From Phyllobates terribilis (lineage: Eukaryota): a stretch of 64,000 nucleotides of DNA. Below the pieces are notes generated by a model. That model searched no databases, was not told the DNA's origin, and was given only the letters and a program-made list of their open reading frames with translations. Position numbers and translations under genes: made by a program. The DNA lies in the NCBI RefSeq assembly GCF_046119375.1, contig NW_027362770.1, positions 141,856,001 to 141,920,000 on the forward strand, read 5' to 3'. This document shows, one piece after another, positions 1-64,000 of this stretch; the stretch's first letter is position 1; each line of letters opens with the position of its first letter.

Positions 1-493
1 AAATTTACCTGTTTCTTGAAAATGTTTATGGTTTTTGTTGTTGCCTGTTACTAATCATGTTTCTCAGTTACCCTGCAGATTTCTATGGACTAACAGGTTA
101 TGGACGCTGGATAACCGGAACAGTTTTGTAGATAGTTGCACATTGTGCCTCTTGCGAAGACGGCCGCGGAAGAGAAAACCTGTCTGGCGTGGCCTCCTTG
201 CGGCCCAAAGTAGTTAGCTTCAGCCTTGCAGCCATGCCCAGGGCCAACGCAAGGGGTTTGCTTTGGACAGGTCCCCTACTTCGCTTAAAGCTTCACCTTG
301 GGTGACATGGACACCCTCTTGTTTCACAAACTTCACCTTGGGTGATATGGACACCCGGTTGCGGACACGCCGTGACCTTTAAAGAACTAAAGCTTCTTGT
401 AAATATGTTATTGTATTATCGTTTATACCCTTGTATTTATGTTTCTTTAAAAATGTGTTTAGTCCCGGAGTACTAAAATTTACTAGGAGGGAA
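1..493 (+). mobile_element. 3' internal end of an LTR retroelement (5' part outside the window), ending in a polypurine tract
   Basis: AGGAGGGAA (485-493) directly precedes the TGT start of the LTR at 494, the same arrangement as AGGGGGGAA|TGT at 36795-36804 and 45456-45465. Confidence 0.65.
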
Positions 494-1519
494 TGTGGCA
501 CCCCAGGGGTCTGGTTGCCACAGTAATAGAAATATTATGTCTGAAAGCAAGTGGGAGGTTTCTCTGGTCAGGAGCCCTAAGCATGCAACACTGCCCGCCC
601 AGACCTGGGAGGGGAGGAATCTGCCCTTATAAACTGGGTCTGGGGCGGGATTAGGGAGTGAAGTCCCAGGCAGAGACAGAGTCAGAGTCTGGGAGTCAGA
701 GCTTGGAGAGGGAAAGATACAGCAAGAGCTCTGTAGGAGCAGGGGTGAGTGCAGCTAGATAGCTCGCCTTGGCTGAAGACACTAAACCCGGACACGGAGT
801 CCGAGGCTGTGGGGACATCCAGGTCCAGCAGCAGAATCCAACCGGCAGGGGATTCCATGTCCTCTGGCCTTAGAAGCCCGGAGGCACGGTCACAAGCAAG
901 GGACCAGCACCGCCATCGTGAAGCGGAGGCTAACGGAAGGCCCCAAGTCACCGGCCATACGGGTGAGCACCACACGGTAGACTCAGGGACGTGGGCTACT
1001 TCTACCTGCATAGAGCAAGGTAGCCAGGAAAGAGTGCAGATAGTCGGGGAGGCCTACAACTCCACCTGGCCAGGGGAGATCCTACTTGCTTACAGACTGA
1101 CCAGGCCCCTACTGCTAACCAGTACTCCCGGGAGGGTCTGCTTTATACCATCAGTAAAGACCTTGAACAGCACCACACGTCTCTGTATTTCATCGCCGCA
1201 CCGGCACCATTAGTACTGGGACGCTCACACCATCACTCTCATCATCCACACTAGCTGCCCTGAGGCAATACTTCTCCCGTGGGGAGTTATCCCATACTCG
1301 GCTGCGCAAACAACATCAGCCTCAGCGGTCTGCAGCACAGCGGCGGTCCCCACTGACCGCAATCCACGGGTAGCGTAGTCGGACATTTGTTATTACACTA
1401 AGACTGCCACTGGTTTGACCGCCCTGGGCACGGACCGGGTCACAGCCACGGAGGGCTACAACCCCCAGCGATCCGGCTCCGGGTATCCCCTGCACAGCAC
1501 AGGCCCAGGGGGCGCGTCA
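494..1519 (+). mobile_element. 3' LTR of the CSD-element lineage (diverged subfamily)
   Basis: Starts TGTGGCA and ends GGCCCAGGGGGCGCGTCA like the LTRs at 33152 and 42273. The U5 block GGCACGGACCGGGTCACAGCCAC...CTACAACCCCCA...GATCCGGCTCCGG is shared with them. The end could be 1521; the 5' TSD is not in the window. Confidence 0.85.
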
Positions 1520-1732
1520 CAAGCACGCCGCCAGGGATGTTACAGGAGGTCTCCACTCTCCCCTTTCCCTAGAGTCTGGGCTCCCTTCCACTTACTCCTT
1601 TGTGTTGCACTTTGTCTTTCCCACATCTTGCGTGACACCTTTCTTGCGTCTTAAGGGTTTAGTCTTCAAGTACACTTTCTCACTTATTTTCTCTCACTTT
1701 TGTCTGGTATGCAATTTCAATAAAACCAAAAA

Positions 1733-2395
1733 AATGAGCCGGACTATAAGTTGGTATAAATGCAGTGTGTAGGAGCACGTTCACAGTATGGTCATTTAAC
1801 AGACAAAACCTAAAAATAACCAAAAGGAACAAATACCCTGCAGTAAGGAAATAAATAGTAATAGTACATGTAAATAACAGGGTACTTACTTAACACTATT
1901 TTGTTCAAAAAAGCCATTTCACTGCGACAAGGTGAACCCAATCGGGATAGTCCTATCTTTAGTATTAAAACCTCTCCTTATATCAGCTGACCTCAATGTA
2001 GATGGGGGCAGAGCAGGACACTGGCCCGACTTTTCAGACACCTGCCCATCGGAAGCTATATAGATGAAATGCCTAGCTCAAAAAGGGGGCCATACCCCTG
2101 TTTGTACAAAGTACAAGAAACTACAACAAAACCAGGGAAATGAGCCGGAGCATAAGTTGGTATACGTGCAATGTGTAGGAACCCATTCACACTGCGGCCA
2201 TTTAACAGACAAAACCTAAGATAAAAACAAAATAAGCATATACACTGCAGTAAGCAAATAAATAAATAGTAATAGTGCATGTAAATAACATAGGGTACTT
2301 AGCTAACACTATTTTGATCAAAAAAGCGTAAAGGCCATTCCACTGCGACAAGGTGAACCCAATCGGGACTGCCCTATCTGTAGTATGAAAACCTC
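1733..2395. repeat. Unclassified direct duplication (two ~250-bp copies about 400 bp apart)
   Basis: AAATGAGCCGGA..TAAGTTGGTATA...CATTTAACAGACAAAACCTAA...CACTGCGACAAGGTGAACCCAATCGGGA occurs at ~1733-1975 and ~2138-2395. Confidence 0.6.
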
Positions 2396-2819
2396 AGCTT
2401 GGTTGACACAAATAGAGGTTTAAATAGTAGAGATAGGACTGTCACGTTTGGGGTATAGCCAGTATGCAATTTCACAAAACATAATGTTATAGATCCTCTT
2501 CACAATCACACACTCTCTGACAGGCCCTGACTCTTAAGGGCCCCCACTGTGCCACCCACTTACTCGGTGCTTTACATAGTCCAGTTAAGCTCAAGTCTGT
2601 ACTCTCTGGTCACACCAATGGCAGCCAGACTACACTATAGTTTTTAATGGGCCCCAAAGATCCACCTAAGTACTGGATCGGACTACACCTTGTTTTACAC
2701 TGTTTCCTCCCCTTTTTTCAACAGTCAACAATTTTCCAGTTCTGATAAATCAGTCAACACTGCTCCATCTCTACTGCTACCGTCAATGCTGTTCCTGCTC
2801 TGATACATTAGTCAATGCT

Positions 2820-5800
2820 GTTCCAGCTCTGCTATATCAGGTGCTGTTGTTCCAGATCTGCTATATCAGGTGCTGCTGTTCCAGATCTGTTATATCAAGT
2901 GCTGTTGTTGCAGATCGGTTATATCAGGTGCTGTTGTTCCAGATCTGCTATATCAAGTGCTGTTGCTGCAGATCTGTTATATCAGGTGCTGTTGTTCCAG
3001 ATCTGCTATATCAGGTGCTGTTGTTGCAGATCTGCTATATCAGGTGCTGTTTTTCCAGATCTGCTATATCAGGTGCTGTTGTTTCAGATCTGCTATATCA
3101 GGTGCTGTTGTTTCAGATCTGTTATATCAAGTGCTGTTGTTGCAGATCTGCTATATCAGGTGCTGCTGTTCGAGATCTGTTATATCAGGTGCTGTTGTTC
3201 CAGATCTGCAATATTAAGTGCTGTTTTTCCAGATATGCTCTATCAGGTGCTGTTGTTCCAGATGTGCTATATCAAGTGCTGTTGTTGCAGATCTGCTATA
3301 TCAGGCGCTGCTGTTCCAGATCTGTTATAGCATATCTGGAACAACAGCACTTGATATAACAGATCTGGAACAGCAGCGCCTGATATAGCAGATCTGCAAC
3401 AACAGCACTTGATATAGCACATCTGGAACAACAGCACCTGATAGAGCATATCTGGAAAAACAGCACTTAATATTGCAGATCTGGAACAACAGCACCTGAT
3501 ATAACAGATCTCGAACAGCAGCACCTGATATAGCAGATCTGCAACAACAGCACTTGATATAACAGATCTGAAACAACAGCACCTGATATAGCAGATCTGA
3601 AACAACAGCACCTGATATAGCAGATCTGGAAAAACAGCACCTGATATAGCAGATCTGCAACAACAGCACCTGATATAGCAGATCTGGAACAACAGCACCT
3701 GATATAACAGATCTGCAGCAACAGCACTTGATATAGCAGATCTGGAACAACAGCACCTGATATAACCGATCTGCAACAACAGCACTTGATATAACAGATC
3801 TGGAACAGCAGCACCTGATATAGCATATCTGGAACAACAGCACTTGATATATCAAGTGCTGTTGTTGCAGATCTGCTATATCAGGTGCTGTTGTTGCAGA
3901 TCTGCTATATCAAGTGCTGTTGTTGCAGATCTGCTATATCAGATGCTGTTGTTGCAGATCTGTTATATCAGGTTCTGTTGTTCCAGATCTGCTATATCAG
4001 GTGCTGTTGTTGCAGATCTGCTATATCAGGTGCTGTTGTTCCAGATCTGCTATATCAGGTGCTGTTATTTCAGATCTGCTATATCAGGTGCTGTTGTTTC
4101 AGATCTGTTATATCAAGTGCTGTTGTTGCAGATCTGCTATATCAGGTGCTGTTGTTCCAGATCTGCAATATTAAGTGCTGTTTTTCCAGATATGCTCTAT
4201 CAGGTGCTGTTGTTCCAGATGTGCTATATCAAGTGCTGTTGTTACAGATCTGCTATATCAGGTGCTGCTGTTCCAGATCTGTTATATCAAGTGCTGTTGT
4301 TCCAGATATGCTATATCAAGTGCTGTTGTTGCAGATCTGCTATATCAGGTGCTCTTGCTCCAGATCTGCTATATCAGGTGCCGTTGTTCCAGATCTGCAA
4401 TATCAGGTGCTGTTGTTCCAGATCTGCTATATCAGGTGCTGTTGTTCCAGATCTGCTATATCAAGTGCTGTTGTTGCAAATCTGCTATATCAGGTGCTGT
4501 TGTTCCAGATCTGCTATATCAGGTGCTGTTGTTCTAGATCTGTTATATCAGGTGCTGTTGTTCCAGATCTGCTATATCAAGTGCTGTTGTTGCAAATCTG
4601 CTATATCAGGTGCTGTTGTTCCAGATCTGCTATATCAGGTGCTGTTGTTCTAGATCTGTTATATCAGGTGCTGTTGTTCCAGATCTGCTATATCAGGTGC
4701 TGTTGTTCCAGATCTGCTATATCAAGTGCTGTTGTTGCAAATCTGCTATATCAGGTGCTGTTGTTCCAGATCTGCTATATCAGGTGCTGTTGTTCTAGAT
4801 CTGTTATATCAGGTGCTGTTGTTCCAGATCTGCTATATCAAGTGCTGTTGTTGCAAATCTGCTATATCAGGTGCTGTTGTTCCAGATCTGCTATATCAGG
4901 TGCTGTTGTTCTAGATCTGTTATATCAGGTGCTGTTGTTCCAGATCTGCTATATCAGGTGCTGTTGTTTCAGATCTGCTATATCAGGTGCTGTTGTTTCA
5001 GATCTGTTATATCAAGTGCTGTTGTTGCAGATCTGCTATATCAGGTGCTGTTGTTTCAGATCTGTTATATCAAGTGCTGTTGTTGCAGATATGCTCTATC
5101 AGGTGCTGTTGTTCCAGATGTGCTATATCAAGTGCTGTTGTTACAGATCTGCTATATCAGGTGCTGCTGTTCCAGATCTGTTATATCAAGTGCTGTTGTT
5201 CCAGATATGCTATATCAAGTGCTGTTGTTGCAGATCTGCTATATCAGGTGCTCTTGCTCCAGATCTGCTATATCAGGTGCCGTTGTTCCAGATCTGCAAT
5301 ATCAGGTGCTGTTGTTCCAGATCTGCTATATCAAGTGCTATTGTTGCAGATCTGCTATATCAGGTGATGTTGTTCCAGATCTGTTATATCAGGTGTTGTT
5401 GTTGCAGATCTGCTATATCAGATGCTGTTGTTCCAGATCTGCTATATTGGCTGCTGTTGTTCCAGATCTGTTATGTCATGTGCTGTTGTTCCAGATCTGC
5501 TATATCAGGTGCTGTTGTTCCAGATCTGTTATATCAGGTGCTGTTGTTGCAGATCTGCTATATTAGGTGTTGTTGTTCTAGATCTGCTATATCAGGTGCT
5601 GTTGTTGCAGATCTGCTATATTGGGTGCTGTTGTTCAAGATCTGCTATATCAGGTGCTGTTGTTCCAGATCTGTATCAGGTGCTGTTGTTGCAGATCTGC
5701 TATATCAGGTGCTGTTGTTGCAGATCTGCTATATTGGGTGCTGTTGTTGCAGATCTGCTATATCGGGTGCTGTTGTTCCAGATCTGTTATATCAGGTGCT

Positions 5801-6750
5801 GTTGTTCCAGATCTGCTATATCAGGTGTCGTTGTTCCAGATCTGCTATATCAAGTGCTGTTGTTGCAGATCTGCTATATTGGGTGCTGTTGTTCAAGATC
5901 TGCTATATCAGGTGCTGTTGTTCCAGATCTGCTATATCAGGTGCTGTTGTTCCAGATCTGCTATATCAGGTGGTGCTGTTCCAGATATTCAATACCAGGT
6001 GCTGTATTCCATATCTGCTATATCAGGTGCTGTTGTTCCAGATCTGCTATATCAGGTGGTGCTGTTCCAGATATTCAATACCAGGTGCTGTATTCCATAT
6101 CTGCTATATCAAGTGCTGTTGTTCCAGATCTGATATATCAAGTGCTGTTGTTCCCGATCTGTTATATCAGGTGCTGTTGTTGCAGATCTGCTATATCAGG
6201 TGCTGTTTTTCCAGATCTGCTATATCAGGTGCTGTTGTTCCAGATCTGCTATATCAGGTGCTGTTGTTGCAGATCTGCTATATCAGGTGCTGTTTTTCCA
6301 GATCTGCTATATCAGGTGCTGTTGTTCCAGATCTGCTATATCAAGTGCTGTTGTTCCAGTTCTGCTATATCAGGTGCTGTTGTTTCAGATCTGCTATATC
6401 AGGTGCTGTTGTTCCAGATCTGCTATATCAGGTGCTGTTGTTCCAGATCTGCTATATCAGGTGGTGCTGTTCCAGATATTCAATACCAGGTGCTGTATTC
6501 CATATCTGCTATATCAAGTGCTGTTGTTCCAGATCTGATATATCAAGTGCTGTTGTTCCCGATCTGTTATATCAGGTGCTGTTGTTGCAGATCTGCTATA
6601 TCAGGTGCTGTTTTTCCAGATCTGCTATATCAGGTGCTGTTGTTCCAGATCTGCTATATCAAGTGCTGTTGTTCCAGATCTGCTATATCAAGTGCTGTTG
6701 TTCCAGTTCTGCTATATCAGGTGCTGTTGTTCCAGATCTGCTATATCCGG
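2820..6750. repeat. 29-bp satellite/minisatellite array (consensus CCAGATCTGCTATATCAGGTGCTGTTGTT) with an inverted block at ~3330-3848
   Basis: The 29-nt period is directly visible over ~3.9 kb. The long Cys/Leu ORFs here are translations of the repeat. Confidence 0.95.
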
Positions 6751-7762
6751 TGTCATTGTTTCATGTCTGATTGAAGGCAATGTGTTATTCACATAACACA
6801 TGGACATGATAGGTCCTCCAGAGAAAGAGACTCTCTTTGTAGCCACTCTCTGCTCTATCTACTAGATAAACCCCTTCTATCAACTTGAAATTTCCAATCT
6901 GACTCCATATAAGGGGGCCGTGCAGCCGGAAACCTGAAATAATCCAGCACATTCCCGATATTTAGAAATGGAAGATGCTGCTCAGTTTCAAATAATTAGG
7001 ACGGGAGACGTGAAACTACTAGGAATTTACGTGTGCCTGTCTCCCATAAAATGGAATTATAGCATATAATGCTGATTGCTGGTGCAGCTGCATACTAAAA
7101 AAGGACCACATTTTCATTGCTTCCAATGAGAAACAGCTGAGCACCTCAGCACAGAGTAGGGCAAAATAAGGCCTCATTAGCACCAGCTCCTAGTGGAAAT
7201 GACCCAGGCGTATGGAGTCAAGCCCAGAAGATGAGGCGGAGGGCCCAGGGAGCAAGCCAGCTTTTAAACGTTCATTAGCTCAGCACTTTTGGCATCCCTC
7301 CTGAATTCCAGGCAGGTTAACGTGAGACGACTCCACTTGCTGCTGCTGAATTGGATAAATATGTGAATAAAATTTCAACGTTGAGCTAATCGAAGGAGGG
7401 TCTGAAGGAGAAATCTGGAAGAAATGTGGAGAAGGGAATATATACGGAGACTTAGGGGTGTTTTTAGGAACTTTGAAGTAGTTCCAGGGGTCAATGTGAA
7501 ATGTTGGGAAGAATTTTCACACCCATAGTAAAAGGAACGTATTGTATCTGTAAGATGTCCTATTAAAGGGGCTTCCCAATCCCATTTCAAAATTGTGCAG
7601 AGAATAGAAACCATTGTAAAACAAAGAAGTGTTACCTCTTAAAGGGCACCTTTCACCTGATTTTTTTAATTTAAACTGAGTACCTTCTCTAATTGTTGCT
7701 CCTCCACTGATTCTGGAACAGTTTATGCTATTATTCTGTGCCCCTCTGTTCCAAAGTTATGC

Positions 7763-10471
7763 TGTGGCGCCCCTGAGGGTCCGACCGCCACAGGAATGCT
7801 GCACTTCTTTAATGGAGTGTAGTGTTCCTCCTCTGAGGTAAGGCCAGTGTGATAGTCGTGACCTACCTTTTGCATCCAACACCACACTTCTCCACCAGAG
7901 GGAGCTAGTATGTGTGATGCCTCTACTCAGAAAGCCCGTGTTTTACCCTGGGTGTTGGGGGACTCGGTGTCGGGCCCTGCGTTGAAGAGATGGGATGCAG
8001 CCGTGGCCCGGGCCTGACCCGTGCTCAGGGCCGTCACATTAGAAAGAGATGGTGTGGGCTATTCCGGGTTGAGTGGCTGATTAACGACTACGCCACCTGT
8101 GGTGTCTGGTGAAGGGCCACCAGCGCCGCTACAGTCCGCCGAGGCCCAATGTCATGGCGGCTAAAGTTCTTACTGCTCCCCACAGGCGGAGCAAGGCATC
8201 AGGGCAGGCAAGACAGGATGAAGGGGGGTAGCAGAAGCGCGGGAGAGAGTACGGGCACCGCGTGCGTGGTATGGTGCGTAATGAACAGTCCGGAGGCCTT
8301 AGGGGTGAACTTCCAAAGCTTTACTCACTCAGAGATGTTAGCGGGAAGGTGACTCCCTGCTCCTCGCGGAGTCCTGCGGCCACCAGGGACGGGGAAGTCC
8401 AGTGTTTGGTAGCGACCCTGCACCAGAGTGTTCCTGCACTACAGACTTCACCCTTTCCCGTCTGTGCGTGTGTAGGTAGGCCGGGTCTCCCTCTGAGCTC
8501 CTCTCAGGTGTAGGGGTCGGGTGGCAATTCCTCTCCATCCGACGCCCGGTGGGATCCTCAGGGCCTATCCGGGCTTTCCCGTCCTGGACGTAGAGTACGA
8601 GGTCGGGTGTCGGGGGCCGGTACTCCTCTTGCAGCCGGAATCCCTCTGAATAGATCAGGTAGGCGAGGACAGGTGGCATGCTCCGCTCCGTCTGCATCCT
8701 GCCCGGGACCCATTTGCTAGGGAGCCACACTCTAAAGCTCCCAGGCCTTCTTGATCCTGGTCCTCGGCCGGTTTGAGACATTCCTTGTCTGCAACCTACC
8801 TCTCGTCCCAAAATCAGGGTACGAGGGTTGTGTCCCATGGCGGTGCAGGCCCACACAGGATCTGCGCTCCCGGAGGGAAGTCACATTACACACAGTATTT
8901 TGACAGCACAGTGACAGCCGACAGACTAGCAAAGGTTAGACCAAAGGACCAGCGAAGAACCGACTAACTAGGACCAGAAAGACCAAGATCAAAGATGGCA
9001 TTCTATTAAATATGAAATTAGAAGTGTAACCAACTAGCTGTTCCTCCACCCACACCCACTAACTGGTTCCTACCACTTTGTGTTCCCCAGTCTCCCTGTA
9101 ACCAGGGGAGCAGCACCTAGCGCATACTAGCTCCCTCTGGTGGAAATGTGGTGTTGGATGCAAAAGGTTAGGTCACAACCGTCGCACTGGGCTTACCTCA
9201 GAGGAGGAACACCACACTCCATTGAAGAAGTGCAGCATTCCTGTGGCGGTCGAACCCTCAGGGGTGCCACATTTGCACTAGGTGCTGCTCCCCTGGTTAC
9301 AGGGAGACTGGGGAACACAAAGTGGTGGGAACCAGTTAGTGGGTGAGGGTGGAGGACTTACAAGTTAGTTACACTTTAAATTTCATATTTAATAGAAAGC
9401 CATCTTTGATCTTGGTCTTTGGTTAGTCAAGTTCTTGTGCGGTCTTGGTTGCTGTCAACTACTGTGTGTAATGTGACCTCCCTCCGGGAGCGCAGATCCT
9501 GTGTGGGCCTGCACCGGCAAGGGACACAGCCCTCGTACCCTGGCCTTGGGACGAGAGGTAGGTTACAGACAAGGAATGTCTCAACCCGGCCAATGACCAG
9601 GATCAAGAAGGCCCGGGAGCTTTAGAGTTTGGCTCCCCAGTAAATGGGTCCCGGGGAGGATGCAGACGGAGCGGAGTACGCCACCTGTCCTCGCCTACCT
9701 GATCTATTCAGAGGGATTCCGGCTGCAAGAGGGGTACCGGCCCCCGACACCCGACCTTGAACTTCATGCCCTGGACGGGAAAGCCCGGTTAGACCCTGAG
9801 GATCCCACCGGGCATCGGATGGAGAGGAATTGCCACCCGTGCCCTAGTCCTGAGAGGAGCTCAGAGGGAGACCCGGCCTATCTACACACGCACAGACGGG
9901 AAAGGGTGAAGTCTGTAGTGAAGGAACACTCTGGTGTAGGGTCGCTACCGAACACTGGACTTTCTCGGAGGTAGTCGGACCCCCGTCTCTGGTGAACGCA
10001 GGACTCCGCGGGGAGCAGGGAGTCGCCTTCCTTTGCCATCTGAGTGAGTAAAACCTTGGAAGTTCACCCCTATGGCCTCCGGACTGTTCTTTATGCGCCA
10101 TACCATGCGACGCGGTGCCCGTACTCCCCGCACTACTACTCCCCCCCTCCTTTCTGTTTGTCTGCCCTGAGGCCTTGCTCCGCCTGTGGGGAGCAGCGAG
10201 AACTTTGGCCGCCACGACACCAGGCCTCGGCGGACTGTAGCGGCGCTGGTGACCCTTCACCAGGCACCACAGGTGGCGTAGTCGTTAAATAAGCCACTCA
10301 AACCCGGACGAGCACACAACATCTTCCTTTCCATGTGACGGCCCTGAGCACGGGTTGGGTCCGGGCCACGGCTACATCCCATCTCTTCATCACAGGACCC
10401 GACACCAAGTCCCCCATCACCCAGGGTAAACTCAAAACTAAAAAGGCTCTTTCGAGAATTGAGGCGTCACA
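7763..10471 (+). mobile_element. Solo LTR (outer; pieces 7763-7912 and 9272-10471), related family with TGT..ACA ends
   Basis: TGTGGCG...GAGGCGTCACA with a 4-bp TSD ATGC (7759-7762 and 10472-10475). It carries the terminal hairpin and the U5 motif TGGCGTAGTCG (10274-10284). Confidence 0.85.
7913..9271 (-). mobile_element. Solo LTR of the same family inserted in opposite orientation inside the outer LTR
   Basis: The reverse complement reads TGTGGCA...GAGGCATCACA. Flanks are TATG/TTTG (4-bp TSD with one mismatch). The sequence mirrors 7763-7912 and 9272-10471. Confidence 0.85.
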
Positions 10472-11103
10472 ATGCCCCCTGGTAATAAAGATGCAAATTG
10501 TACCTTTAACCAACTGCATGTGTACCATGGACCTTCATTGTGGTCGTTTGTTTTTTCTCCTCTGATGCTGACCAATCAAAACACAGCCACACCCACAAAG
10601 AAGGTCTGTGGCATACGTTCAGTTGGTTGAGTGAGAATTTTCACCTTTATTACCAGGGGGCATAACTTTGAAACATAGGAAAACCGTTCTAGAATCAATG
10701 GAGCAGCAGAATTTGGAGGAGGTCCTCAGTTTAAATTAAAAAAAATCCAGTAAAAGGTCATCTTTAAGACCCTGGTTGCTCCAATGCTCAGGTTCTGGTG
10801 GTTTCCCTTGGAACCATCCCATCTATACAGTCACCTGACTACAATGCTAACTAACTGGCTATAGGGTCAGTTGACTAATGGACAAATTTCCCCTCACAAG
10901 GAAAATATTAACACCCCTGATCCTGCAGCCAATCAGTGGCCTCTGAAGCCATGGAAGGAAAATCATAATTTCTTGCCCCGATGGATACTTTTGTGGCAGC
11001 AGTTTGGGATTGGAGGGGAAAAACTTCTTATGATCACTTTAAAAAAAAAAGGATGGAAAACCTTTTTAAAGATGATGATGTGGGGACAACGGTGCCCTTA
11101 GAT

Positions 11104-12205
11104 CAGGGATGTCAAACTCAAACACACAAAGGGCCAAAATGAAAAACTTGGGACAAAGTCACGGGCCAACTAGTATACAGTATAATGGGCCCCACACAGT
11201 CCTCCATACAGAATAATGGGCCCCACATAGTCCTCTATACAGAATAATGGGCCCCACATAGTCCTCCATACAGAATAATGGGCCCCACATAGTCCTCCAT
11301 ACAGAATAATGGGCCCCACATAGTCCTCCATACAGTATAATGGTCCCACATAGCTTTCCATACAGTATAATGGCCCCACATAGTCCTCCATACGGTATAA
11401 TGGCCCCACATAGTCCTCCATACAGTATAATGGGCGCACAAAGTCCTCCATACAGTATAATGGGCCCCACATAGTCCTCCATACAGTATAATGGTCCCAC
11501 ATAGTCCTCCATACAGAATAAAGGCCCCACATAGTCGTCCATGCAGAATAATGGCCCCACATAGTCCTCCATACAGTATAATGGTCCCACATAGTCCTCC
11601 ATACAGTATAATGGTCCCACATAGTCCTCCATACAGTTTAATGGACCCACATAGTCCTACATGCAGAATAATGACCCCACATAGTCCTCCATACAGAATA
11701 ATGGCCCCACATAGTCCTCCATGCAGAATAATGGCCCCGCATAGTCCTCCATACAGTATAATGGGCCCCACATTGTCCTGCATACAGTATAATGGTTCCA
11801 CATAGTCCTTCATACTGAATAATGGCCCCACATAGTCATCCATGCAGAATAATGGCCCCCACATAGTCCTCCATACAGAATAATGGCCCCACATTGTCCT
11901 CCATGCAGAATAATGGCCCCGCATAGTCCTCCATACAGTATAATGGGCCCCACATAGTCCTGCATACAGTATAATGGGCACCACATAGTCCTCCATACAT
12001 TATAATGGCCCCACATAGTCCTCCATACAGTATAATGGGCCCCACATAGTGCTCCATACAGAATAATGGGCCCCACATAGTCCTCCATACAGAATAATGG
12101 GCCCCACATAGTCCTCCATACAGAATAATGGCCCCACATAGGGGTGGCTGTTCTGGTGCCAAATATAATCACATTTGGCCCTTGGGCCAGAGTTTGACAT
12201 GTATG
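11104..12205. mobile_element. Non-autonomous hAT (Charlie-like TIR) element filled with a minisatellite
   Basis: CAGGGATGTCAAACTC / GAGTTTGACATGTATG termini. The direct repeat CTTAGAT on both sides is TSD-like. Confidence 0.7.
11180..12140. repeat. 30-31-bp minisatellite (AGTATAATGG[G]CCCCACATAGTCCTCCATAC)
   Basis: About 30 directly visible tandem copies. Confidence 0.95.
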
Positions 12206-12625
12206 CTTAGATGGATAATTAAAAAAAAAGTGTATGACATGAAAATATGTGGCTGCTCAGTGACATACCTGATTCTCATTTCCCTCTATATCTTCCACTG
12301 ATAAGAGACAAGTCAGGAGACAACAATACACATTAGATACTAGTCACCTTCTCTTGCCGAAATTGCAGGTTTCAGACAAATTTTGTCTAACGTGTATCTG
12401 CAGCTTAAAGCTAATATCATAAAATTACCTATTGTTTAAATCAAGTTTTTGCATTAAATATATCAATGTTTTTTTTCTATTTTTTTACATGTCACAATCT
12501 ATGTTAAAATTAAAAGATTAAAATATTGCAATTCTCACACTGGCCACTGTGCAGATTTTAGATTTTAGCTTCCTGTTGTTTCAGGAAACAACACCTGTAC
12601 ATAGCCTCAATAAACAACATATGTA

Positions 12626-13124
12626 CAGTACAGACCAAAAGTTTGGACACACCATCTCATTTAAAGATTTTTCTGTATTTTCATGACTATGAAAATTGTA
12701 CATTCACACTGAAGGCATCAAAACTATGAATTAACACATGTGGAATTATATACTTAACAAAAAAGTGTGAAACAACTGAAAATATGTCTTATATTCTAGG
12801 TTCTTCAAAGTAGCCACCTTTTGCTTTGATGACTGCTTTGCACACTCTTGGCATTCTCTTGATGAGCTTCAAGAGGTAGTCACCAGAAATGGTTTTCACT
12901 TCACAGGTGTGCCCTGTCAGGTTTAATAAGTGAGATTTCTTGCCTTATAAATGGGGTTGGGACCATCAGTTGTGTTGTGCAGAAGTCAGGTGGATACAGT
13001 ATATAATTCCACATGTGTTAATTCATAGTTTTGATGCCTTCAGTGTGAATGTACAATTTTCAAAGTCATGAAAATACAGAAAAATCTTTAAATGAGAAGG
13101 TGTGTCCAAACTTTGGGTCTACTG
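12626..13124. mobile_element. Tc1/mariner MITE (internal-deletion derivative of the element at 59798-60760)
   Basis: TA|CAGTACAGACCAAAAGTTTGGACACACC...GGTGTGTCCAAACTTTGGGTCTACTG|TA. Its ~200-bp inverted arms are nearly identical to those at 59798-60760. Confidence 0.9.
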
Positions 13125-13569
13125 TACATAGCCTCAATAAACAACACATGTATATAGCCTCAATGAACAAGCTCAGACTCTATATTTTGTATTGAAGCAT
13201 CTAATGGGTGTGTGCAGAGGTCATTGTGATGGGAGGGGGTGCAAGGTCAGCTGTGACATCGCCTATTGTGATTGGTGGATCCCCTGTTATCAGCTGTGTA
13301 TAGATGTGATACCTGTCATTGTAATCCTGTCTCATATGATAAGGAACCTGCTGAAAACTCAGCAAGAGTCTAAAAAAAAGCCCCAGTGGCCAGTGTAAAA
13401 ATTATTTTGTGGCCTGAGTTTGTAGGAGATGGTGAATTTTGCTAAACATACCAGTGCTAAAGTACTACTATGTATAGCACAGGCATATGATGATCGCAGC
13501 TTCAAGAATCCTAAGGGGATTATTGAGGACAGTAATAAGTAAAAAAAAAAAAAAAAAAAAAGTTTTTAA

Positions 13570-14323
13570 AAATATGAAAAAAAAAAAAACACAAAAGTTC
13601 AAATCACCCCCCTTTTGCCCCATTGAAAATAAAACAATTAAAAAATGAAAAAAATATATAAAATACACATATTTGGTATCGCTGCCTTCAGAAATGTCTG
13701 ATCTATCATAATATAAAATAAATTAATTTGATAGTGAAAAAAAAAATCAAACCGCCAGAATTACGTTTTGGTCGCCGCAACACTGCAATAAGAGGCAATT
13801 AAAAATTGTATCTACCCCAAAATGGTATCAATAAAAACAGCAGCTCTACGCGCACAAAAAATAAGCCCTTAACCGGCCCCAGATCCCGAAAAATCAAAAT
13901 GCTACGGGTCTCGGAAAATGCAGACGTAAGCAATTTTTTTTTCTTACAAATTTCTGAATTTTTTTTCATCACTTAAATAATAAAATAAAAAACTATACAT
14001 GTTTGGTATCTGCGCACTCGTAATGATCTGGGGAATCATATTGGCAGGAAAGTTTTACCATATAATAAACATTGTAAATATAAAGACCAAAAAACTATTG
14101 TGGAACGGCATTTTTGTTTGCAATTTAACTGCACTTGGAATTAATTTCCCATTTTCCAGTACACTATATGGTAAAATCAATTGTGTCATTCAAAAGTACA
14201 ACTTGTCCCGCAAAAAACAAGCCCTCACACGGCCGTATTAACAGAAAAATAAAAAAAGTTATGGCTCTGGGAAGAAGGGGAGGAAAAAAACAAAAATGGA
14301 AAAATTGCAAGATGGTGAAGGGG
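13570..14323. mobile_element. Possible non-autonomous piggyBac-like element fragment
   Basis: AT-rich repeat-like tract ending AAGGGG|TTAA (14324-14327). Only one terminus was seen. Confidence 0.3.
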
Positions 14324-15031
14324 TTAAAGGGAATAGAAAAATGGAAGGAAAAAAATTATTATATAAATAAATTCCTACTTTTATTTAACAAATCACACTT
14401 TTTTTTGTCTAGGGAGGTAATAGGGAGGAATTTTTTTCCTGACAACCCTGACCCCCGAAGTGTTACGAAACATCACAGTACCCAAGATCCGGAGCAAAAA
14501 AACTACTAGGAACCCAGTGTTCTGGAAAATGACCAACATAGAAAGAACATTTTCCCAAGATGAATAGACATGTGTCAGCGAGCGTTCCCGACACTCTGTA
14601 AAAGTTATACTCAGTCACATTATAAAGATATCTCTATATGTTCTCCAAAAGACGTGGAGTCTCCAGACATGTGGAGGCAATATGAAATACAACACACATC
14701 CACTTTCATCTCTCACTGCTGACAAGACTTAACGGGGTGATTTTTTACATGTATTTTACAACACTTTAGACTTTGTGTTCTAATTTGGGATCCTTACAAG
14801 CTAACGTAATGCTGAAGTATAGTATTATAGAGGATTACACTATTGACGACAGTGGCACTTTTTGTCTGCGTTAAGCTCGTTCACATCACATTTGGGGTTT
14901 ACAGTCAGTGTGTGCATGTAGAAAGTGCACCCAATGTATGCTCCAGATGTATGCAGCGGTATTTCATGGAGCATACAACAGCTGCAGGCTTATGCGAGGC
15001 AATGAGTTGATAGCTCATGGTGCTGTTTTAA

Positions 15032-15528
15032 NNNNNNNNNNNNNNNNNNNNNNNNNNNNNNNNNNNNNNNNNNNNNNNNNNNNNNNNNNNNNNNNNNNNN
15101 NNNNNNNNNNNNNNNNNNNNNNNNNNNNNNNNNNNNNNNNNNNNNNNNNNNNNNNNNNNNNNNNNNNNNNNNNNNNNNNNNNNNNNNNNNNNNNNNNNNN
15201 NNNNNNNNNNNNNNNNNNNNNNNNNNNNNNNNNNNNNNNNNNNNNNNNNNNNNNNNNNNNNNNNNNNNNNNNNNNNNNNNNNNNNNNNNNNNNNNNNNNN
15301 NNNNNNNNNNNNNNNNNNNNNNNNNNNNNNNNNNNNNNNNNNNNNNNNNNNNNNNNNNNNNNNNNNNNNNNNNNNNNNNNNNNNNNNNNNNNNNNNNNNN
15401 NNNNNNNNNNNNNNNNNNNNNNNNNNNNNNNNNNNNNNNNNNNNNNNNNNNNNNNNNNNNNNNNNNNNNNNNNNNNNNNNNNNNNNNNNNNNNNNNNNNN
15501 NNNNNNNNNNNNNNNNNNNNNNNNNNNN
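15032..15528. other. Assembly gap (497 N)
   Basis: Run of N. The two ORFs spanning it are artefacts. Confidence 1.
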
Positions 15529-16100
15529 CTAGGACAACATCTGTAAGGCATTTGTATGTTCTACCCGTGCCTCTGTGTGTTTCCTCCCTCTCTCAAAAGA
15601 CAAATTTATAAGGTATTTTGATTGTGAGCCCCAATGGGGATGACAATCTCTGTAAAGCGACATGGAAACAATGATGCTTAATATAAGCGAGCAATCTAAA
15701 TAAATATGTGTTTAGTTCCCCTCTTACCCATACTGTGTGACCTCTCAGTTGTTGTGTACTTCCTTGTATCCATCATGTCATTGATGATTAAGATGACGGT
15801 TGCTGTATGTCCCAAGCAACACAGTTCATTCGACCACAATATCGAAGTGTCAAAGATTCTAGAATATACTGTGATCACTGCTATGTACTATCTATATGGG
15901 GTCACCTTATAGTGCCCAAATCATATGCAATATCCAAATAATACTGCCATATAATTTCCATGTAATACCGCAATTCCCAAATACCGGTAATACTAAAATA
16001 CAATGTTAAATAATACAGAGAACTTTTAGATTATGTTTCCACAATTTTTTTGAAGAGGAAAAATACAACGCAGTTTGGAATCTATCGGGTATTTTTATGA

Positions 16101-16260
16101 GGCTATGTGCACACAGAGTCTTTTTGTTGAGTTTTTGGAACCGAAACTGAGCGGAAACTCAAAGTTTTTGCGGCGTTTTGAGATTTGGGAGATGATTTGG
16201 AGAATTTCCTTACAGTTTCTTCTCCAAAAACGTCTTGAAAAACTCAGTGTGCACATAACC
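16101..16260. mobile_element. Short PIF/Harbinger-like MITE
   Basis: TIRs GGCTATGTGCACAC / GTGTGCACATAACC flanked by TGA/TAA. A second similar terminus starts at 16264. Confidence 0.5.
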
Positions 16261-16681
16261 TAAGGGTATGTGCACACAATGTCTTTTTCAGTTGGATTCC
16301 GCCCGAAATCCACCTGAAAAAGCGACACAAAAGTGCCCCATAAAATGAACATAGTGCACAGCAATGTCAAAATGACATTGCTGTGCACATGTTTCGTCTT
16401 ATGTCGCTTCTTTTAACCACTTCAGGGTTCGGAAACCTTGAAGCGGTTAAAAAAGTAACATGTTCATTCTTCGGGCTACTTCGGTCGAAAAGCCGCCTGG
16501 AGATTATACAGACAGTATAGAGAGAAAGACATCAGTGGTGTAGTCGCCTCCGGAAAACAACTGGAATTTATCTGAAGTGGCTACACCTGGGAAAACTCGG
16601 CATCAAGTAGACGCCGTGTGCTTATAACTATAGATGAGCGAATCTGAACTTAAAAGTTGGGAGTTCGTACCGGACAGTTAG

Positions 16682-17261
16682 TGTCACTGGTGTGTCAGGT
16701 TTAATAGACAGTCACTCTGGATCTGGCAGAAGGTCACTGCGCTTGGCATTACAGACACCTTCTTAATCCTTCTTCCTTTATGATCAAGCGGCGACCTCCC
16801 TCCTGCTGATGATTGACACACCCTTGCAAGGGAGTTAAAAGCTCTCAGTTTGCTCCAGGCAATTGCCGGTGATACTTATATGTTCTTATGTGCATGTTTG
16901 GAGCACTAGCTGTTGGCTGGCTTCTTCTCTGGTGCCCTTGGAGGACATTTGGCGTTACTCCTCTGGTGTCTGCTCAAGCTAAGTTAATCCCCTTTGTTTG
17001 TCTACCCTGTTGTCTTTAGTTTGTAGTGGGGCCTGACCAGTGCTCACCTTTCTCCCTCCCCATTTAGGGCCAAGCTCTAGGGATATATAGGGTTTAGGGT
17101 CCAGCTCGGCGATTGGTGTGGAACCAATATAGAGGCGGTAGGGTAGGCAGGGTGTTATTAGATCTGCCTAGGGGTCTCCACTCCCCCTTTCCCTAGTGTT
17201 TGGGCTTCCTCCCCCTCTTCCCTTCGTGTTGCACTTAGTCGTTCCCACACCTTGCGTGACA
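16682..17261. mobile_element. 580-bp solo LTR of an unrelated family, inserted in a degenerate AGATGAGCG-type MITE
   Basis: TGTCAC...GTGACA termini with a perfect 5-bp TSD GTTAG (16677-16681 and 17262-17266). A fragment similar to its right end lies at ~1545-1640. Confidence 0.85.
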
Positions 17262-18626
17262 GTTAGTTTCCGGGGCTAAACACCGAACATGGACTTCTCT
17301 CGGAAGTCCGATGCAATGTTCGGAGTTCAGGGGAAAGTCTGTAGCAGAGAGAGAGATTTTTTTCCAGCAAAGTTTGGGTCCCCATTCTTTTCAATGGGGT
17401 TTGGACTCTGGCTCAAGTTCGGTTACAGTTCTGGTTCCCGAACCGAACTTTGGCATAAAGTTCTGGTTGGGTACCAGAACCCGAACTTTCACGAGTATTT
17501 AAAGCAATTTTTGATGTGAACTTTGGAGCAGATTTGATTAAAAAATCCACATCAAAATAATTCTTTCCTTCAAAGAACCCCTTTGGAAATGGGTACCCAC
17601 AAAAATGGAGACCGTGATTTTTTTCCAAAAATGTTCCATTTGGCTTGGAGGTTTTTTTAGAATGCCACGCTTGTTTCTCTAAAACTTTACGTGAACCTAA
17701 TACATGAGGCACATATTTGCGCCATTTTCTTCAACTATCCAAAAAGTGACCACCCCATTATTTGACATCACCCTTGAGTTTTTGATCATGGCAGAGGTAG
17801 GAGACAGACATGTGTTTGTTTTGATGGCCCTGATGTAGAGATAGATTAGGATGCCCATGGATAGACAGAATCAGTGGCTTGTGACGCATTCCTTCACCTC
17901 CAATAGACAAATCCCTTCCTTCTAGTCCATAAATTACTCTCGTCCCTCTCTTTGTTTGTTCAGTTTACTGTGATTGCTTAACCCGAATACTGCAGGGGTA
18001 TAAATCACCACCGGGGTCATTTATCTCGAAAGCAGTCAGGCCTTCATTAGCTGACTCAAGGAACCTTCTCATCTCATGATTACACCTGCCCCAGATCTGT
18101 CCATGTTCCAAAGAACAATTAGAGATTCTCTTATTCTGACCATTCAAATGGCCTTTGTGGGCATGAAGGTCCTTTGTCCTCCAAACCCCACTTTTTTTGG
18201 GCCACTGATTAGAAAATATATTAAGAAATTGCACATTTAGGACTTGGAAGAACACCTTCATTTCTTCTCTCCAGGACAACCCCTGTGGACGACATAAAGG
18301 ATAAGTATTAATTATTATTTTTTTTACATATTTTAAATTGTTTATATTGTGCAAAAATTGTAAAACATGATCCGGGCATCATCGTAACCCACAAAATAAA
18401 GTTACTGTGTCACTTTTTCCACATAGTGAATGCCGGAAAAAAAAAATCAAAATGGCAGAATTTAAATTTTTTACTTTTTTTTTTGCATTGCTTCCGCTAA
18501 AAAATAATAAAAGCTAAAAGCTATTGAAAAAATATATATGCCTCTAAAAGGGGACATTTAAAAGTACACCTGGTCACAAAATAATCCCTCATACAGCTAC
18601 ATAAATAAAAATGGCAGGTCCTCTAA

Positions 18627-19057
18627 AGGAATCTGTCAGCAGTTTTTTTTTACTAGGTAATCTGAGAGTGGTATAATGTAGGGGATGAGGGCCTGATTCC
18701 AGCTAGGTGTCACTTACTAAGCTGTGTGTTGCTGTTTCAATAAAATTAGTGTTTTATCAGCAGGAGATTATCACTACAAGACTAGGTGTCTTGTGCTCCC
18801 TAGTCAACTGCTCTGTGTAAACCCGCCCCCATCACTGATTGGCAGATAATGTACAGTGTAAACAGAAAGCAGCCAATCAGTGGTGTGGGCGGGGTTATAC
18901 ACAGCTCAGCATTCCGAGATCTGCAGCAGAGAAAACTGTGATTGTATCAAAATTACAGCATGCAGAACAATAAGTGATACATCACTGAAATCAGGGCTTC
19001 AGCCCCTATATAATGCTGCTCTCAGATTACACAGCAAAAACCCGCTGACATGTTCCT
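18627..19057. mobile_element. T2/Kolobok-type MITE
   Basis: AGGAATCTGTCAGC / GCTGACATGTTCCT termini in TAA/TTAA context. It is homologous to 41307-41673. Confidence 0.65.
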
Positions 19058-20931
19058 TTTAAAGAAGTTTTAACCCTTTTTTTTTTATCTGTTCATAGAG
19101 CATACTTAGCTGCCATTCCTCCTGTACAAACACGTATGTGACCACTGCTGTCAATCACTGTGTACATGCCATAAATATCTAAGGTGTCCAACAGAAAATA
19201 TAATATATTAAAATGCTCAATATTTAAGGGGCTTTCAAGGCTCAGAAAATTATAATTTGCCTTTTTGGAACAGAAACAGCGCCACCTCTGTACATGGGCT
19301 GTGCCTGGTACTGCAAGAGCTCTCCATTCAAGTGAATATGGCTGATCTGCAATACCTGACAGATCCTATTGACAAATGTGGCGCAGTTTTCTTAGGATGT
19401 GAATAGGAATTAATGTTGCACCCCCTGGATTCTAAAAAAAATAGGAACGTAGGTTCATTTTCCTAATCGTCCTGTTAGGAAACAAAAACATAAATAATTG
19501 TTAAAATGATTGAGTCCATTTGGCCACAAAGCTCTCAGCGCGGGATCTACAGACTTTCTTTCTGTGTGAAATTACTACTGTGTTTCAGTGGATATGACTT
19601 TTATATGGCATTACTTTATGGTTACATTATCCAATCCCATAAACCTATTTAATTGTTCTGCCGTTAATACAGACAATTTATTAGTGTGGCATCCAATCCT
19701 GCTCTGTTTTTAACAGCATTTTATTGATTTACTGGGGTGAGACGACCAGAGAATTCTTCCGTGTCACTACCGCTATACCTGCGTCATTATTAGTAGAATT
19801 AGAATATTTTTGACTGTTTTCTAACAAGGCAAAGTTCTTAGAACCTACAACTTTCTTTCGCCACTTGTGACTCTCTCGCTATCACAAAACTATAACTTTT
19901 TCCAAAGGTTTCATTTTCTTCAGAATTAAAGGGATGTTCCCATTAGGTGACTTTTAATATATAACTGGAAAAACTAAAAATTTCTATTACAAAAATAGAC
20001 ACAGTTTTGTTGAGAGTTAAAAAAAAAGTCACAAAAACTGTAATAAAACACAAAAAAACTCATGTATATATACACTACAAAGTAGTATTAAAAAAAGACT
20101 GCGCCTCCCTTGTCAATTGGTTGTATTTGGTATTACAACTATGTTATACAATCCCCTTTAAAATGTAGTTACACCCAACAAACACAGCCTGCCCTTCTCA
20201 CTTTTTCAAAATCCATCAGAACAAAATTAAAGGAATTGTTTAAAAACGATAGATGTCAGCACCTATAGACGATGCTAATTATTCAGCGTTTGCTTTTTAC
20301 CTTGGATCTGAGTTGTTATCAGTGACTACAGTTTAGCTACAGTGTCTACAGAGAGTTTGAAGTAGTCTGAGACACGCCCCCTCTCTCATCATTGGTCCAG
20401 ACTGCTCATAGGGCCCTCCTCCTGCCTCCTCAGATTGGCTGCTGGGTATAAACAAAAGACCATCACAAGTTTAGTACACAAGTCAGTACATAGAAGTTGG
20501 ATTTCCATCACATAGTAGTACGGACTATTAAATCACCATAGAGGTAATTATCAAGTAATTACTCCATTATCTTTGAAGGAACCCATACATATGAGAAAGC
20601 TGTCAGCCATACTCTTTCTCAGCTATCTCTCCTGACTCCACCATGCCCATGCTCCTGCCTGCTCCTTTCGCCTGAGCGTGCATGTGCTTTTAAACGGGAG
20701 AGTAGAGTAAGTCGCTGTCAGTCACCTTTGGCAGCGGCTTTTCTCAAAGTGAAGAAAAAAAATCAGGCAATGTAAAGAAACATGCCGATCCTCCTCTCCC
20801 CAACACCATCTGTTAGGAAAGAGTTGGGAGGTCTTTACACCCATTAGATGGTTGACTGATCCCATCGAAAATTGGAGGATCCGGTCAACTTTATCAGCCC
20901 CTGAGGTTTAAAGCCATTTTTAGGTTATGGG

Positions 20932-21494
20932 TAGAGATGAGCGAAATTCGTTTTGAGCAGATTTGCTCGATTCAATAAAATTAGTCCGAATCGAAGAGAC
21001 GTTATTATGCTTGGAAGTGTCTTCAGACCACAAAACATAAAAAATGGAGGCAAGGGGAGGAAATAAAAAATCTTAAAAACATAATACAGGACACACTTGT
21101 CCAAGACCCTCAGCATTCCTTACGCCATTTTGCCTCAGTTCCCCGGCTCCCTGCGCAGGACTTCAGTTCTTTTAGCACTCCCTTCTGAAGCTGAGGCTAG
21201 TGATTGTCCTCAACCAGTCGCGTGGGAAGATGACACACAACATAGTGTACGTCACCCCCCATATAACACTTGCTAATTTCATTGATTGGCAGTAGAACCA
21301 GAAAGGAGAGACTGAAGCCCAAGGGAGAGAACTAGGGAGCTGTGGCAAAGGCAACGGAAGAACATGTGAAGGCCTACTCTACCCTCGAAAGAAGACATTT
21401 GTTAGATTTTGATGGATCTATGCAAAAATCGAAATTTGAATCTGACATTTTTGGGAAATTTGTAATTCATTACTAGTCGATTTGCTCATCTCTA
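20932..21494. mobile_element. hAT-type MITE
   Basis: TIRs TAGAGATGAGCGAA / TTGCTCATCTCTA and an 8-bp TSD GTTATGGG/GCTATGGG. Its right end plus flank is tandemly duplicated at ~21590-21760. Confidence 0.8.
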
Positions 21495-22865
21495 GCTATG
21501 GGAGGGGGGAAACCCTCTGGAGCTATTGACCACTATTACATTATGCGGCAAAGGCAATGGAAGGACAAGCAAAGGTTTTCTCAACCCTTGAAAGAAGACA
21601 TTTGTTAGATTTTGATGGATCTATTTAAAAATCGAACCCCAAAATTAGAATCTAACATTTTTGGGAAATTCACAATGAATTTAATTAATTACTGGTCGAT
21701 TTGCTCATCTGTAGCTATGAGGGGGGAAACCCTCTGGAGCTACTGACCGCTATTACATTGTGACTTTTTTTTTACCAAGGCAGATATTTGGTTGCTCAAC
21801 ATGGAAGTCTCAAGCACATTCACAAGTGCACACAGTGTCAGGTGGCGCTGCAGAAAATTTCCTAGTAGCTGAGCTAAATATTATGACGTGAACGCACTAA
21901 TAACCTTAGGAAGTGACATAAACATCTCCGCGTAAAGAATCTCACGCTCACAGGTATCAAAACAATTTTACAGCGGACAGTAAAACATTCCAGATATTGT
22001 ATAAGCAAACAGTGGGGCGATAGAAATACTTATCTCGTAAAGGAAGCTACGTTCTTCCTCGATTTCACGAAACAGAATCACAATTAATAAAATTCTCTAT
22101 GTAGTGAATATGTAATCGTTCTGAAAATATTTTGTACAGCTCACCTACTTATGAGATTTTTCTTCAATTTTTACTTATTAATGGATGCCATGTATTGGGA
22201 GTGAGTTTATGGAGCAGGCTGAGGAGCTGAGCCCGCTCCATAAATAGTGGGTGCCATATGTGTTATACAGCCGACGACTACCAGGATCACAGACAACTAT
22301 GATCATCGCAGTTTAATTCCATAGATGTTGCAAGCACCTATGATATTATAGACCCCTTTCTAGACCCCCCATCTAGACCCCTCTCTGTTAGCCCACAGTC
22401 ACCAGCTCCACCCCTCCTCATGCATACACAATGCAGTTGCGGAATCTCAAGGAGTAGTAAAGTATTGCAATGTATTGTACCAATATTTGAATGATTGCAC
22501 AGGATAAGGATAGCATTGGAGAAACTACCCCAGGCCTACTTTTCTTCCCCCCCACACACACAAGCATGTTGGTCAGCTGCGTGGGCCCCAGTAGTGTTGA
22601 TAGAGTCTGAGTTAGCCACCTATGAACAAAATATTACAAATATGATATACAGTGGGTACGGAAAGTATTCAGACCTCTTTAAATTTTTCACTCTTTGTTT
22701 CATTGCAGCCATTTGGTAAATTCTAAAAAGTTCATTTTTTTTCTCATTAAAGTACACTCTGCACCCCATCTTGACTGAAAATAACAGAAATGTAGAAATT
22801 TTTGCAAATTTATTAAAAAAGAAAAACTGAAATATCATAAGGTCATAGGTATTCAGACCCTTTGC

Positions 22866-23896
22866 TCAGTATTGAGTAGAAGCACTCTTTTGAGCTTGTA
22901 CAGCCATGAGTCTTCTTGGGAATGATACAAGTTTTTCACACCTGGATTTGGGGATCCTCTGCCATTCTTCCTTGCCTATCCTCTCCAGTTCCGTCAGGTT
23001 GGATGGTGAACGTTGGTGGACAGCCATATTCAGGTCTCTCCAGAGATGATCAATTGGGTTTAGGTCAGGGCTCTGGCTGGACCAGTCAAGAATGGTCACA
23101 GGGTTGTTATGAAGCCATTCCTTTTTTTTATTTTAGCTGTGTGCTTAGGGTCATTGTCTTGTTGGAAGGTGAACCTTCGGCCAAGTCTGAGGTCCAGAGC
23201 ACTCTGGAAGAGGTTTTCATCCAGGATATCTCTGTACTTGGCCGCATTCATGTTTCCTTCAATTGCAACCAGTCGTCCTGTTTCTACAGCTGAAAAACAC
23301 CCCTATAGCATGATGCTGCCACCACCATGTTTCACTGTTGGGATTGTATTGGGCAGGTGATGAGCAGTGCCTGGTTTTCTCCACAAATATGGCTTAGAAT
23401 TATCACCAAAAAGTTCTATCTTCATCTCATCAGACCAGAGAATCTTATTTCTCATAGTCTTCATGTGTTTTTGAGCAAACTCTATGTGGGCTTTCTTATG
23501 TCTTGCACTGAGGAGAGGCTTCCGTAGGGCCACTCTACCATAAAGGCCCGACTGGTGGAGGGCTGCAGTGATAGTTGACTTTGTGGAACTTTCTCCCATC
23601 TCCCTACTGCATCTCTGGAGCTCAGCCACAGTGATCTTGGGGTTTTCCTTTACCTCTCTCACCAAGGCTCTTCTCCCACGATTGCTCAGTTTGGCTGGAC
23701 GGCCAGGTATAGGAAGACTTCTGGTGGTCCCAAACTTCTTCCATTTAAGGATTATGGAGGCCACTGTGCTCTTAGAAACCTTGATTAATGCAGAAATTCT
23801 TTTGTAACCTTGGCCATATCTGTACCTTGCCACAATTCTGTCTCTGAGCTCCTTGGGCAGTTCCTTTGAGCTCATGATTCTCATTTGGTCTGTCAT
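22866..23896 (-). pseudogene. Tc1 transposase pseudogene
   Basis: Paired-like HTH (SKELPKELRDRIV...GYKRIS), GRPAKL, WSDE, VKHGGGSIML* (stop where W is expected), QQDNDPKH and WSSQSPDLNPID (catalytic E replaced by D). The frame is broken. Confidence 0.92.
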
Positions 23897-24949
23897 GCAC
23901 TATGAGCTGTGAGGTCTTATATAGACAGGTGTGTGCCTTTCCAAATCAAGTCCTATCAGTTTAATTAAACACAGCTGGACTCCAATGAAGGAGTAGAACC
24001 ATCTCAAGGAGGATCACAAGGAAATGGACAGCATGTGACTTAAATAGTGTTGAGCGATACCTTCCGATATCGGGAAATATCGGATCGGATTGGATCGGAC
24101 CGATACCCAAAGAGTATCCGATATCGCCGATTCCGATACCGGAAACCAATGCAAGTCAATGGGACAGAAATATTGGAATAAAAATAAACCCTTTCTTTCC
24201 TTGTAGGTTAATTCTACATGAAGGAAAACAACTAAGAATAATGTAGAATGTATTGGGGGAGGTGGGGGAGACAATAAAGGCATAGAGGTTTAGCCCAATC
24301 AAATGGAATTACAGGAATTAATATATTTTTTAAGACGTTCGGAGTTCCGGAAATATTGACTATGTTAAGCTTTTTTATATTTTGTCAGATATTTATGTTT
24401 CACTACTTCCATGCTCTTCACCTTCTTTTTAACTTCTCCCACACTTTCTCCTTCATCATCCTCAGCATCAGGATCTTTTTCATCAACTTCTTCTTCACCT
24501 TCTACATCTTCTTCTTCTTCACCTTCTTCCTATTATTCTTTTTTTTTTACATTCTTCATATTCTTCTTATTCAACTATTATTCTTCTTCATATTCTACTT
24601 CTTCATCATATTCTTATTTGTGACAGGTATTCCTGTAGTTGTTATCTATAAAAGTTTGAACATTACACCTTTCTTTCTGCCCGTCACAAAAGATTTACAA
24701 CAGGATTTGTCCGCGTTCAGTTTGGCCTGCAGCAGCAGGTCTTTTCCAGGGGCACCACGAGGAGGAACGGACTCACCCCCATACACTGCTTAGTCATCTT
24801 CTGCTTATAATTTAGATAATATCTTTTGCTCTGATTTTTAGTCTTATGCTTAATGTTCTTCCGCTTTTTGTTCTGCAGCTTCTTGTACTTCTGCTTCTTG
24901 GTTTTCTGTCTCTTGTTCTTCTGTATCTTGGTGGTTGTCTTCTTGTTCT

Positions 24950-25400
24950 TCGTCCTCTTGGTCAACTTCTTCAGGGTCATCTTCTTGGTCTTCTTTGGGG
25001 TGGTCTTCAGGGTTGTCATCTTCAGGGTCGTCGTCTTCGGTGTCCTCGTCTTCTTCAGGGTGGTCTTCAGGGTCCTCGTCTTCAGGGTCGTCGTCTTCAG
25101 GGTCCTCGTCTTCTTCGGGGTGGTCTTCAGGGTCCTCGTCTTCAGGGTCATCGTCTTCGGGGTCCTCGTCTTCTTCGGGGTGGTCTTCAGGGTCCTCGTG
25201 TTCAGGGTTGTCGTCTTTGGGGTCCTCGTCTTCTTCGGGGTGGTCTTCAGGGTCGTCGTCTTCAGGGTTGTCATCTTCAGGGTCCTTGTCTTCTTTGGGG
25301 TGGTCTTCAGGGTCCTCGTCTTCAGGGTCATCATCTTTGGGGTCCTCATCTTCTTCAGGTTGGTCTTCAGGGTCCTCGTCTTCAGGGTCCTCGTCAGGGA
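24950..25400. repeat. Nested 15/60-bp GAA-rich tandem repeat inside the hAT (minus strand reads EDEDPEDHPEEDEDPEDDDP)
   Basis: Direct inspection. Several frames stay open because of base composition. Confidence 0.9.
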
Positions 25401-26029
25401 GATCCAGAGTGATTACCAAGAACCATTTCAAAAAGCTTGAACTTGGAAATGTAGCAGAAGGTACAAGAAGGCTGAGGAACTGCCGAGAACCAGCTGATGG
25501 TACTGGAACCTGGATGGGTAGCAGAAGGTACAAGAGCCAATGGAACTACCGAGGACCAGCTGACAGTACTGGAACTCGGTTACTAAGCAGGAGGTACCTG
25601 TGCCTGAAAGCACTACCAAGGACCAGCAGACGTTGGTGGAACTTGGATACCGAGAAGGAGGCACCTAAGCCAAAGGCACTGCCGAGAACCAGCTGACGGT
25701 ACTGGAACCCGGATGGGTAGCAGAAGGTACCCATGTAAAAAAAAGTTGCAAGGCCGCGAGCTGGCCGCAGTTACCAAAACCCACAGTCCTACAGGGGGTG
25801 CTTGTCCTATTGGCACTATGGAACCAGCCTTCATTGCCAGATCCCGCAGCCCACATAGGAGTCACCTAAACTGCAGGCACCATAGAGTCGGCTAACCCGA
25901 CCGCAACACGACAGGACAACGCATTGGAGGCAAAGTGACGTTGACACTACCCGGAAACAGCTGACGTGCTGGAACCAGGCTGGGCAGGAGGGAGTACCCG
26001 TGCCAAAGACACTGCTGGGAAACAGCTGG

Positions 26030-28080
26030 CGGTGCTGGAACCCAGGGTAAATACTAAAAACAGAGTGGAGCCAGAGGCGTAATTGGAGCAACTTTAAAAT
26101 CTGTAGTAGTGTGAATGTGGACAGAGCAGGAGAATTTGCCGGACACACAGCAGGGGAACAGCTGACGTTACTGAACCCCAATAACACTGGAGCAAGCGTT
26201 GACTGTGCAGACGGCACTTCTGAGCAGCAACTAGCGGTATTGGAGCCCAGGGTAAATACTAAAAACAGAGGAGCCAGAGGTGTAATTGGAGCAAGTTTTA
26301 AATCAGTAGTACAGTGGATGTGGACAAAGCAGGAGAATTTGCCGGACACACAGCTGGGGATCAGCTGACGTTACTGAACCCCAATAACACTGGAGCAAGC
26401 GTTGACTGTGCAGACGGCACTTCTGAGCAGCAACTAGCGGTATTGGAGCCCAGGGTAAATACTAAAAACAGAGGAGCCAGAGGTGTAATTGGAGCAAGTT
26501 TTAAATCAGTAGTACAGTGGATGTGGACAAAGCAGGAGAATTTGCCGGACACACAGCTGGGGATCAGCTGACGTTACTGAACCCCAATAACACGGCAGCA
26601 AGTGTTGACTGTGCAGACAGCACTTCTGAGCGCCAACTGGCGGTGTTGGAGCTCAGGGATAATACTGAAAACAGAGGAGCCAAAGGTGTAATTGGAGCAA
26701 CTTTGAAATCTGTAGTAGTGTGAATGTGGACAGAGCAGGAGAAATTGCCGTCCGCACAGCAGGGGAACAGCTGACGTTACTGAACCCCAATAACACGGCA
26801 GCAAGTGTTGACTGTGCAGACAGCACTTCTGAGCGCCAACTGGTGGTGTTGGAGCTCAGGGATAATACTGAAAACAGAGGAGCCAGAGGTGTAATTGGAG
26901 CAACTTTAAAATCTGTAGTAGTGTGAATGTGGACAGAGCAGGAGAAATTGCCATCCGCACAGCAGGGGAACAGCTGACGTTACTGAACCCCAATAACATG
27001 GCAGCAAGTGTTGACTGTGCAGACAGCACTTCTGAGCGCCAACTGGCGGTGTTGGAGCTCAGGGATAATACTGAAAACAGAGGAGCCAGAGGTGTAATTG
27101 GAGCAACTTTAAAATCTGTAGTAGTGTGAATGTGGACAGAGCAGGAGAAATTGCCATCCGCACAGCAGGGGAACAGCTGACGTTACTGAACCCCAATAAC
27201 ACGGCAGCAAGTGTTGACTGTGCAGACAGCACTTCTGAGCGCCAACTGGCGGGGTTGGAGCTCAGGGATAATACTGAAAACAGAGGAGCCAGAGGTGTAA
27301 TTGGAGCAACTTTAAAATCTGTAGTAGTGTGAATGTGGACAGAGCAGGAGAAATTGCCGTCCGCACAGCAGGGGAACAGCTGACGTTACTGAACCCCAAT
27401 AACACGGCAGCAAGTGTTGACTGTGCAGACGGCACTTCTGAGCGCCAACTGGCGGTGTTGGAGCTCAGGGATAATACTGAAAACAGAGGAGCCAGAGGTG
27501 TAATTGGAGCAACTTTAAAATCTGTAGTAGTGTGAATGTGGACAGAGCAGGAGAAATTGCCATCCGCACAGCAGGGGAACAGCTGACGTTACTGAACCCC
27601 AATAACACGGCAGCAAGTGTTGACTGTGCAGACAGCACTTCTGAGCGCCAACTGGCGGTGTTGGAGCTCAGGGATAATACTGAAAACAGAGGAGCCAGAG
27701 GTGTAATTGGAGCAACTTTAAAATCTGTAGTAGTGTGAATGTGGACAGAGCAGGAGAAATTGCCATCCGCACAGCAGGGGAACAGCTGACGTTACTGAAC
27801 CCCAATAACACGGCAGCAAGTGTTTACTGTGCAGACAGCACTTCTGAGCGCCAACTGGCGGTGTTGGAGCTCAGGGATAATACTGAAAACAGAGGAGCCA
27901 GAGGTGTAATTGGAGCAACTTTAAAATCTGTAGTAGTGAGAATGTGGACAGAGCAGGAGAATTTGCCGGACACACAGCAGGGGAACAGCTGACGTTACTG
28001 AACCCCAATAACACGGCAGCAAGTGTTGACAGTGCAGACGGCACTTCTGAACGCCAACTGGCGGTGTTGGAGCTCAGGGA
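26030..28080. repeat. 203-bp tandem array (~10 units) downstream of the hAT transposase stop codon
   Basis: Repeated 68/85-aa ORFs start at 26111, 26314, 26517, 26720, 26923, 27126, 27329, 27532 and 27735, a period of 203. Confidence 0.95.
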
Positions 28081-28145
28081 TTACAGTTCAGGTGGTAGAA
28101 ACATGAACATTACAGGAGACCTGGATACTGTTGCCAACCAATTAT

Positions 28146-31100
28146 TTATTCTGGAAGAGGACTGGCAAATTCATGAGAGATCCAGGCCTTGTTCATTTTG
28201 AGAAAAGTAAGCCGGTCAACGTTATCGGAGGATAGTCGCATGCGACGGTCTGTTAGTACACCACCTGTGGCACTAAAGACGCGTTCCGATAATACACTAG
28301 CAGCAGGGCAAGCTAGCACCTCCAATGCATACTGGCTAAGCTCTGGCCATGTATCCAGCTTACAGACCCAAAACTTGAAGGGAGAAGAGCCGTCTGGGAG
28401 TACACTGAGAGGGCAAGACATGTAGTCTGTCACCATCTGACGGAAACGTTGCCTCCTGCTGACTGGAGCCGTCAGTGATGGTGTAGACATTTGTGGCGGC
28501 GGGCACACAAAACTTTGCCACATTTGGGCCATACTGGTCTTGCCTTGTGCTGAGGCGCTGCTTCTGCTCCCTCTTTGTGCAGAGCTTCCTCCACTGCCTC
28601 GACGCACTGAGCTGCTTTGTAAAGCACTAGCAGCACTGCTCTCGGTTGGAATGGAGAACATGATGGAATGCACCAGTGTGTCTTGGTACTCCCGCATTTT
28701 ACTCTCCCGGTTCAAGGGTGTTATGAGGCTTTGTAAGTTGTCCCGGTAGCGAGGATCTAGGAGGGTGGACACCCAGTAATCAGCCGTGTTGAGAATGTGG
28801 GCGATGCGGCGGTCGTTTCTCAGGCACTGCAGCATGAAATCAACCATGTGCTGCAGACTGCCAACTGGCCAAGAAATGCTGTCCCCTGCTTGAGGCGCGA
28901 TCTCTGCCTGCTCTGCATCACCCCACCCTCGCTCTAGATACTGACTACTAGAGCATTGTGTACCTCCCTCCTCTGGACAGATGTCTTCCTCCTCCATTGA
29001 CTCCTCCTCATCCTCCTCACAAAGTGTCCCCTGCCTAGGCCTTTGTGAGGAACCACGTTGCGCAGACTGTAGAGAAGCAGATGGCATTTGTGACTCCTCA
29101 TCCTCCACCTCTTCCAAAACCTCCTCCCTTAGTGCTTGCAGTGTTTTTTCAAGCAGGCAGATAAGGGGGATAGTCATGCTGACTAGTGCATCATCTGCAC
29201 TCGCCATCCGCGTGGAATAATCGAAGGCACGCAAAACGTGGCAAATGTCCTTCATAGAGGCCCACTCAGTGGTGGTGAAGTGTGAACGGCGCGCACTGCG
29301 ACTTGTTTGCGCCTGCTGCAGCTGGTACTCCATTACTGCTGCCTGCTGCTCACACAACCTCTCCAACATATGTAACGTTGAATTCCACCTGGTGGGTAGG
29401 TCACATATGACGTGATGTTCCGGAAGACGTAATCGGCGCTGCAGAGCTGCAATGCGTGATCTTGCATTGCTGGAACGCCGCAAGTGAGCGCACTCTATGC
29501 GGACCTTGTGAAGCAGTGCATCAAGATCTGGATAGTCCCTCAAAAAACTCTGCACGACCAAGTTGAGCACATGTGCCAGACATGGGATGTGAATGAGGTT
29601 GCCTAGGCCCAGAGCTGCCACCAGATTTCGGCCATTGTCACACACTACCATGCCTGGCTGGAGATTCGCTGGCACAAACCACACGTCGCTCTGCTGCTTG
29701 ATGGCATTCCAGAGCTCCTGCGCTGTGTGGCTTCGATTCCCCAAAGAAATTAATTTTAATACGGCCTGTTGACGTTTGGCCACGGCTGTGCTCATATCGG
29801 TCATCATAACAGGTAACCGTTCACGGGTTGATGTGGAGGTAGACCGTGACGGCTCCTGCAGCGCTGATTCAGAGGAACTGGAGTATGAGGAGGAGTCAAT
29901 GTGTACAGACTGGATTCCTGCAATCCTTGGAGTTGGCAGAACACGTACAGCGCCACTCTCAAGATCTGTACCCGGCTCCACAACATTTACCCAATGGGCA
30001 GTGAGGGAAAGGTATCGTCCCTGTCCATGCTTACTGGTCCACGCATCGGTGGTCAGGTGGACCTTGCTGCTGATGGCGTTTTGTAGCGCATGTTTAATTT
30101 TTCCCTCCACATGCTGCTGCAGGGCAGGGACAGCTTGCCTGCTGAAATAAAAGTGGCTGAGCACGTTGTATTGTGGGACTGCCAATGCCATAAAGTTACG
30201 GAAGGTGTCAGTCTCCACCAGCCTGAATGATAGCATTTCAAGGGCCAGTAGTTTAGCAATGCCAGCATTCAGAGCCTGCGCTCGGGGGTGGTTTGCCGAG
30301 TATGGGCGCCTTTTCTCCCATGCCTGTGCTAATGATGGCTGTAGACTGGCCTGGGAGTGTGAGGATGACAGGGAAAGTGGTGCTGTGGGTGGAATTACAC
30401 TGTGTCTCTGTACAACAGTGCCAGAGATTCTTCCATGGCGATCCTGTGAGGAAGCCGAACCAGCTGTGTGTGAGCTGGAGGAAGAGGCTACAACACGAGC
30501 TGAAGAGGTGGTAGGTGGCACTGTAGGTTGGCCTAGGTCTTCAGTGTATTTTTGTAACTCCACCATGTGCTTGGTCCGCACATGTTTCCACATATTTGTG
30601 GTATTGAGGTTGCTGACACTTTTCCCTCTTTTCACCTTCTGATTACACAGCTTGCATTTGACAAAGCAAATGTCATCTGCAACTGTGTCAAAAAAGGACC
30701 AGGCACTGCAAGTCTTGGGAGCGCCCGCTTTGGATTTTGGAAGAGCCATGCTCCTAATGGGTGCCGAAGTGGAGGCTACAGGCAACCAAGTCTGCCCCCT
30801 CCCTCTCACTCCTTTTTGGGCCGTTCGGGGAATCTCTTCCTCAGAGCTGCTCCCACCACCTTCCTGTCCCTCACGCCATGATGGGTCAAGGACCTCATCA
30901 TCTACACCACCCTCTTCAAACAACTGCTTCTCCTGGGTGGTCTCGACAGCACAGTACGCACCAGAAAGTGGCACCTGAGTCTCATCATCAGATGCGTACT
31001 GAGGTGTGCTGCTGACCATAGGCACTGGCCCACCCGCCTCTTCAGATTCAGAGAGACAAAACGGTTGTGCATCACTGCATACTACCTCTTCTTCTTCAAA

Positions 31101-31541
31101 TTCTCGAATTCTGCTTGGCTGGCCCCCTCTTTCCAAGCAAAGAGATTCAGAGAACAGAAGTAGAGATGGCTCCTGTCCAGGGCTCTCTGACTGCCTGGGC
31201 AATTTGACAGGTGGTGAAGAGACAGATGGGTGCTCTTCAGTGCTCAGGACCTGAGAGGATCTGGAACTAATTGAAGTCGATGCGTTAGCTGCCATCCATC
31301 CGACAACGGCTTCAATTTGGTCCTCCCGCAGCAGTGGGGTACGGCTAGCTCCTACAAAGCTGCGCATAAAGGACTGTTCCCTGGTAAAACTGGGGGATGC
31401 TGAGTCACTGGTGCCCGCAGCAGGCACAGAATCCCCACGTCCTCTCCCTGCAGGCACAGAATCCTCACGTCCTCTCCCTGCAGAAACTCCACGCCCACGA
31501 CCACGACCACGACCACATGCCTTACTCCCTGCCTTCTTCAT
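28146..31541 (-). CDS. hAT transposase, 1131 aa (BED zinc finger, DDE RNase H fold, C-terminal dimerisation domain; ZBED1/4/6-like)
   Basis: BED motif AWSFF...CKLC...MWKHVRTKH; catalytic motifs LTTDAWTS, VCDNGRNL, CLAHVLNL (CxxH), TRWNSTLHML and ACPAASVLSERVFS. No stops or frameshifts. Confidence 0.95.
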   Translation of the reverse strand: MKKAGSKACGRGRGRGRGVSAGRGREDSVPAGRGRGDSVPAAGTSDSASPSFTREQSFMRSFVGASRTPLLREDQIEAVVGWMAANASTSISSRSSQVLSTEEHPSVSSPPVKLPRQSESPGQEPSLLLFSESLCLERGGQPSRIREFEEEEVVCSDAQPFCLSESEEAGGPVPMVSSTPQYASDDETQVPLSGAYCAVETTQEKQLFEEGGVDDEVLDPSWREGQEGGGSSSEEEIPRTAQKGVRGRGQTWLPVASTSAPIRSMALPKSKAGAPKTCSAWSFFDTVADDICFVKCKLCNQKVKRGKSVSNLNTTNMWKHVRTKHMVELQKYTEDLGQPTVPPTTSSARVVASSSSSHTAGSASSQDRHGRISGTVVQRHSVIPPTAPLSLSSSHSQASLQPSLAQAWEKRRPYSANHPRAQALNAGIAKLLALEMLSFRLVETDTFRNFMALAVPQYNVLSHFYFSRQAVPALQQHVEGKIKHALQNAISSKVHLTTDAWTSKHGQGRYLSLTAHWVNVVEPGTDLESGAVRVLPTPRIAGIQSVHIDSSSYSSSSESALQEPSRSTSTSTRERLPVMMTDMSTAVAKRQQAVLKLISLGNRSHTAQELWNAIKQQSDVWFVPANLQPGMVVCDNGRNLVAALGLGNLIHIPCLAHVLNLVVQSFLRDYPDLDALLHKVRIECAHLRRSSNARSRIAALQRRLRLPEHHVICDLPTRWNSTLHMLERLCEQQAAVMEYQLQQAQTSRSARRSHFTTTEWASMKDICHVLRAFDYSTRMASADDALVSMTIPLICLLEKTLQALREEVLEEVEDEESQMPSASLQSAQRGSSQRPRQGTLCEEDEEESMEEEDICPEEGGTQCSSSQYLERGWGDAEQAEIAPQAGDSISWPVGSLQHMVDFMLQCLRNDRRIAHILNTADYWVSTLLDPRYRDNLQSLITPLNRESKMREYQDTLVHSIMFSIPTESSAASALQSSSVRRGSGGSSAQRGSRSSASAQGKTSMAQMWQSFVCPPPQMSTPSLTAPVSRRQRFRQMVTDYMSCPLSVLPDGSSPFKFWVCKLDTWPELSQYALEVLACPAASVLSERVFSATGGVLTDRRMRLSSDNVDRLTFLKMNKAWISHEFASPLPE

Positions 31542-31894
31542 CTTGGTAGACTGATAAAGATAGGCAGAAAAGTACTAAGGGCTTAGTGTGCTTATTCCTG
31601 AACAGCTGCTAACAGGTATAAGAAACACTAATTTTATAAAGTGTGGACTAGACTTTAATATGAGCTAATGTGGCCTACACAACTGTAAAGTGGAGTGTTT
31701 GGTGAACTTTATTTAGGTTTTTTTTACACAAAAAGACACTGGATGTGCCCAAAGATGTAATACCGATAGTATCACAAACTTTTTGTAGCTATTACAATGT
31801 AGGCAGGTAACCTACAATGCAATAGATGAGGCTACAAAAAATAGGCTAATACTAATCTGGCTGGGGCTGCAGGGCCCAATGCTGCAGAAAGGCT

Positions 31895-32420
31895 CCTCTA
31901 ACTACTCCTATATAGTGTGTTTGGAACCAATGTAGCTGAATACGGATGGAACCACCACACTAATAGGAGAAATCAGGAAAAATGTTCAATTAGCAAAAAA
32001 GGACAATGTATGAGGCAGTGACGCACGCTGAGCGCACTACAACCAGACGTGGCTGAAGCACACACTACAGGGTGAGCTGCACTCACACACCAGACCTTGC
32101 AGACAGGCGTGAACAGTGCAGATGCAGAGCACTGTGCACTAGCGCTGCAAGACAAAAAAAAATTCTCTATCTACTCCTATATAGTGTGTTTGGAACCAAT
32201 TTAGCTGAATACGGATGGAACCACCACACTAATAGGAGATATCAGGAAAAATTATGAATTGGCAAAAAAGGACAATGTATGAGGCAGTGACGCACACTGA
32301 GTGCACTACAACCAGACGTGGCTGCAGCACACACTACAGGGTGAGCTGCACTCACACACAGAGACCTTGCAGACAGCGGTGAACAGTACAGAGAACTGTG
32401 CACTAGCGCTGCAAGGCACA
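31895..32420. repeat. ~268-bp tandem duplication in the hAT 5' subterminal region
   Basis: CTATATAGTGTGTTTGGAACCAAT.TAGCTGAATACGGATGGAACCACCACACTAATAGGAGA occurs at ~31908 and ~32176. Confidence 0.85.
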
Positions 32421-33465
32421 GCGATTTATAAAGTAGCTTGGGTAAAGCAGAATAGACCAAATAGGTAGCTAAAACTGTCCCTCAGAACAACAGCGTCCTA
32501 TCCCTAACTGAATTAACAGCAGAGTGAGCTCAAAATGGCGGCGGCGGCTTTTATAGTGCATCATGACATCATTTCAGCAGCCAATCACAGCCATGCCATT
32601 AGTTAACATGCCTACATGCCTAACAGGATGTGCCCACACTTCTTAGGATCCTCAATGGCTGAATAAAATGAAAATGGCTCATTGCATTATGGGAACTTCC
32701 GATTCCGGTATACGATATTGTAAAAGTATCGGAATGCTCAACACTAGACTTAAATATGAGTGTCTGAGCAAAGGGTCTGAATACTTATGACCATGAGATA
32801 TTTCAGTTTTTCTTTTTTAATAAATTTGCAAAAATTTCTACATTTCTGTTTTCTTCAGTCAAGATGGGGTGCAGAGTGTACTTTAATGAGAAAAAAATGA
32901 ACTTTTTAGAATTTACCAAATGGCTGCAATGAAACAAAGAGTGAAAAATTTACAATATATCGATAATACCACAAACATTGAAAAAAATTATATGGTCATG
33001 GTGTTGTGGTATTATTACAACATAGAGTTTTACCACCATCCTGTTACTGAACAAAACTCTCAATACCAAGACAGAAAAACCCAGCAATAAGATAATTTTC
33101 TAAGTAATACTTATATAGTTACCAAAAAAACAAATATTATCCCCATACAATTGTAGCACCCTGAGGATTCGGCTGCTACAGGGGTATTGCACCTCAACCC
33201 AGAGGTGTGATATTCCACTCCCGGGTAAGGAAGGAGTGTGGAACTGAGCTCGGTAGGCTGCATGCACTACACACATCCCATTTCCGAGGAGCAGACCGAC
33301 GGTACTCCCACTTAGAAATGTGCAGGTACGACCGAGTCTGTTCCTGGCTGGAGTGGGAGGGGGGGTGGTACATCCCAAGTAGTGTAGGGGCAGATAGGGG
33401 GAGCAGCCTGGGTAAAGATAGGAGCTCATTGGGTGCTGGTCACCTGAGCTCACACATAGAGGGTG

Positions 33466-33472
33466 TATATAA
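33466..33472 (+). promoter_or_regulatory. LTR TATA box (TATATAA), with an inverted CCAAT about 38 bp upstream
   Basis: TATATAAGGTGGGCACC is conserved in the LTRs of elements 1, 2, 3 and the solo LTR. Confidence 0.6.
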
Positions 33473-33969
33473 GGTGGGCACCAACTAAGAACAGGGTCAG
33501 TTGCAGAGAGAAAGTCAGCGAGCGGAGGAGAAGAGAGACCCAGAGTGAGAGAGGAGAGAGAGAGACCCAGAGGGGGGAAACAGAAGAAAAGGACTCCAAG
33601 AACCCAAATTAAATCCCCGGGTGAAGAGTCGGCACAGGGTACCGGAACCCAAGCTGGTGGGGGGCAAAAACACACCCCAGCCAGAGACCGGAGACCGTGG
33701 GCAGCGTTTGCCACGGTCACCCACCACATCCACCACGAAGGCATACCACGTGGAGGGTCAGGGAACCCGAGGCCAAGGGTCTCCCAACAGAAGGCCCGAG
33801 GGAGCTGGACCTGGGTGGATCAATAGTGGGGACGGCCAGAGAACGGACAGAAGGAGAGCTCAGGGTCACGCTCCGGACTTATTTGGGGGTTGGCTGGATC
33901 CAGAACCTGGTGGACGCAGCACGGCTCGGGAGGTCACTCGAAGCTGGAGTGACCAGAACATCAGCAGTG

Positions 33970-33975
33970 AGTAAA
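33970..33975 (+). promoter_or_regulatory. Candidate LTR polyadenylation signal AGTAAA
   Basis: AGTAAA is at the equivalent position in elements 1 and 3, the solo LTR and the 494 LTR. The assignment is inferred from position only. Confidence 0.45.
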
Positions 33976-34316
33976 CATCCTAAACTGCATAACCCGACTC
34001 TGTCTCTGATTGCCGTCTACACTGCATCACCACAACTCCCATCCTCTGCACCTGATCCCCCTGAGGCTATACCCCTCCCGTTGGGGGTTATCCTATCAAG
34101 CTGCACCAACACCACCAGCCTCAGCGGACCCTGCTGCAGCGGCGGCCACAGTGACCGCAACACAACGGGTGGCGTAGTCGACATTAAGAACTTAATAACA
34201 TCTGTAGGACTGCCACATACAACTGAGTTTGACACCCTGGGCACGGACCGGGTCACAGCCACTCGGAAGACTACAACCCCCATCTGATCCGGCTCCGGAT
34301 ATTCCCCCTAAAGAAT

Positions 34317-36359
34317 ATGGCCCAGGGGGCGCGTCAACTTTGGCGTAGTCGGCAGGATTACGTGCCCGCAACACCCGGGTACTGCGTGCCTGAAGGAAAG
34401 TGCAAGTTTACCTCAAGAAGAAGTCTCCTGCCGGTTCCGGAGGGTCCCCGCCATCGGACCCCATCACCAGTCGATTCCAGCCGGTTGTCCGCCATTAACA
34501 GCGTTTTCCCGCCATCTGCAGAGTTTCCCGCCACTGGGAAGCGATTCCCGCCATTTCCAAAGGTTTCCCGCCTTGGAAGAGCGGACGCCATTATGGGCGT
34601 GCCAGAGGGTGGCGAGAGGCCACCTCCCATCGTGGGCCAGGACCGAAAATGGCGCCAAAAGTGGAAACCGCCCCCACCAACAGAGACTGTGATGCTAGAG
34701 GTGTCTGTCAGCGTGAAAGAACCGCCCCTGGAGCTGACAGTCACCAAGTGGCCCCGGGACCGCCCTCGAAGTGGGAGGAGACGAAAAAAAAGAACGAAGA
34801 TGGGTGCCGCCTGGAGCAGTCTGGAGCGAGCGCACCCGGAGGCAAGAAGCCTGGAGAAGAGTAGCAGAGAAGCTCACCCGGAGATGGCGAGAGAGCAGAG
34901 CAGCACCGGCCCGCTGGCCAGGAGCCTGCTGGAAGAAGAGCAGAGCAGCACCGACCCGTTGGTCAGGAGCCTGCTGGAAACCACGACCCCACTAGGCCTA
35001 GTGGAGGTCCTTGCACAGCTCCCCCGAGACCGGGAGTGTGCACAGACCGCTCTGGAGGGCCTCGCACGGAGGATGGCCCGGGTACAGCGAGAGACATTGG
35101 CGGAGTGGAGCCGAGAGATGGCCCAGCAAACCAAGACCCGGAGCACGCCAGCCAAGATGAGGAGACAGACCGCCTCTGAGGATGGCGCGGGAGGACCCAA
35201 GGCCGGAGACGGCGCCGAGAAGGGAGCCGAACGCATGGAGGCAGGTAAAGGGGACGTCTATACCCCAAACCGGGACACCGCTTACCTGCCCCAGCTCCCC
35301 GTCGCAGAGCCCGAAAGTCCCCCTGCTGTGCCCGAAAACGCCATGTCACCGACGCAGACTAGGCCCCAACCGGAAGCCGCCGCCGCGACCCCTGTGACGC
35401 CATGCGCACCGACCCCGAGCGTGGCAAAACAGGAAGTAACACCAGCCTGGTCGCAGGGCCTAGAATTCCCGGGCGTCGCATCACCAACAGCGCCCCCTAC
35501 CTCCGCGGAGCCTCCGGCCTAGCCGCAAGGCCAGGTAGCCCAGGGCGCCGCCGTCCTAACGGTGCCCTTCACCTTCCAGGTGCCCCAGGCCTGGCCGCAA
35601 GGCCTGGGCAACCCGGGCGCCACCACCACCGCGCCCGCACCCGTAAAACCAAGGGTGCCGCGTCTGGGAGAGGACTTGTTTGCCCAGCACACGTGGCCGG
35701 ACGGGCAGCCTTTCATCTGGCCCCAGAAATATTATGAACTGGAGCACCAGAGGAGAGTTGGGGCCATGTGTGCACCCCTGATTCCGGCTCCGAAGCCCGT
35801 GATAAGGATCTCGTCCCCGCTTGAAGAGACCCAATTTGAGTGGGACCCCACCGGAGAAGACCTAATGGGGTTCACTCAAGAAACCAGGGCAGCTGCAGCG
35901 GAGCGTGCTGAGTGCTGCCGACAGCAGCTCGAGGAGTTTGCGAGGGAGCGGAGAGAGAGGCGGGTCCGGGAACAACAGGCCCAAATAAGGAGCGCCGAGC
36001 AGAAGAGCCGAACCAGGAGGGACCCCCGTGCAGCGCACAGTCCCCGCACCACCGGGACTGTAATTAAGTTCAACATGCAGCATGGGTGGGGCTTCATCAG
36101 AGACCACAACACCCCCGGCAACGTCTTTGTCACGCGCAGAGATGTGGAGTCCCATCTGCCGGAGGGGCACAGAGGTCGTGACCTTTATATCGGGGACGAG
36201 GTCACCTTTACCCGGCACAAGTGTGCCAAAGGACCTTACGCCCTCCATGTGCATCGCCTGACAGAGGAGGAGCTGCGATGTGAGGAGGAAGAGCAAGAGG
36301 ATCCGGACGGGTCTGAAGCTGAGATCCCCAAAGAAGGAGCAGGAGGAAGACGTTGTTGA
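34317..36359 (+). pseudogene. Single ~680-codon ORF with a C-terminal cold-shock domain (36051-36260), interrupted by one TGG>TAG stop at 35520-35522
   Basis: ORFs 34317-35522 and 35562-36359 are in the same frame, and element 3 has TGG at the homologous codon. CSD: TGTVIKFN..HGWGFI (RNP1)...NVFVT (RNP2)...GDEVTF..KGPYALHV. The start codon is uncertain (alternative ATG of MGVPE near 34593). Confidence 0.85.
34341..34358 (+). promoter_or_regulatory. Primer-binding site complementary to the 3' 18 nt of tRNA-Ser
   Basis: TGGCGTAGTCGGCAGGAT is the reverse complement of the vertebrate tRNA-Ser(AGA/TGA class) 3' end AUCCUGCCGACUACGCCA. It lies 4 nt after the LTR end. Confidence 0.92.
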
Positions 36360-37988
36360 GTACAGCGGAGCAGGTGCTGTAAATAGTTACCCGATCGGGG
36401 TATAAAGAAACTGTTACTGCAAATATAGTCCCCGTTGGGACCAGCTGAGTGAACTGTTCACCCGTTTACCCTTAATCCCACAGGCTGAGGACTGTGAGCA
36501 GCCATTCCCTTTCCCTCCTTAACTGGCCGAGGACTGAGAGCGGCCATATCCTTGTATATAGTTGCGCGTCCTAAAGCGCCCCCTACCGGTTTTATAGGAA
36601 AACCATTTTTCTAGAAAGACTGTCGCACTTTACCCGGTCACACGTTGCACAGTGACCGGAGGAGGAGCCAGAGGCGACGAGAAAGTTTTATATATATATA
36701 ATGTTTTATATGTTTTATATGTTTATGAAAAAAAAAAAAATTTGTATGTTTGGATGTTTTTGTCTTACAGCCCGAGGACGTGCTGTGATTTACCAGGGGG
36801 GAATGTAGCACCCTGAGGATTCGGCTGCTACAGGGGTATTGCACCTCAACCCAGAGGTGTGATATTCCACTCCCGGGTAAGGAAGGAGTGTGGAACTGAG
36901 CTCGGTAGGCTGCATGCACTACACACATCCCATTTCCGAGGAGCAGACCGACGGTACTCCCACTTAGAAATGTGCAGGTACGACCGAGTCTGTTCCTGGC
37001 TGGAGTGGGAGGGGGGGTGGTACATCCCAAGTAGTGTAGGGGCAGATAGGGGGAGCAGCCTGGGTAAAGATAGGAGCTCATTGGGTGCTGGTCACCTGAG
37101 CTCACACATAGAGGGTGTATATAAGGTGGGCACCAACTAAGAACAGGGTCAGTTGCAGAGAGAAAGTCAGCGAGCGGAGGAGAAGAGAGACCCAGAGTGA
37201 GAGAGGAGAGAGAGAGACCCAGAGGGGGGAAACAGAAGAAAAGGACTCCAAGAACCCAAATTAAATCCCCGGGTGAAGAGTCGGCACAGGGTACCGGAAC
37301 CCAAGCTGGTGGGGGGCAAAAACACACCCCAGCCAGAGACCGGAGACCGTGGGCAGCGTTTGCCACGGTCACCCACCACATCCACCACGAAGGCATACCA
37401 CGTGGAGGGTCAGGGAACCCGAGGCCAAGGGTCTCCCAACAGAAGGCCCGAGGGAGCTGGACCTGGGTGGATCAATAGTGGGGACGGCCAGAGAACGGAC
37501 AGAAGGAGAGCTCAGGGTCACGCTCCGGACTTATTTGGGGGTTGGCTGGATCCAGAACCTGGTGGACGCAGCACGGCTCGGGAGGTCACTCGAAGCTGGA
37601 GTGACCAGAACATCAGCAGTGAGTAAACATCCTAAACTGCATAACCCGACTCTGTCTCTGATTGCCGTCTACACTGCATCACCACAACTCCCATCCTCTG
37701 CACCTGATCCCCCTGAGGCTATACCCCTCCCGTTGGGGGTTATCCTATCAAGCTGCACCAACACCACCAGCCTCAGCGGACCCTGCTGCAGCGGCGGCCA
37801 CAGTGACCGCAACACAACGGGTGGCGTAGTCGACATTAAGAACTTAATAACATCTGTAGGACTGCCACATACAACTGAGTTTGACACCCTGGGCACGGAC
37901 CGGGTCACAGCCACTCGGAAGACTACAACCCCCATCTGATCCGGCTCCGGATATTCCCCCTAAAGAATATGGCCCAGGGGGCGCGTCA

Positions 37989-38295
37989 CAATTACTATAC
38001 AAAGCACACTATACTAAGACCAATAAAGCAATAGTACAATACAATAGTACAATAGTACAAGAAAAAATGTCACCACACGATGACCAGATATTACTACCAC
38101 ATAGTGTCTGAGTATAACCATCATCCTGCTACTGAGCAAAACTCATAATACCAAGACCAATATACTGATAATATCACAAAAAATAGATAAATAATACCGC
38201 AACACCATGACCATATATTACTATCACATAGAGTTTTACCACCAGCTTGTTACAGAACAAAACTCTCAATATCAAGACCAATATATCAATGATAC
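37989..38295. repeat. Degenerate ~120-bp-period host repeat (also 32952-33151 and 40764-40870) into which elements 1 and 2 inserted
   Basis: The motifs AATACCGCAACACCATGACCATATATTAC, CATAGAGTTTTACCACC and CAAAACTCTCAATA.CAAGAC recur in all three segments. Confidence 0.65.
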
Positions 38296-40763
38296 TGACG
38301 CGCCCCCTGGGCTGTGTGTGGGGGAATACCCGGAGCCAGGTCTCTGTGTAATGCTAGGGATTGTAGTCTCCGTGGCGGTGACCCGGTCCCGTGGCTCAGG
38401 GTGGTCAAACCAGTGGCGGATCTGTTTATTTGGTTTCTAATGTTTAAATGTCCGACTACGCCACCCGTGGATTGCGGTCACTGAGAACCGCCGCTGCGGG
38501 GCAGACCGCTGAGGCTGATGTTGTGTGCGCAGCAGAGGGTAGTATAACTCCCCACGGGAGTAGTATAGCCTCAGGGCAGTGAGTGCAGATGGTGGGGGTG
38601 ATGGTGCGCGGGAGCAACAGTAATGACTCAGAGTCCAGTGATGCAGTCCAGGGTCTTTACTCACAGTTTTACACTCCAAGCCACTTCTGCAGGTAATGGC
38701 TGCCCACGTTGTACTGTGCTCACCAGGTGAGGGGCTCGGCCAACTCCCAGGTACCTTTGGAATGCTTTTCAGGACCCCTTTCGTGTGTCCTTTCTCTGGC
38801 CCGTCGTACCCCACAATTGACCACGTTTCTGTCCAGCTGCCTCGGGCCTTGGCGGGCAAACGTATGTTCCGTTTCCCTGGGCCCTATATGGTGCCTTTCT
38901 AACGGGTGTAGTGAGGGGCCGTAACACGTGCAATGCCGCGGCCTCCGGTTACTAGCTGAGGGTAGTTGCTCTCCTCCACTAGATGAGGGATCCGGTTCCC
39001 TATTCTTGGTCTGACCCCCCTACTCTGGTAGCGGCGGGCGTGCGGTGGCGACTGGCCGGTCTGCACCCCTGGGGTCCCTTCACTCCACTCCTGGAGCCTC
39101 CTCCGTTCCTCTCCTCTCTGACTGAACTCAGCAGCTCTTCTCTTCTCTAGGTTCAGGCCTTGAGACTTGGCCTCCCTGCGGAGCAGAGCCCATACAGAGC
39201 CCCTGCTCCCAGTCGTCTTCTCTCTCTTTTCTCTCTCTTCTCCCCGACTCCAAGATGGTGCCCACCTTATATACTCCCCTTTCCAGTGCACCCTGGATCT
39301 ACTCTCCCCACCCACACACTACCGGGTTTCCCCTTTCTAGGTGTTTCCTCCCCCCACTCCAGCCAGGGACAGGGGCAGTTGTGCTCACTCTTGGGAGCAT
39401 TGTCGCCCTGCCCCCCGGAAATGTGGTGTAGTGCATGTGGGTGTTAGGGTCCTGAGCCATACTCCATCCTTACCTGGAAGTGAGATATCACACCTCTGGG
39501 TGAGATGCAATACCTCTGTAGCGACCGAACCCTCGGGGCGCTACATTCCCCCCTGGTAAATCACAGCACGTCCACGGGCTGGAACAGAGTAAAAGACAAT
39601 TGATTTCAAGACATGCAGAATTAAATATTTTTTTTTTTTTTTTTTAACGTTACTTGTCATAAAACTTTTCTCTTTTTATCAACATATGCAACATTCCTTT
39701 CATTTACGGTTACTCTTTCCTTGATATAACTTTCAATATACACATATAAAACATTCTTTTAAGTAGAAAATATGAAACATTATCAGCAACATTTCAACGG
39801 CGAAGTCTCTTTAACAGGCCACAGTGCTTGCCGCGACCAGGTGTCCATGTCACCCAACAAGGTGCAATTTTACTAAGTGCAAACTTTCAAACACCTTCAG
39901 GTATCTATTGAGGTAGGAGTTTACAAAGCCAATAGTGGGCACTTTAAGAAGTGCAACTATTTACAAGGGTTGGCTGCTCCCAGTCCTCAGCCGGATAGTT
40001 CACGGACCCTTTTCGGGTAACTTTAGCAAATAAACGGACAACAATCCCGAACCGGGTGAACTTTTTATAATCCCCAAACGGGCATAACTTGAAACTCTTT
40101 TTCTTCTACCCTGACAGGTAACTATATACAGTTCGTGCTGCTGCTCTCTAGAAGCGGTGTCCCCCTTGTGGATGTTCCTGCTCATCAAATTCTTCAGACC
40201 CGTCCGGGTCCTCAATGTAGCAGGATTCAGGGTAGCGCTGTTCTTCTACCCGCTGAACGTTGAGGGCGTACCACCCCCGCAGGCCTCGGTGTCGGGTGTA
40301 TGACACCTGATCCCCAGGGAACATATCCCGTTTCGGGTGACCCTCGGGCAGGCGACTCTCCACATCCCTCCGGTTGACAAAGATGTCTGTGTTCGTCGTC
40401 GGGTCCCGAATTAACCCCCACCCCTTCTCCTGGTGGAATCTGACCACAATCCCCGTGACTTTAGGACCGCGTGCAGCCTGGGGGTCTCGGCGGGCCGGGG
40501 TCTTTTCCTCCGCGCTCCGGGCCTGTAGCTGCTCCTGTTTTTGGCGCCGCGCCTGCCTCTCCTTTTCCAGCTGCGCCATCTCCCGGCGGCAGAATTCTTG
40601 CCTGCGGGCTGCCTTCGCCCGCGTCTCTTGCGAGAACCCCATCAGGTCCTCCCCGGTCTGATCCCACTCAATTTGGACCTCTTCATCCGGGAGCTGGAGG
40701 ATGGTGATTTGCTCTGGGTAAGATGCAATACCTCTGTAGCGACTGAACCCTCGGGGCGCTACA
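38296..40763 (-). mobile_element. 5'-deleted CSD LTR element of a second subfamily (element 2)
   Basis: Intact 1250-bp 3' LTR at 38296-39545 with PPT at 39546-39554. The internal region 39546-40711 is fused to only the first ~52 bp of the 5' LTR (40712-40763). Flanks are ATAC/TTAC. Confidence 0.9.
40148..40711 (-). pseudogene. C-terminal remnant of the element ORF with an intact cold-shock domain (~40247-40456)
   Basis: EWDQTGEDLMGF...VTGIVVRFHQEKGWGLIRD..DIFVNRRDVES..GDQVSY..GWYALNV aligns without gaps to element 1. Confidence 0.88.
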
Positions 40764-41306
40764 TTACCACAAACAATGGATAAATAATACCGCAACACCA
40801 TGACCATATATTACGACCAGATAGTGACCGAATTATACCATCATATTGAATATTAGTAAAAATCACAGCTATAACACTAATATTCCCCCCATACCGTATA
40901 GTGGAAGGTATCAGTATATACAATACTGATAACTCCGATACCCACTGGTTACATCTCCAATTGAAGTAATTAATTTCGGTTTTCTTCTGCACCAGCACAG
41001 ACTGCTTCCAGCCATGATTCATCTCGGCAAAATGTAACACACAGACATCTATGGGTGATCGCTTCTAGACCACCCCTTCCCCTATTTCCCCACTCCTACA
41101 GTAACAGTATCTCCAAAAATAAAATACAGTACACCATAGATGCTCACCTATGTGTCCCTATACAGTAGTAATGCTCATGCCCCCATTGTGCCCAAATACA
41201 GTAGAATTGCCCCCACAGTCGTGACACCCAAACAGTAGCATTGTCCACCTGTTATGCCTCCCATACTGAGTTCGATAATAGGCATTTTTGAAAAATAGGA
41301 TTTTAA

Positions 41307-41673
41307 AGGGAATGTATCAGAAGCTTTTGGCTATGTAATCTGAGAGCAGCATGATGTAGGGGCAGAGACCCTGATTTCAACGATGTATCACTTACTGGGC
41401 TGTTTCAATAAAATCCCTTTTTTATTAGCAGACTATCACTACAGGACTAGGTGTCTTGTGCCTCCTAGTCCAATCACGCCCCCAGCACTGATTGGCAGCT
41501 TTCTGCCAATCAGAGATGTGGGCGGGGTTATACACAGCTCAGCATTCCGAGCTTTGCTAGATCTGCAGCAGAGAAAACTGTGATTCTATCCCAACTGCTG
41601 CACCCAGTAATCTAAGTGATGCATCGCTGGAATCAGGGTCTCTGCCCCTATACCATGCCACTGTCAGATTCCT
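41307..41673. mobile_element. T2/Kolobok-type MITE
   Basis: TTAA|AGGGAAT...ATTCCT|TTAA termini. It is homologous to 18627-19057. Confidence 0.65.
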
Positions 41674-43473
41674 TTAAACCAGACAGTTTCTTAAAGCAAA
41701 TTGATATGTCTCAAACCCAAAGTCTTTTTACCAATTTCCAAATTCTTATTTGCCTTACGTTGCAATCCCTGGATGTTCTTCCAACCATTTTTTTCTTGTC
41801 TATATCCAGCATCTGTCATCTATATCCATTTAGAAATTAATATATTCAGTGTTCTCTATATAAAGCGTACGATTCATTTGCTGGATCCGTTATTCTAAAG
41901 CACAGGGAATATTATTTTATACAAAAGCCTGAGACCAATTTTTGCAGGCGTTGTGGGTATCATGAACCAGGACAAATTCAGCACAAAATGACACTTTTAT
42001 TGATTATCACAATCTCAGAATTATTTACAGGCTTTTTTAAAATTTAGTAGAACACCTCTGGCTGTTATAACCTGCTGCCAACGTAATGCATAGCCAGACA
42101 CCATCTCACATCATTTTCTCTAGGCTAGATTGTGTATATTGCGGCCACCACTTGGCTTTCTTGCCTCCAACTTGGTCAAAAAATTACAAAAATGTAAAAA
42201 TTTAACTTTGTCTAAATTTTAAGATTGAACCCATTGTTTTCTTATTATATGTGTAAATTCACATATGGCAAGTGTAGCACCCTGAGGACTCGGCTGCTAC
42301 AGGGGTATTACACCTCAAGCCAGAGGTGTGGTATTCCACTCCCGGGTAAGGATGGAGTGTGGAACTGAGCTAGTAGGCTGCATGCACTACACACATCCCA
42401 TTTCCGGGGGACAGATCAACGGTACTCCCACCAGTATATGTGCAGGTACGACAGCGTCTGTCCCTGGCTGGAGTGGGAGGGGGGTGGAACATCCCAGTAG
42501 TGTAGGGGCAGATAGGGGGAGTAGTCTGGGTAAAGATAGGAGCACATTGGGTGCTGGTCACCTGAGCTCACACATAGAGGGAGTATATAAGGTGGGCACC
42601 ATCTTAGAACAGGGTCAGTCAGTGAGAGTTTAACCTGAGGAGCAGAGCAGAGGAGTTCAGTCAGGAGGGCTGACAGGGAGCTGTGGCTCCGGCTGGGCCC
42701 AGCTCCAGAACAGAGCCTGCTGAGAGAGAGAGAGGAGTCAGAAGGACCCAGAGAGGAAACAAGAAGGAACCCCAAGATCCCAGAATAAGGACAGAAGGGT
42801 GAGGGGTTGGCGAACAAGGGTACCGGAACCCAAGCTGGCGGAGGCCAAAGCAAACCTTAGCCAGGAACCGGAGGTCGTGGGCAGGATCTGCCACGACCCT
42901 CACCAAATCCACCAGAAAGGCACACCAAGCATAGGGTCAGGGAGCCCAGAGGAGGCTTGACCAACAAGAGACCCGAGGGAGCCGGACATAAGTGGATCCC
43001 TGGTGGGAACGGCCAGTAGAAAGGGAAAGTCAGAAAGGAGCTCAGGACCACGCTCCAGAATTGCCTGGGGGTTGGCCGAGTCCAGGACCTGGTGAACGCA
43101 GCACGGCTCGGGTGGTCACTCAAGGCCAGAGTGACCAAAAGAACATCAGTAAGTAAAAACCCTGAACTGCACCTCCCGTCTCAGAGTCTCCTTTCTACAC
43201 CACAACAACCACCATCCTCCACGTCTGACCCCCTGAGGTTATACCCCTCCCGTTGGGGGTTATACTACCACAGCTGCACACACACCACCAGCCTCAGCGG
43301 ACCATCCTGCAGCGGCGGCCTTTTGACCGCAAATCAACGGGTGGCGTAGTCGACACTAAGAACATCTGCAAGGACTGCCGCACACTGAGTTTGACACCCT
43401 GGGCACGGACCGGGTCACAGCCACTCGGAGACTACAACCCCCATCTGATCCGGCTCCGGGTATCCCTAACAAC

Positions 43474-44985
43474 ATGGCCCAGGGGGCGCGTCAACTTTGG
43501 CGTAGTCGGCAGGATCACGTGCCCGCAACAACCGGGTACTGCGTGCCTGAAGAAAAGTTCACATTTACCTCAAAAAGAAGTCTCCCGCCAATTCCAGAGG
43601 GTCCCCGCCATCGGACGCCATCTCGGATCAGTTCCCGCCATTTGCCCGTCATCTGCAGTCTTTTCCCGCCATCCACAGAGTTTCCCGCCACTGGGAGAAG
43701 ATTCCCACCATTTCAGAAGATTTCCCGCCTTGGCAGAGCGGACGCCATTATGGGCGTGCCAGAGGATGGCAAGAGGCCACCTCCCATCGTGGGCCAGGAT
43801 CGGAAATGGCGCCAAAAGTGGAAACCGCCCCCACCAGCAGAGACTGTGATGATTGATATGTCCATCAGCGTGAAGGAACTGCCCCTGGAACTGGCAATCA
43901 CAAAGTTGCCCCAGGACCACCCCCAATGTGGGCGGAGACGGAACAAAAGAGCGAAGATGGGAGCAGCCTGGGGGAGTCTGGAGAGAGCGCACCCGGAGAT
44001 GAGGAGTCTGGAGAGGAGTCCAGAGAGAACGCACCCGGAGATGGAGGGAGAGTCAGGCAGCACCGACCCTGTGGTCAGGAGCCTGTTGCAAGCCGCCACT
44101 CCGGAGGGCCTGCTGGAGATCCTGGCACAGCTCCCCTGAGACCGGGAGCGTGCACAGACCGCGCTGGAGGGCCTCGCACGAAGGATGGCCCAGGTGCAGC
44201 AGGAAATGCTGGCGGAGTGGACCCGAGAGATGGCCCTGCAGGCTGGAGCCTGCCAGCGAAGCATGCCACCCGCAGCGAGGAGCAAGTCCACCTCTGAGGA
44301 CGGCGAAGGAGGGACGACGGCCGGAGACGACGCCTCGGAGGGAGCCGAAGAGATGAAGGCAGGTAATGGGGACGACAATATCCCGTGCCCAGAAGCCGTA
44401 AACCTGCCCCAGCTCCCCGTCGCAGAGCCCGAAGCCCCACTCACTGTTCCAGTAGCCGCTGCGTCATCGCTCCAAGCTAGGCCTCAAGCGGCCGGAGCCG
44501 CGGCCACGCCCCCTGTGACGTCACGCGCCTCGATCCAGAGCACGGCCAAGCAGGAGACGCCACCGGCCTGGTCGCAAGGCCGAGTGCCCCCGGGCGCCGC
44601 AGTACCAACAGCGCCCTCTACCTCCACTGAGCCACCGGCCTGGTCACTGGGCCAAGTAACCCCGGGCGCCGCCGTCTTCACGGTGCCCTTTACATTCAGG
44701 GTGCCCCAAGCCTGGTCGCAAGGCCTGGTGAACCCGGGCGCCGCCACCAAAACAGCGCCCTCAACGTCCACAGCGCCACACCTGGGTGAAGATCTATTTG
44801 CCCAGCACACATGCCCGGATGGGCAGCCCTTTGTGTGGCCGCCGGAGTTCCACCATCCCCGACTCCGGAAAGAAAGACCTCTGGATGAGCCCCTGATCCC
44901 GGCTCCGGCGCCCGTCAAGATGACCCCGCTCTCGTTAGAGGAGGCGCAGTTTGAGTGGGACCCCCCAGGAGGACGTCGCCACTGA
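43474..44985 (+). pseudogene. Homologue of the element-1 ORF with one CGA>TGA stop (44137-44139) and an in-frame loss of the coiled-coil and CSD segment
   Basis: ORFs 43474-44139 and 44185-44985 share a frame and align to element 1. The protein ends QFEWDPPGGRRH*, joining element-1 QFEWDP directly to GGRRC*. Confidence 0.85.
43498..43515 (+). promoter_or_regulatory. tRNA-Ser primer-binding site
   Basis: TGGCGTAGTCGGCAGGAT, identical to the PBS of element 1. Confidence 0.92.
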
Positions 44986-47099
44986 TGTACAGTAGGAGCA
45001 CTGTATATAGTTACCCGTCGGGGTATGAGAACTGTTATAAGTACTGCTGCTAGTTAAAATATAGTCCCCGTTGGGACCAGTGAACTGTTACAGTGTGTCC
45101 CATCTCCCCACAGGCTGAGGACTGTGAGCAGCCATCCCTTTTTCCCCACTGGCCCGAGGACTGAGAGCGGCCATACCTTCCCCTTGTATATAGTTGCGCT
45201 TCTTAAAGTGCCCCCTACCGGTTTTATAAGAAACTGTTGTTTTTACTACAAGAGACTGTTGCACTTTACCCGGTCACAAGTTGCACCGTGGCCGGAGGAA
45301 CAAGAATGTTTACTATGAAAAGTTTTATATGAAAAGTTTTATGCTGATGATATATATATAGTGTTTTATATGTTTATGATGTTTTTGAAAAAAAAAATTG
45401 TATGTTTGTGGATGTTTTTATTCTTTTACAGCCCGAGGACGTGCTGTGATTTGCCAGGGGGGAATGTAGCACCCTGAGGACTCGGCTGCTACAGGGGTAT
45501 TACACCTCAAGCCAGAGGTGTGGTATTCCACTCCCGGGTAAGGATGGAGTGTGGAACTGAGCTAGTAGGCTGCATGCACTACATACATCCCATTTCCGGG
45601 GGACAGATCAACGGTACTCCCACCAGTATATGTGCAGGTACGACAGCGTCTGTCCCTGGCTGGAGTGGGAGGGGGGTGGAACATCCCAGTAGTGTAGGGG
45701 CAGATAGGGGGAGTAGTCTGGGTAAAGATAGGAGCACATTGGGTGCTGGTCACCTGAGCTCACACATAGAGGGAGTATATAAGGTGGGCACCATCTTAGA
45801 ACAGGGTCAGTCAGTGAGAGTTTAACCTGAGGAGCAGAGCAGAGGAGTTCAGTCAGGAGGGCTGACAGGGAGCTGTGGCTCCGGCTGGGCCCAGCTCCAG
45901 AACAGAGCCTGCTGAGAGAGAGAGAGGAGTCAGAAGGACCCAGAGAGGAAACAAGAAGGAACCCCAAGATCCCAGAATAAGGACAGAAGGGTGAGGGGTT
46001 GGCGAACAAGGGTACCGGAACCCAAGCTGGCGGAGGCCAAAGCAAACCTTAGCCAGGAACCGGAGGTCGTGGGCAGGATCTGCCACGACCCTCACCAAAT
46101 CCACCAGAAAGGCACACCAAGCATAGGGTCAGGGAGCCCAGAGGAGGCTTGACCAACAAGAGACCCGAGGGAGCCGGACATAAGTGGATCCCTGGTGGGA
46201 ACGGCCAGTAGAAAGGGAAAGTCAGAAAGGAGCTCAGGACCACGCTCCAGAATTGCCTGGGGGTTGGCCGAGTCCAGGACCTGGTGAACGCAGCACGGCT
46301 CGGGTGGTCACTCAAGGCCAGAGTGACCAAAAGAACATCAGTAAGTAAAAACCCTGAACTGCACCTCCCGTCTCAGAGTCTCCTTTCTACACCACAACAA
46401 CCACCATCCTCCACGTCTGACCCCCTGAGGCTATACCCCTCCCGTTGGGGGTTATACTACCACAGCTGCACACACACCACCAGCCTCAGCGGACCATCCT
46501 GCAGCGGCGGCCTTTTGACCGCAAATCAACGGGTGGCGTAGTCGACACTAAGAACATCTGCAAGGACTGCCGCACACTGAGTTTGACACCCTGGGCACGG
46601 ACCGGGTCACAGCCACTCGGAGACTACAACCCCCATCTGATCCGGCTCCGGGTATCCCTAACAACATGGCCCAGGGGGCGCGTCACAAGCATTATCGAAA
46701 AGTGCCGCTGAAGATATGCCCCCGGCGTATACAACTAAATGCCTACGTAGTGTTTTATGTGATTTCTGGTTGGATCTCCATGTAATAAAATTGTATATGA
46801 TTACCAGAAAAAAAATGTACAAGAATTTGAGTACATTTTTTTTTTACAAAAAAAGAATGAAAAAAAAAACCAAAACATATATAAATGCTCAGTTTCAGGG
46901 TTGGTTGGAGGGAAAGAAAAAGGGGATATCTACATTCTATTTTGTTCATTCATTTTTCATATTTTTTTATTAATATAAAAAAAATGTTAATGAAAAAATA
47001 TCCAAAAAACTATTTGATATAATGATGAAAAAAAGCTGTAAGGGCACAAATTTTGAATTGCAAAGCATAAGATAATTTAATAATGAACTTGGAATTATC

Positions 47100-47990
47100 C
47101 AGGATATTATATATTATACTATGTTATTTTACATTATATTAAAAATGATAATATATTATTTTATACTATATTATTATTTCTATATATACTTTTGTGTGTA
47201 TTTATATCATATTTCATTTATACTTGTTTATATATACTTATTTATATTATATTTATATTATATTTATACTTTTTTAGATATACTTTATATTTATATTATA
47301 TTTATATTATATTTATACTTTTTTAGATATACTTTATTTATATTATACTTATACTTTTTATATTTACTTTATTTATATTTATATTTATACTTTTTTAGAT
47401 ATACTTTATATATACTTTATTTATATTTATATTACATTTATACTTTTTTATATATACTTTATTTATATTTACATTATATTTATACTTTTTCACATATATC
47501 TTATATTTACATTATATTTATACTTTTTTATATATATACTTTATATTTATATTTATACTTTTTTATATATACTTTATATTTATATTATATTTATACTTTT
47601 TTATATATGCTTTATTTATATTTATATTATATTTATATATATATTATATTTATACTTTTTTATATGTATACTTTATTTATATTTATATTACATTTATACT
47701 TTTTTATATATACTTTATTTATATTTACATTATATTTATACTTTTTCACATACATTTTATATTTACATTATATTTTTTAAGTATGCACTTTATATTTATA
47801 TTATATTTATACTTTTTTATATATACTTTATTTATATTATATTTATACTTTTTTATATATACTTTATTTATATTTATATTATAATTATACTTTTTTATAT
47901 ATACTTTATTTTATTTTTTTATATATTTATATTATACTTTTTTATGTATGCTTTACATATACTTTTAATATACTATATTATATTATACAT
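47100..47990. repeat. AT-rich low-complexity tract (TATATTTATATTATATTTATACTTTTT-like units)
   Basis: Direct inspection. The 219-aa Tyr/Ile/Leu ORF is compositional. Confidence 0.9.
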
Positions 47991-50189
47991 TTTTCCGAAA
48001 TAACTTTTTCTTGCATATAGGCTTAAAATAATTAAAATAAACCTAAAATACTGAAATATCCTTCATAATTTAAATGGTAAAATACACAAAAAAAATAGAA
48101 AAAAGTGCACATATAAAATAAAATTCTAGTGTTACGTTACATTTTAGGCTTTATTTTTCCAGTATTTTCGGAATGCAACAAGTTTAATAAAATTGCAGCT
48201 GGGGAATTGTGCGGATAATTACATATTCCAGTTCCAGCCTCCACTAGTAGTAATGGACTTTTCACTTGTCACATCTGACTTCTCCTCTAAGGTTTGACGC
48301 TAACCATCCTTTTCACAGACTTTTGAGTCTGTCATGCCATCCAGCTATAGAGAGGCCTGGTGACAAGTCCTGGAGTGACTACAGCAGGCCTGGGACCACT
48401 AAATAGAGAGAAGGAGGCACTTAGCTGTTTAGTCTACCAATCAGATTGGTGACGAGAAGTCTAGAGCTCAAGAATTGAGATGAAGATGCAGCAATTCCAG
48501 TAGTGTGGGAATAACTATAGGAGGCTGGTCCTAAGCCCGTATATATGTTAACCCTTCTATATACTGTATATTGCCTTTATATATATATTTTTTTCAAAAA
48601 TAAAAATATACATTTTTTTTTTAAATTATAAATAAATATTGGTGAAATAAGATATTTTCCATTTGCACTACCTTAGTTTTATTGTATTGAATAGTATTTC
48701 AATATATTGTTATTAAAAAATATTTGATTATTGTTATCTCTTTTTATTAACTTTAGATTTTTTGATTGATGCCGTTTTTTGTTTTTTTTTTATAAATGCA
48801 TTTATTTCAATTTTATACTTTCATTTATACAACATGGATAGTCCAAAATTAAGGTGTAAAACATTAGTATACATAAGAAGTAGACATATACATTTCCCCT
48901 TTAAATAAAAAAAAATCCTTTCTCTTTCTTGTGTTATTTTTATTATATTTTTAAGTTACTAATTAACATTTTATTTAATACTATACTTAATAAAAATAAT
49001 AATAATAATAAATATTATTATTGTTTTATATATTTTTATTTTTTTATTTTCATTTTTTTGTTCAAGTTATTTTGTTATTATTGTTATTTATTTATGCATT
49101 ACTAGCATCTTTCATATGACTAACCAAAATTGGAATTTGCATACACACTGATTATTTCTATAAATTAGGGATTTTAAAACATTTCCTAATAGCCGTTATT
49201 GATATTTTATACTTTTTCCACTTTTTGTTTTACTTTTTTATTGGTGATTTTATATGTTTCTATATAGCTATGGTTATGAATTCAAACTTCTGAATCACAG
49301 GAAAATTGAGGTAGGATTAAATTTGGAAAATGAAGAGTAAATTACAATTTGCATACCAGGTAAACTTCAAGGGGTTGTACAATCATTTTTAAATATTCTA
49401 CAGAGTAATAATAAAGAAAGTCCTTCATTTATAACTTTATATTATATCAGCTACAGAAAAAATTCTATATTTACAAGATTTCATGTAATGTGTAATACTT
49501 CATTTTCCCTGTGGAGGCGCTGCTGGTAAATTAAACACTTGTTGCTAGATATCAGCAAGAGTATATACATGTAATTAGATTATTTTTGGGATATTCTCTA
49601 AAGAAACGTGAACAATCCCTTTAAAGCAACTGCCTTTGGAATAAGAAGCACTTATGTATAGCCATGGGCTGAAGAACGTGTGCATTTTAAAGGGAGATAT
49701 TCATCTACACTTCTATCCATAGGACAGGCCATAAATGACTTATGTGGTATAAAGGGTAAAGTTTCGGCTTGGGGAGAGGGCCAAGTCGGCGTAGGTAGAC
49801 TCATAGGACATGCAATGCTCCAATGGGATTTAAATATGCAAATATACTCTTCAAAGAGGAAGAGGAACTTTAGCACCACATATTAGATGTGACAGTCCTA
49901 AAAGTCAATACTGACCCTTCAATGAGGCTTGCCACATGACTTAGGATACCAAACAGAACCAGAAACTCATTTTGAAGATACGTGTTTCATTGTGTTTGCC
50001 TCTCATCGGTGCAAAGCAGAAGAGCTGATTTAGCTGAATGAGAGGCCTCTGGCAGAAGATCTAACCAGGGAACATTTCTCCTTGTGGAGAGTGCCAAGTC
50101 GGCGTAATAGGTCATGCAATGATAATCTGGGAATTTAAATATACAAATAAGCCTCTTCAGGTGGCAATAGAGTTCCATTCCCCTTTCTT

Positions 50190-50365
50190 TTTGAAGATGA
50201 TAAAAGTCTTATAGATGTGACTCCCACCTCTGGAAAACCTGGGTCTTGTAAAGATGATAAAAGTCTTATAGATGTGAGTCCCATCTGTGGAAAACCTGGG
50301 TCTTGTAAAGATGATAAAAGTCTTATAGATGTGAGTCCCACCTCTGGAAATCCTGGGTCTTGTAT
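50190..50365. repeat. 57-bp tandem repeat (~3 copies)
   Basis: AAGATGATAAAAGTCTTATAGATGTGA.TCCCA.CT.TGGAAA.CCTGGGTCTTGTA is repeated. Confidence 0.85.
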
Positions 50366-53300
50366 TTGTTACTAGGACTATTCGAGAAAATGTGCCTACA
50401 TGGGTGCCTATGAACCTGTTGATGGTACAAGGGATGCTTGGTTAGCGCTTTGATTTCCCACCAACTACACAACCCAGCTCCTAAATTATGGAGGGACAAG
50501 ACAGTTCAACCCTGGGAGATACTTGGGTGTAGACAGTCTCGAAGGTAAGACTTAAGTTCTTGGTGACCATTTGATGAGAATGGGGGCCTCCTATTTTCTC
50601 CACCAACAGTAGATCACACAAACTGTGATCTCCATGTAGAACCCATATAGGACTGATTGGAAATCATTTTCCTTTATACCCAACAATGCTTACCCGCCTT
50701 TTGATCTTCCAAAGACAGAAGAAAATACTGTCATATTTCTGGCAGAACTTGCTCGTCTACATATATAAACTTCATCCTCCATACAATCCAGTGTGTACTT
50801 AGAAGGACTCTTTATAGTCGCACTTTGATGTGATTTAATAAACATGGAAAACCATGGACAGCATCAAACACAAGATTAAGAAAAAAATAGTAATAACACG
50901 CGGTGACAGGAGTTTGATCTAAAGTAGATGAGGTCACACGTTTTCCATTCATTTCACTTACAAGTTTCAAAAATTGTTGGTGGTACCGATATAACAAACG
51001 TAAAAAGCATAAATGTTTGGATATCTATAGCAGGCGCTCCGACATTTACTGAAATCACTGTAGGAACAGAATAAATTTAGGGGTACACATAGTAAAACCT
51101 AAATTGTTAATTAAATATATTAATAAAAAAATTAGTATTCCCTTAGAGGGTCTGTTGTAAAAAGGAAAAACCCTTTTTCAAGTAACCTATTAGGGTATTT
51201 CTGGTGGATTTCGCATGGAATATGCCTGAAAAAGCATTGTAAAACTCATATTTTCTTCACAACAGAACACAGATCAGAAGGTGAATGTTGGACATTCGTT
51301 CATTTCATTTGAAAAAATTAACTCATTTAGAAATGAATGGCAGCAACACATTTCAAAAAAGTTGGGACAGGGTTAACAAATGGCTGTAAAAGTAAGTGGT
51401 GCTGATGAAAAACACATGAAAAGTCACATGACTGTACAAAAAGGGCATGTTAGAGAGGCAGAGTCTCTCAGGAGCAAAGATGCCAACTTTTTGGAACATG
51501 AGCTGGGCTTACCTGGGATGGGGTTTGGTCACAGACGGCTGACAAATTCATCGTAATTTAGGCCACTTTAGTGAAATGTACTACAGTCTATGACCAGAGG
51601 TTGTGGCGCACGGCAGCTGAAACATGCACCAAATGTCTTAAAAGGTGCCTCAAACAAGACTTGATGAATCAGGGACTTTCACAGCCTACAGGTGACTATG
51701 TAACATCTCCAGAGTCCTACATATATTGTTAATGCATAAGCAAATCTTCTACCCCATCTATGGACAGTGTGGGGGAGACTGGCGAAATAGAAGAGAATAT
51801 GTCTGCCTGCTATAGTTTTTTAGCTACATGATTTGTGGCCATGTATTTAAGGCAAAGTTTACAGAAAACTCAACCACAAGAGTTCTGGTTATCATGACTG
51901 GTGTTGAGTTAATGCTGCTTGACAACACTCATACCACGTCATGAAATAGCTCTCGGACTGACCTGTAATGTATGGCGATACGTGATTTACATATTTCTTT
52001 ATCAGCGAAAAACGTAGAAAATGATTTTGACCCAGGGCTGCACACAGGTGCGCGAGGAAATGTTTGTTTCTTTTGCCAGTTCAGCACTAACAGGTCGGGT
52101 CCAATATATAAACTGTGCGGAGTATTAACAGTATACACTGTCACAGATGTTTTGGCTACGCTTCTGAGTTAGATTATAGCAATGAATGAAAAGTGTGTCA
52201 GCCACGTAAGAAAATTTTTTTTTGTCCCTGGTCTAGTAGATATGCAAGTCTAGTAGGTATGTGACATAGAAAACCCATTAGCAGCAAACACAACCAGTTT
52301 TCTTTGCCTCAAGTCACTTTGGGTTCATATCTCATGATGGACATCAAAACTAAGAATCTACTTCGATTTAGTGACTTGTGCTATCAAGACAAACATTCTG
52401 GAACCAACCAAAGGCATTCGGGAAAGACAGAATTAGAGTCTGTTCTGCTCGGAAGTCACGGCACCGCTGCAGCCAATCTCAGAGAAACATCCGATGGTGT
52501 ACTCTTTGAGTCACCTAAAGACCTCTGCAGCCAATTACAGGCTGCAGTGGTGCTGGGACTTCTGATGCTACTTCCGGAGCCAGTGGAAACCTCACGGATC
52601 CACAGGGGGAGCTGGAATGTGATCATGTGTCCATTTATTATATTTAATCAATTCATGATTAAAGAAAAAATTAATTTACTGTTGGACAAGCCCTTTGACG
52701 GTATTGTTCAAGACTGTGATACTGATGATTTATCATTAGGAAAAGGTCAACTTATCAGTTTGGTTGGGGTCCGACATCCAGACCGCTCAACCGCTATTGG
52801 AGGCTGTGGCCGCTGGAAGCTTGCAGTGTAGGGAGCCAGAACACCAACGATGCATACACCATATAGTGGCCATTCTTTGGTACTGCAGCTTAGAAGCTGA
52901 ACTGTAGCACCCAAGAATGGCTACTACATGGCATACAAAGCTGTTGTATTGGTGCCTACATACTTTGTAAAATTCTGCGGCCGCAGCTCCAAGTATCAGA
53001 TTCGAGGAGGGGCTGCAGCATGTAGGAGCACCACCGAATTAATATTGATGACTTATCCAATTAATAGGTCTTCAATCCTGAACAATCCCTTTATAGACGT
53101 TGCTTAGGATTTTCAGTTGCCTGCTACTCAACTTCAGCCATAGGTCTGTGATGCAGTACCGGATGAAGCCACACATGAATGTATGGCACTGTGCCTGAAT
53201 AAGCAATTAAGGGTTGATGGCATTCAGACATTATTCTGTTGATTATGGACAATTCTTCTAAGTATTGTTAGGCTCAAGAGCAGACAAACCATATGTGCAG

Positions 53301-53631
53301 TCTGTGCTCCTGCACCGGCGCCCTATAAGAAGGGACACTCCACAATAAAATAATTTCCTTTTGTCCACCTCGATTGCATGTGATAAATATTTTTGTGATA
53401 TATCTGAGAAATTTGTACAAAGGTGAAGAATTTGTTAAGGAATCAAGAATGAAGATACAGGGACCTGCCTATATCCATACTCCTTTGATAATCATGTGAG
53501 ACTAGAGTGGTTCTGCAATATTCTGGTCAGTTGTGTAATATTAACTAATCTTTACGCCTAAGCTTTTATATGTGCGTATTAAACAGGTTATTTTTATTGC
53601 CATGTTGTCCTCATGTTTCATTGCACCAAAT

Positions 53632-53969
53632 AAATTAATAATAACTCCGACACTCAATAATTTTTGATTTGTAAAGAATTTTTTCAATTTAGAATTTTTT
53701 ATTATTCATATTAAACGACCCATGAATGCAGATACATAGCATCAACGTTTCAGCCTACAATGGCCTTTTTCAAGGTATTCTTTGGATCGCACACTTGTGC
53801 TACGGGACCCTACTACCACCAGATACCTTGAAAAAGGCCATTGTAGGCCGAAACGTTGATGCTATGTATCTACATTCATGGGTCGTTTAATATGAATAAT
53901 AAAAAATTCTAAATTGAAAAAATTCTTTACAAATCAAAAATTATTGAGTGCCGGAGTTATTATTAATTT
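53632..53969. repeat. Palindrome: ~146-bp inverted arms (about 3 mismatches) with a 45-bp spacer; Penelope-like terminal sequence suspected
   Basis: Arms 53632-53777 and 53823-53969 are directly visible, and each carries TTGAAAAAGGCC-N6-GGCYGAAACGTT. The family call is an inference. Confidence 0.8.
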
Positions 53970-54133
53970 CTTTGGATACTTTATTACTCCTGGCACAGTC
54001 TATAAGATAGTGAGCACCCAATCTGAAAATTCATGCACCAAATGTTATCCAATGTGGTGGCATTCAGCTTTGCAGGTTGGGCAGGGTGACCGAAATTAAG
54101 GCATGTCACTTTAGTGCGGGGCGTTGGTGCAAC

Positions 54134-55343
54134 TGACGCGCCCCCTGGGCCGTGTGCAAGGGATACCCGGAGCCGGATCTCGATGGGGGTAGTAGTCCTT
54201 GTGGCGGTGACCCGGTCCGTGCCCAGGGAGTCAAACTGAGCGGCAGTCTATGGCAGTAGATGTTAATTTGATCGACTACGCCACCCGTTGAGTGCGGCTT
54301 TGAAGCCGCCGCTGCAGAGCAGTCCGCTGAGGCCGGTGGTATATGTGCAGCAGTGATGGTATAACCCCCAACGGGAGAGGTATGGCCTCAGGGCAGCAGG
54401 TGTGGATGATGGGTGTAGTTATGTTGTAGAAAGGAGAGGCAGAGACGTGAGATGCAGTTTCAGGGTTTTTACTCACTGATGTTGCTTTAGTCACTCTGGC
54501 CTTCAGTGACCACCCGAGCCGTGCTGCGCCCACCAGGTGCGGGACTCGGCTAACTCCCAGGCAATTCCGGAGCGTGGTCCTGAGCTTCCCTCTCACTCTC
54601 TTTCTCCTGGCCGTTCCCACCAGGGATCCACCTTTGGCCGGCTCCCTCGGGTCTCTTGGTGGTCAAACCTCCCCTGGGCTCCCTGACCCTATGCTTGGTG
54701 TGCCTTTCTGGTGGATTTGGTGAGGGTCGTGGCAAATCTTGACCACGACCTCCGGTTCCTGGCTGAGGATAAGTGGCCTCCACCAGTTCGGGTTCCGGTA
54801 CCCGTGTTCGCCAACCCTTCACCCTTTCTGGTCTGTTTCTGGGTTCTTGGGGTTCCCTCTGTCTTTCTCTCTGGGTCCTTCTTACTCCTCTCTCTGCAGG
54901 CCTTGCTCTGGAGCTGGGCCCAGCCGGAGCCACAGCTCCCTGTCAGCCCTCCTGGCTGAGCTCCTCTGCTCTGCTTCTCCTCAGGCTCTCTGACCAAAGA
55001 CCCTGTCCTAAGATGGTGCCCACCTTATATACTCCCTCTATGTGTGAACCCAGGTGACCAGCACCCAATGGGCTCCTAGCTTTACCCAGACTACTCCCCC
55101 TATCTGCCCCTACACTACTGGGATGTTCCACCCCCCTCCCACTCCAGCCAGGGACAGACGCTGTCGTACCTGCACATATACTGGTGGGAGTACCGTTGTT
55201 CTGTCCCCCGGAAATGGGATGTATGTAGTGCATGCAGCCTACTAAGCTCAGTTCCACACTCCATCCTTACCCGGGAGTGGAATACCACACCTCTGGCTTG
55301 AGGTGTAATACCCCTGTAGCAGCCGAATCCTCAGGGTGCTACA
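54134..55343 (-). mobile_element. Solo LTR (1210 bp), element-3 subfamily
   Basis: The reverse complement reads TGTAGCACCCTGAGG...GGGGGCGCGTCA, with a perfect 4-bp TSD CAAC (54130-54133 and 55344-55347). Confidence 0.93.
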
Positions 55344-55672
55344 CAACGTTGCTGGGCAAATCTAGTCATGCCCTGATGTTGTTTGGGGAGGTGGTGCTGA
55401 AGAAACTTTATAAGGTGTAGATTAGCTCCAAAAAAGGGTCAAAAGTAAAGTAAAGGCGCTATTGGATAATTAATTATCCCTACAGATCCAAACAATAGAG
55501 ACACAACCATCCCCCCTGCAAAAATACAGGACAGACAGCACTCCTGGCATCCCGCCAAGTGGTGATTAGAGACTTCTTCAGTTCTTGTTTGCTGTAGCTA
55601 AGACTGCACCTGTTCCTGAGATTGACCCAAAGAATGTAGAAAAACGATTTAAAGAGTTAGACTTTTACTTAA

Positions 55673-56079
55673 AGAGAAGTTTTGGATTTTTTTTTTACTT
55701 AAATTGAGTACCTCCTTCAACTGGGGCTACTTCACTGATTTTGGAACAGTTTTTCCTTTTCTTCTGTGCACCTTCATTCCAAAGTTATGCCCCCGGTAAG
55801 TAAAGGTGCAAATATACCCTCCAAACAACTGGGTGTTTACCACAGGACTTCTCTGTGGGCGTTTGCTTTTGCTCCTCTGAAGCTGGCCAATCAAAACTTA
55901 GAGAAGTTCTACGGTATACGCCCAGTTGGTTGAAGGGAAAATTTCCACCATTATTACTGGGTGGGCGCATAACTTTGGAACGGAGGAGCACAGAAGAAAA
56001 AGGAAAACTGAATCAGTGGAGCAGCGGAAATTGTAGAAGGTATTCAGATTAAATTAAAAAATCCAGTGAAAGGTCCGCT
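55673..56079. mobile_element. T2/Kolobok-type MITE (uninterrupted relative of 7643-10763)
   Basis: TTAA-flanked. It shares CTGATT.TGGAACAG...CCAAAGTTATGCCCC and AAAAAATCCAGTGAAAGGT with 7643-10763. Confidence 0.65.
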
Positions 56080-57567
56080 TTAAGCTGAGTTTACACAAAC
56101 GATGGCGGCCGTTTTAAACATATCTAGAGATTTGCCAATCCTCAGTTAGTAACCAGCTTAGACAGGTCAACTGCACTTCCCATGCACTCAGAACAACCAG
56201 TAACAGAGCCTTCCATGCACTTAGGCTGTCGTTGACCTGTTTACACAGGATCATGTGCTGCCAAATGATAATTTTTAAGCAAGCGTAAAAATAATTTTAC
56301 CCTACGAACGAGCACTTTAACCCTACGAATTATCATTCATGATAATCAGACAGTGTAAATGCACTCTTATATAGTAGCCACCTCTCCTAAGTGACACTTT
56401 CTTTATTCTGTAGGAGAGCTATTTTGCATACTGTTTCCCATGGAGCATTGCCTGTAAAGACCCCCATACATATTATTGCTGATATCACCAATTGTCTAAT
56501 GTGAATGGGCGTTCCGGACAATTTGTTGGGTAAAATATCAATCCAGTATGTCACGGCAGTAACTCGCCTTCCTCCTAAGCGCCGCCCTTCTCCCCATGTC
56601 AGGCCGTCTGGCAGAGTTTTGCTTCTTGCAGCGCTCCTCAGCACTGCTGCATCTGCATGTGGTTTCCATTTAGCTTTAGGTGGCGTGGCCAATCTCTGCA
56701 GGAATTTAACCCTGCTGTGTTCTACAGAGATTAAGTTCCCTAGCCTATCCTGTGCCAGCAGGGTCTATCTTAGGTAGCTCCTCCCATCACTCCTTGCCCG
56801 AACATTGGTTCTTAGTCTGCTAGCACCCCTTTATACATTTCTCCATATACTGTTTCCCGTTATCGACCCGGCCTGCTTACCCACTCAGTTTGACTTCTCC
56901 ATCCCTGACTCCTAGGCACGATGATCATGCAGTGTAACTGGACCATAAGGCCTCCATAAACATGAAATAAAAATGGCCAGAAAAAGATCATTCATTGCAG
57001 GAGTGGACAGAAGAGTAACACTTACCTCTTGTGCAGCAGTGCGGCTGGACAGGTTGGACAAATGGTATGTCCACCACTTGTTCATTGATGTCAAACACAT
57101 CACAGACTACATTGGCCAATACTGGATTTTATTCCATTGATGATTCAGCCAGTTACAAAAAAAAATCCAACATGTCTGAATGGGGTGTTGAATCATCATA
57201 AATAATTTTCTGTTTGTCGATAGTCAAAATGAACAATCACCGACATACATACAGGGGTCTCTGCTGAGGACTGCTTCAGGGTTTCCATTGGGATTCCCAA
57301 AAAACAGTTTCTTGACAAAAAAAACATCACAACTCCAACAGAGCCATTCACTATTATTCTTCCGACTTAGTCACTTAGGACACTTTCTTGCAGAGTTCAT
57401 CTTTTATAGAACTATACAACAACATGGCTGACTTAAGGTAAGTTTACTTTAACCTATTTGTGGCATTAATCGACGTCTGATCAGAAAATATTTACCGATC
57501 GGCAGTCATTTAATAATCAATGGAGAACGACATCATGATCGGAACAATAGAAGGAACAAGGTAAAGA

Positions 57568-57830
57568 GGAAGACCAGCCACCCAATGATGAAAAGGAAGA
57601 CCAGCAACCCGATGGCGAAAAGGAAGACCAGTAACCCGATGGCGAAAAGGAAGACCAGCAACCCGATGGTGGAAAGGAAGACCAGCAACCCGATGGCGAA
57701 AAGGAAGACCAGTAACCCGATGGCGAAAAGGAAGACCAGCATCCCGATGGTGAAAAGGAAGACCAGCAACCCGATGGCGAAAAGGAAGACCAGCAACCCA
57801 ATGGCGAAAAGGAAGACCAGTAAACTGATG
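57568..57830. repeat. 27-bp minisatellite (ATGGCGAAAAGGAAGACCAGCAACCCG, ~9 copies)
   Basis: Direct inspection. Confidence 0.92.
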
Positions 57831-59797
57831 GCTTGATACAATCAAAATAATGTCGGAGAAGACCCTGGTGGACCTATCTAAGCTTGCACAAGATTGATCT
57901 TCCTACAGAGCGTTCATCCATCAAGTCACCATGGCTGGAGATTGAGCTGATAAATAATAATTATTAATAATAATAATGAATTATTAATTAGACAGGCACA
58001 CCGAGCTTAACGACGTAGTAGATCGTTCAGTGCGCATAGGCTGCCATTGTTCTCGATAGTGAGAGTCCTGTTTACACAAGATGATGTGCTGTCGAGAACG
58101 ATGATCATTTCACCCGACGAACGAGCGTTTTGCTCATCCATCGGGTGATTGGTAGCCTGTTTACCCTGCAAGATTATCGTGAATCAAGCTCTCCTAGGAA
58201 TGCTCGTTCACGATAATTTTTCAGTGTAAATGCACTTGGTGCTATGTAGTATGATTATTTTTCTAATTCTCTTGCCCCTTTGCTTTCCTTTCCATTAGTT
58301 CATGAATATTTCTGTGCTTTGTAAACAAGGGTTTGGGCTACTATAAGTGTCACAGGCTAATGAGTCTTTATCTACCCTTCTAAGATAGCTTCTAAGGTAC
58401 CATTGACCCTTTACAGCTGATTCTTAATCTTGTTTTTATCATTATCAGTAAACCTCATTAATGCAATGATGTTTTGCTCCCCTCACCCTCTTCCCCCACA
58501 CAACCGCTCCCCCTCATACTAAAACTAAACCAAAGTTTTCTGGACTTTATCTTAAACTTTTTTCTTTGTAGTACCCCCAAAAGAAGCTGAAGGAGCGCCA
58601 AAAATAATTTTAGGTTGATTATTCCTGGAGATACAATATGGCCACGGTTGGTGTATTTGAGAAGTCAGTACACACAAGAGAAGTGCATTAATCCAGTTTG
58701 GTGTACCTTATCCAATATCCCGAAGAAAAGACAGATTAGTCTGTCTCCGAAGCTGGGTCTTATCTATGGGAATGGCAGGGGGCTGCAATCAAAGTGTTCT
58801 GCCGGGCCAAGAGAGATTAACCCCGGGGACCCGGAGTACAGTTCTCAGCTGGGCCCCTCTTAACACAACAGACGTCATACACTAATCAGCACACCTACAA
58901 GACTGTATATACACGAAGCATGGGCTTATATAGAATCATTTCATAAAAGCCCGATCTGGAGGATGACATCAAACTTCTTGCACTAGATTAACATTTGCGT
59001 TATTTTTTGGAGAAATTTTTATGGTGGCTTTTCTTTCTCATTGATGGTCTTCTAGGTCCATCTGTTGACCAATGCAGGGGCAGACATACCAATGGTGCAA
59101 GCTGGGCAGCTGCATAGGGGCCCAAGACATAAGGGGGCCATTATCACCACCAAAGAAGAAGAATACATTTGCAGCCATAAAAATCACTGCTAGATGTGTC
59201 CCTTCTGTCTAATTTGTGGTCCACTGCCTGTTGTCAAGTTTAATCTGTCTATGGCAGAAAAAATGCCTAGAACTAATACCGAAAGTGGGGACAGGACTTT
59301 TTATCTATTCTCCTGTTGTCCTGTTTGAGAGTCTGTATACAAGTATAAAGAAGAGGTGGTCTTTGGATTCAGGGTAAGCACGCTTTATAAAGAAAAAGGA
59401 ATTTCCATACACTTACGGTTCTGGCAGAATGCTGATAAAAAGGAACCGCCACTGAAAAAATTGCATGAGAAGCAGTACCTTTCCTAAACATATTAGGCCA
59501 TTACGTGTCCAAAATGCAGTTTTACCTTGGTGAATATTTTACTTTTTTGGGTTAGATGAACAGATAAGCATTAAAGTCTGAGAGGAGGAAGGACAATGGC
59601 TCTATCTTTTGATTTTTGTCTGGTGTTTTTTTGCTCCAAATTTTTCAAAATGGTGCACGTGGTTCATGAATTTTTGCACAAAATCAAAAATGATCTGTAT
59701 GTTTGGCTTCAATCTTTTTTGCAACTTTTTAGCAGCGAAAAAAAGGTCACATATTCTGAAAAATTTTTGCAAAGTATGTGCAAAAATGTTGGACGTA

Positions 59798-60760
59798 CAG
59801 TACAGACCAAAAGTTTGGACACACCTCATTTAAAGATTTTTCTGTATTTTCATGACTATGAAAATTGTACATTCACACTGAAGACATCAAAACTATGAAT
59901 TAACACATGTGGAATTATATACTTAACAAAAAAGTGTGAAACAACTGAAAATATGTCTTATATTCTAGGTTCTTCAAAGTAGCCACCTTTTGCTTTGATG
60001 AATGCTTTGCATACTCTTGGCATTCTCTTGATGAGCTTCAAGAGGTAGTCACCGGAAATGGTTTTCACTTCATAGGTGTGCCCTGTCAGGTTTAATAAGT
60101 GGCATTTCTTGCCTTATAAATGGGGTTGGGACCATCAGTTGTGTTGTGCTTTGCTGGTGACGCTGTTGGGGATTTATTCAAAATTGAAAGCATACTGAAC
60201 CAGCATGGCTACCACAACATCTTGCAGCGGCATGCTATTCCATCCGCTTTGCGTTTATTTGGACCATCATTTATTTTTCAACAGGACAATGACCCCAAAC
60301 ACACCTCCAGGCTGTGTAAGGGCTATTTGACCAAGAGGGAGAGTGATGGGGCGCTACGCCAGATGACCTGGCCTCCACAGTCACCAGACCTGAACCCAAT
60401 CGAGATGGTTTGGGGTGAGCTGGACCGCAGAGTGAAGGCAAAAGGGCCAACTAGTGCTAAGCATCTCTGGGAACTCCTTCAAGATTGTTGGAAGACCATT
60501 TCCGGTGACTACCTCTTGAAGCTCATCAAGAGAATGCCAAGAGTGTGGAAAGCAGTCATCAAAGCAAAAGGTGGCTACTTTGAAGAACCTAGAATATAAG
60601 ACATATTTTCAGTTGTTTCACACTTTTTTGTTAAGTATATAATTCCACGTGTTAATTCATAGTTTTGATGCCTTCAGTGTGAATGTACAATTTTCATAGT
60701 CATGAAAATACAGAAAAATCTTTAAATGAGAAGGTGTGTCCAAACTTTTGGTCTGTACTG
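59798..60760 (+). mobile_element. Internally deleted Tc1/mariner element, DD38E (Intruder-type) spacing
   Basis: TA|CAGTACAGACCAAAAGTTTGGACACACC...GGTGTGTCCAAACTTTTGGTCTGTACTG|TA with ~200-bp TIRs. Only the C-terminal transposase half remains. Confidence 0.92.
60148..60599 (+). pseudogene. C-terminal DDE transposase fragment
   Basis: FQQDNDPKH...WPPQSPDLNPIE with 38 residues between the catalytic D and E. The N-terminal DNA-binding domain and first D are deleted. Confidence 0.9.
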
Positions 60761-63480
60761 TACATAAAATCACTCCGGGAAGGGGAGACTTGAGTACATT
60801 TGCGCAAAAATTTTAAAGTAACAATGCATGAATCAGTCAAAAACATTTAGAGTCTCCAAACCCCCTACCGCAATGGAGAACATAGAAAAATAAAATGTGA
60901 AGAACACATAAAATAGACTTTAAAAAAGGTGCAAATTAAAAGAAGAATAAAGCGCAAATGAAAAACAGACCAACAAATAGATTTAAAAAAAGCTGCAAAT
61001 GCAACAATGAATCTGATTTTGGGCATGCAAAGAAAAATTTTCTTTGACATTCCACTACTTTCATTTAGTTTAAAAATTGGCCCATCAAGGTCCTAACATA
61101 AAAAGAAATCACCCATTGGATCCCCATCGCTTATCCATACTTTTGCCAGTGTCCCCCGCCTGGCTCCATCCATCCTCTTCCGGCAGGGGGTATCAAGTCA
61201 GAGCTGCAGCCAATCAGCGGCCATTGATTAGCTGCAACATTTAGGTTCAGTCCAAGCCAGATGAAAGACCTAGAGGATTGTTCTCTCCCTGTACAATGGA
61301 ACATGACTACTGCAGCCAAACAGTGGCCGCTGATTGGCTGCAGCACTGACCCGCTGATTGGTTGCAGCACTGACCTGACACCAGAAGAAGAAGTCCAGGA
61401 GATCAGCGCCAAACATTGCTGTAAATTCTGGGGTCTAAAGGAAGATAATGACCTAGAGTGCTGAGTATATCCATCATGGGCATCGCAATCTTCTTCCAAG
61501 TTCTTGATCAAGTTCTTCATTTCTTTACCCCCACATGTGACAAGGTAAATGTTATAGTTACCTATTTGACCTAGCAGTAGGTTTTTTGAGTGTTGAACTT
61601 ACACAATTATCCCAAGAGTTAAGTTGCCTATACACATTAGATGGTCGGCTTGTCTTTTGGAAATGGAGTATGTTTTTGGTGGGGCTGAGTAACTAAGAAA
61701 AGCTCTTATATCTAGGACCAATGTTCACCGCAAATTCAAGATAGGACCCCAAGACTATAAAAAAAAAGCGATGCCGGCGCTACTAAGTTTTCCATTATGG
61801 AAAAAAAAAAAACTCTATCTAATAGCCAGCAGTAAGGTGTAAAAAATAAATGGTGCTCAATTTATACCCTTTACTGGGGCAACGAGAGTGCAAAATCAGC
61901 AGCAACCCTTGCTCCAAGGTCATTTGTACCAGAGAGGCAGACCATCCTGCTGCTATGATGTCCAGGGAAGAGAAGGCTCATCCTTGTGTGGCTTCAACCC
62001 TTTTACTGGATGTGTTGGGAATCACTCCAAACATGAAGGGAGTTGTCCAATGAAAACAAGTTAGCCCCTCTCCGTAGGAAAGGTGGGTCCAACCACCAGG
62101 ACCTGCACCGATTGGCGGAACGGGGAACTTTTAACCCCAGTAGAATGAAGCAACAGTGTGACATGTGACCATTGCTACATACGTTCCCTATAGGTCTGCT
62201 GTGCTCAGCTTTTCCCTGCAGCCCCATAGAGAATGAATGGAATGATGGTTAGGCGTCTGACCTGCCGCGCAAACTTGTAACGGGGATAAAAGTGCCCCTT
62301 AGGGGATAAAAATTCTCTGTTGTACCAATCGGTGTAGGTGCCAGCCCTCAGACACCCAGCAATCAGTAAGTTATCACCAATCCTGTCTCATATGTAACCT
62401 CAAAAAAGGGGAAAGATATGTATCAAATATCAGCTATATTCGTAATTAGCACAAATTTCCAAAAAAGGGAGACAGAGAAAGAGCTCTTAATGAAAATATA
62501 TGTTTATTATTCCATAATTAGAAGAACCATAAATTTTATACATTATATTAGTGGTGACTGGTAAGAGAAGCAAAACCAGGTTAGGCAGATGAAAAAACCC
62601 CGATGAAGGAGACCATATCCCCCATAGAAGAACACTACAACATTAGCAAATAATTGTATATGACAATACCGGTATATATCTGAATAAAGATTGCAAAAAG
62701 AATAGTAGTCCGATAATCAAATGTTATCTGATCCTGATGGGTTTGACCATATATTATGATATGGTCTGGCTATAATACCATTTAAATAGGGTACACCAAT
62801 GTTTAAAGCACGGTCTGCAGATAAGCAGGCATATGTGTCAAGTCCCTTTATAAAGCCAATAAGAAAACCATTCAGGATAAGCAATCACAAAAACGTTGTT
62901 ATGCGGTACATGTTTAAATGCATATGCTAGAACCATGTAACTCTAGTACTGTTCATAAATATAATGGTAGCTTTTACCTTGTGACATGTTGCATACAGTG
63001 TGCAGGCTCTGCCAGGAGGGAGCTGATAGCGCGCCTCGACGCGCGTTTCACCTTCTGATTTTGTACCTGACATGACTTCTTGGTTTTGACGACTCCTCTT
63101 GCCTCTGGTCACTTCTCCAGCCAGCAGCTCTTCTGTGGAAGTCCTGTTGTCTGACCTTGGCTTGTTTTTTGACCATCCACTTGCCTTCTGATTTTGTTTC
63201 TGACGTGTCTTCTTGGTTTTTACCTCGCGTGATGACTCTTCCTGTCTCTGGTTTGTTCCTCCGGCCAGCAGCCATTCCGTGGATGCAATCTAGTGGTCCC
63301 CGTTGTAAGACCAGGTCCATGGGTTGAAGGAGGAAGGTCGGGGATTCTCTGGAATCTGCCAGATGGAGTGGCTTGTATCAAGTCTGTCTGAGGTAGTCAG
63401 ACATCACGATTAGGTGGTGACTAGATTTAGTGAAAAATTTATTTGCATGTCCCATTCCATCAAAGTAAAGGGTGTACAAC

Positions 63481-63636
63481 TTCCGTGGAAGTCTTGTTGT
63501 ATGACCTTCCGTGGAAGTCTTGTTGTATGACCTTCCATGGAAGTCTTGTTGTATGACCTTCCGTGGAAGTCTTGTTGTATGACCTTCCGTGGAAGTCTTG
63601 TTGTATGACCTTCCGTGGAAGTCTTGTTGTATTACC
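63481..63636. repeat. 26-bp tandem repeat x6 (TTCCGTGGAAGTCTTGTTGTATGACC)
   Basis: Direct inspection. Confidence 0.95.
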
Positions 63637-64000
63637 TTGACTTGTATTTTGACCACAGGTGGCGACTGCAGTTCTTCTTTTGATTGGTGTAAAATAACAT
63701 GTGTGTCCCACCTCAACAGTGACATCTCCGCCTAGCTGGATAATCAAAAGAAGAGCCGCAGTTGATGGTTGGTAAAAAGCTACCTCTCCCATCCAGCGAC
63801 CACAGATTACTGTCGTGGCCAATGGAATGGGATGTGCAAATATTTTCGCGCAAACTCTAGTGGTGAGTCAATGACCATTTCAATCCTCACGTAATCCACA
63901 CTTCACTCTATAATACGCTGAAATGCCGATATGTCGATACGTGTCAAGTCTAGTGGTAAGTCGGTGACTATTTCAATCCTTACATACCCCCCCCCTTCAA

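Follow-up and report, generated by a model that had tools for sequence, protein, structure and literature searches.

Non-autonomous LTR elements are usually either non-coding or Gag-retaining. Similar to the element analyzed in this study, Xenopus 1A11, Xretpos and lambda-olt 2-1 are described as pol-less frog LTR elements that possess one long ORF and occur in multiple copies; these Xenopus elements are expressed in embryos (PMC4585706). The ORF of 1A11 is similar in size to that of our element, and its 71-kDa protein is described as Gag-like (PMC4585706). The zebrafish BHIKHARI families Bik-1 and Bik-2 are likewise described as non-autonomous LTR families with one protein-coding gene retained (PMC12067270). 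In addition, 46 bird ERVs are reported to carry a captured cold-shock domain (CSD; PF00313) at varied positions inside retroviruses, with near-host E-values of 1e-14 to 1e-26 among 30 of 45 rows of the published table, and the authors suggest that the capture was convergent and possibly adaptive (PMC12287698). The parts of that paper drawn on here report neither a selection test nor helper dependence (PMC12287698). An earlier note on the present DNA named no LTR family with a CSD as its main cargo. This claim of novelty needs a qualifier, since capture of a CSD by LTR retroelements was already published with these ERVs, in which, however, the CSD is a passenger and not the sole cargo.

The window analyzed, a 64,000-nucleotide stretch of Phyllobates terribilis DNA, contains a member of a family of ~30,000 copies. 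This family is best explained as a satellite of a Ty3/Gypsy lineage, with the cis-signals of its helpers, no gag or pol and one protein whose charged helix and CSD are under strong purifying selection.

Structure of the element and its Ty3/Gypsy helpers

The element was 4,837 bp long (33152..37988; all features are on the + strand). Its 5' LTR (33152..34336, 1185 bp) and 3' LTR (36804..37988) had TG...CA ends and were identical at 1185/1185 positions, and CAAT was duplicated at 33148..33151 and 37989..37992. Within the 5' LTR, a TATA-like box (33466-33472) is the putative promoter and AGTAAA (33970-33975) the putative poly(A) signal. The primer-binding site (PBS; 34341-34358) was an 18-mer complementary to the 3' end of tRNA-Ser, which occurred 2 times in the window versus 0.01 expected. 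A human tRNA-Ser template oligo is listed as starting with the same 18-mer (PMC3299991). The polypurine tract AGGGGGGAA (36795..36803) adjoined the 3' LTR and was the same as that of the helpers. All 20 sister copies fetched were full length, of which 18 had a perfect 4-bp duplication.

Of the first 30 PBS sites, 14 belonged to young Ty3/Gypsy gag-pol elements, the helpers. Their LTR pairs were 98.2-99.9% identical (12 measured), and they encoded a PNMA/Retrotrans_gag Gag with CCHC and a Pol of the order PR-RT-RH-IN (helper L139). This autonomous layout of gag plus pol was absent from our element. The satellite and the helpers had in common the U5 end, primer site, leader, purine tract and 4-bp duplication. 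The block comprising the U5 end, PBS and first ~40 nt of the leader (34321..34400) was shared by 14/14 helpers at 67-72 of 80 bases and is likely an att, priming or packaging signal. Thus, the element combines an LTR pair, PBS, polypurine tract and target-site duplication with the lack of its own RT, RNase H and integrase and with an autonomous partner that shares its cis-signals, as is characteristic of non-autonomous LTR elements. The earlier note had read the equal LTRs, CAAT duplication, tRNA-Ser PBS and polypurine tract from this DNA, and each of them was found. It had also proposed a non-autonomous family mobilised by Ty3/Gypsy elements and a search for autonomous elements with the same ends and PBS; that search returned the 14 helpers and, with them, the shared cis-signals directly.

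The possibility that autonomous elements carry the CSD as an additional gene was also considered. A CSD motif lay 3.6 kb downstream of only 1 of 100 RT motifs, and this single case was a nested insertion that had brought an LTR and PBS of its own. At three loci (L207, L167 and L170), the N-terminus of helper Gag was joined with the CSD, of which the 3' half remained, at differing junctions. These chimeras indicate recombination between helper and satellite, as template switching would produce if their RNAs were packaged together.

The genome contained 28,682 CSD motifs (control, 13) and 36,672 RT motifs, so that helper and satellite were about equally abundant, and both were young. The family has most likely spread by borrowing the machinery of a related retrotransposon. 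Approximately 28,700 copies of ~4.8 kb amount to ~140 Mb, which is >1% of the 10.6-Gb assembly with solo LTRs excluded. Thus, the family bears on genome gigantism in frogs. It also contaminates protein annotation: its CSD was present in database proteins named uncharacterised or 'Y-box-binding protein 2-A-like', or fused to R3HCC1. Four contig sets over 33700-37340 spanned all of it including U3, had random flanks and no usable joints, and appear to be genomic; they were left out of the evidence on expression.

The cold-shock protein and selection on it

The single long frame (34233..36359) has 680 codons counted from its first ATG (34317). As this ATG falls within the LTR and no purifying selection was seen over the first 92 codons, the ATG at 34593 is the likely start. 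The window copy has a premature in-frame TAG (35520-35522) and is therefore unlikely to make the CSD protein, whereas the frame was open in the majority of sister copies. Pfam searches with both halves of the window frame identified the CSD as the sole match and no gag or pol family, and the open sister frame likewise matched the CSD alone, with no Gag or CCHC. These results agree with the earlier description of one ~680-codon frame without RT, RNase H, integrase, protease or CCHC.

Toward the N-terminus, a conserved amphipathic helical module (34989..35126) had L, L and W residues that were invariant in 18 aligned copies spanning both primer lineages, and it matched neither Gag nor Pfam families. 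In its model, a helix of 37 residues was accompanied by two short ones. A weak match to TNFR1 (E 0.009) raised the possibility of a death domain, but the model contained no six-helix bundle. A Gag origin of the ORF was likewise rejected, as both conserved modules, aligned to helper Gag with hhalign, gave a probability of 0.2% and no signal. The C-terminal portion comprised a long charged helix (35877..36017; 47% D/E/K/R), the CSD (36048..36257) with RNP1 GWGFI, an RNP2-like xVFVT and a loop of YBX length, and an acidic tail (36258..36356) whose short tip is basic and aromatic.

The CSD of the window frame scored 33.4 bits against PF00313 (cut-off 27, E 4e-8), and those of two relatives 33.9 and 34.2 bits. 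The AlphaFold2 model possessed a 45-residue helix and a five-strand barrel, with pLDDT about 90 over strands 1-3. The best Foldseek matches were Csp, YBX and CARHSP1 domains; against Csp, the TM-scores by target were 0.8-0.9 and the rmsd 1.4-2.3 Å. Among solved structures, profile scores were highest for YBX (47-49 bits, best for YBX1 and YBX2, the latter being FRGY2), followed by CspA (44 bits), and Lin28 gave no match at E<=0.01. The loop after RNP2 aligned with that of YBX at one gap. The earlier note had placed a CSD with a Y-box-type loop at 36051-36260, and the PF00313 score, predicted OB fold and loop length bear out both points.

The identity to YBX was 31-32% over 71 residues, and nothing outside the CSD matched. 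Y-box proteins consist of a CSD and a Y-box C-terminal domain. Different from these proteins, the element protein has neither a near-identical CSD nor that C-terminal domain, and its CSD is flanked by the charged helix and acidic tail instead. The family CSD retained the RNP1 and RNP2 phenylalanines, whereas the tryptophan of KWF and the histidine of RNP2 were replaced. Since these two residues stack RNA in YBX1, the specificity of the family CSD must differ from that of YBX. In the CSD tree, deep branches lacked support and CSDE1 stood apart as a starred clade of its own; the tree contained no intact YBX or Lin28 row because the search for host YBX, whose query was a decayed YBX-like relic, retrieved only the query. 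The profile scores, though not the tree, favour a Y-box origin of the CSD. Wider searches returned little: scores <0.9 or no match in the ESM Atlas, 0, 2 and 4 matches in word-indexed protein searches, which are insensitive, and 2 and 3 weak generic CSD matches in viral and metagenome contigs.

To measure selection on the charged helix and CSD, 30 loci were sampled with no positional bias; 9 of them dropped out because the frame was broken or contained a stop, and 1 because it was too short. The comparison covered 123-132 codons and left out those of the motif. Between subfamilies, dN/dS was 0.05-0.12 in 18 of 20 usable pairs (Fisher p<=1e-8), all of which used one common reference and were thus not independent. 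Of the other two pairs, one was saturated and one had no amino-acid change. The dS values reached 1.4, and shifted-frame controls gave dN/dS of 0.8-6.7 where computable. The helix and CSD are therefore not passive cargo, and the earlier note's proviso that all copies might be decayed with neutral dN/dS does not hold. The ~30-35% identity to YBX also implies a long divergence without frame loss. A comparison of private with shared polymorphism gave no signal either way (p 0.74) among 21 young copies, which were picked by similarity and in which 'private' does not mean post-insertion. Strong selection on an enzymatically dispensable protein is best explained by a benefit that returns to the encoding RNA.

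3' UTR stem-loops and copies without the CSD

Stem-loop 1 (36483..36503) has a 5-bp stem and an 11-nt purine-rich loop, and stem-loop 2 (36525..36545) has the same loop on a compensated stem. Stem-loop 3 (36765..36788) is a variant with a GAGGAC core just 5' of the purine tract and is preceded by a pyrimidine tract and AG, which were conserved among copies. Double-sided changes occurred in 11 cells of the stem covariation, 0 of 500 shuffles scored as high and the score peaked in register. GAGGAC-type motifs numbered 2-5 per copy in all 22 copies with a readable 3' end (28 examined). The loop also contains GGACU, an m6A-type motif. An Rfam search with the stem-loop region gave one chance-level match (21 bits vs 45). 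Of 61 RT motifs, 3 had the stem-loop ~2.74 kb downstream, and in L114 it directly followed the end of pol. Its presence in some autonomous elements without the CSD weakens the idea of an operator exclusive to the satellite; the stem-loop is thus older than the CSD, and its reader may be Gag or a host factor.

Of the 16 non-autonomous copies located within the first 4 Mb of contig C1, 4 lacked the CSD. The stem-loop was retained in 24/24 CSD-deleted copies. Five deletions examined had five different junctions. The one junction counted was found in 28 copies versus the 28,682 CSD motifs. Moreover, one CSD-less copy was young, with an LTR identity of 1219/1221. Because such copies are a sizeable minority that includes a young one, the action of the protein in cis is not strict. 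The recurrence of deletions without takeover makes the protein look advantageous but not essential. The stem-loops, CSD-less derivatives and family size were absent from the earlier note.

Role of the protein and relation to known systems

The explanation that we put first, with about as much confidence as doubt, is that the element is a satellite dependent on Gypsy helpers, and that its protein binds the RNA of the satellite and aids this RNA in competing for helper particles. Helper Gag-Pol would package, reverse-transcribe and integrate the satellite RNA. The protein would act preferentially on the RNA encoding it, and the CSD may coat this RNA, perhaps starting from the stem-loops repeated in the 3' UTR. 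The coated RNA, stabilised or withdrawn from translation, might then compete better for helper particles. The protein would raise the success rate without being essential, which would be why CSD-deleted copies arise repeatedly and spread a little without taking over. LINE-1 ORF1p, which has a helical region and an RNA-binding domain (RRM) and acts in cis on its own RNA, is a functional analogy only: it has an RRM fold and belongs to an autonomous non-LTR element, in contrast to a CSD in a non-autonomous LTR element. Nucleocapsid-like packaging, germline storage and anti-silencing, the roles offered by the earlier note, are likewise hypothetical.

Somewhat unlikely is a Rev/Rex-like or translation-level autoregulator, which would bind the 3' UTR stem-loops and control export, stability or timing of the element RNA without a packaging role. 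The covarying repeated stem-loops, the 2-5 GAGGAC-type motifs per readable copy and the conserved pyrimidine tract and AG all agree with it, as do the post-transcriptional functions known for CSD proteins and summarised for the bird ERVs (PMC12287698), and it accounts for cis-biased selection too; the stem-loops of some autonomous elements without a CSD, however, do not agree with it. An anti-silencing or host-modulating factor acting in trans, in competition with YBX, Lin28 or piRNA-pathway RNPs, would help satellite and helper together and may underlie a Gypsy burst. The youth and similar abundance of both partners, the mobilisation of copies without the CSD and the high Gypsy expression reported in poison-frog ova (PMC6278860) fit such a factor, which we nevertheless consider unlikely: a purely shared benefit should be eroded by shorter cheaters, yet deletions recur while the counted junction has stayed at only 28 copies, and selection is strong (dN/dS about 0.1).

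Co-option by the host, with the frame kept by host-level selection, has precedents in Bik-1 and Bik-2, described as non-autonomous gag-only families needed for development (PMC12067270), and in the ventralising activity attributed to Xretpos (PMC4585706). It is very improbable here, because selection was seen between dispersed mobile subfamilies whereas single copies decay (the module was broken in 9 of the 30 sampled), which suggests selection on transposition rather than on fixed loci. Passive carriage of a host fragment would resemble the passenger CSDs at varied positions in bird ERVs (PMC12287698) and would agree with the mobility of copies without the CSD. It is refuted in practice by dN/dS of 0.05-0.12 at dS up to 1.4, by the retained fold and by the long divergence from YBX without loss of the frame.

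A non-Gag, host-type RNA-binding domain at dN/dS ~0.1 means that such a parasite can evolve an accessory gene of its own, and it makes a long-standing question testable, namely how the RNAs of non-autonomous elements compete for packaging with those of their helpers. The system is tractable, with a small domain that is soluble by prediction, a 21-nt candidate RNA site and natural deletion variants as in-genome controls.

No other family in the literature searched combined dependence on Gypsy elements with a selected CSD as its only cargo. Different from 1A11, Xretpos and lambda-olt 2-1, for which tens to hundreds of copies are described (PMC4585706), the present family has ~30,000. By their descriptions, 1A11 and Xretpos are also set apart by Gag: our element shows no Gag homology and has the CSD as its nucleic-acid-binding domain, and the Gag-like ORF with capsid or CCHC that defines the Gag-only class (1A11, Xretpos and Bik) was not found in it by Pfam or hhalign. 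Bik-1 and Bik-2 are described as ERV-derived and encode Gag (PMC12067270), whereas the element probably depends on Ty3/Gypsy helpers and encodes a non-Gag CSD protein. Compared with the CSDs described in bird ERVs, that of the element has a diverged sequence and a fixed position, is under strong selection and is the only domain that could be recognised. The family may possibly, and we say so tentatively, be a counterpart of phage satellites. Its gag-pol would have been replaced by a host-derived cold-shock protein, a candidate adaptor that would recognise its own RNA via amplified 3' UTR stem-loops and steer it into helper particles, and that would have been kept in frogs for tens of millions of years, letting the parasite equal its helper in copy number.

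The window element and its cold-shock domain

The LTR retroelement at 33152–37988 has LTRs that start with TG and end with CA and are identical at 1185/1185 positions, and CAAT occurs at both flanks, confirming the earlier note's description of identical-looking 1185-bp LTRs and a CAAT target-site duplication. Its primer-binding site (PBS; 34341–34358), found 2 times in the window where 0.01 was expected, matches the complement of the 3′ end of tRNA-Ser (PMC3299991), also as described. A single in-frame TAG (35520–35522) interrupts the long frame (34233–36359). Because the first ATG of the frame lies inside the LTR, is missing from some subfamilies and opens a stretch without selection, the ATG at 34593 appears the likelier start. 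A Pfam search of the frame returned the cold-shock domain (CSD, PF00313) alone, at 33.4 bits against a cut-off of 27; the absence of any gag or pol family agrees with the claim of no gag-pol.

The structure predicted from an alignment of 16 natural copies comprised a 45-residue helix and a five-strand barrel, and the structural neighbours of this predicted fold were Csp, YBX, CARHSP1, UNR and Lin28 domains. In a profile search against solved sequences, the top eight matches were YBX1/YBX2 (47–49 bits), followed by CspA (44 bits); Lin28 was absent from the 37 matches. A CSD tree built without intact YBX or Lin28 placed the element domains apart from CSDE1.

Other CSD sequences were also identified in the genome. 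Locus L071 carries a decayed, single-copy, intronless YBX-like CSD relic (1492–1713, −). Besides spliced-gene exons, loci L051–L056 (contig C1, ~734.44 Mb) and L057–L058 contain tandem intronless CSD-gene copies, which by their sequence we take to be CSDE1/UNR-like. The frame at L061/L111 (contig C4, ~791.52 Mb) is far more divergent, with 32% identity to the family and no recognisable primer site, and its loop sequence is closer to P0065 and P0048 (Bufo and Logan proteins).

Within the element, each LTR begins with a 29-nt stretch (33152–33180, 36804–36832) that folds as a hairpin with a GAGGA-containing loop, which is kept in two relatives. A GTGAGT overlapping AGTAAA in the LTR (33968–33975) is a possible splice donor, and a conserved pyrimidine tract with AG at 36745–36770, just 5′ of the third stem-loop, a possible acceptor. 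Elsewhere in the window are an open 1142-codon hAT transposase frame with a BED finger and dimerisation domain (28146–31574, −) and a Tc1/Sleeping Beauty-type transposase fragment (23303–23899, −).

Copy number, selection and loss of the domain

The CSD-element family is real, very large and young. When the 158 C-terminal residues were searched against the 10.57-Gb assembly, 43,917 preliminary candidates came up; of these, 150 were scored, each at 99–100% identity, with about 132 (a visual count) in open frames of at least 650 codons. Twenty of these copies were fetched, with long frames favoured. All were full length (4,821–4,945 bp) with LTR pairs 0–7 substitutions apart, 18 had perfect 4-bp duplications and 19 carried the CSD within a frame 680 codons long or longer. 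A 10-codon degenerate CSD motif matched 28,682 times (reversed control, 13), and of 30 loci with this motif, taken purely in order of position from the start of C1, 15 were open across all 500 upstream codons examined. Identities between subfamilies over the C-terminal module (charged helix plus CSD) ranged from 93% down to ~50%. A second lineage has a different primer site, presumably for another tRNA-Ser, with 8,117 sites genome-wide; among the first 30, six matched element-protein modules and most others Gag or Pol. Related proteins on record from Phyllobates (81% identity), Ranitomeya, Anomaloglossus and Bufo probably derive from such elements, and they suggest a frog as the host. Gene models P0113, P0114 and P0115 join the element helix and CSD to R3HCC1, to a Harbinger-type transposase or to a MADF domain, which may reflect either annotation chimeras or exonisation.

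The window also holds an older relative (38296–40766, −) with a deleted 5′ part and a 57-bp LTR stub, whose CSD is intact (Pfam 33.9 bits) and which has one stem-loop (39972–39992), as well as a solo LTR (54134–55343, −) and an LTR 3′ fragment (1228–1519, +) of related families, both at ~75% identity.

dN/dS was estimated by pairwise Nei-Gojobori comparison with one open copy, so that pairs share this reference and are non-independent. Helix and CSD each gave 0.00–0.13 in six nearer-subfamily pairs (L118, L120, L122, L123, L126, L128), and the CSD 0.16–0.44 in four distant pairs (L113, L117, L130, L111); shifted-frame controls gave 0.8–6.7 where computable. The values were 0.66–1.73 for the first 92 codons, 0.5–1.9 for the proline/alanine-rich middle and 0.24–0.55 for residues 166–290. 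Since this set had been picked by Pfam score, the analysis was repeated on the 30 C1 loci taken by position, with motif codons excluded, nine being dropped for breaks and one for length. dN/dS was 0.05–0.12 in 18 of the 20 usable pairs (p ≤ 1e-8), one of the other two being saturated and one without amino-acid change; the domain is thus not a neutral, passively carried host fragment. In some pairs, synonymous distance was several-fold greater in the module than upstream (L123, 0.86 versus 0.06–0.21), suggesting that modules have been exchanged between subfamilies.

A second, young family copy in the window (42273–46685, +), with LTRs 1219/1221 identical and a CAAG duplication, is without helix and CSD. 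Its deletion junction was counted 28 times genome-wide, on many contigs. Outside the junction, the 20 copies fetched differ by ~2–18%, apart from one with a poor alignment, so that it either arose more than once or was transferred between backgrounds. Among the first 30 occurrences of the window element's own PBS, the 16 non-autonomous copies had the CSD in 11, lacked it in four and had it cut by an insertion in one. No two of the five CSD deletions seen share a junction, and the module lies between copies of a 9-nt direct repeat. CSD deletions thus recur and can be mobilised, and are rare in the sole junction counted. The CSD is therefore not absolutely needed.

Gypsy helpers and 3′ stem-loops

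The primer site of the window element occurs 69,769 times in the genome (control, 0). Of the first 30 sites, 14 were in 7.4–8.1-kb elements with RT (hereafter helpers) and 16 in the CSD family (the satellite). One helper examined had PNMA/Retrotrans_gag and CCHC in Gag, then protease, RT, RNase H and integrase in order, which assigns it to Ty3/Gypsy. Helper LTR pairs were 98.2–99.9% identical (12 measured). All 14 helpers share 67–72 of 80 bases with the window element at the U5 end/PBS/leader, as well as its purine tract. These shared cis-signals bear out the proposal of a non-autonomous, Ty3/Gypsy-mobilised family, in which mobilisation itself is inferred. The RT motif of these lineages matched 36,672 times, and the first 100 primer sites led to the RT motif in 46 cases, the CSD motif in 30, neither in 24 and both in none. 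The CSD as an extra 3′ gene of autonomous elements was rejected: the CSD motif was there in 1 of 100 RT motifs, as a nested insertion. Three loci (L207, L167, L170) are chimeras that begin as a helper Gag and continue into the second half of the CSD, each with its own fusion point, as would be expected from template switching between RNAs packaged together.

Of 28 CSD copies examined, 22 could be read at the 3′ end, and every one of these had 2–5 GAGGAC-type motifs in its 3′ UTR. Most of the motifs form a stem of 5 bp with a purine-rich loop of 11 nt. Among 23 variants, double-sided change was found at two stem pairs, in 11 cells; double-sided change and covariation score were as high in 0 of 500 shuffles, pair-count measures being unexceptional, and the in-register stem-loop scored above every slid alternative, both in cells paired and in covariation. 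The pattern matched 63,588 times in the genome (control, 0), in none of 14 main-lineage helpers, and was kept in 24 of 24 CSD-deleted copies. It was also found ~2.74 kb downstream of 3 of 61 RT motifs and, at L114, directly after a pol end, which counts against a satellite-exclusive operator role. Given these few occurrences, the stem-loop seems to have come from a minor Gypsy lineage and to have been amplified once in the satellite.

Possible role of the CSD protein and comparison with known elements

The grounds shown in this study are the structure, the copy number, a helper with shared signals, purifying selection and a covarying RNA element. Helper Gag-Pol would mobilise the satellite, and the CSD protein, as a putative RNA binder biased to act in cis, would improve survival of its RNA or entry into helper particles. 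We give this role about an even chance; the case for its cis bias is the population-genetic argument that a shared good would erode through shorter deletion copies. That the protein instead regulates export or translation of the element RNA is considered unlikely, and that it acts in trans against host silencing slightly more so. Host YB-1 assists HIV both in RNA metabolism and in the production of virions (PMC6040738); a private CSD in an LTR element is plausible by this analogy, rather than proven.

The earlier note knew of no LTR family with a CSD as its main cargo. So far this holds for Gypsy-dependent families, none with a CSD being found among the matches listed in full-text searches of mainly open-access papers; one may yet be filed uncommented in Repbase or Dfam, in a subscription paper or in a bioRxiv supplement. 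CSD capture as such has been published for 46 bird ERVs (PMC12287698), there as a passenger in retroviruses rather than as sole cargo. The family is a non-autonomous LTR retroelement with unexpected, strongly selected cargo. Frog LTR elements that lack pol and hold a single ORF include 1A11 and Xretpos (PMC4585706), and Bik elements are gag-only (PMC12067270); the proteins of all three are described as Gag-like. In the protein of the window element, by contrast, no Gag signal was found.

Follow-up and report, generated by a model that had tools for sequence, protein, structure and literature searches.

A cold-shock domain protein kept under purifying selection in gag/pol-less Gypsy-type LTR elements of Phyllobates terribilis

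A family of LTR elements in Phyllobates terribilis (family A) was found to keep a single open reading frame (ORF) with a predicted cold-shock domain (CSD) that has been under purifying selection while the elements replicated. The best explanation, toward which we lean, is that these are non-autonomous Gypsy-type elements without gag or pol that keep a selected CSD protein, likely captured from a Y-box gene, which would prefer its own RNA in cis, and that they are mobilized by helpers. The window is the whole stretch of 64,000 nucleotides that was analyzed (contig NW_027362770.1, positions 141,856,001 to 141,920,000, forward strand), and positions refer to it. Elements 1 and 3 and a solo LTR were mapped as follows.

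33152-37988, + strand: element 1, whole, with identical LTRs, target duplication, primer site, one ORF and purine tract
33152..34336, + strand: 5' LTR of element 1, 1185 bp, same sequence as the 3' LTR; target duplication CAAT
33466, + strand: TATA-like box in the 5' LTR of element 1
34341..34358, + strand: primer-binding site of element 1, complementary to the 3' end of tRNA-Ser (AGA/TGA)
34593..36359, + strand: single ORF of element 1, about 590 aa counted from the probable start codon
34998..35129, + strand: N-terminal helical island of this ORF, dN/dS 0.17; three predicted helices, no fold match
35832..36257, + strand: EWD-helix-CSD module of element 1; CSD at 36051-36254, Pfam CSD 33.4 bits
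36796..37988, + strand: purine tract and 3' LTR of element 1 (3' LTR 36804-37988)
42273..46685, + strand: element 3, family A, LTRs 99.8% identical; target duplication CAAG
54134..55343, - strand: solo LTR of family A; target duplication GTTG

ARAGORN called tRNA-Ser in three of the six genomic loci matching the complement of the element 1 primer site. An in-frame stop at 35520-35522 breaks the ORF of element 1; it is private, occurring in 1 of 26 near-identical copies, element 1 itself. The ORF of element 3 stops right after EWD and has neither helix nor CSD. Elsewhere in the window, 1228-1519 is the 3' end of another family A LTR (75% to element 1), and 28146-31574 on the minus strand holds an open frame of 1142 codons for a hAT transposase with a BED zinc finger and dimerization domain, apparently an intact DNA transposon. 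Tc1/mariner transposase fragments lie at 23303-23899 and 60120-60599, a 29-bp satellite array with an internal inversion at 2656-6770, and other tandem arrays near 11.2-12.2, 24.8-25.5 and 26.0-28.0 kb (203-bp unit).

Element 2 is a minus-strand remnant with the following parts.

40763-38296, - strand: element 2, whole
40712..40763, - strand: 5' LTR, cut short after base 52 by a deletion of about 2.3 kb
40148..40711, - strand: remnant of the single ORF (3' end, stop included), a stop-free frame 84% identical to the full-length relative L074 from base 2328 on
40460..40675, - strand: conserved EWD motif and long charged helix, N-terminal to the CSD, 41/72 identity to element 1
40250..40456, - strand: cold-shock domain, Pfam CSD 34.4 bits; five-strand fold, pLDDT about 90
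39546..40147, - strand: 3' noncoding region, terminated by the purine tract GGGGGGAA, placed by sequence and by alignment to element 1
38296..39545, - strand: 3' LTR (TG...CA); the flanks GTAA and GTAT form an imperfect 4-bp duplication

In element 2, LTR base 52 is joined directly to sequence that corresponds to about base 2328 onward in a full-length relative. Because promoter, primer site and start are missing, it cannot be expressed in its present form, and its frame is a fossil of past selection. Among its 25 close relatives dN/dS was 0.22, and its own private changes (5 nonsynonymous, 3 synonymous) look as expected for a decaying copy.

Elements 1 and 2 share an ungapped frame. The preliminary description had counted about 79 identities over some 140 amino acids, and the count proved exact: 35832-36257 (+) aligns with 40675-40250 (-) over 142 codons with zero gaps and 79 identical residues (BLASTP E of 1e-62, with one gap further on, in the tail). 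The 72 residues preceding the CSD were conserved like the CSD itself (41/72 versus 38/70 identical). Codon alignment of the module gave identities of 91/142, 102/142 and 62/142 at positions 1, 2 and 3 (64, 72 and 44%), a pN of 0.285 and a pS of 0.779, synonymous sites being saturated, and the bootstrap upper bound of dN/dS was 0.22. The five alternative frames gave 1.16, 1.93, 1.18, 0.39 and 1.82, where 0.39 belongs to the antisense frame that has its third positions in common with the coding frame. The LTR of element 2, earlier called clearly different, is indeed diverged but still homologous to that of element 1, with 74% of aligned columns identical compared with 63% in a shuffled control, and blastn found matches at both ends only. 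The noncoding 3' region reached 75% only when split into 25 blocks (shuffled, 65%) and is a poor yardstick for these two elements; third codon positions nevertheless fall below its identity.

Exact purine-tract/3' LTR junctions of family A numbered 26,288 in the 10.57 Gb of genome searched (control, 0). The first 70 listed junction sites, all within the first 24 Mb of contig C1, served as the copy sample. Although sampled by a noncoding junction, 63 of the 70 copies carried the full CSD and 7 did not, and none of the 70 matched Gag or Pol of two autonomous families. The CSD was the sole domain in a Pfam scan of the element proteins, with no Gag and no pol; a profile of the full ORF matched autonomous elements within the shared leader only, and a fold search of the helical island against viral structures gave nothing under an E value of 0.001. 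A 4-bp target duplication was present in 6 of 7 family A copies (and in 12 of 13 scorable copies of family B, introduced below). With LTRs of the form TG...CA, a tRNA-Ser primer site, a purine tract and a 4-bp duplication, family A consists of non-autonomous Gypsy-type LTR elements. Primer site and CSD were both present in 34 of the 40 loci fetched long enough; in 28 of these 34 the ORF ran unbroken between the second ATG and the stop (25 identified by motif, 3 more by having no break), and the six broken ORFs all had different breaks. A 33-mer count puts one CSD subfamily at 1,071 copies or more. Tandem LTR-internal-LTR-internal-LTR arrays are common in family A (L064, L146, G000:C1:623483392-623490949), with hits ~3.6 kb apart, and a small variant of the family has a CSD without the helix.

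Selection was measured in 62 copies, namely the 60 of the 70 sampled copies that have a full in-frame module (five of which hold a stop, treated as a gap) and the two window copies. The dN/dS of the module was 0.10 (MG) or 0.109 (MGK+G4), and a value of 1 was rejected at a cost of 745 log-likelihood units (2 x delta lnL of about 1489). By part, the codon model gave 0.076 for the CSD and 0.154 for the preceding helix. Pairs less than 2% apart, which are not independent of one another, were already at 0.09. Variants common to at least three copies had values of 0.05-0.11 compared with 0.38-0.71 for private variants (Fisher p of 1e-27 and 4e-21). With shared variants constrained and private ones near neutrality, the constraint therefore acted on lineages while they replicated and was relaxed after insertion, which bears out the purifying selection during replication that the preliminary description had proposed from two copies. 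Along the ORF of 24 open copies, three constrained islands, the helical island (0.17), the helix (0.15) and the CSD (0.066), lie amid looser regions of 0.45-0.80, comprising primer site to second ATG (0.80), the basic N terminus (0.57) and the proline-rich part (0.45); the tail had a pN/pS of 0.41. In nearest-neighbor DNA alignments 42 of 95 indels kept the frame in the ORF versus 47 of 268 in the 3' region, counts that are inflated by misaligned distant pairs and carry no weight here. In several copies the nearest relatives of the helix differ from those of the CSD, which suggests recombination between family A subfamilies.

In families A and B an open frame was also observed to run from the 5' LTR end across the primer site (window 34317-34592 and L342-L381), with ATG, CTG or ACG at the LTR end by subfamily. 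An N-terminal extension of the ORF through the primer site was rejected on its dN/dS of 0.80, although the frame from the primer site is open in 24 of the 34 long copies.

The same data bear on the idea that the constraint comes from a benefit to the host or from an element acting at the RNA level. Some copies are annotated by NCBI as host genes, such as the 'Y-box-binding protein 2-A-like' gene of Bufo, as a host benefit would have it, but private changes after insertion are near neutrality and the copies are dispersed insertions with target duplications. Amino acids are kept despite saturated third positions, and the other frames differ except for the antisense frame that shares those positions. 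We consider this explanation largely refuted and hardly credible.

Both elements exceed the curated Pfam cut-off for the CSD (PF00313; 33.4 and 34.4 bits against 27). The AlphaFold2 model of the module is a 48-residue helix joined to a five-strand barrel (mean pLDDT 80). The barrel is a predicted five-stranded OB fold with a TM of 0.87-0.88 to CspA over the target, and the element 2 CSD model matched CspA and Y-box CSDs in Foldseek with E values of about 1e-6 to 1e-5. The homodimer prediction of the module scored 0.03, and a search of the ESM Atlas returned nothing above 0.76. The departure of the RNP aromatics from canonical CSDs, noted earlier in two copies, extends to all 62: the Trp position of Y-box proteins and CspA before RNP1 is K or R, and the His position of RNP2 is T, N or D. 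Two canonical RNA-stacking residues are lost, a point against the favored explanation, and the RNP1/RNP2 aromatic surface is not the canonical one. The RNP1 aromatics, the RNP2 Phe and the new Arg residues are nearly invariant among element CSDs. Because the replaced positions and the new Arg residues are themselves conserved, the pattern fits a re-tuned rather than a dead binding surface, and an altered binding specificity is plausible.

As to origin, a profile of 22 element CSDs scored Y-box structures highest (53.7 bits over 68 positions without a gap), ahead of CspA (41.7) and Lin28 (21.4), and the length of the Y-box loop after RNP2 is common to families B and C and the Bufo protein, so that capture of the CSD from a host Y-box gene is likely. 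One bacterial-type protein scored above Y-box (58.8 bits) against the profile. A tree of 32 CSD sequences united all element CSDs in one clade (support 92/87) whose neighbors were cold-shock proteins of bacteria (83/76) and not those of the Y-box type; the bacterial-type rows of the tree are best hits picked among 1.84 billion representatives. Profile and loop length favor a Y-box origin, and the tree weakly favors the bacterial type. Like the Y-box proteins YBX1/YBX2 and FRGY2, the element proteins have the CSD fold, the best profile match, a long loop after RNP2 and Pro-rich or charged flanks. Unlike them, they are intronless, have other residues in place of the Trp ahead of RNP1 and the His of RNP2, carry the CSD near the C terminus behind a long helix, and are about 30% identical to Y-box, whereas host Y-box CSDs are nearly invariant. 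A single-copy intronless Y-box-like CSD that keeps the Trp (L385, G000:C3:249519471-249519668) was rejected as an intermediate, having one copy and no LTR or primer site within 5 kb. Clustered intronless CSDE1-like host copies (L077-L082, G000:C1:734.44 Mb), probably retrocopies, were set aside as distant from the element CSDs.

A genome search with a diverged homolog uncovered at least two more families with unrelated LTRs that carry the same CSD clade, each LTR family having its own subclade in the tree. Family B pairs an unrelated LTR of 1.03 kb with the primer site of family A; it has one ORF of 630-800 codons from stop to stop, 320 exact junctions and a CSD dN/dS of 0.17-0.24 (15 copies). 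Family C is older, with a third LTR type and a different primer site. Basic, NLS-like N-terminal stretches occur in families A, B and C. Ten single-CSD protein hits that were looked up among the 1.84 billion representatives came from Phyllobates, Anomaloglossus, Ranitomeya, Bufo bufo and one further record; the Bufo bufo relative is annotated 'Y-box-binding protein 2-A-like'. One Anomaloglossus gene model translates through the same primer site (WRSRQD). A record with the module fused to a Harbinger transposase (XP_073507020.1) was discarded as a likely chimera of NCBI gene models, seen in one sequence only.

Candidate helpers were sought among autonomous elements. Family A and the autonomous family L228/L241/L243 resemble each other at the LTR end and in the leader (75% across 80 nt) and have the purine tract and, in identical form, a 21-nt 3' motif in common; the small family A variant matches this autonomous family at 78% over 159 nt. 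Family B is identical to the autonomous family L223 over 27 nt of LTR end and primer site and matches it at 92% in a 50-nt motif. Cross matches between the two pairings were absent at an E value of 1e-3. Judged by these cis-motifs, two autonomous tRNA-Ser-primed Gypsy families appear to pair with families A and B. The best autonomous match to element 1 was 75% over 80 nt, with another tRNA-Ser primer site, and a close match to its LTR was not found among the autonomous families, which counts against the favored explanation. Gypsy elements with a PNMA-type Gag were rejected as helpers (primer site within 1.6 kb in 0 of 30 loci), as were L137-L140, which place integrase before reverse transcriptase, and L141; these have other primer sites and no motifs in common with the CSD elements. 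L137-L140 are a very young and very abundant Gypsy family with a ~1680-codon ORF and identical LTRs.

The shared cis-motifs would also suit another origin, in which a rare autonomous Gypsy element carries the ORF as an accessory gene and the abundant copies arose from it by deletion of gag-pol. Accessory ORFs common to several LTR lineages are described in the available text of PMC5408684, and the autonomous loci examined number only 23. Yet the CSD was present in 0 of these 23 loci and gag/pol in 0 of the 70 junction-sampled copies, the ORF directly follows the primer site in the place of gag, selection acted within the pol-less copies themselves, and the database hits are free of any Gag/Pol fusion. 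We regard such an origin as unlikely.

An enzyme-less element depends on a helper for packaging, copying and integration. In the favored explanation, that of a helper-mobilized element with a cis-preferring CSD protein, the element would be expressed in the germ line and the protein would bind preferentially the RNA encoding it, most likely co-translationally. The bound RNA would be protected, or handed to helper Gag, and autonomous tRNA-Ser-primed Gypsy elements would then provide for its packaging, reverse transcription and integration. If thousands of copies shared the protein freely, selection on each single copy would be unexpected, and a cis preference is therefore favored. The protective or delivery role proposed may match that of host YB-1, which stabilizes retroviral RNA and supports particle production according to the accessible part of PMC6040738.

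Counting against a strict need in cis, the deletion junction of element 3 occurs 28 times in the genome at no more than one mismatch, and three of the sampled CSD-less copies carry one common deletion. Such deletions have been amplified, and RNA without a CSD can therefore be mobilized. The CSD-less copies had a pN/pS of 0.35 across the remaining ORF, which may be inherited or recombined variation. The earlier statement that the CSD protein matters to the element thus stands insofar as the module is under selection, but it does not extend to a strict cis requirement, with 7 of 70 copies lacking the CSD.

These amplified copies are also what the main rival would predict, a trans-acting, family-level anti-silencing or expression factor directed at LTR DNA, nascent RNA or the piRNA pathway. 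If few copies are active per germ cell, each would gain mostly from its own product. The NLS-like basic N termini of families A, B and C and the separate CSD subclade of each LTR family, as for a sequence-specific factor, agree with this; CSDs bind single-stranded DNA as well as RNA, and the VANC proteins of VANDAL transposons offer an analogy for an anti-silencing factor. Shorter cheaters would be expected to take over, however, and CSD-less copies are only 7 of 70, or 28 compared with at least 1,071 for one CSD subfamily, while near-identical copies are already at a dN/dS of 0.09. We hold this rival to be rather improbable. An interference factor that masks helper RNA from translation or packaging, as Y-box proteins (FRGY2) mask mRNA in frog oocytes, would free particles for satellite RNA and could draw on the likely Y-box ancestry and the expansion of family A past 26,000 copies. 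Its benefit would be common to all copies and poorly explain selection at the level of the copy, and the autonomous families looked at are both abundant and young; we consider it very unlikely.

Returning to a protein that prefers its own RNA, a more specific version is tentative, possible rather than probable. It pictures 'satellite' retrotransposons of hyloid frogs in which gag-pol was replaced by a captured Y-box protein that loads its own RNA into helper Gypsy particles. At least three LTR chassis, unrelated to one another, would then carry the cassette, either because it passed from one to another or because it diverged along with them, and each would be tuned to its own helper.

Among known systems, TRIM and LARD elements are noncoding and TR-GAG elements keep gag. 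Family A resembles them in keeping LTRs, primer site and purine tract and in needing a helper, but differs in keeping a predicted host-type RNA-binding domain that is not Gag, at a dN/dS of about 0.08. LINE-1 ORF1p is an analogy in having a long helix followed by an RNA-binding domain, and a cis preference like its own would explain copy-level selection; it shows no homology and belongs to a non-LTR element, and multimers of the element protein are only conjectural. The Xenopus elements 1A11, Xretpos and lambda-olt 2-1, as covered by the accessible text of PMC4585706, are pol-less LTR elements expressed in embryos and, like family A, frog LTR elements with one ORF. Compared by description only, the 1A11 protein is called Gag-like there, whereas the family A ORF is without Gag similarity, and that description makes no mention of a CSD (PMC4585706). 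The Xenopus elements are given as tens to hundreds of copies with mobility thought lost (PMC4585706, same portion), as opposed to more than 26,000 copies, identical LTRs and measured selection in family A. Capture of host-type domains across different LTR lineages is reported, in the available portions of these papers, for bdelloid elements (ORF3 esterase and exonuclease; PMC5408684) and orchid elements (AlkB demethylase; PMC9289625). Those domains are additions to autonomous gag-pol elements, as far as these portions describe, whereas the CSD is part of the sole gene here and was absent from all 23 autonomous loci examined.

Literature searches brought up no LTR element described as encoding a CSD, and Repbase, Dfam, subscription journals or supplements may hold such families. 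The term 'cold shock' is absent from the main text of two papers on poison-frog genomes (PMC6278860; bioRxiv 10.1101/2023.11.06.565769), the accessible text of the second of which reports 66,046 LTR elements matching unclassified repeats. Extrapolated from 26,288 copies of about 4.8 kb each, family A makes up about 1% of the 10.6 Gb genome. A class of 'uncharacterized' and 'Y-box-like' frog gene models is thereby explained as transposon ORFs. Non-autonomous LTR elements are normally noncoding or gag-only, as an element that exploits the machinery of another has no cause to keep a protein of its own. That tens of thousands of gag/pol-less copies keep a host-type domain at a dN/dS of about 0.08 points to a trick, acting in cis, that would let a satellite element outcompete its helper. 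The element CSD would represent a naturally re-tuned CSD surface, and with this one small domain the packaging competition of non-autonomous LTR RNAs becomes testable.
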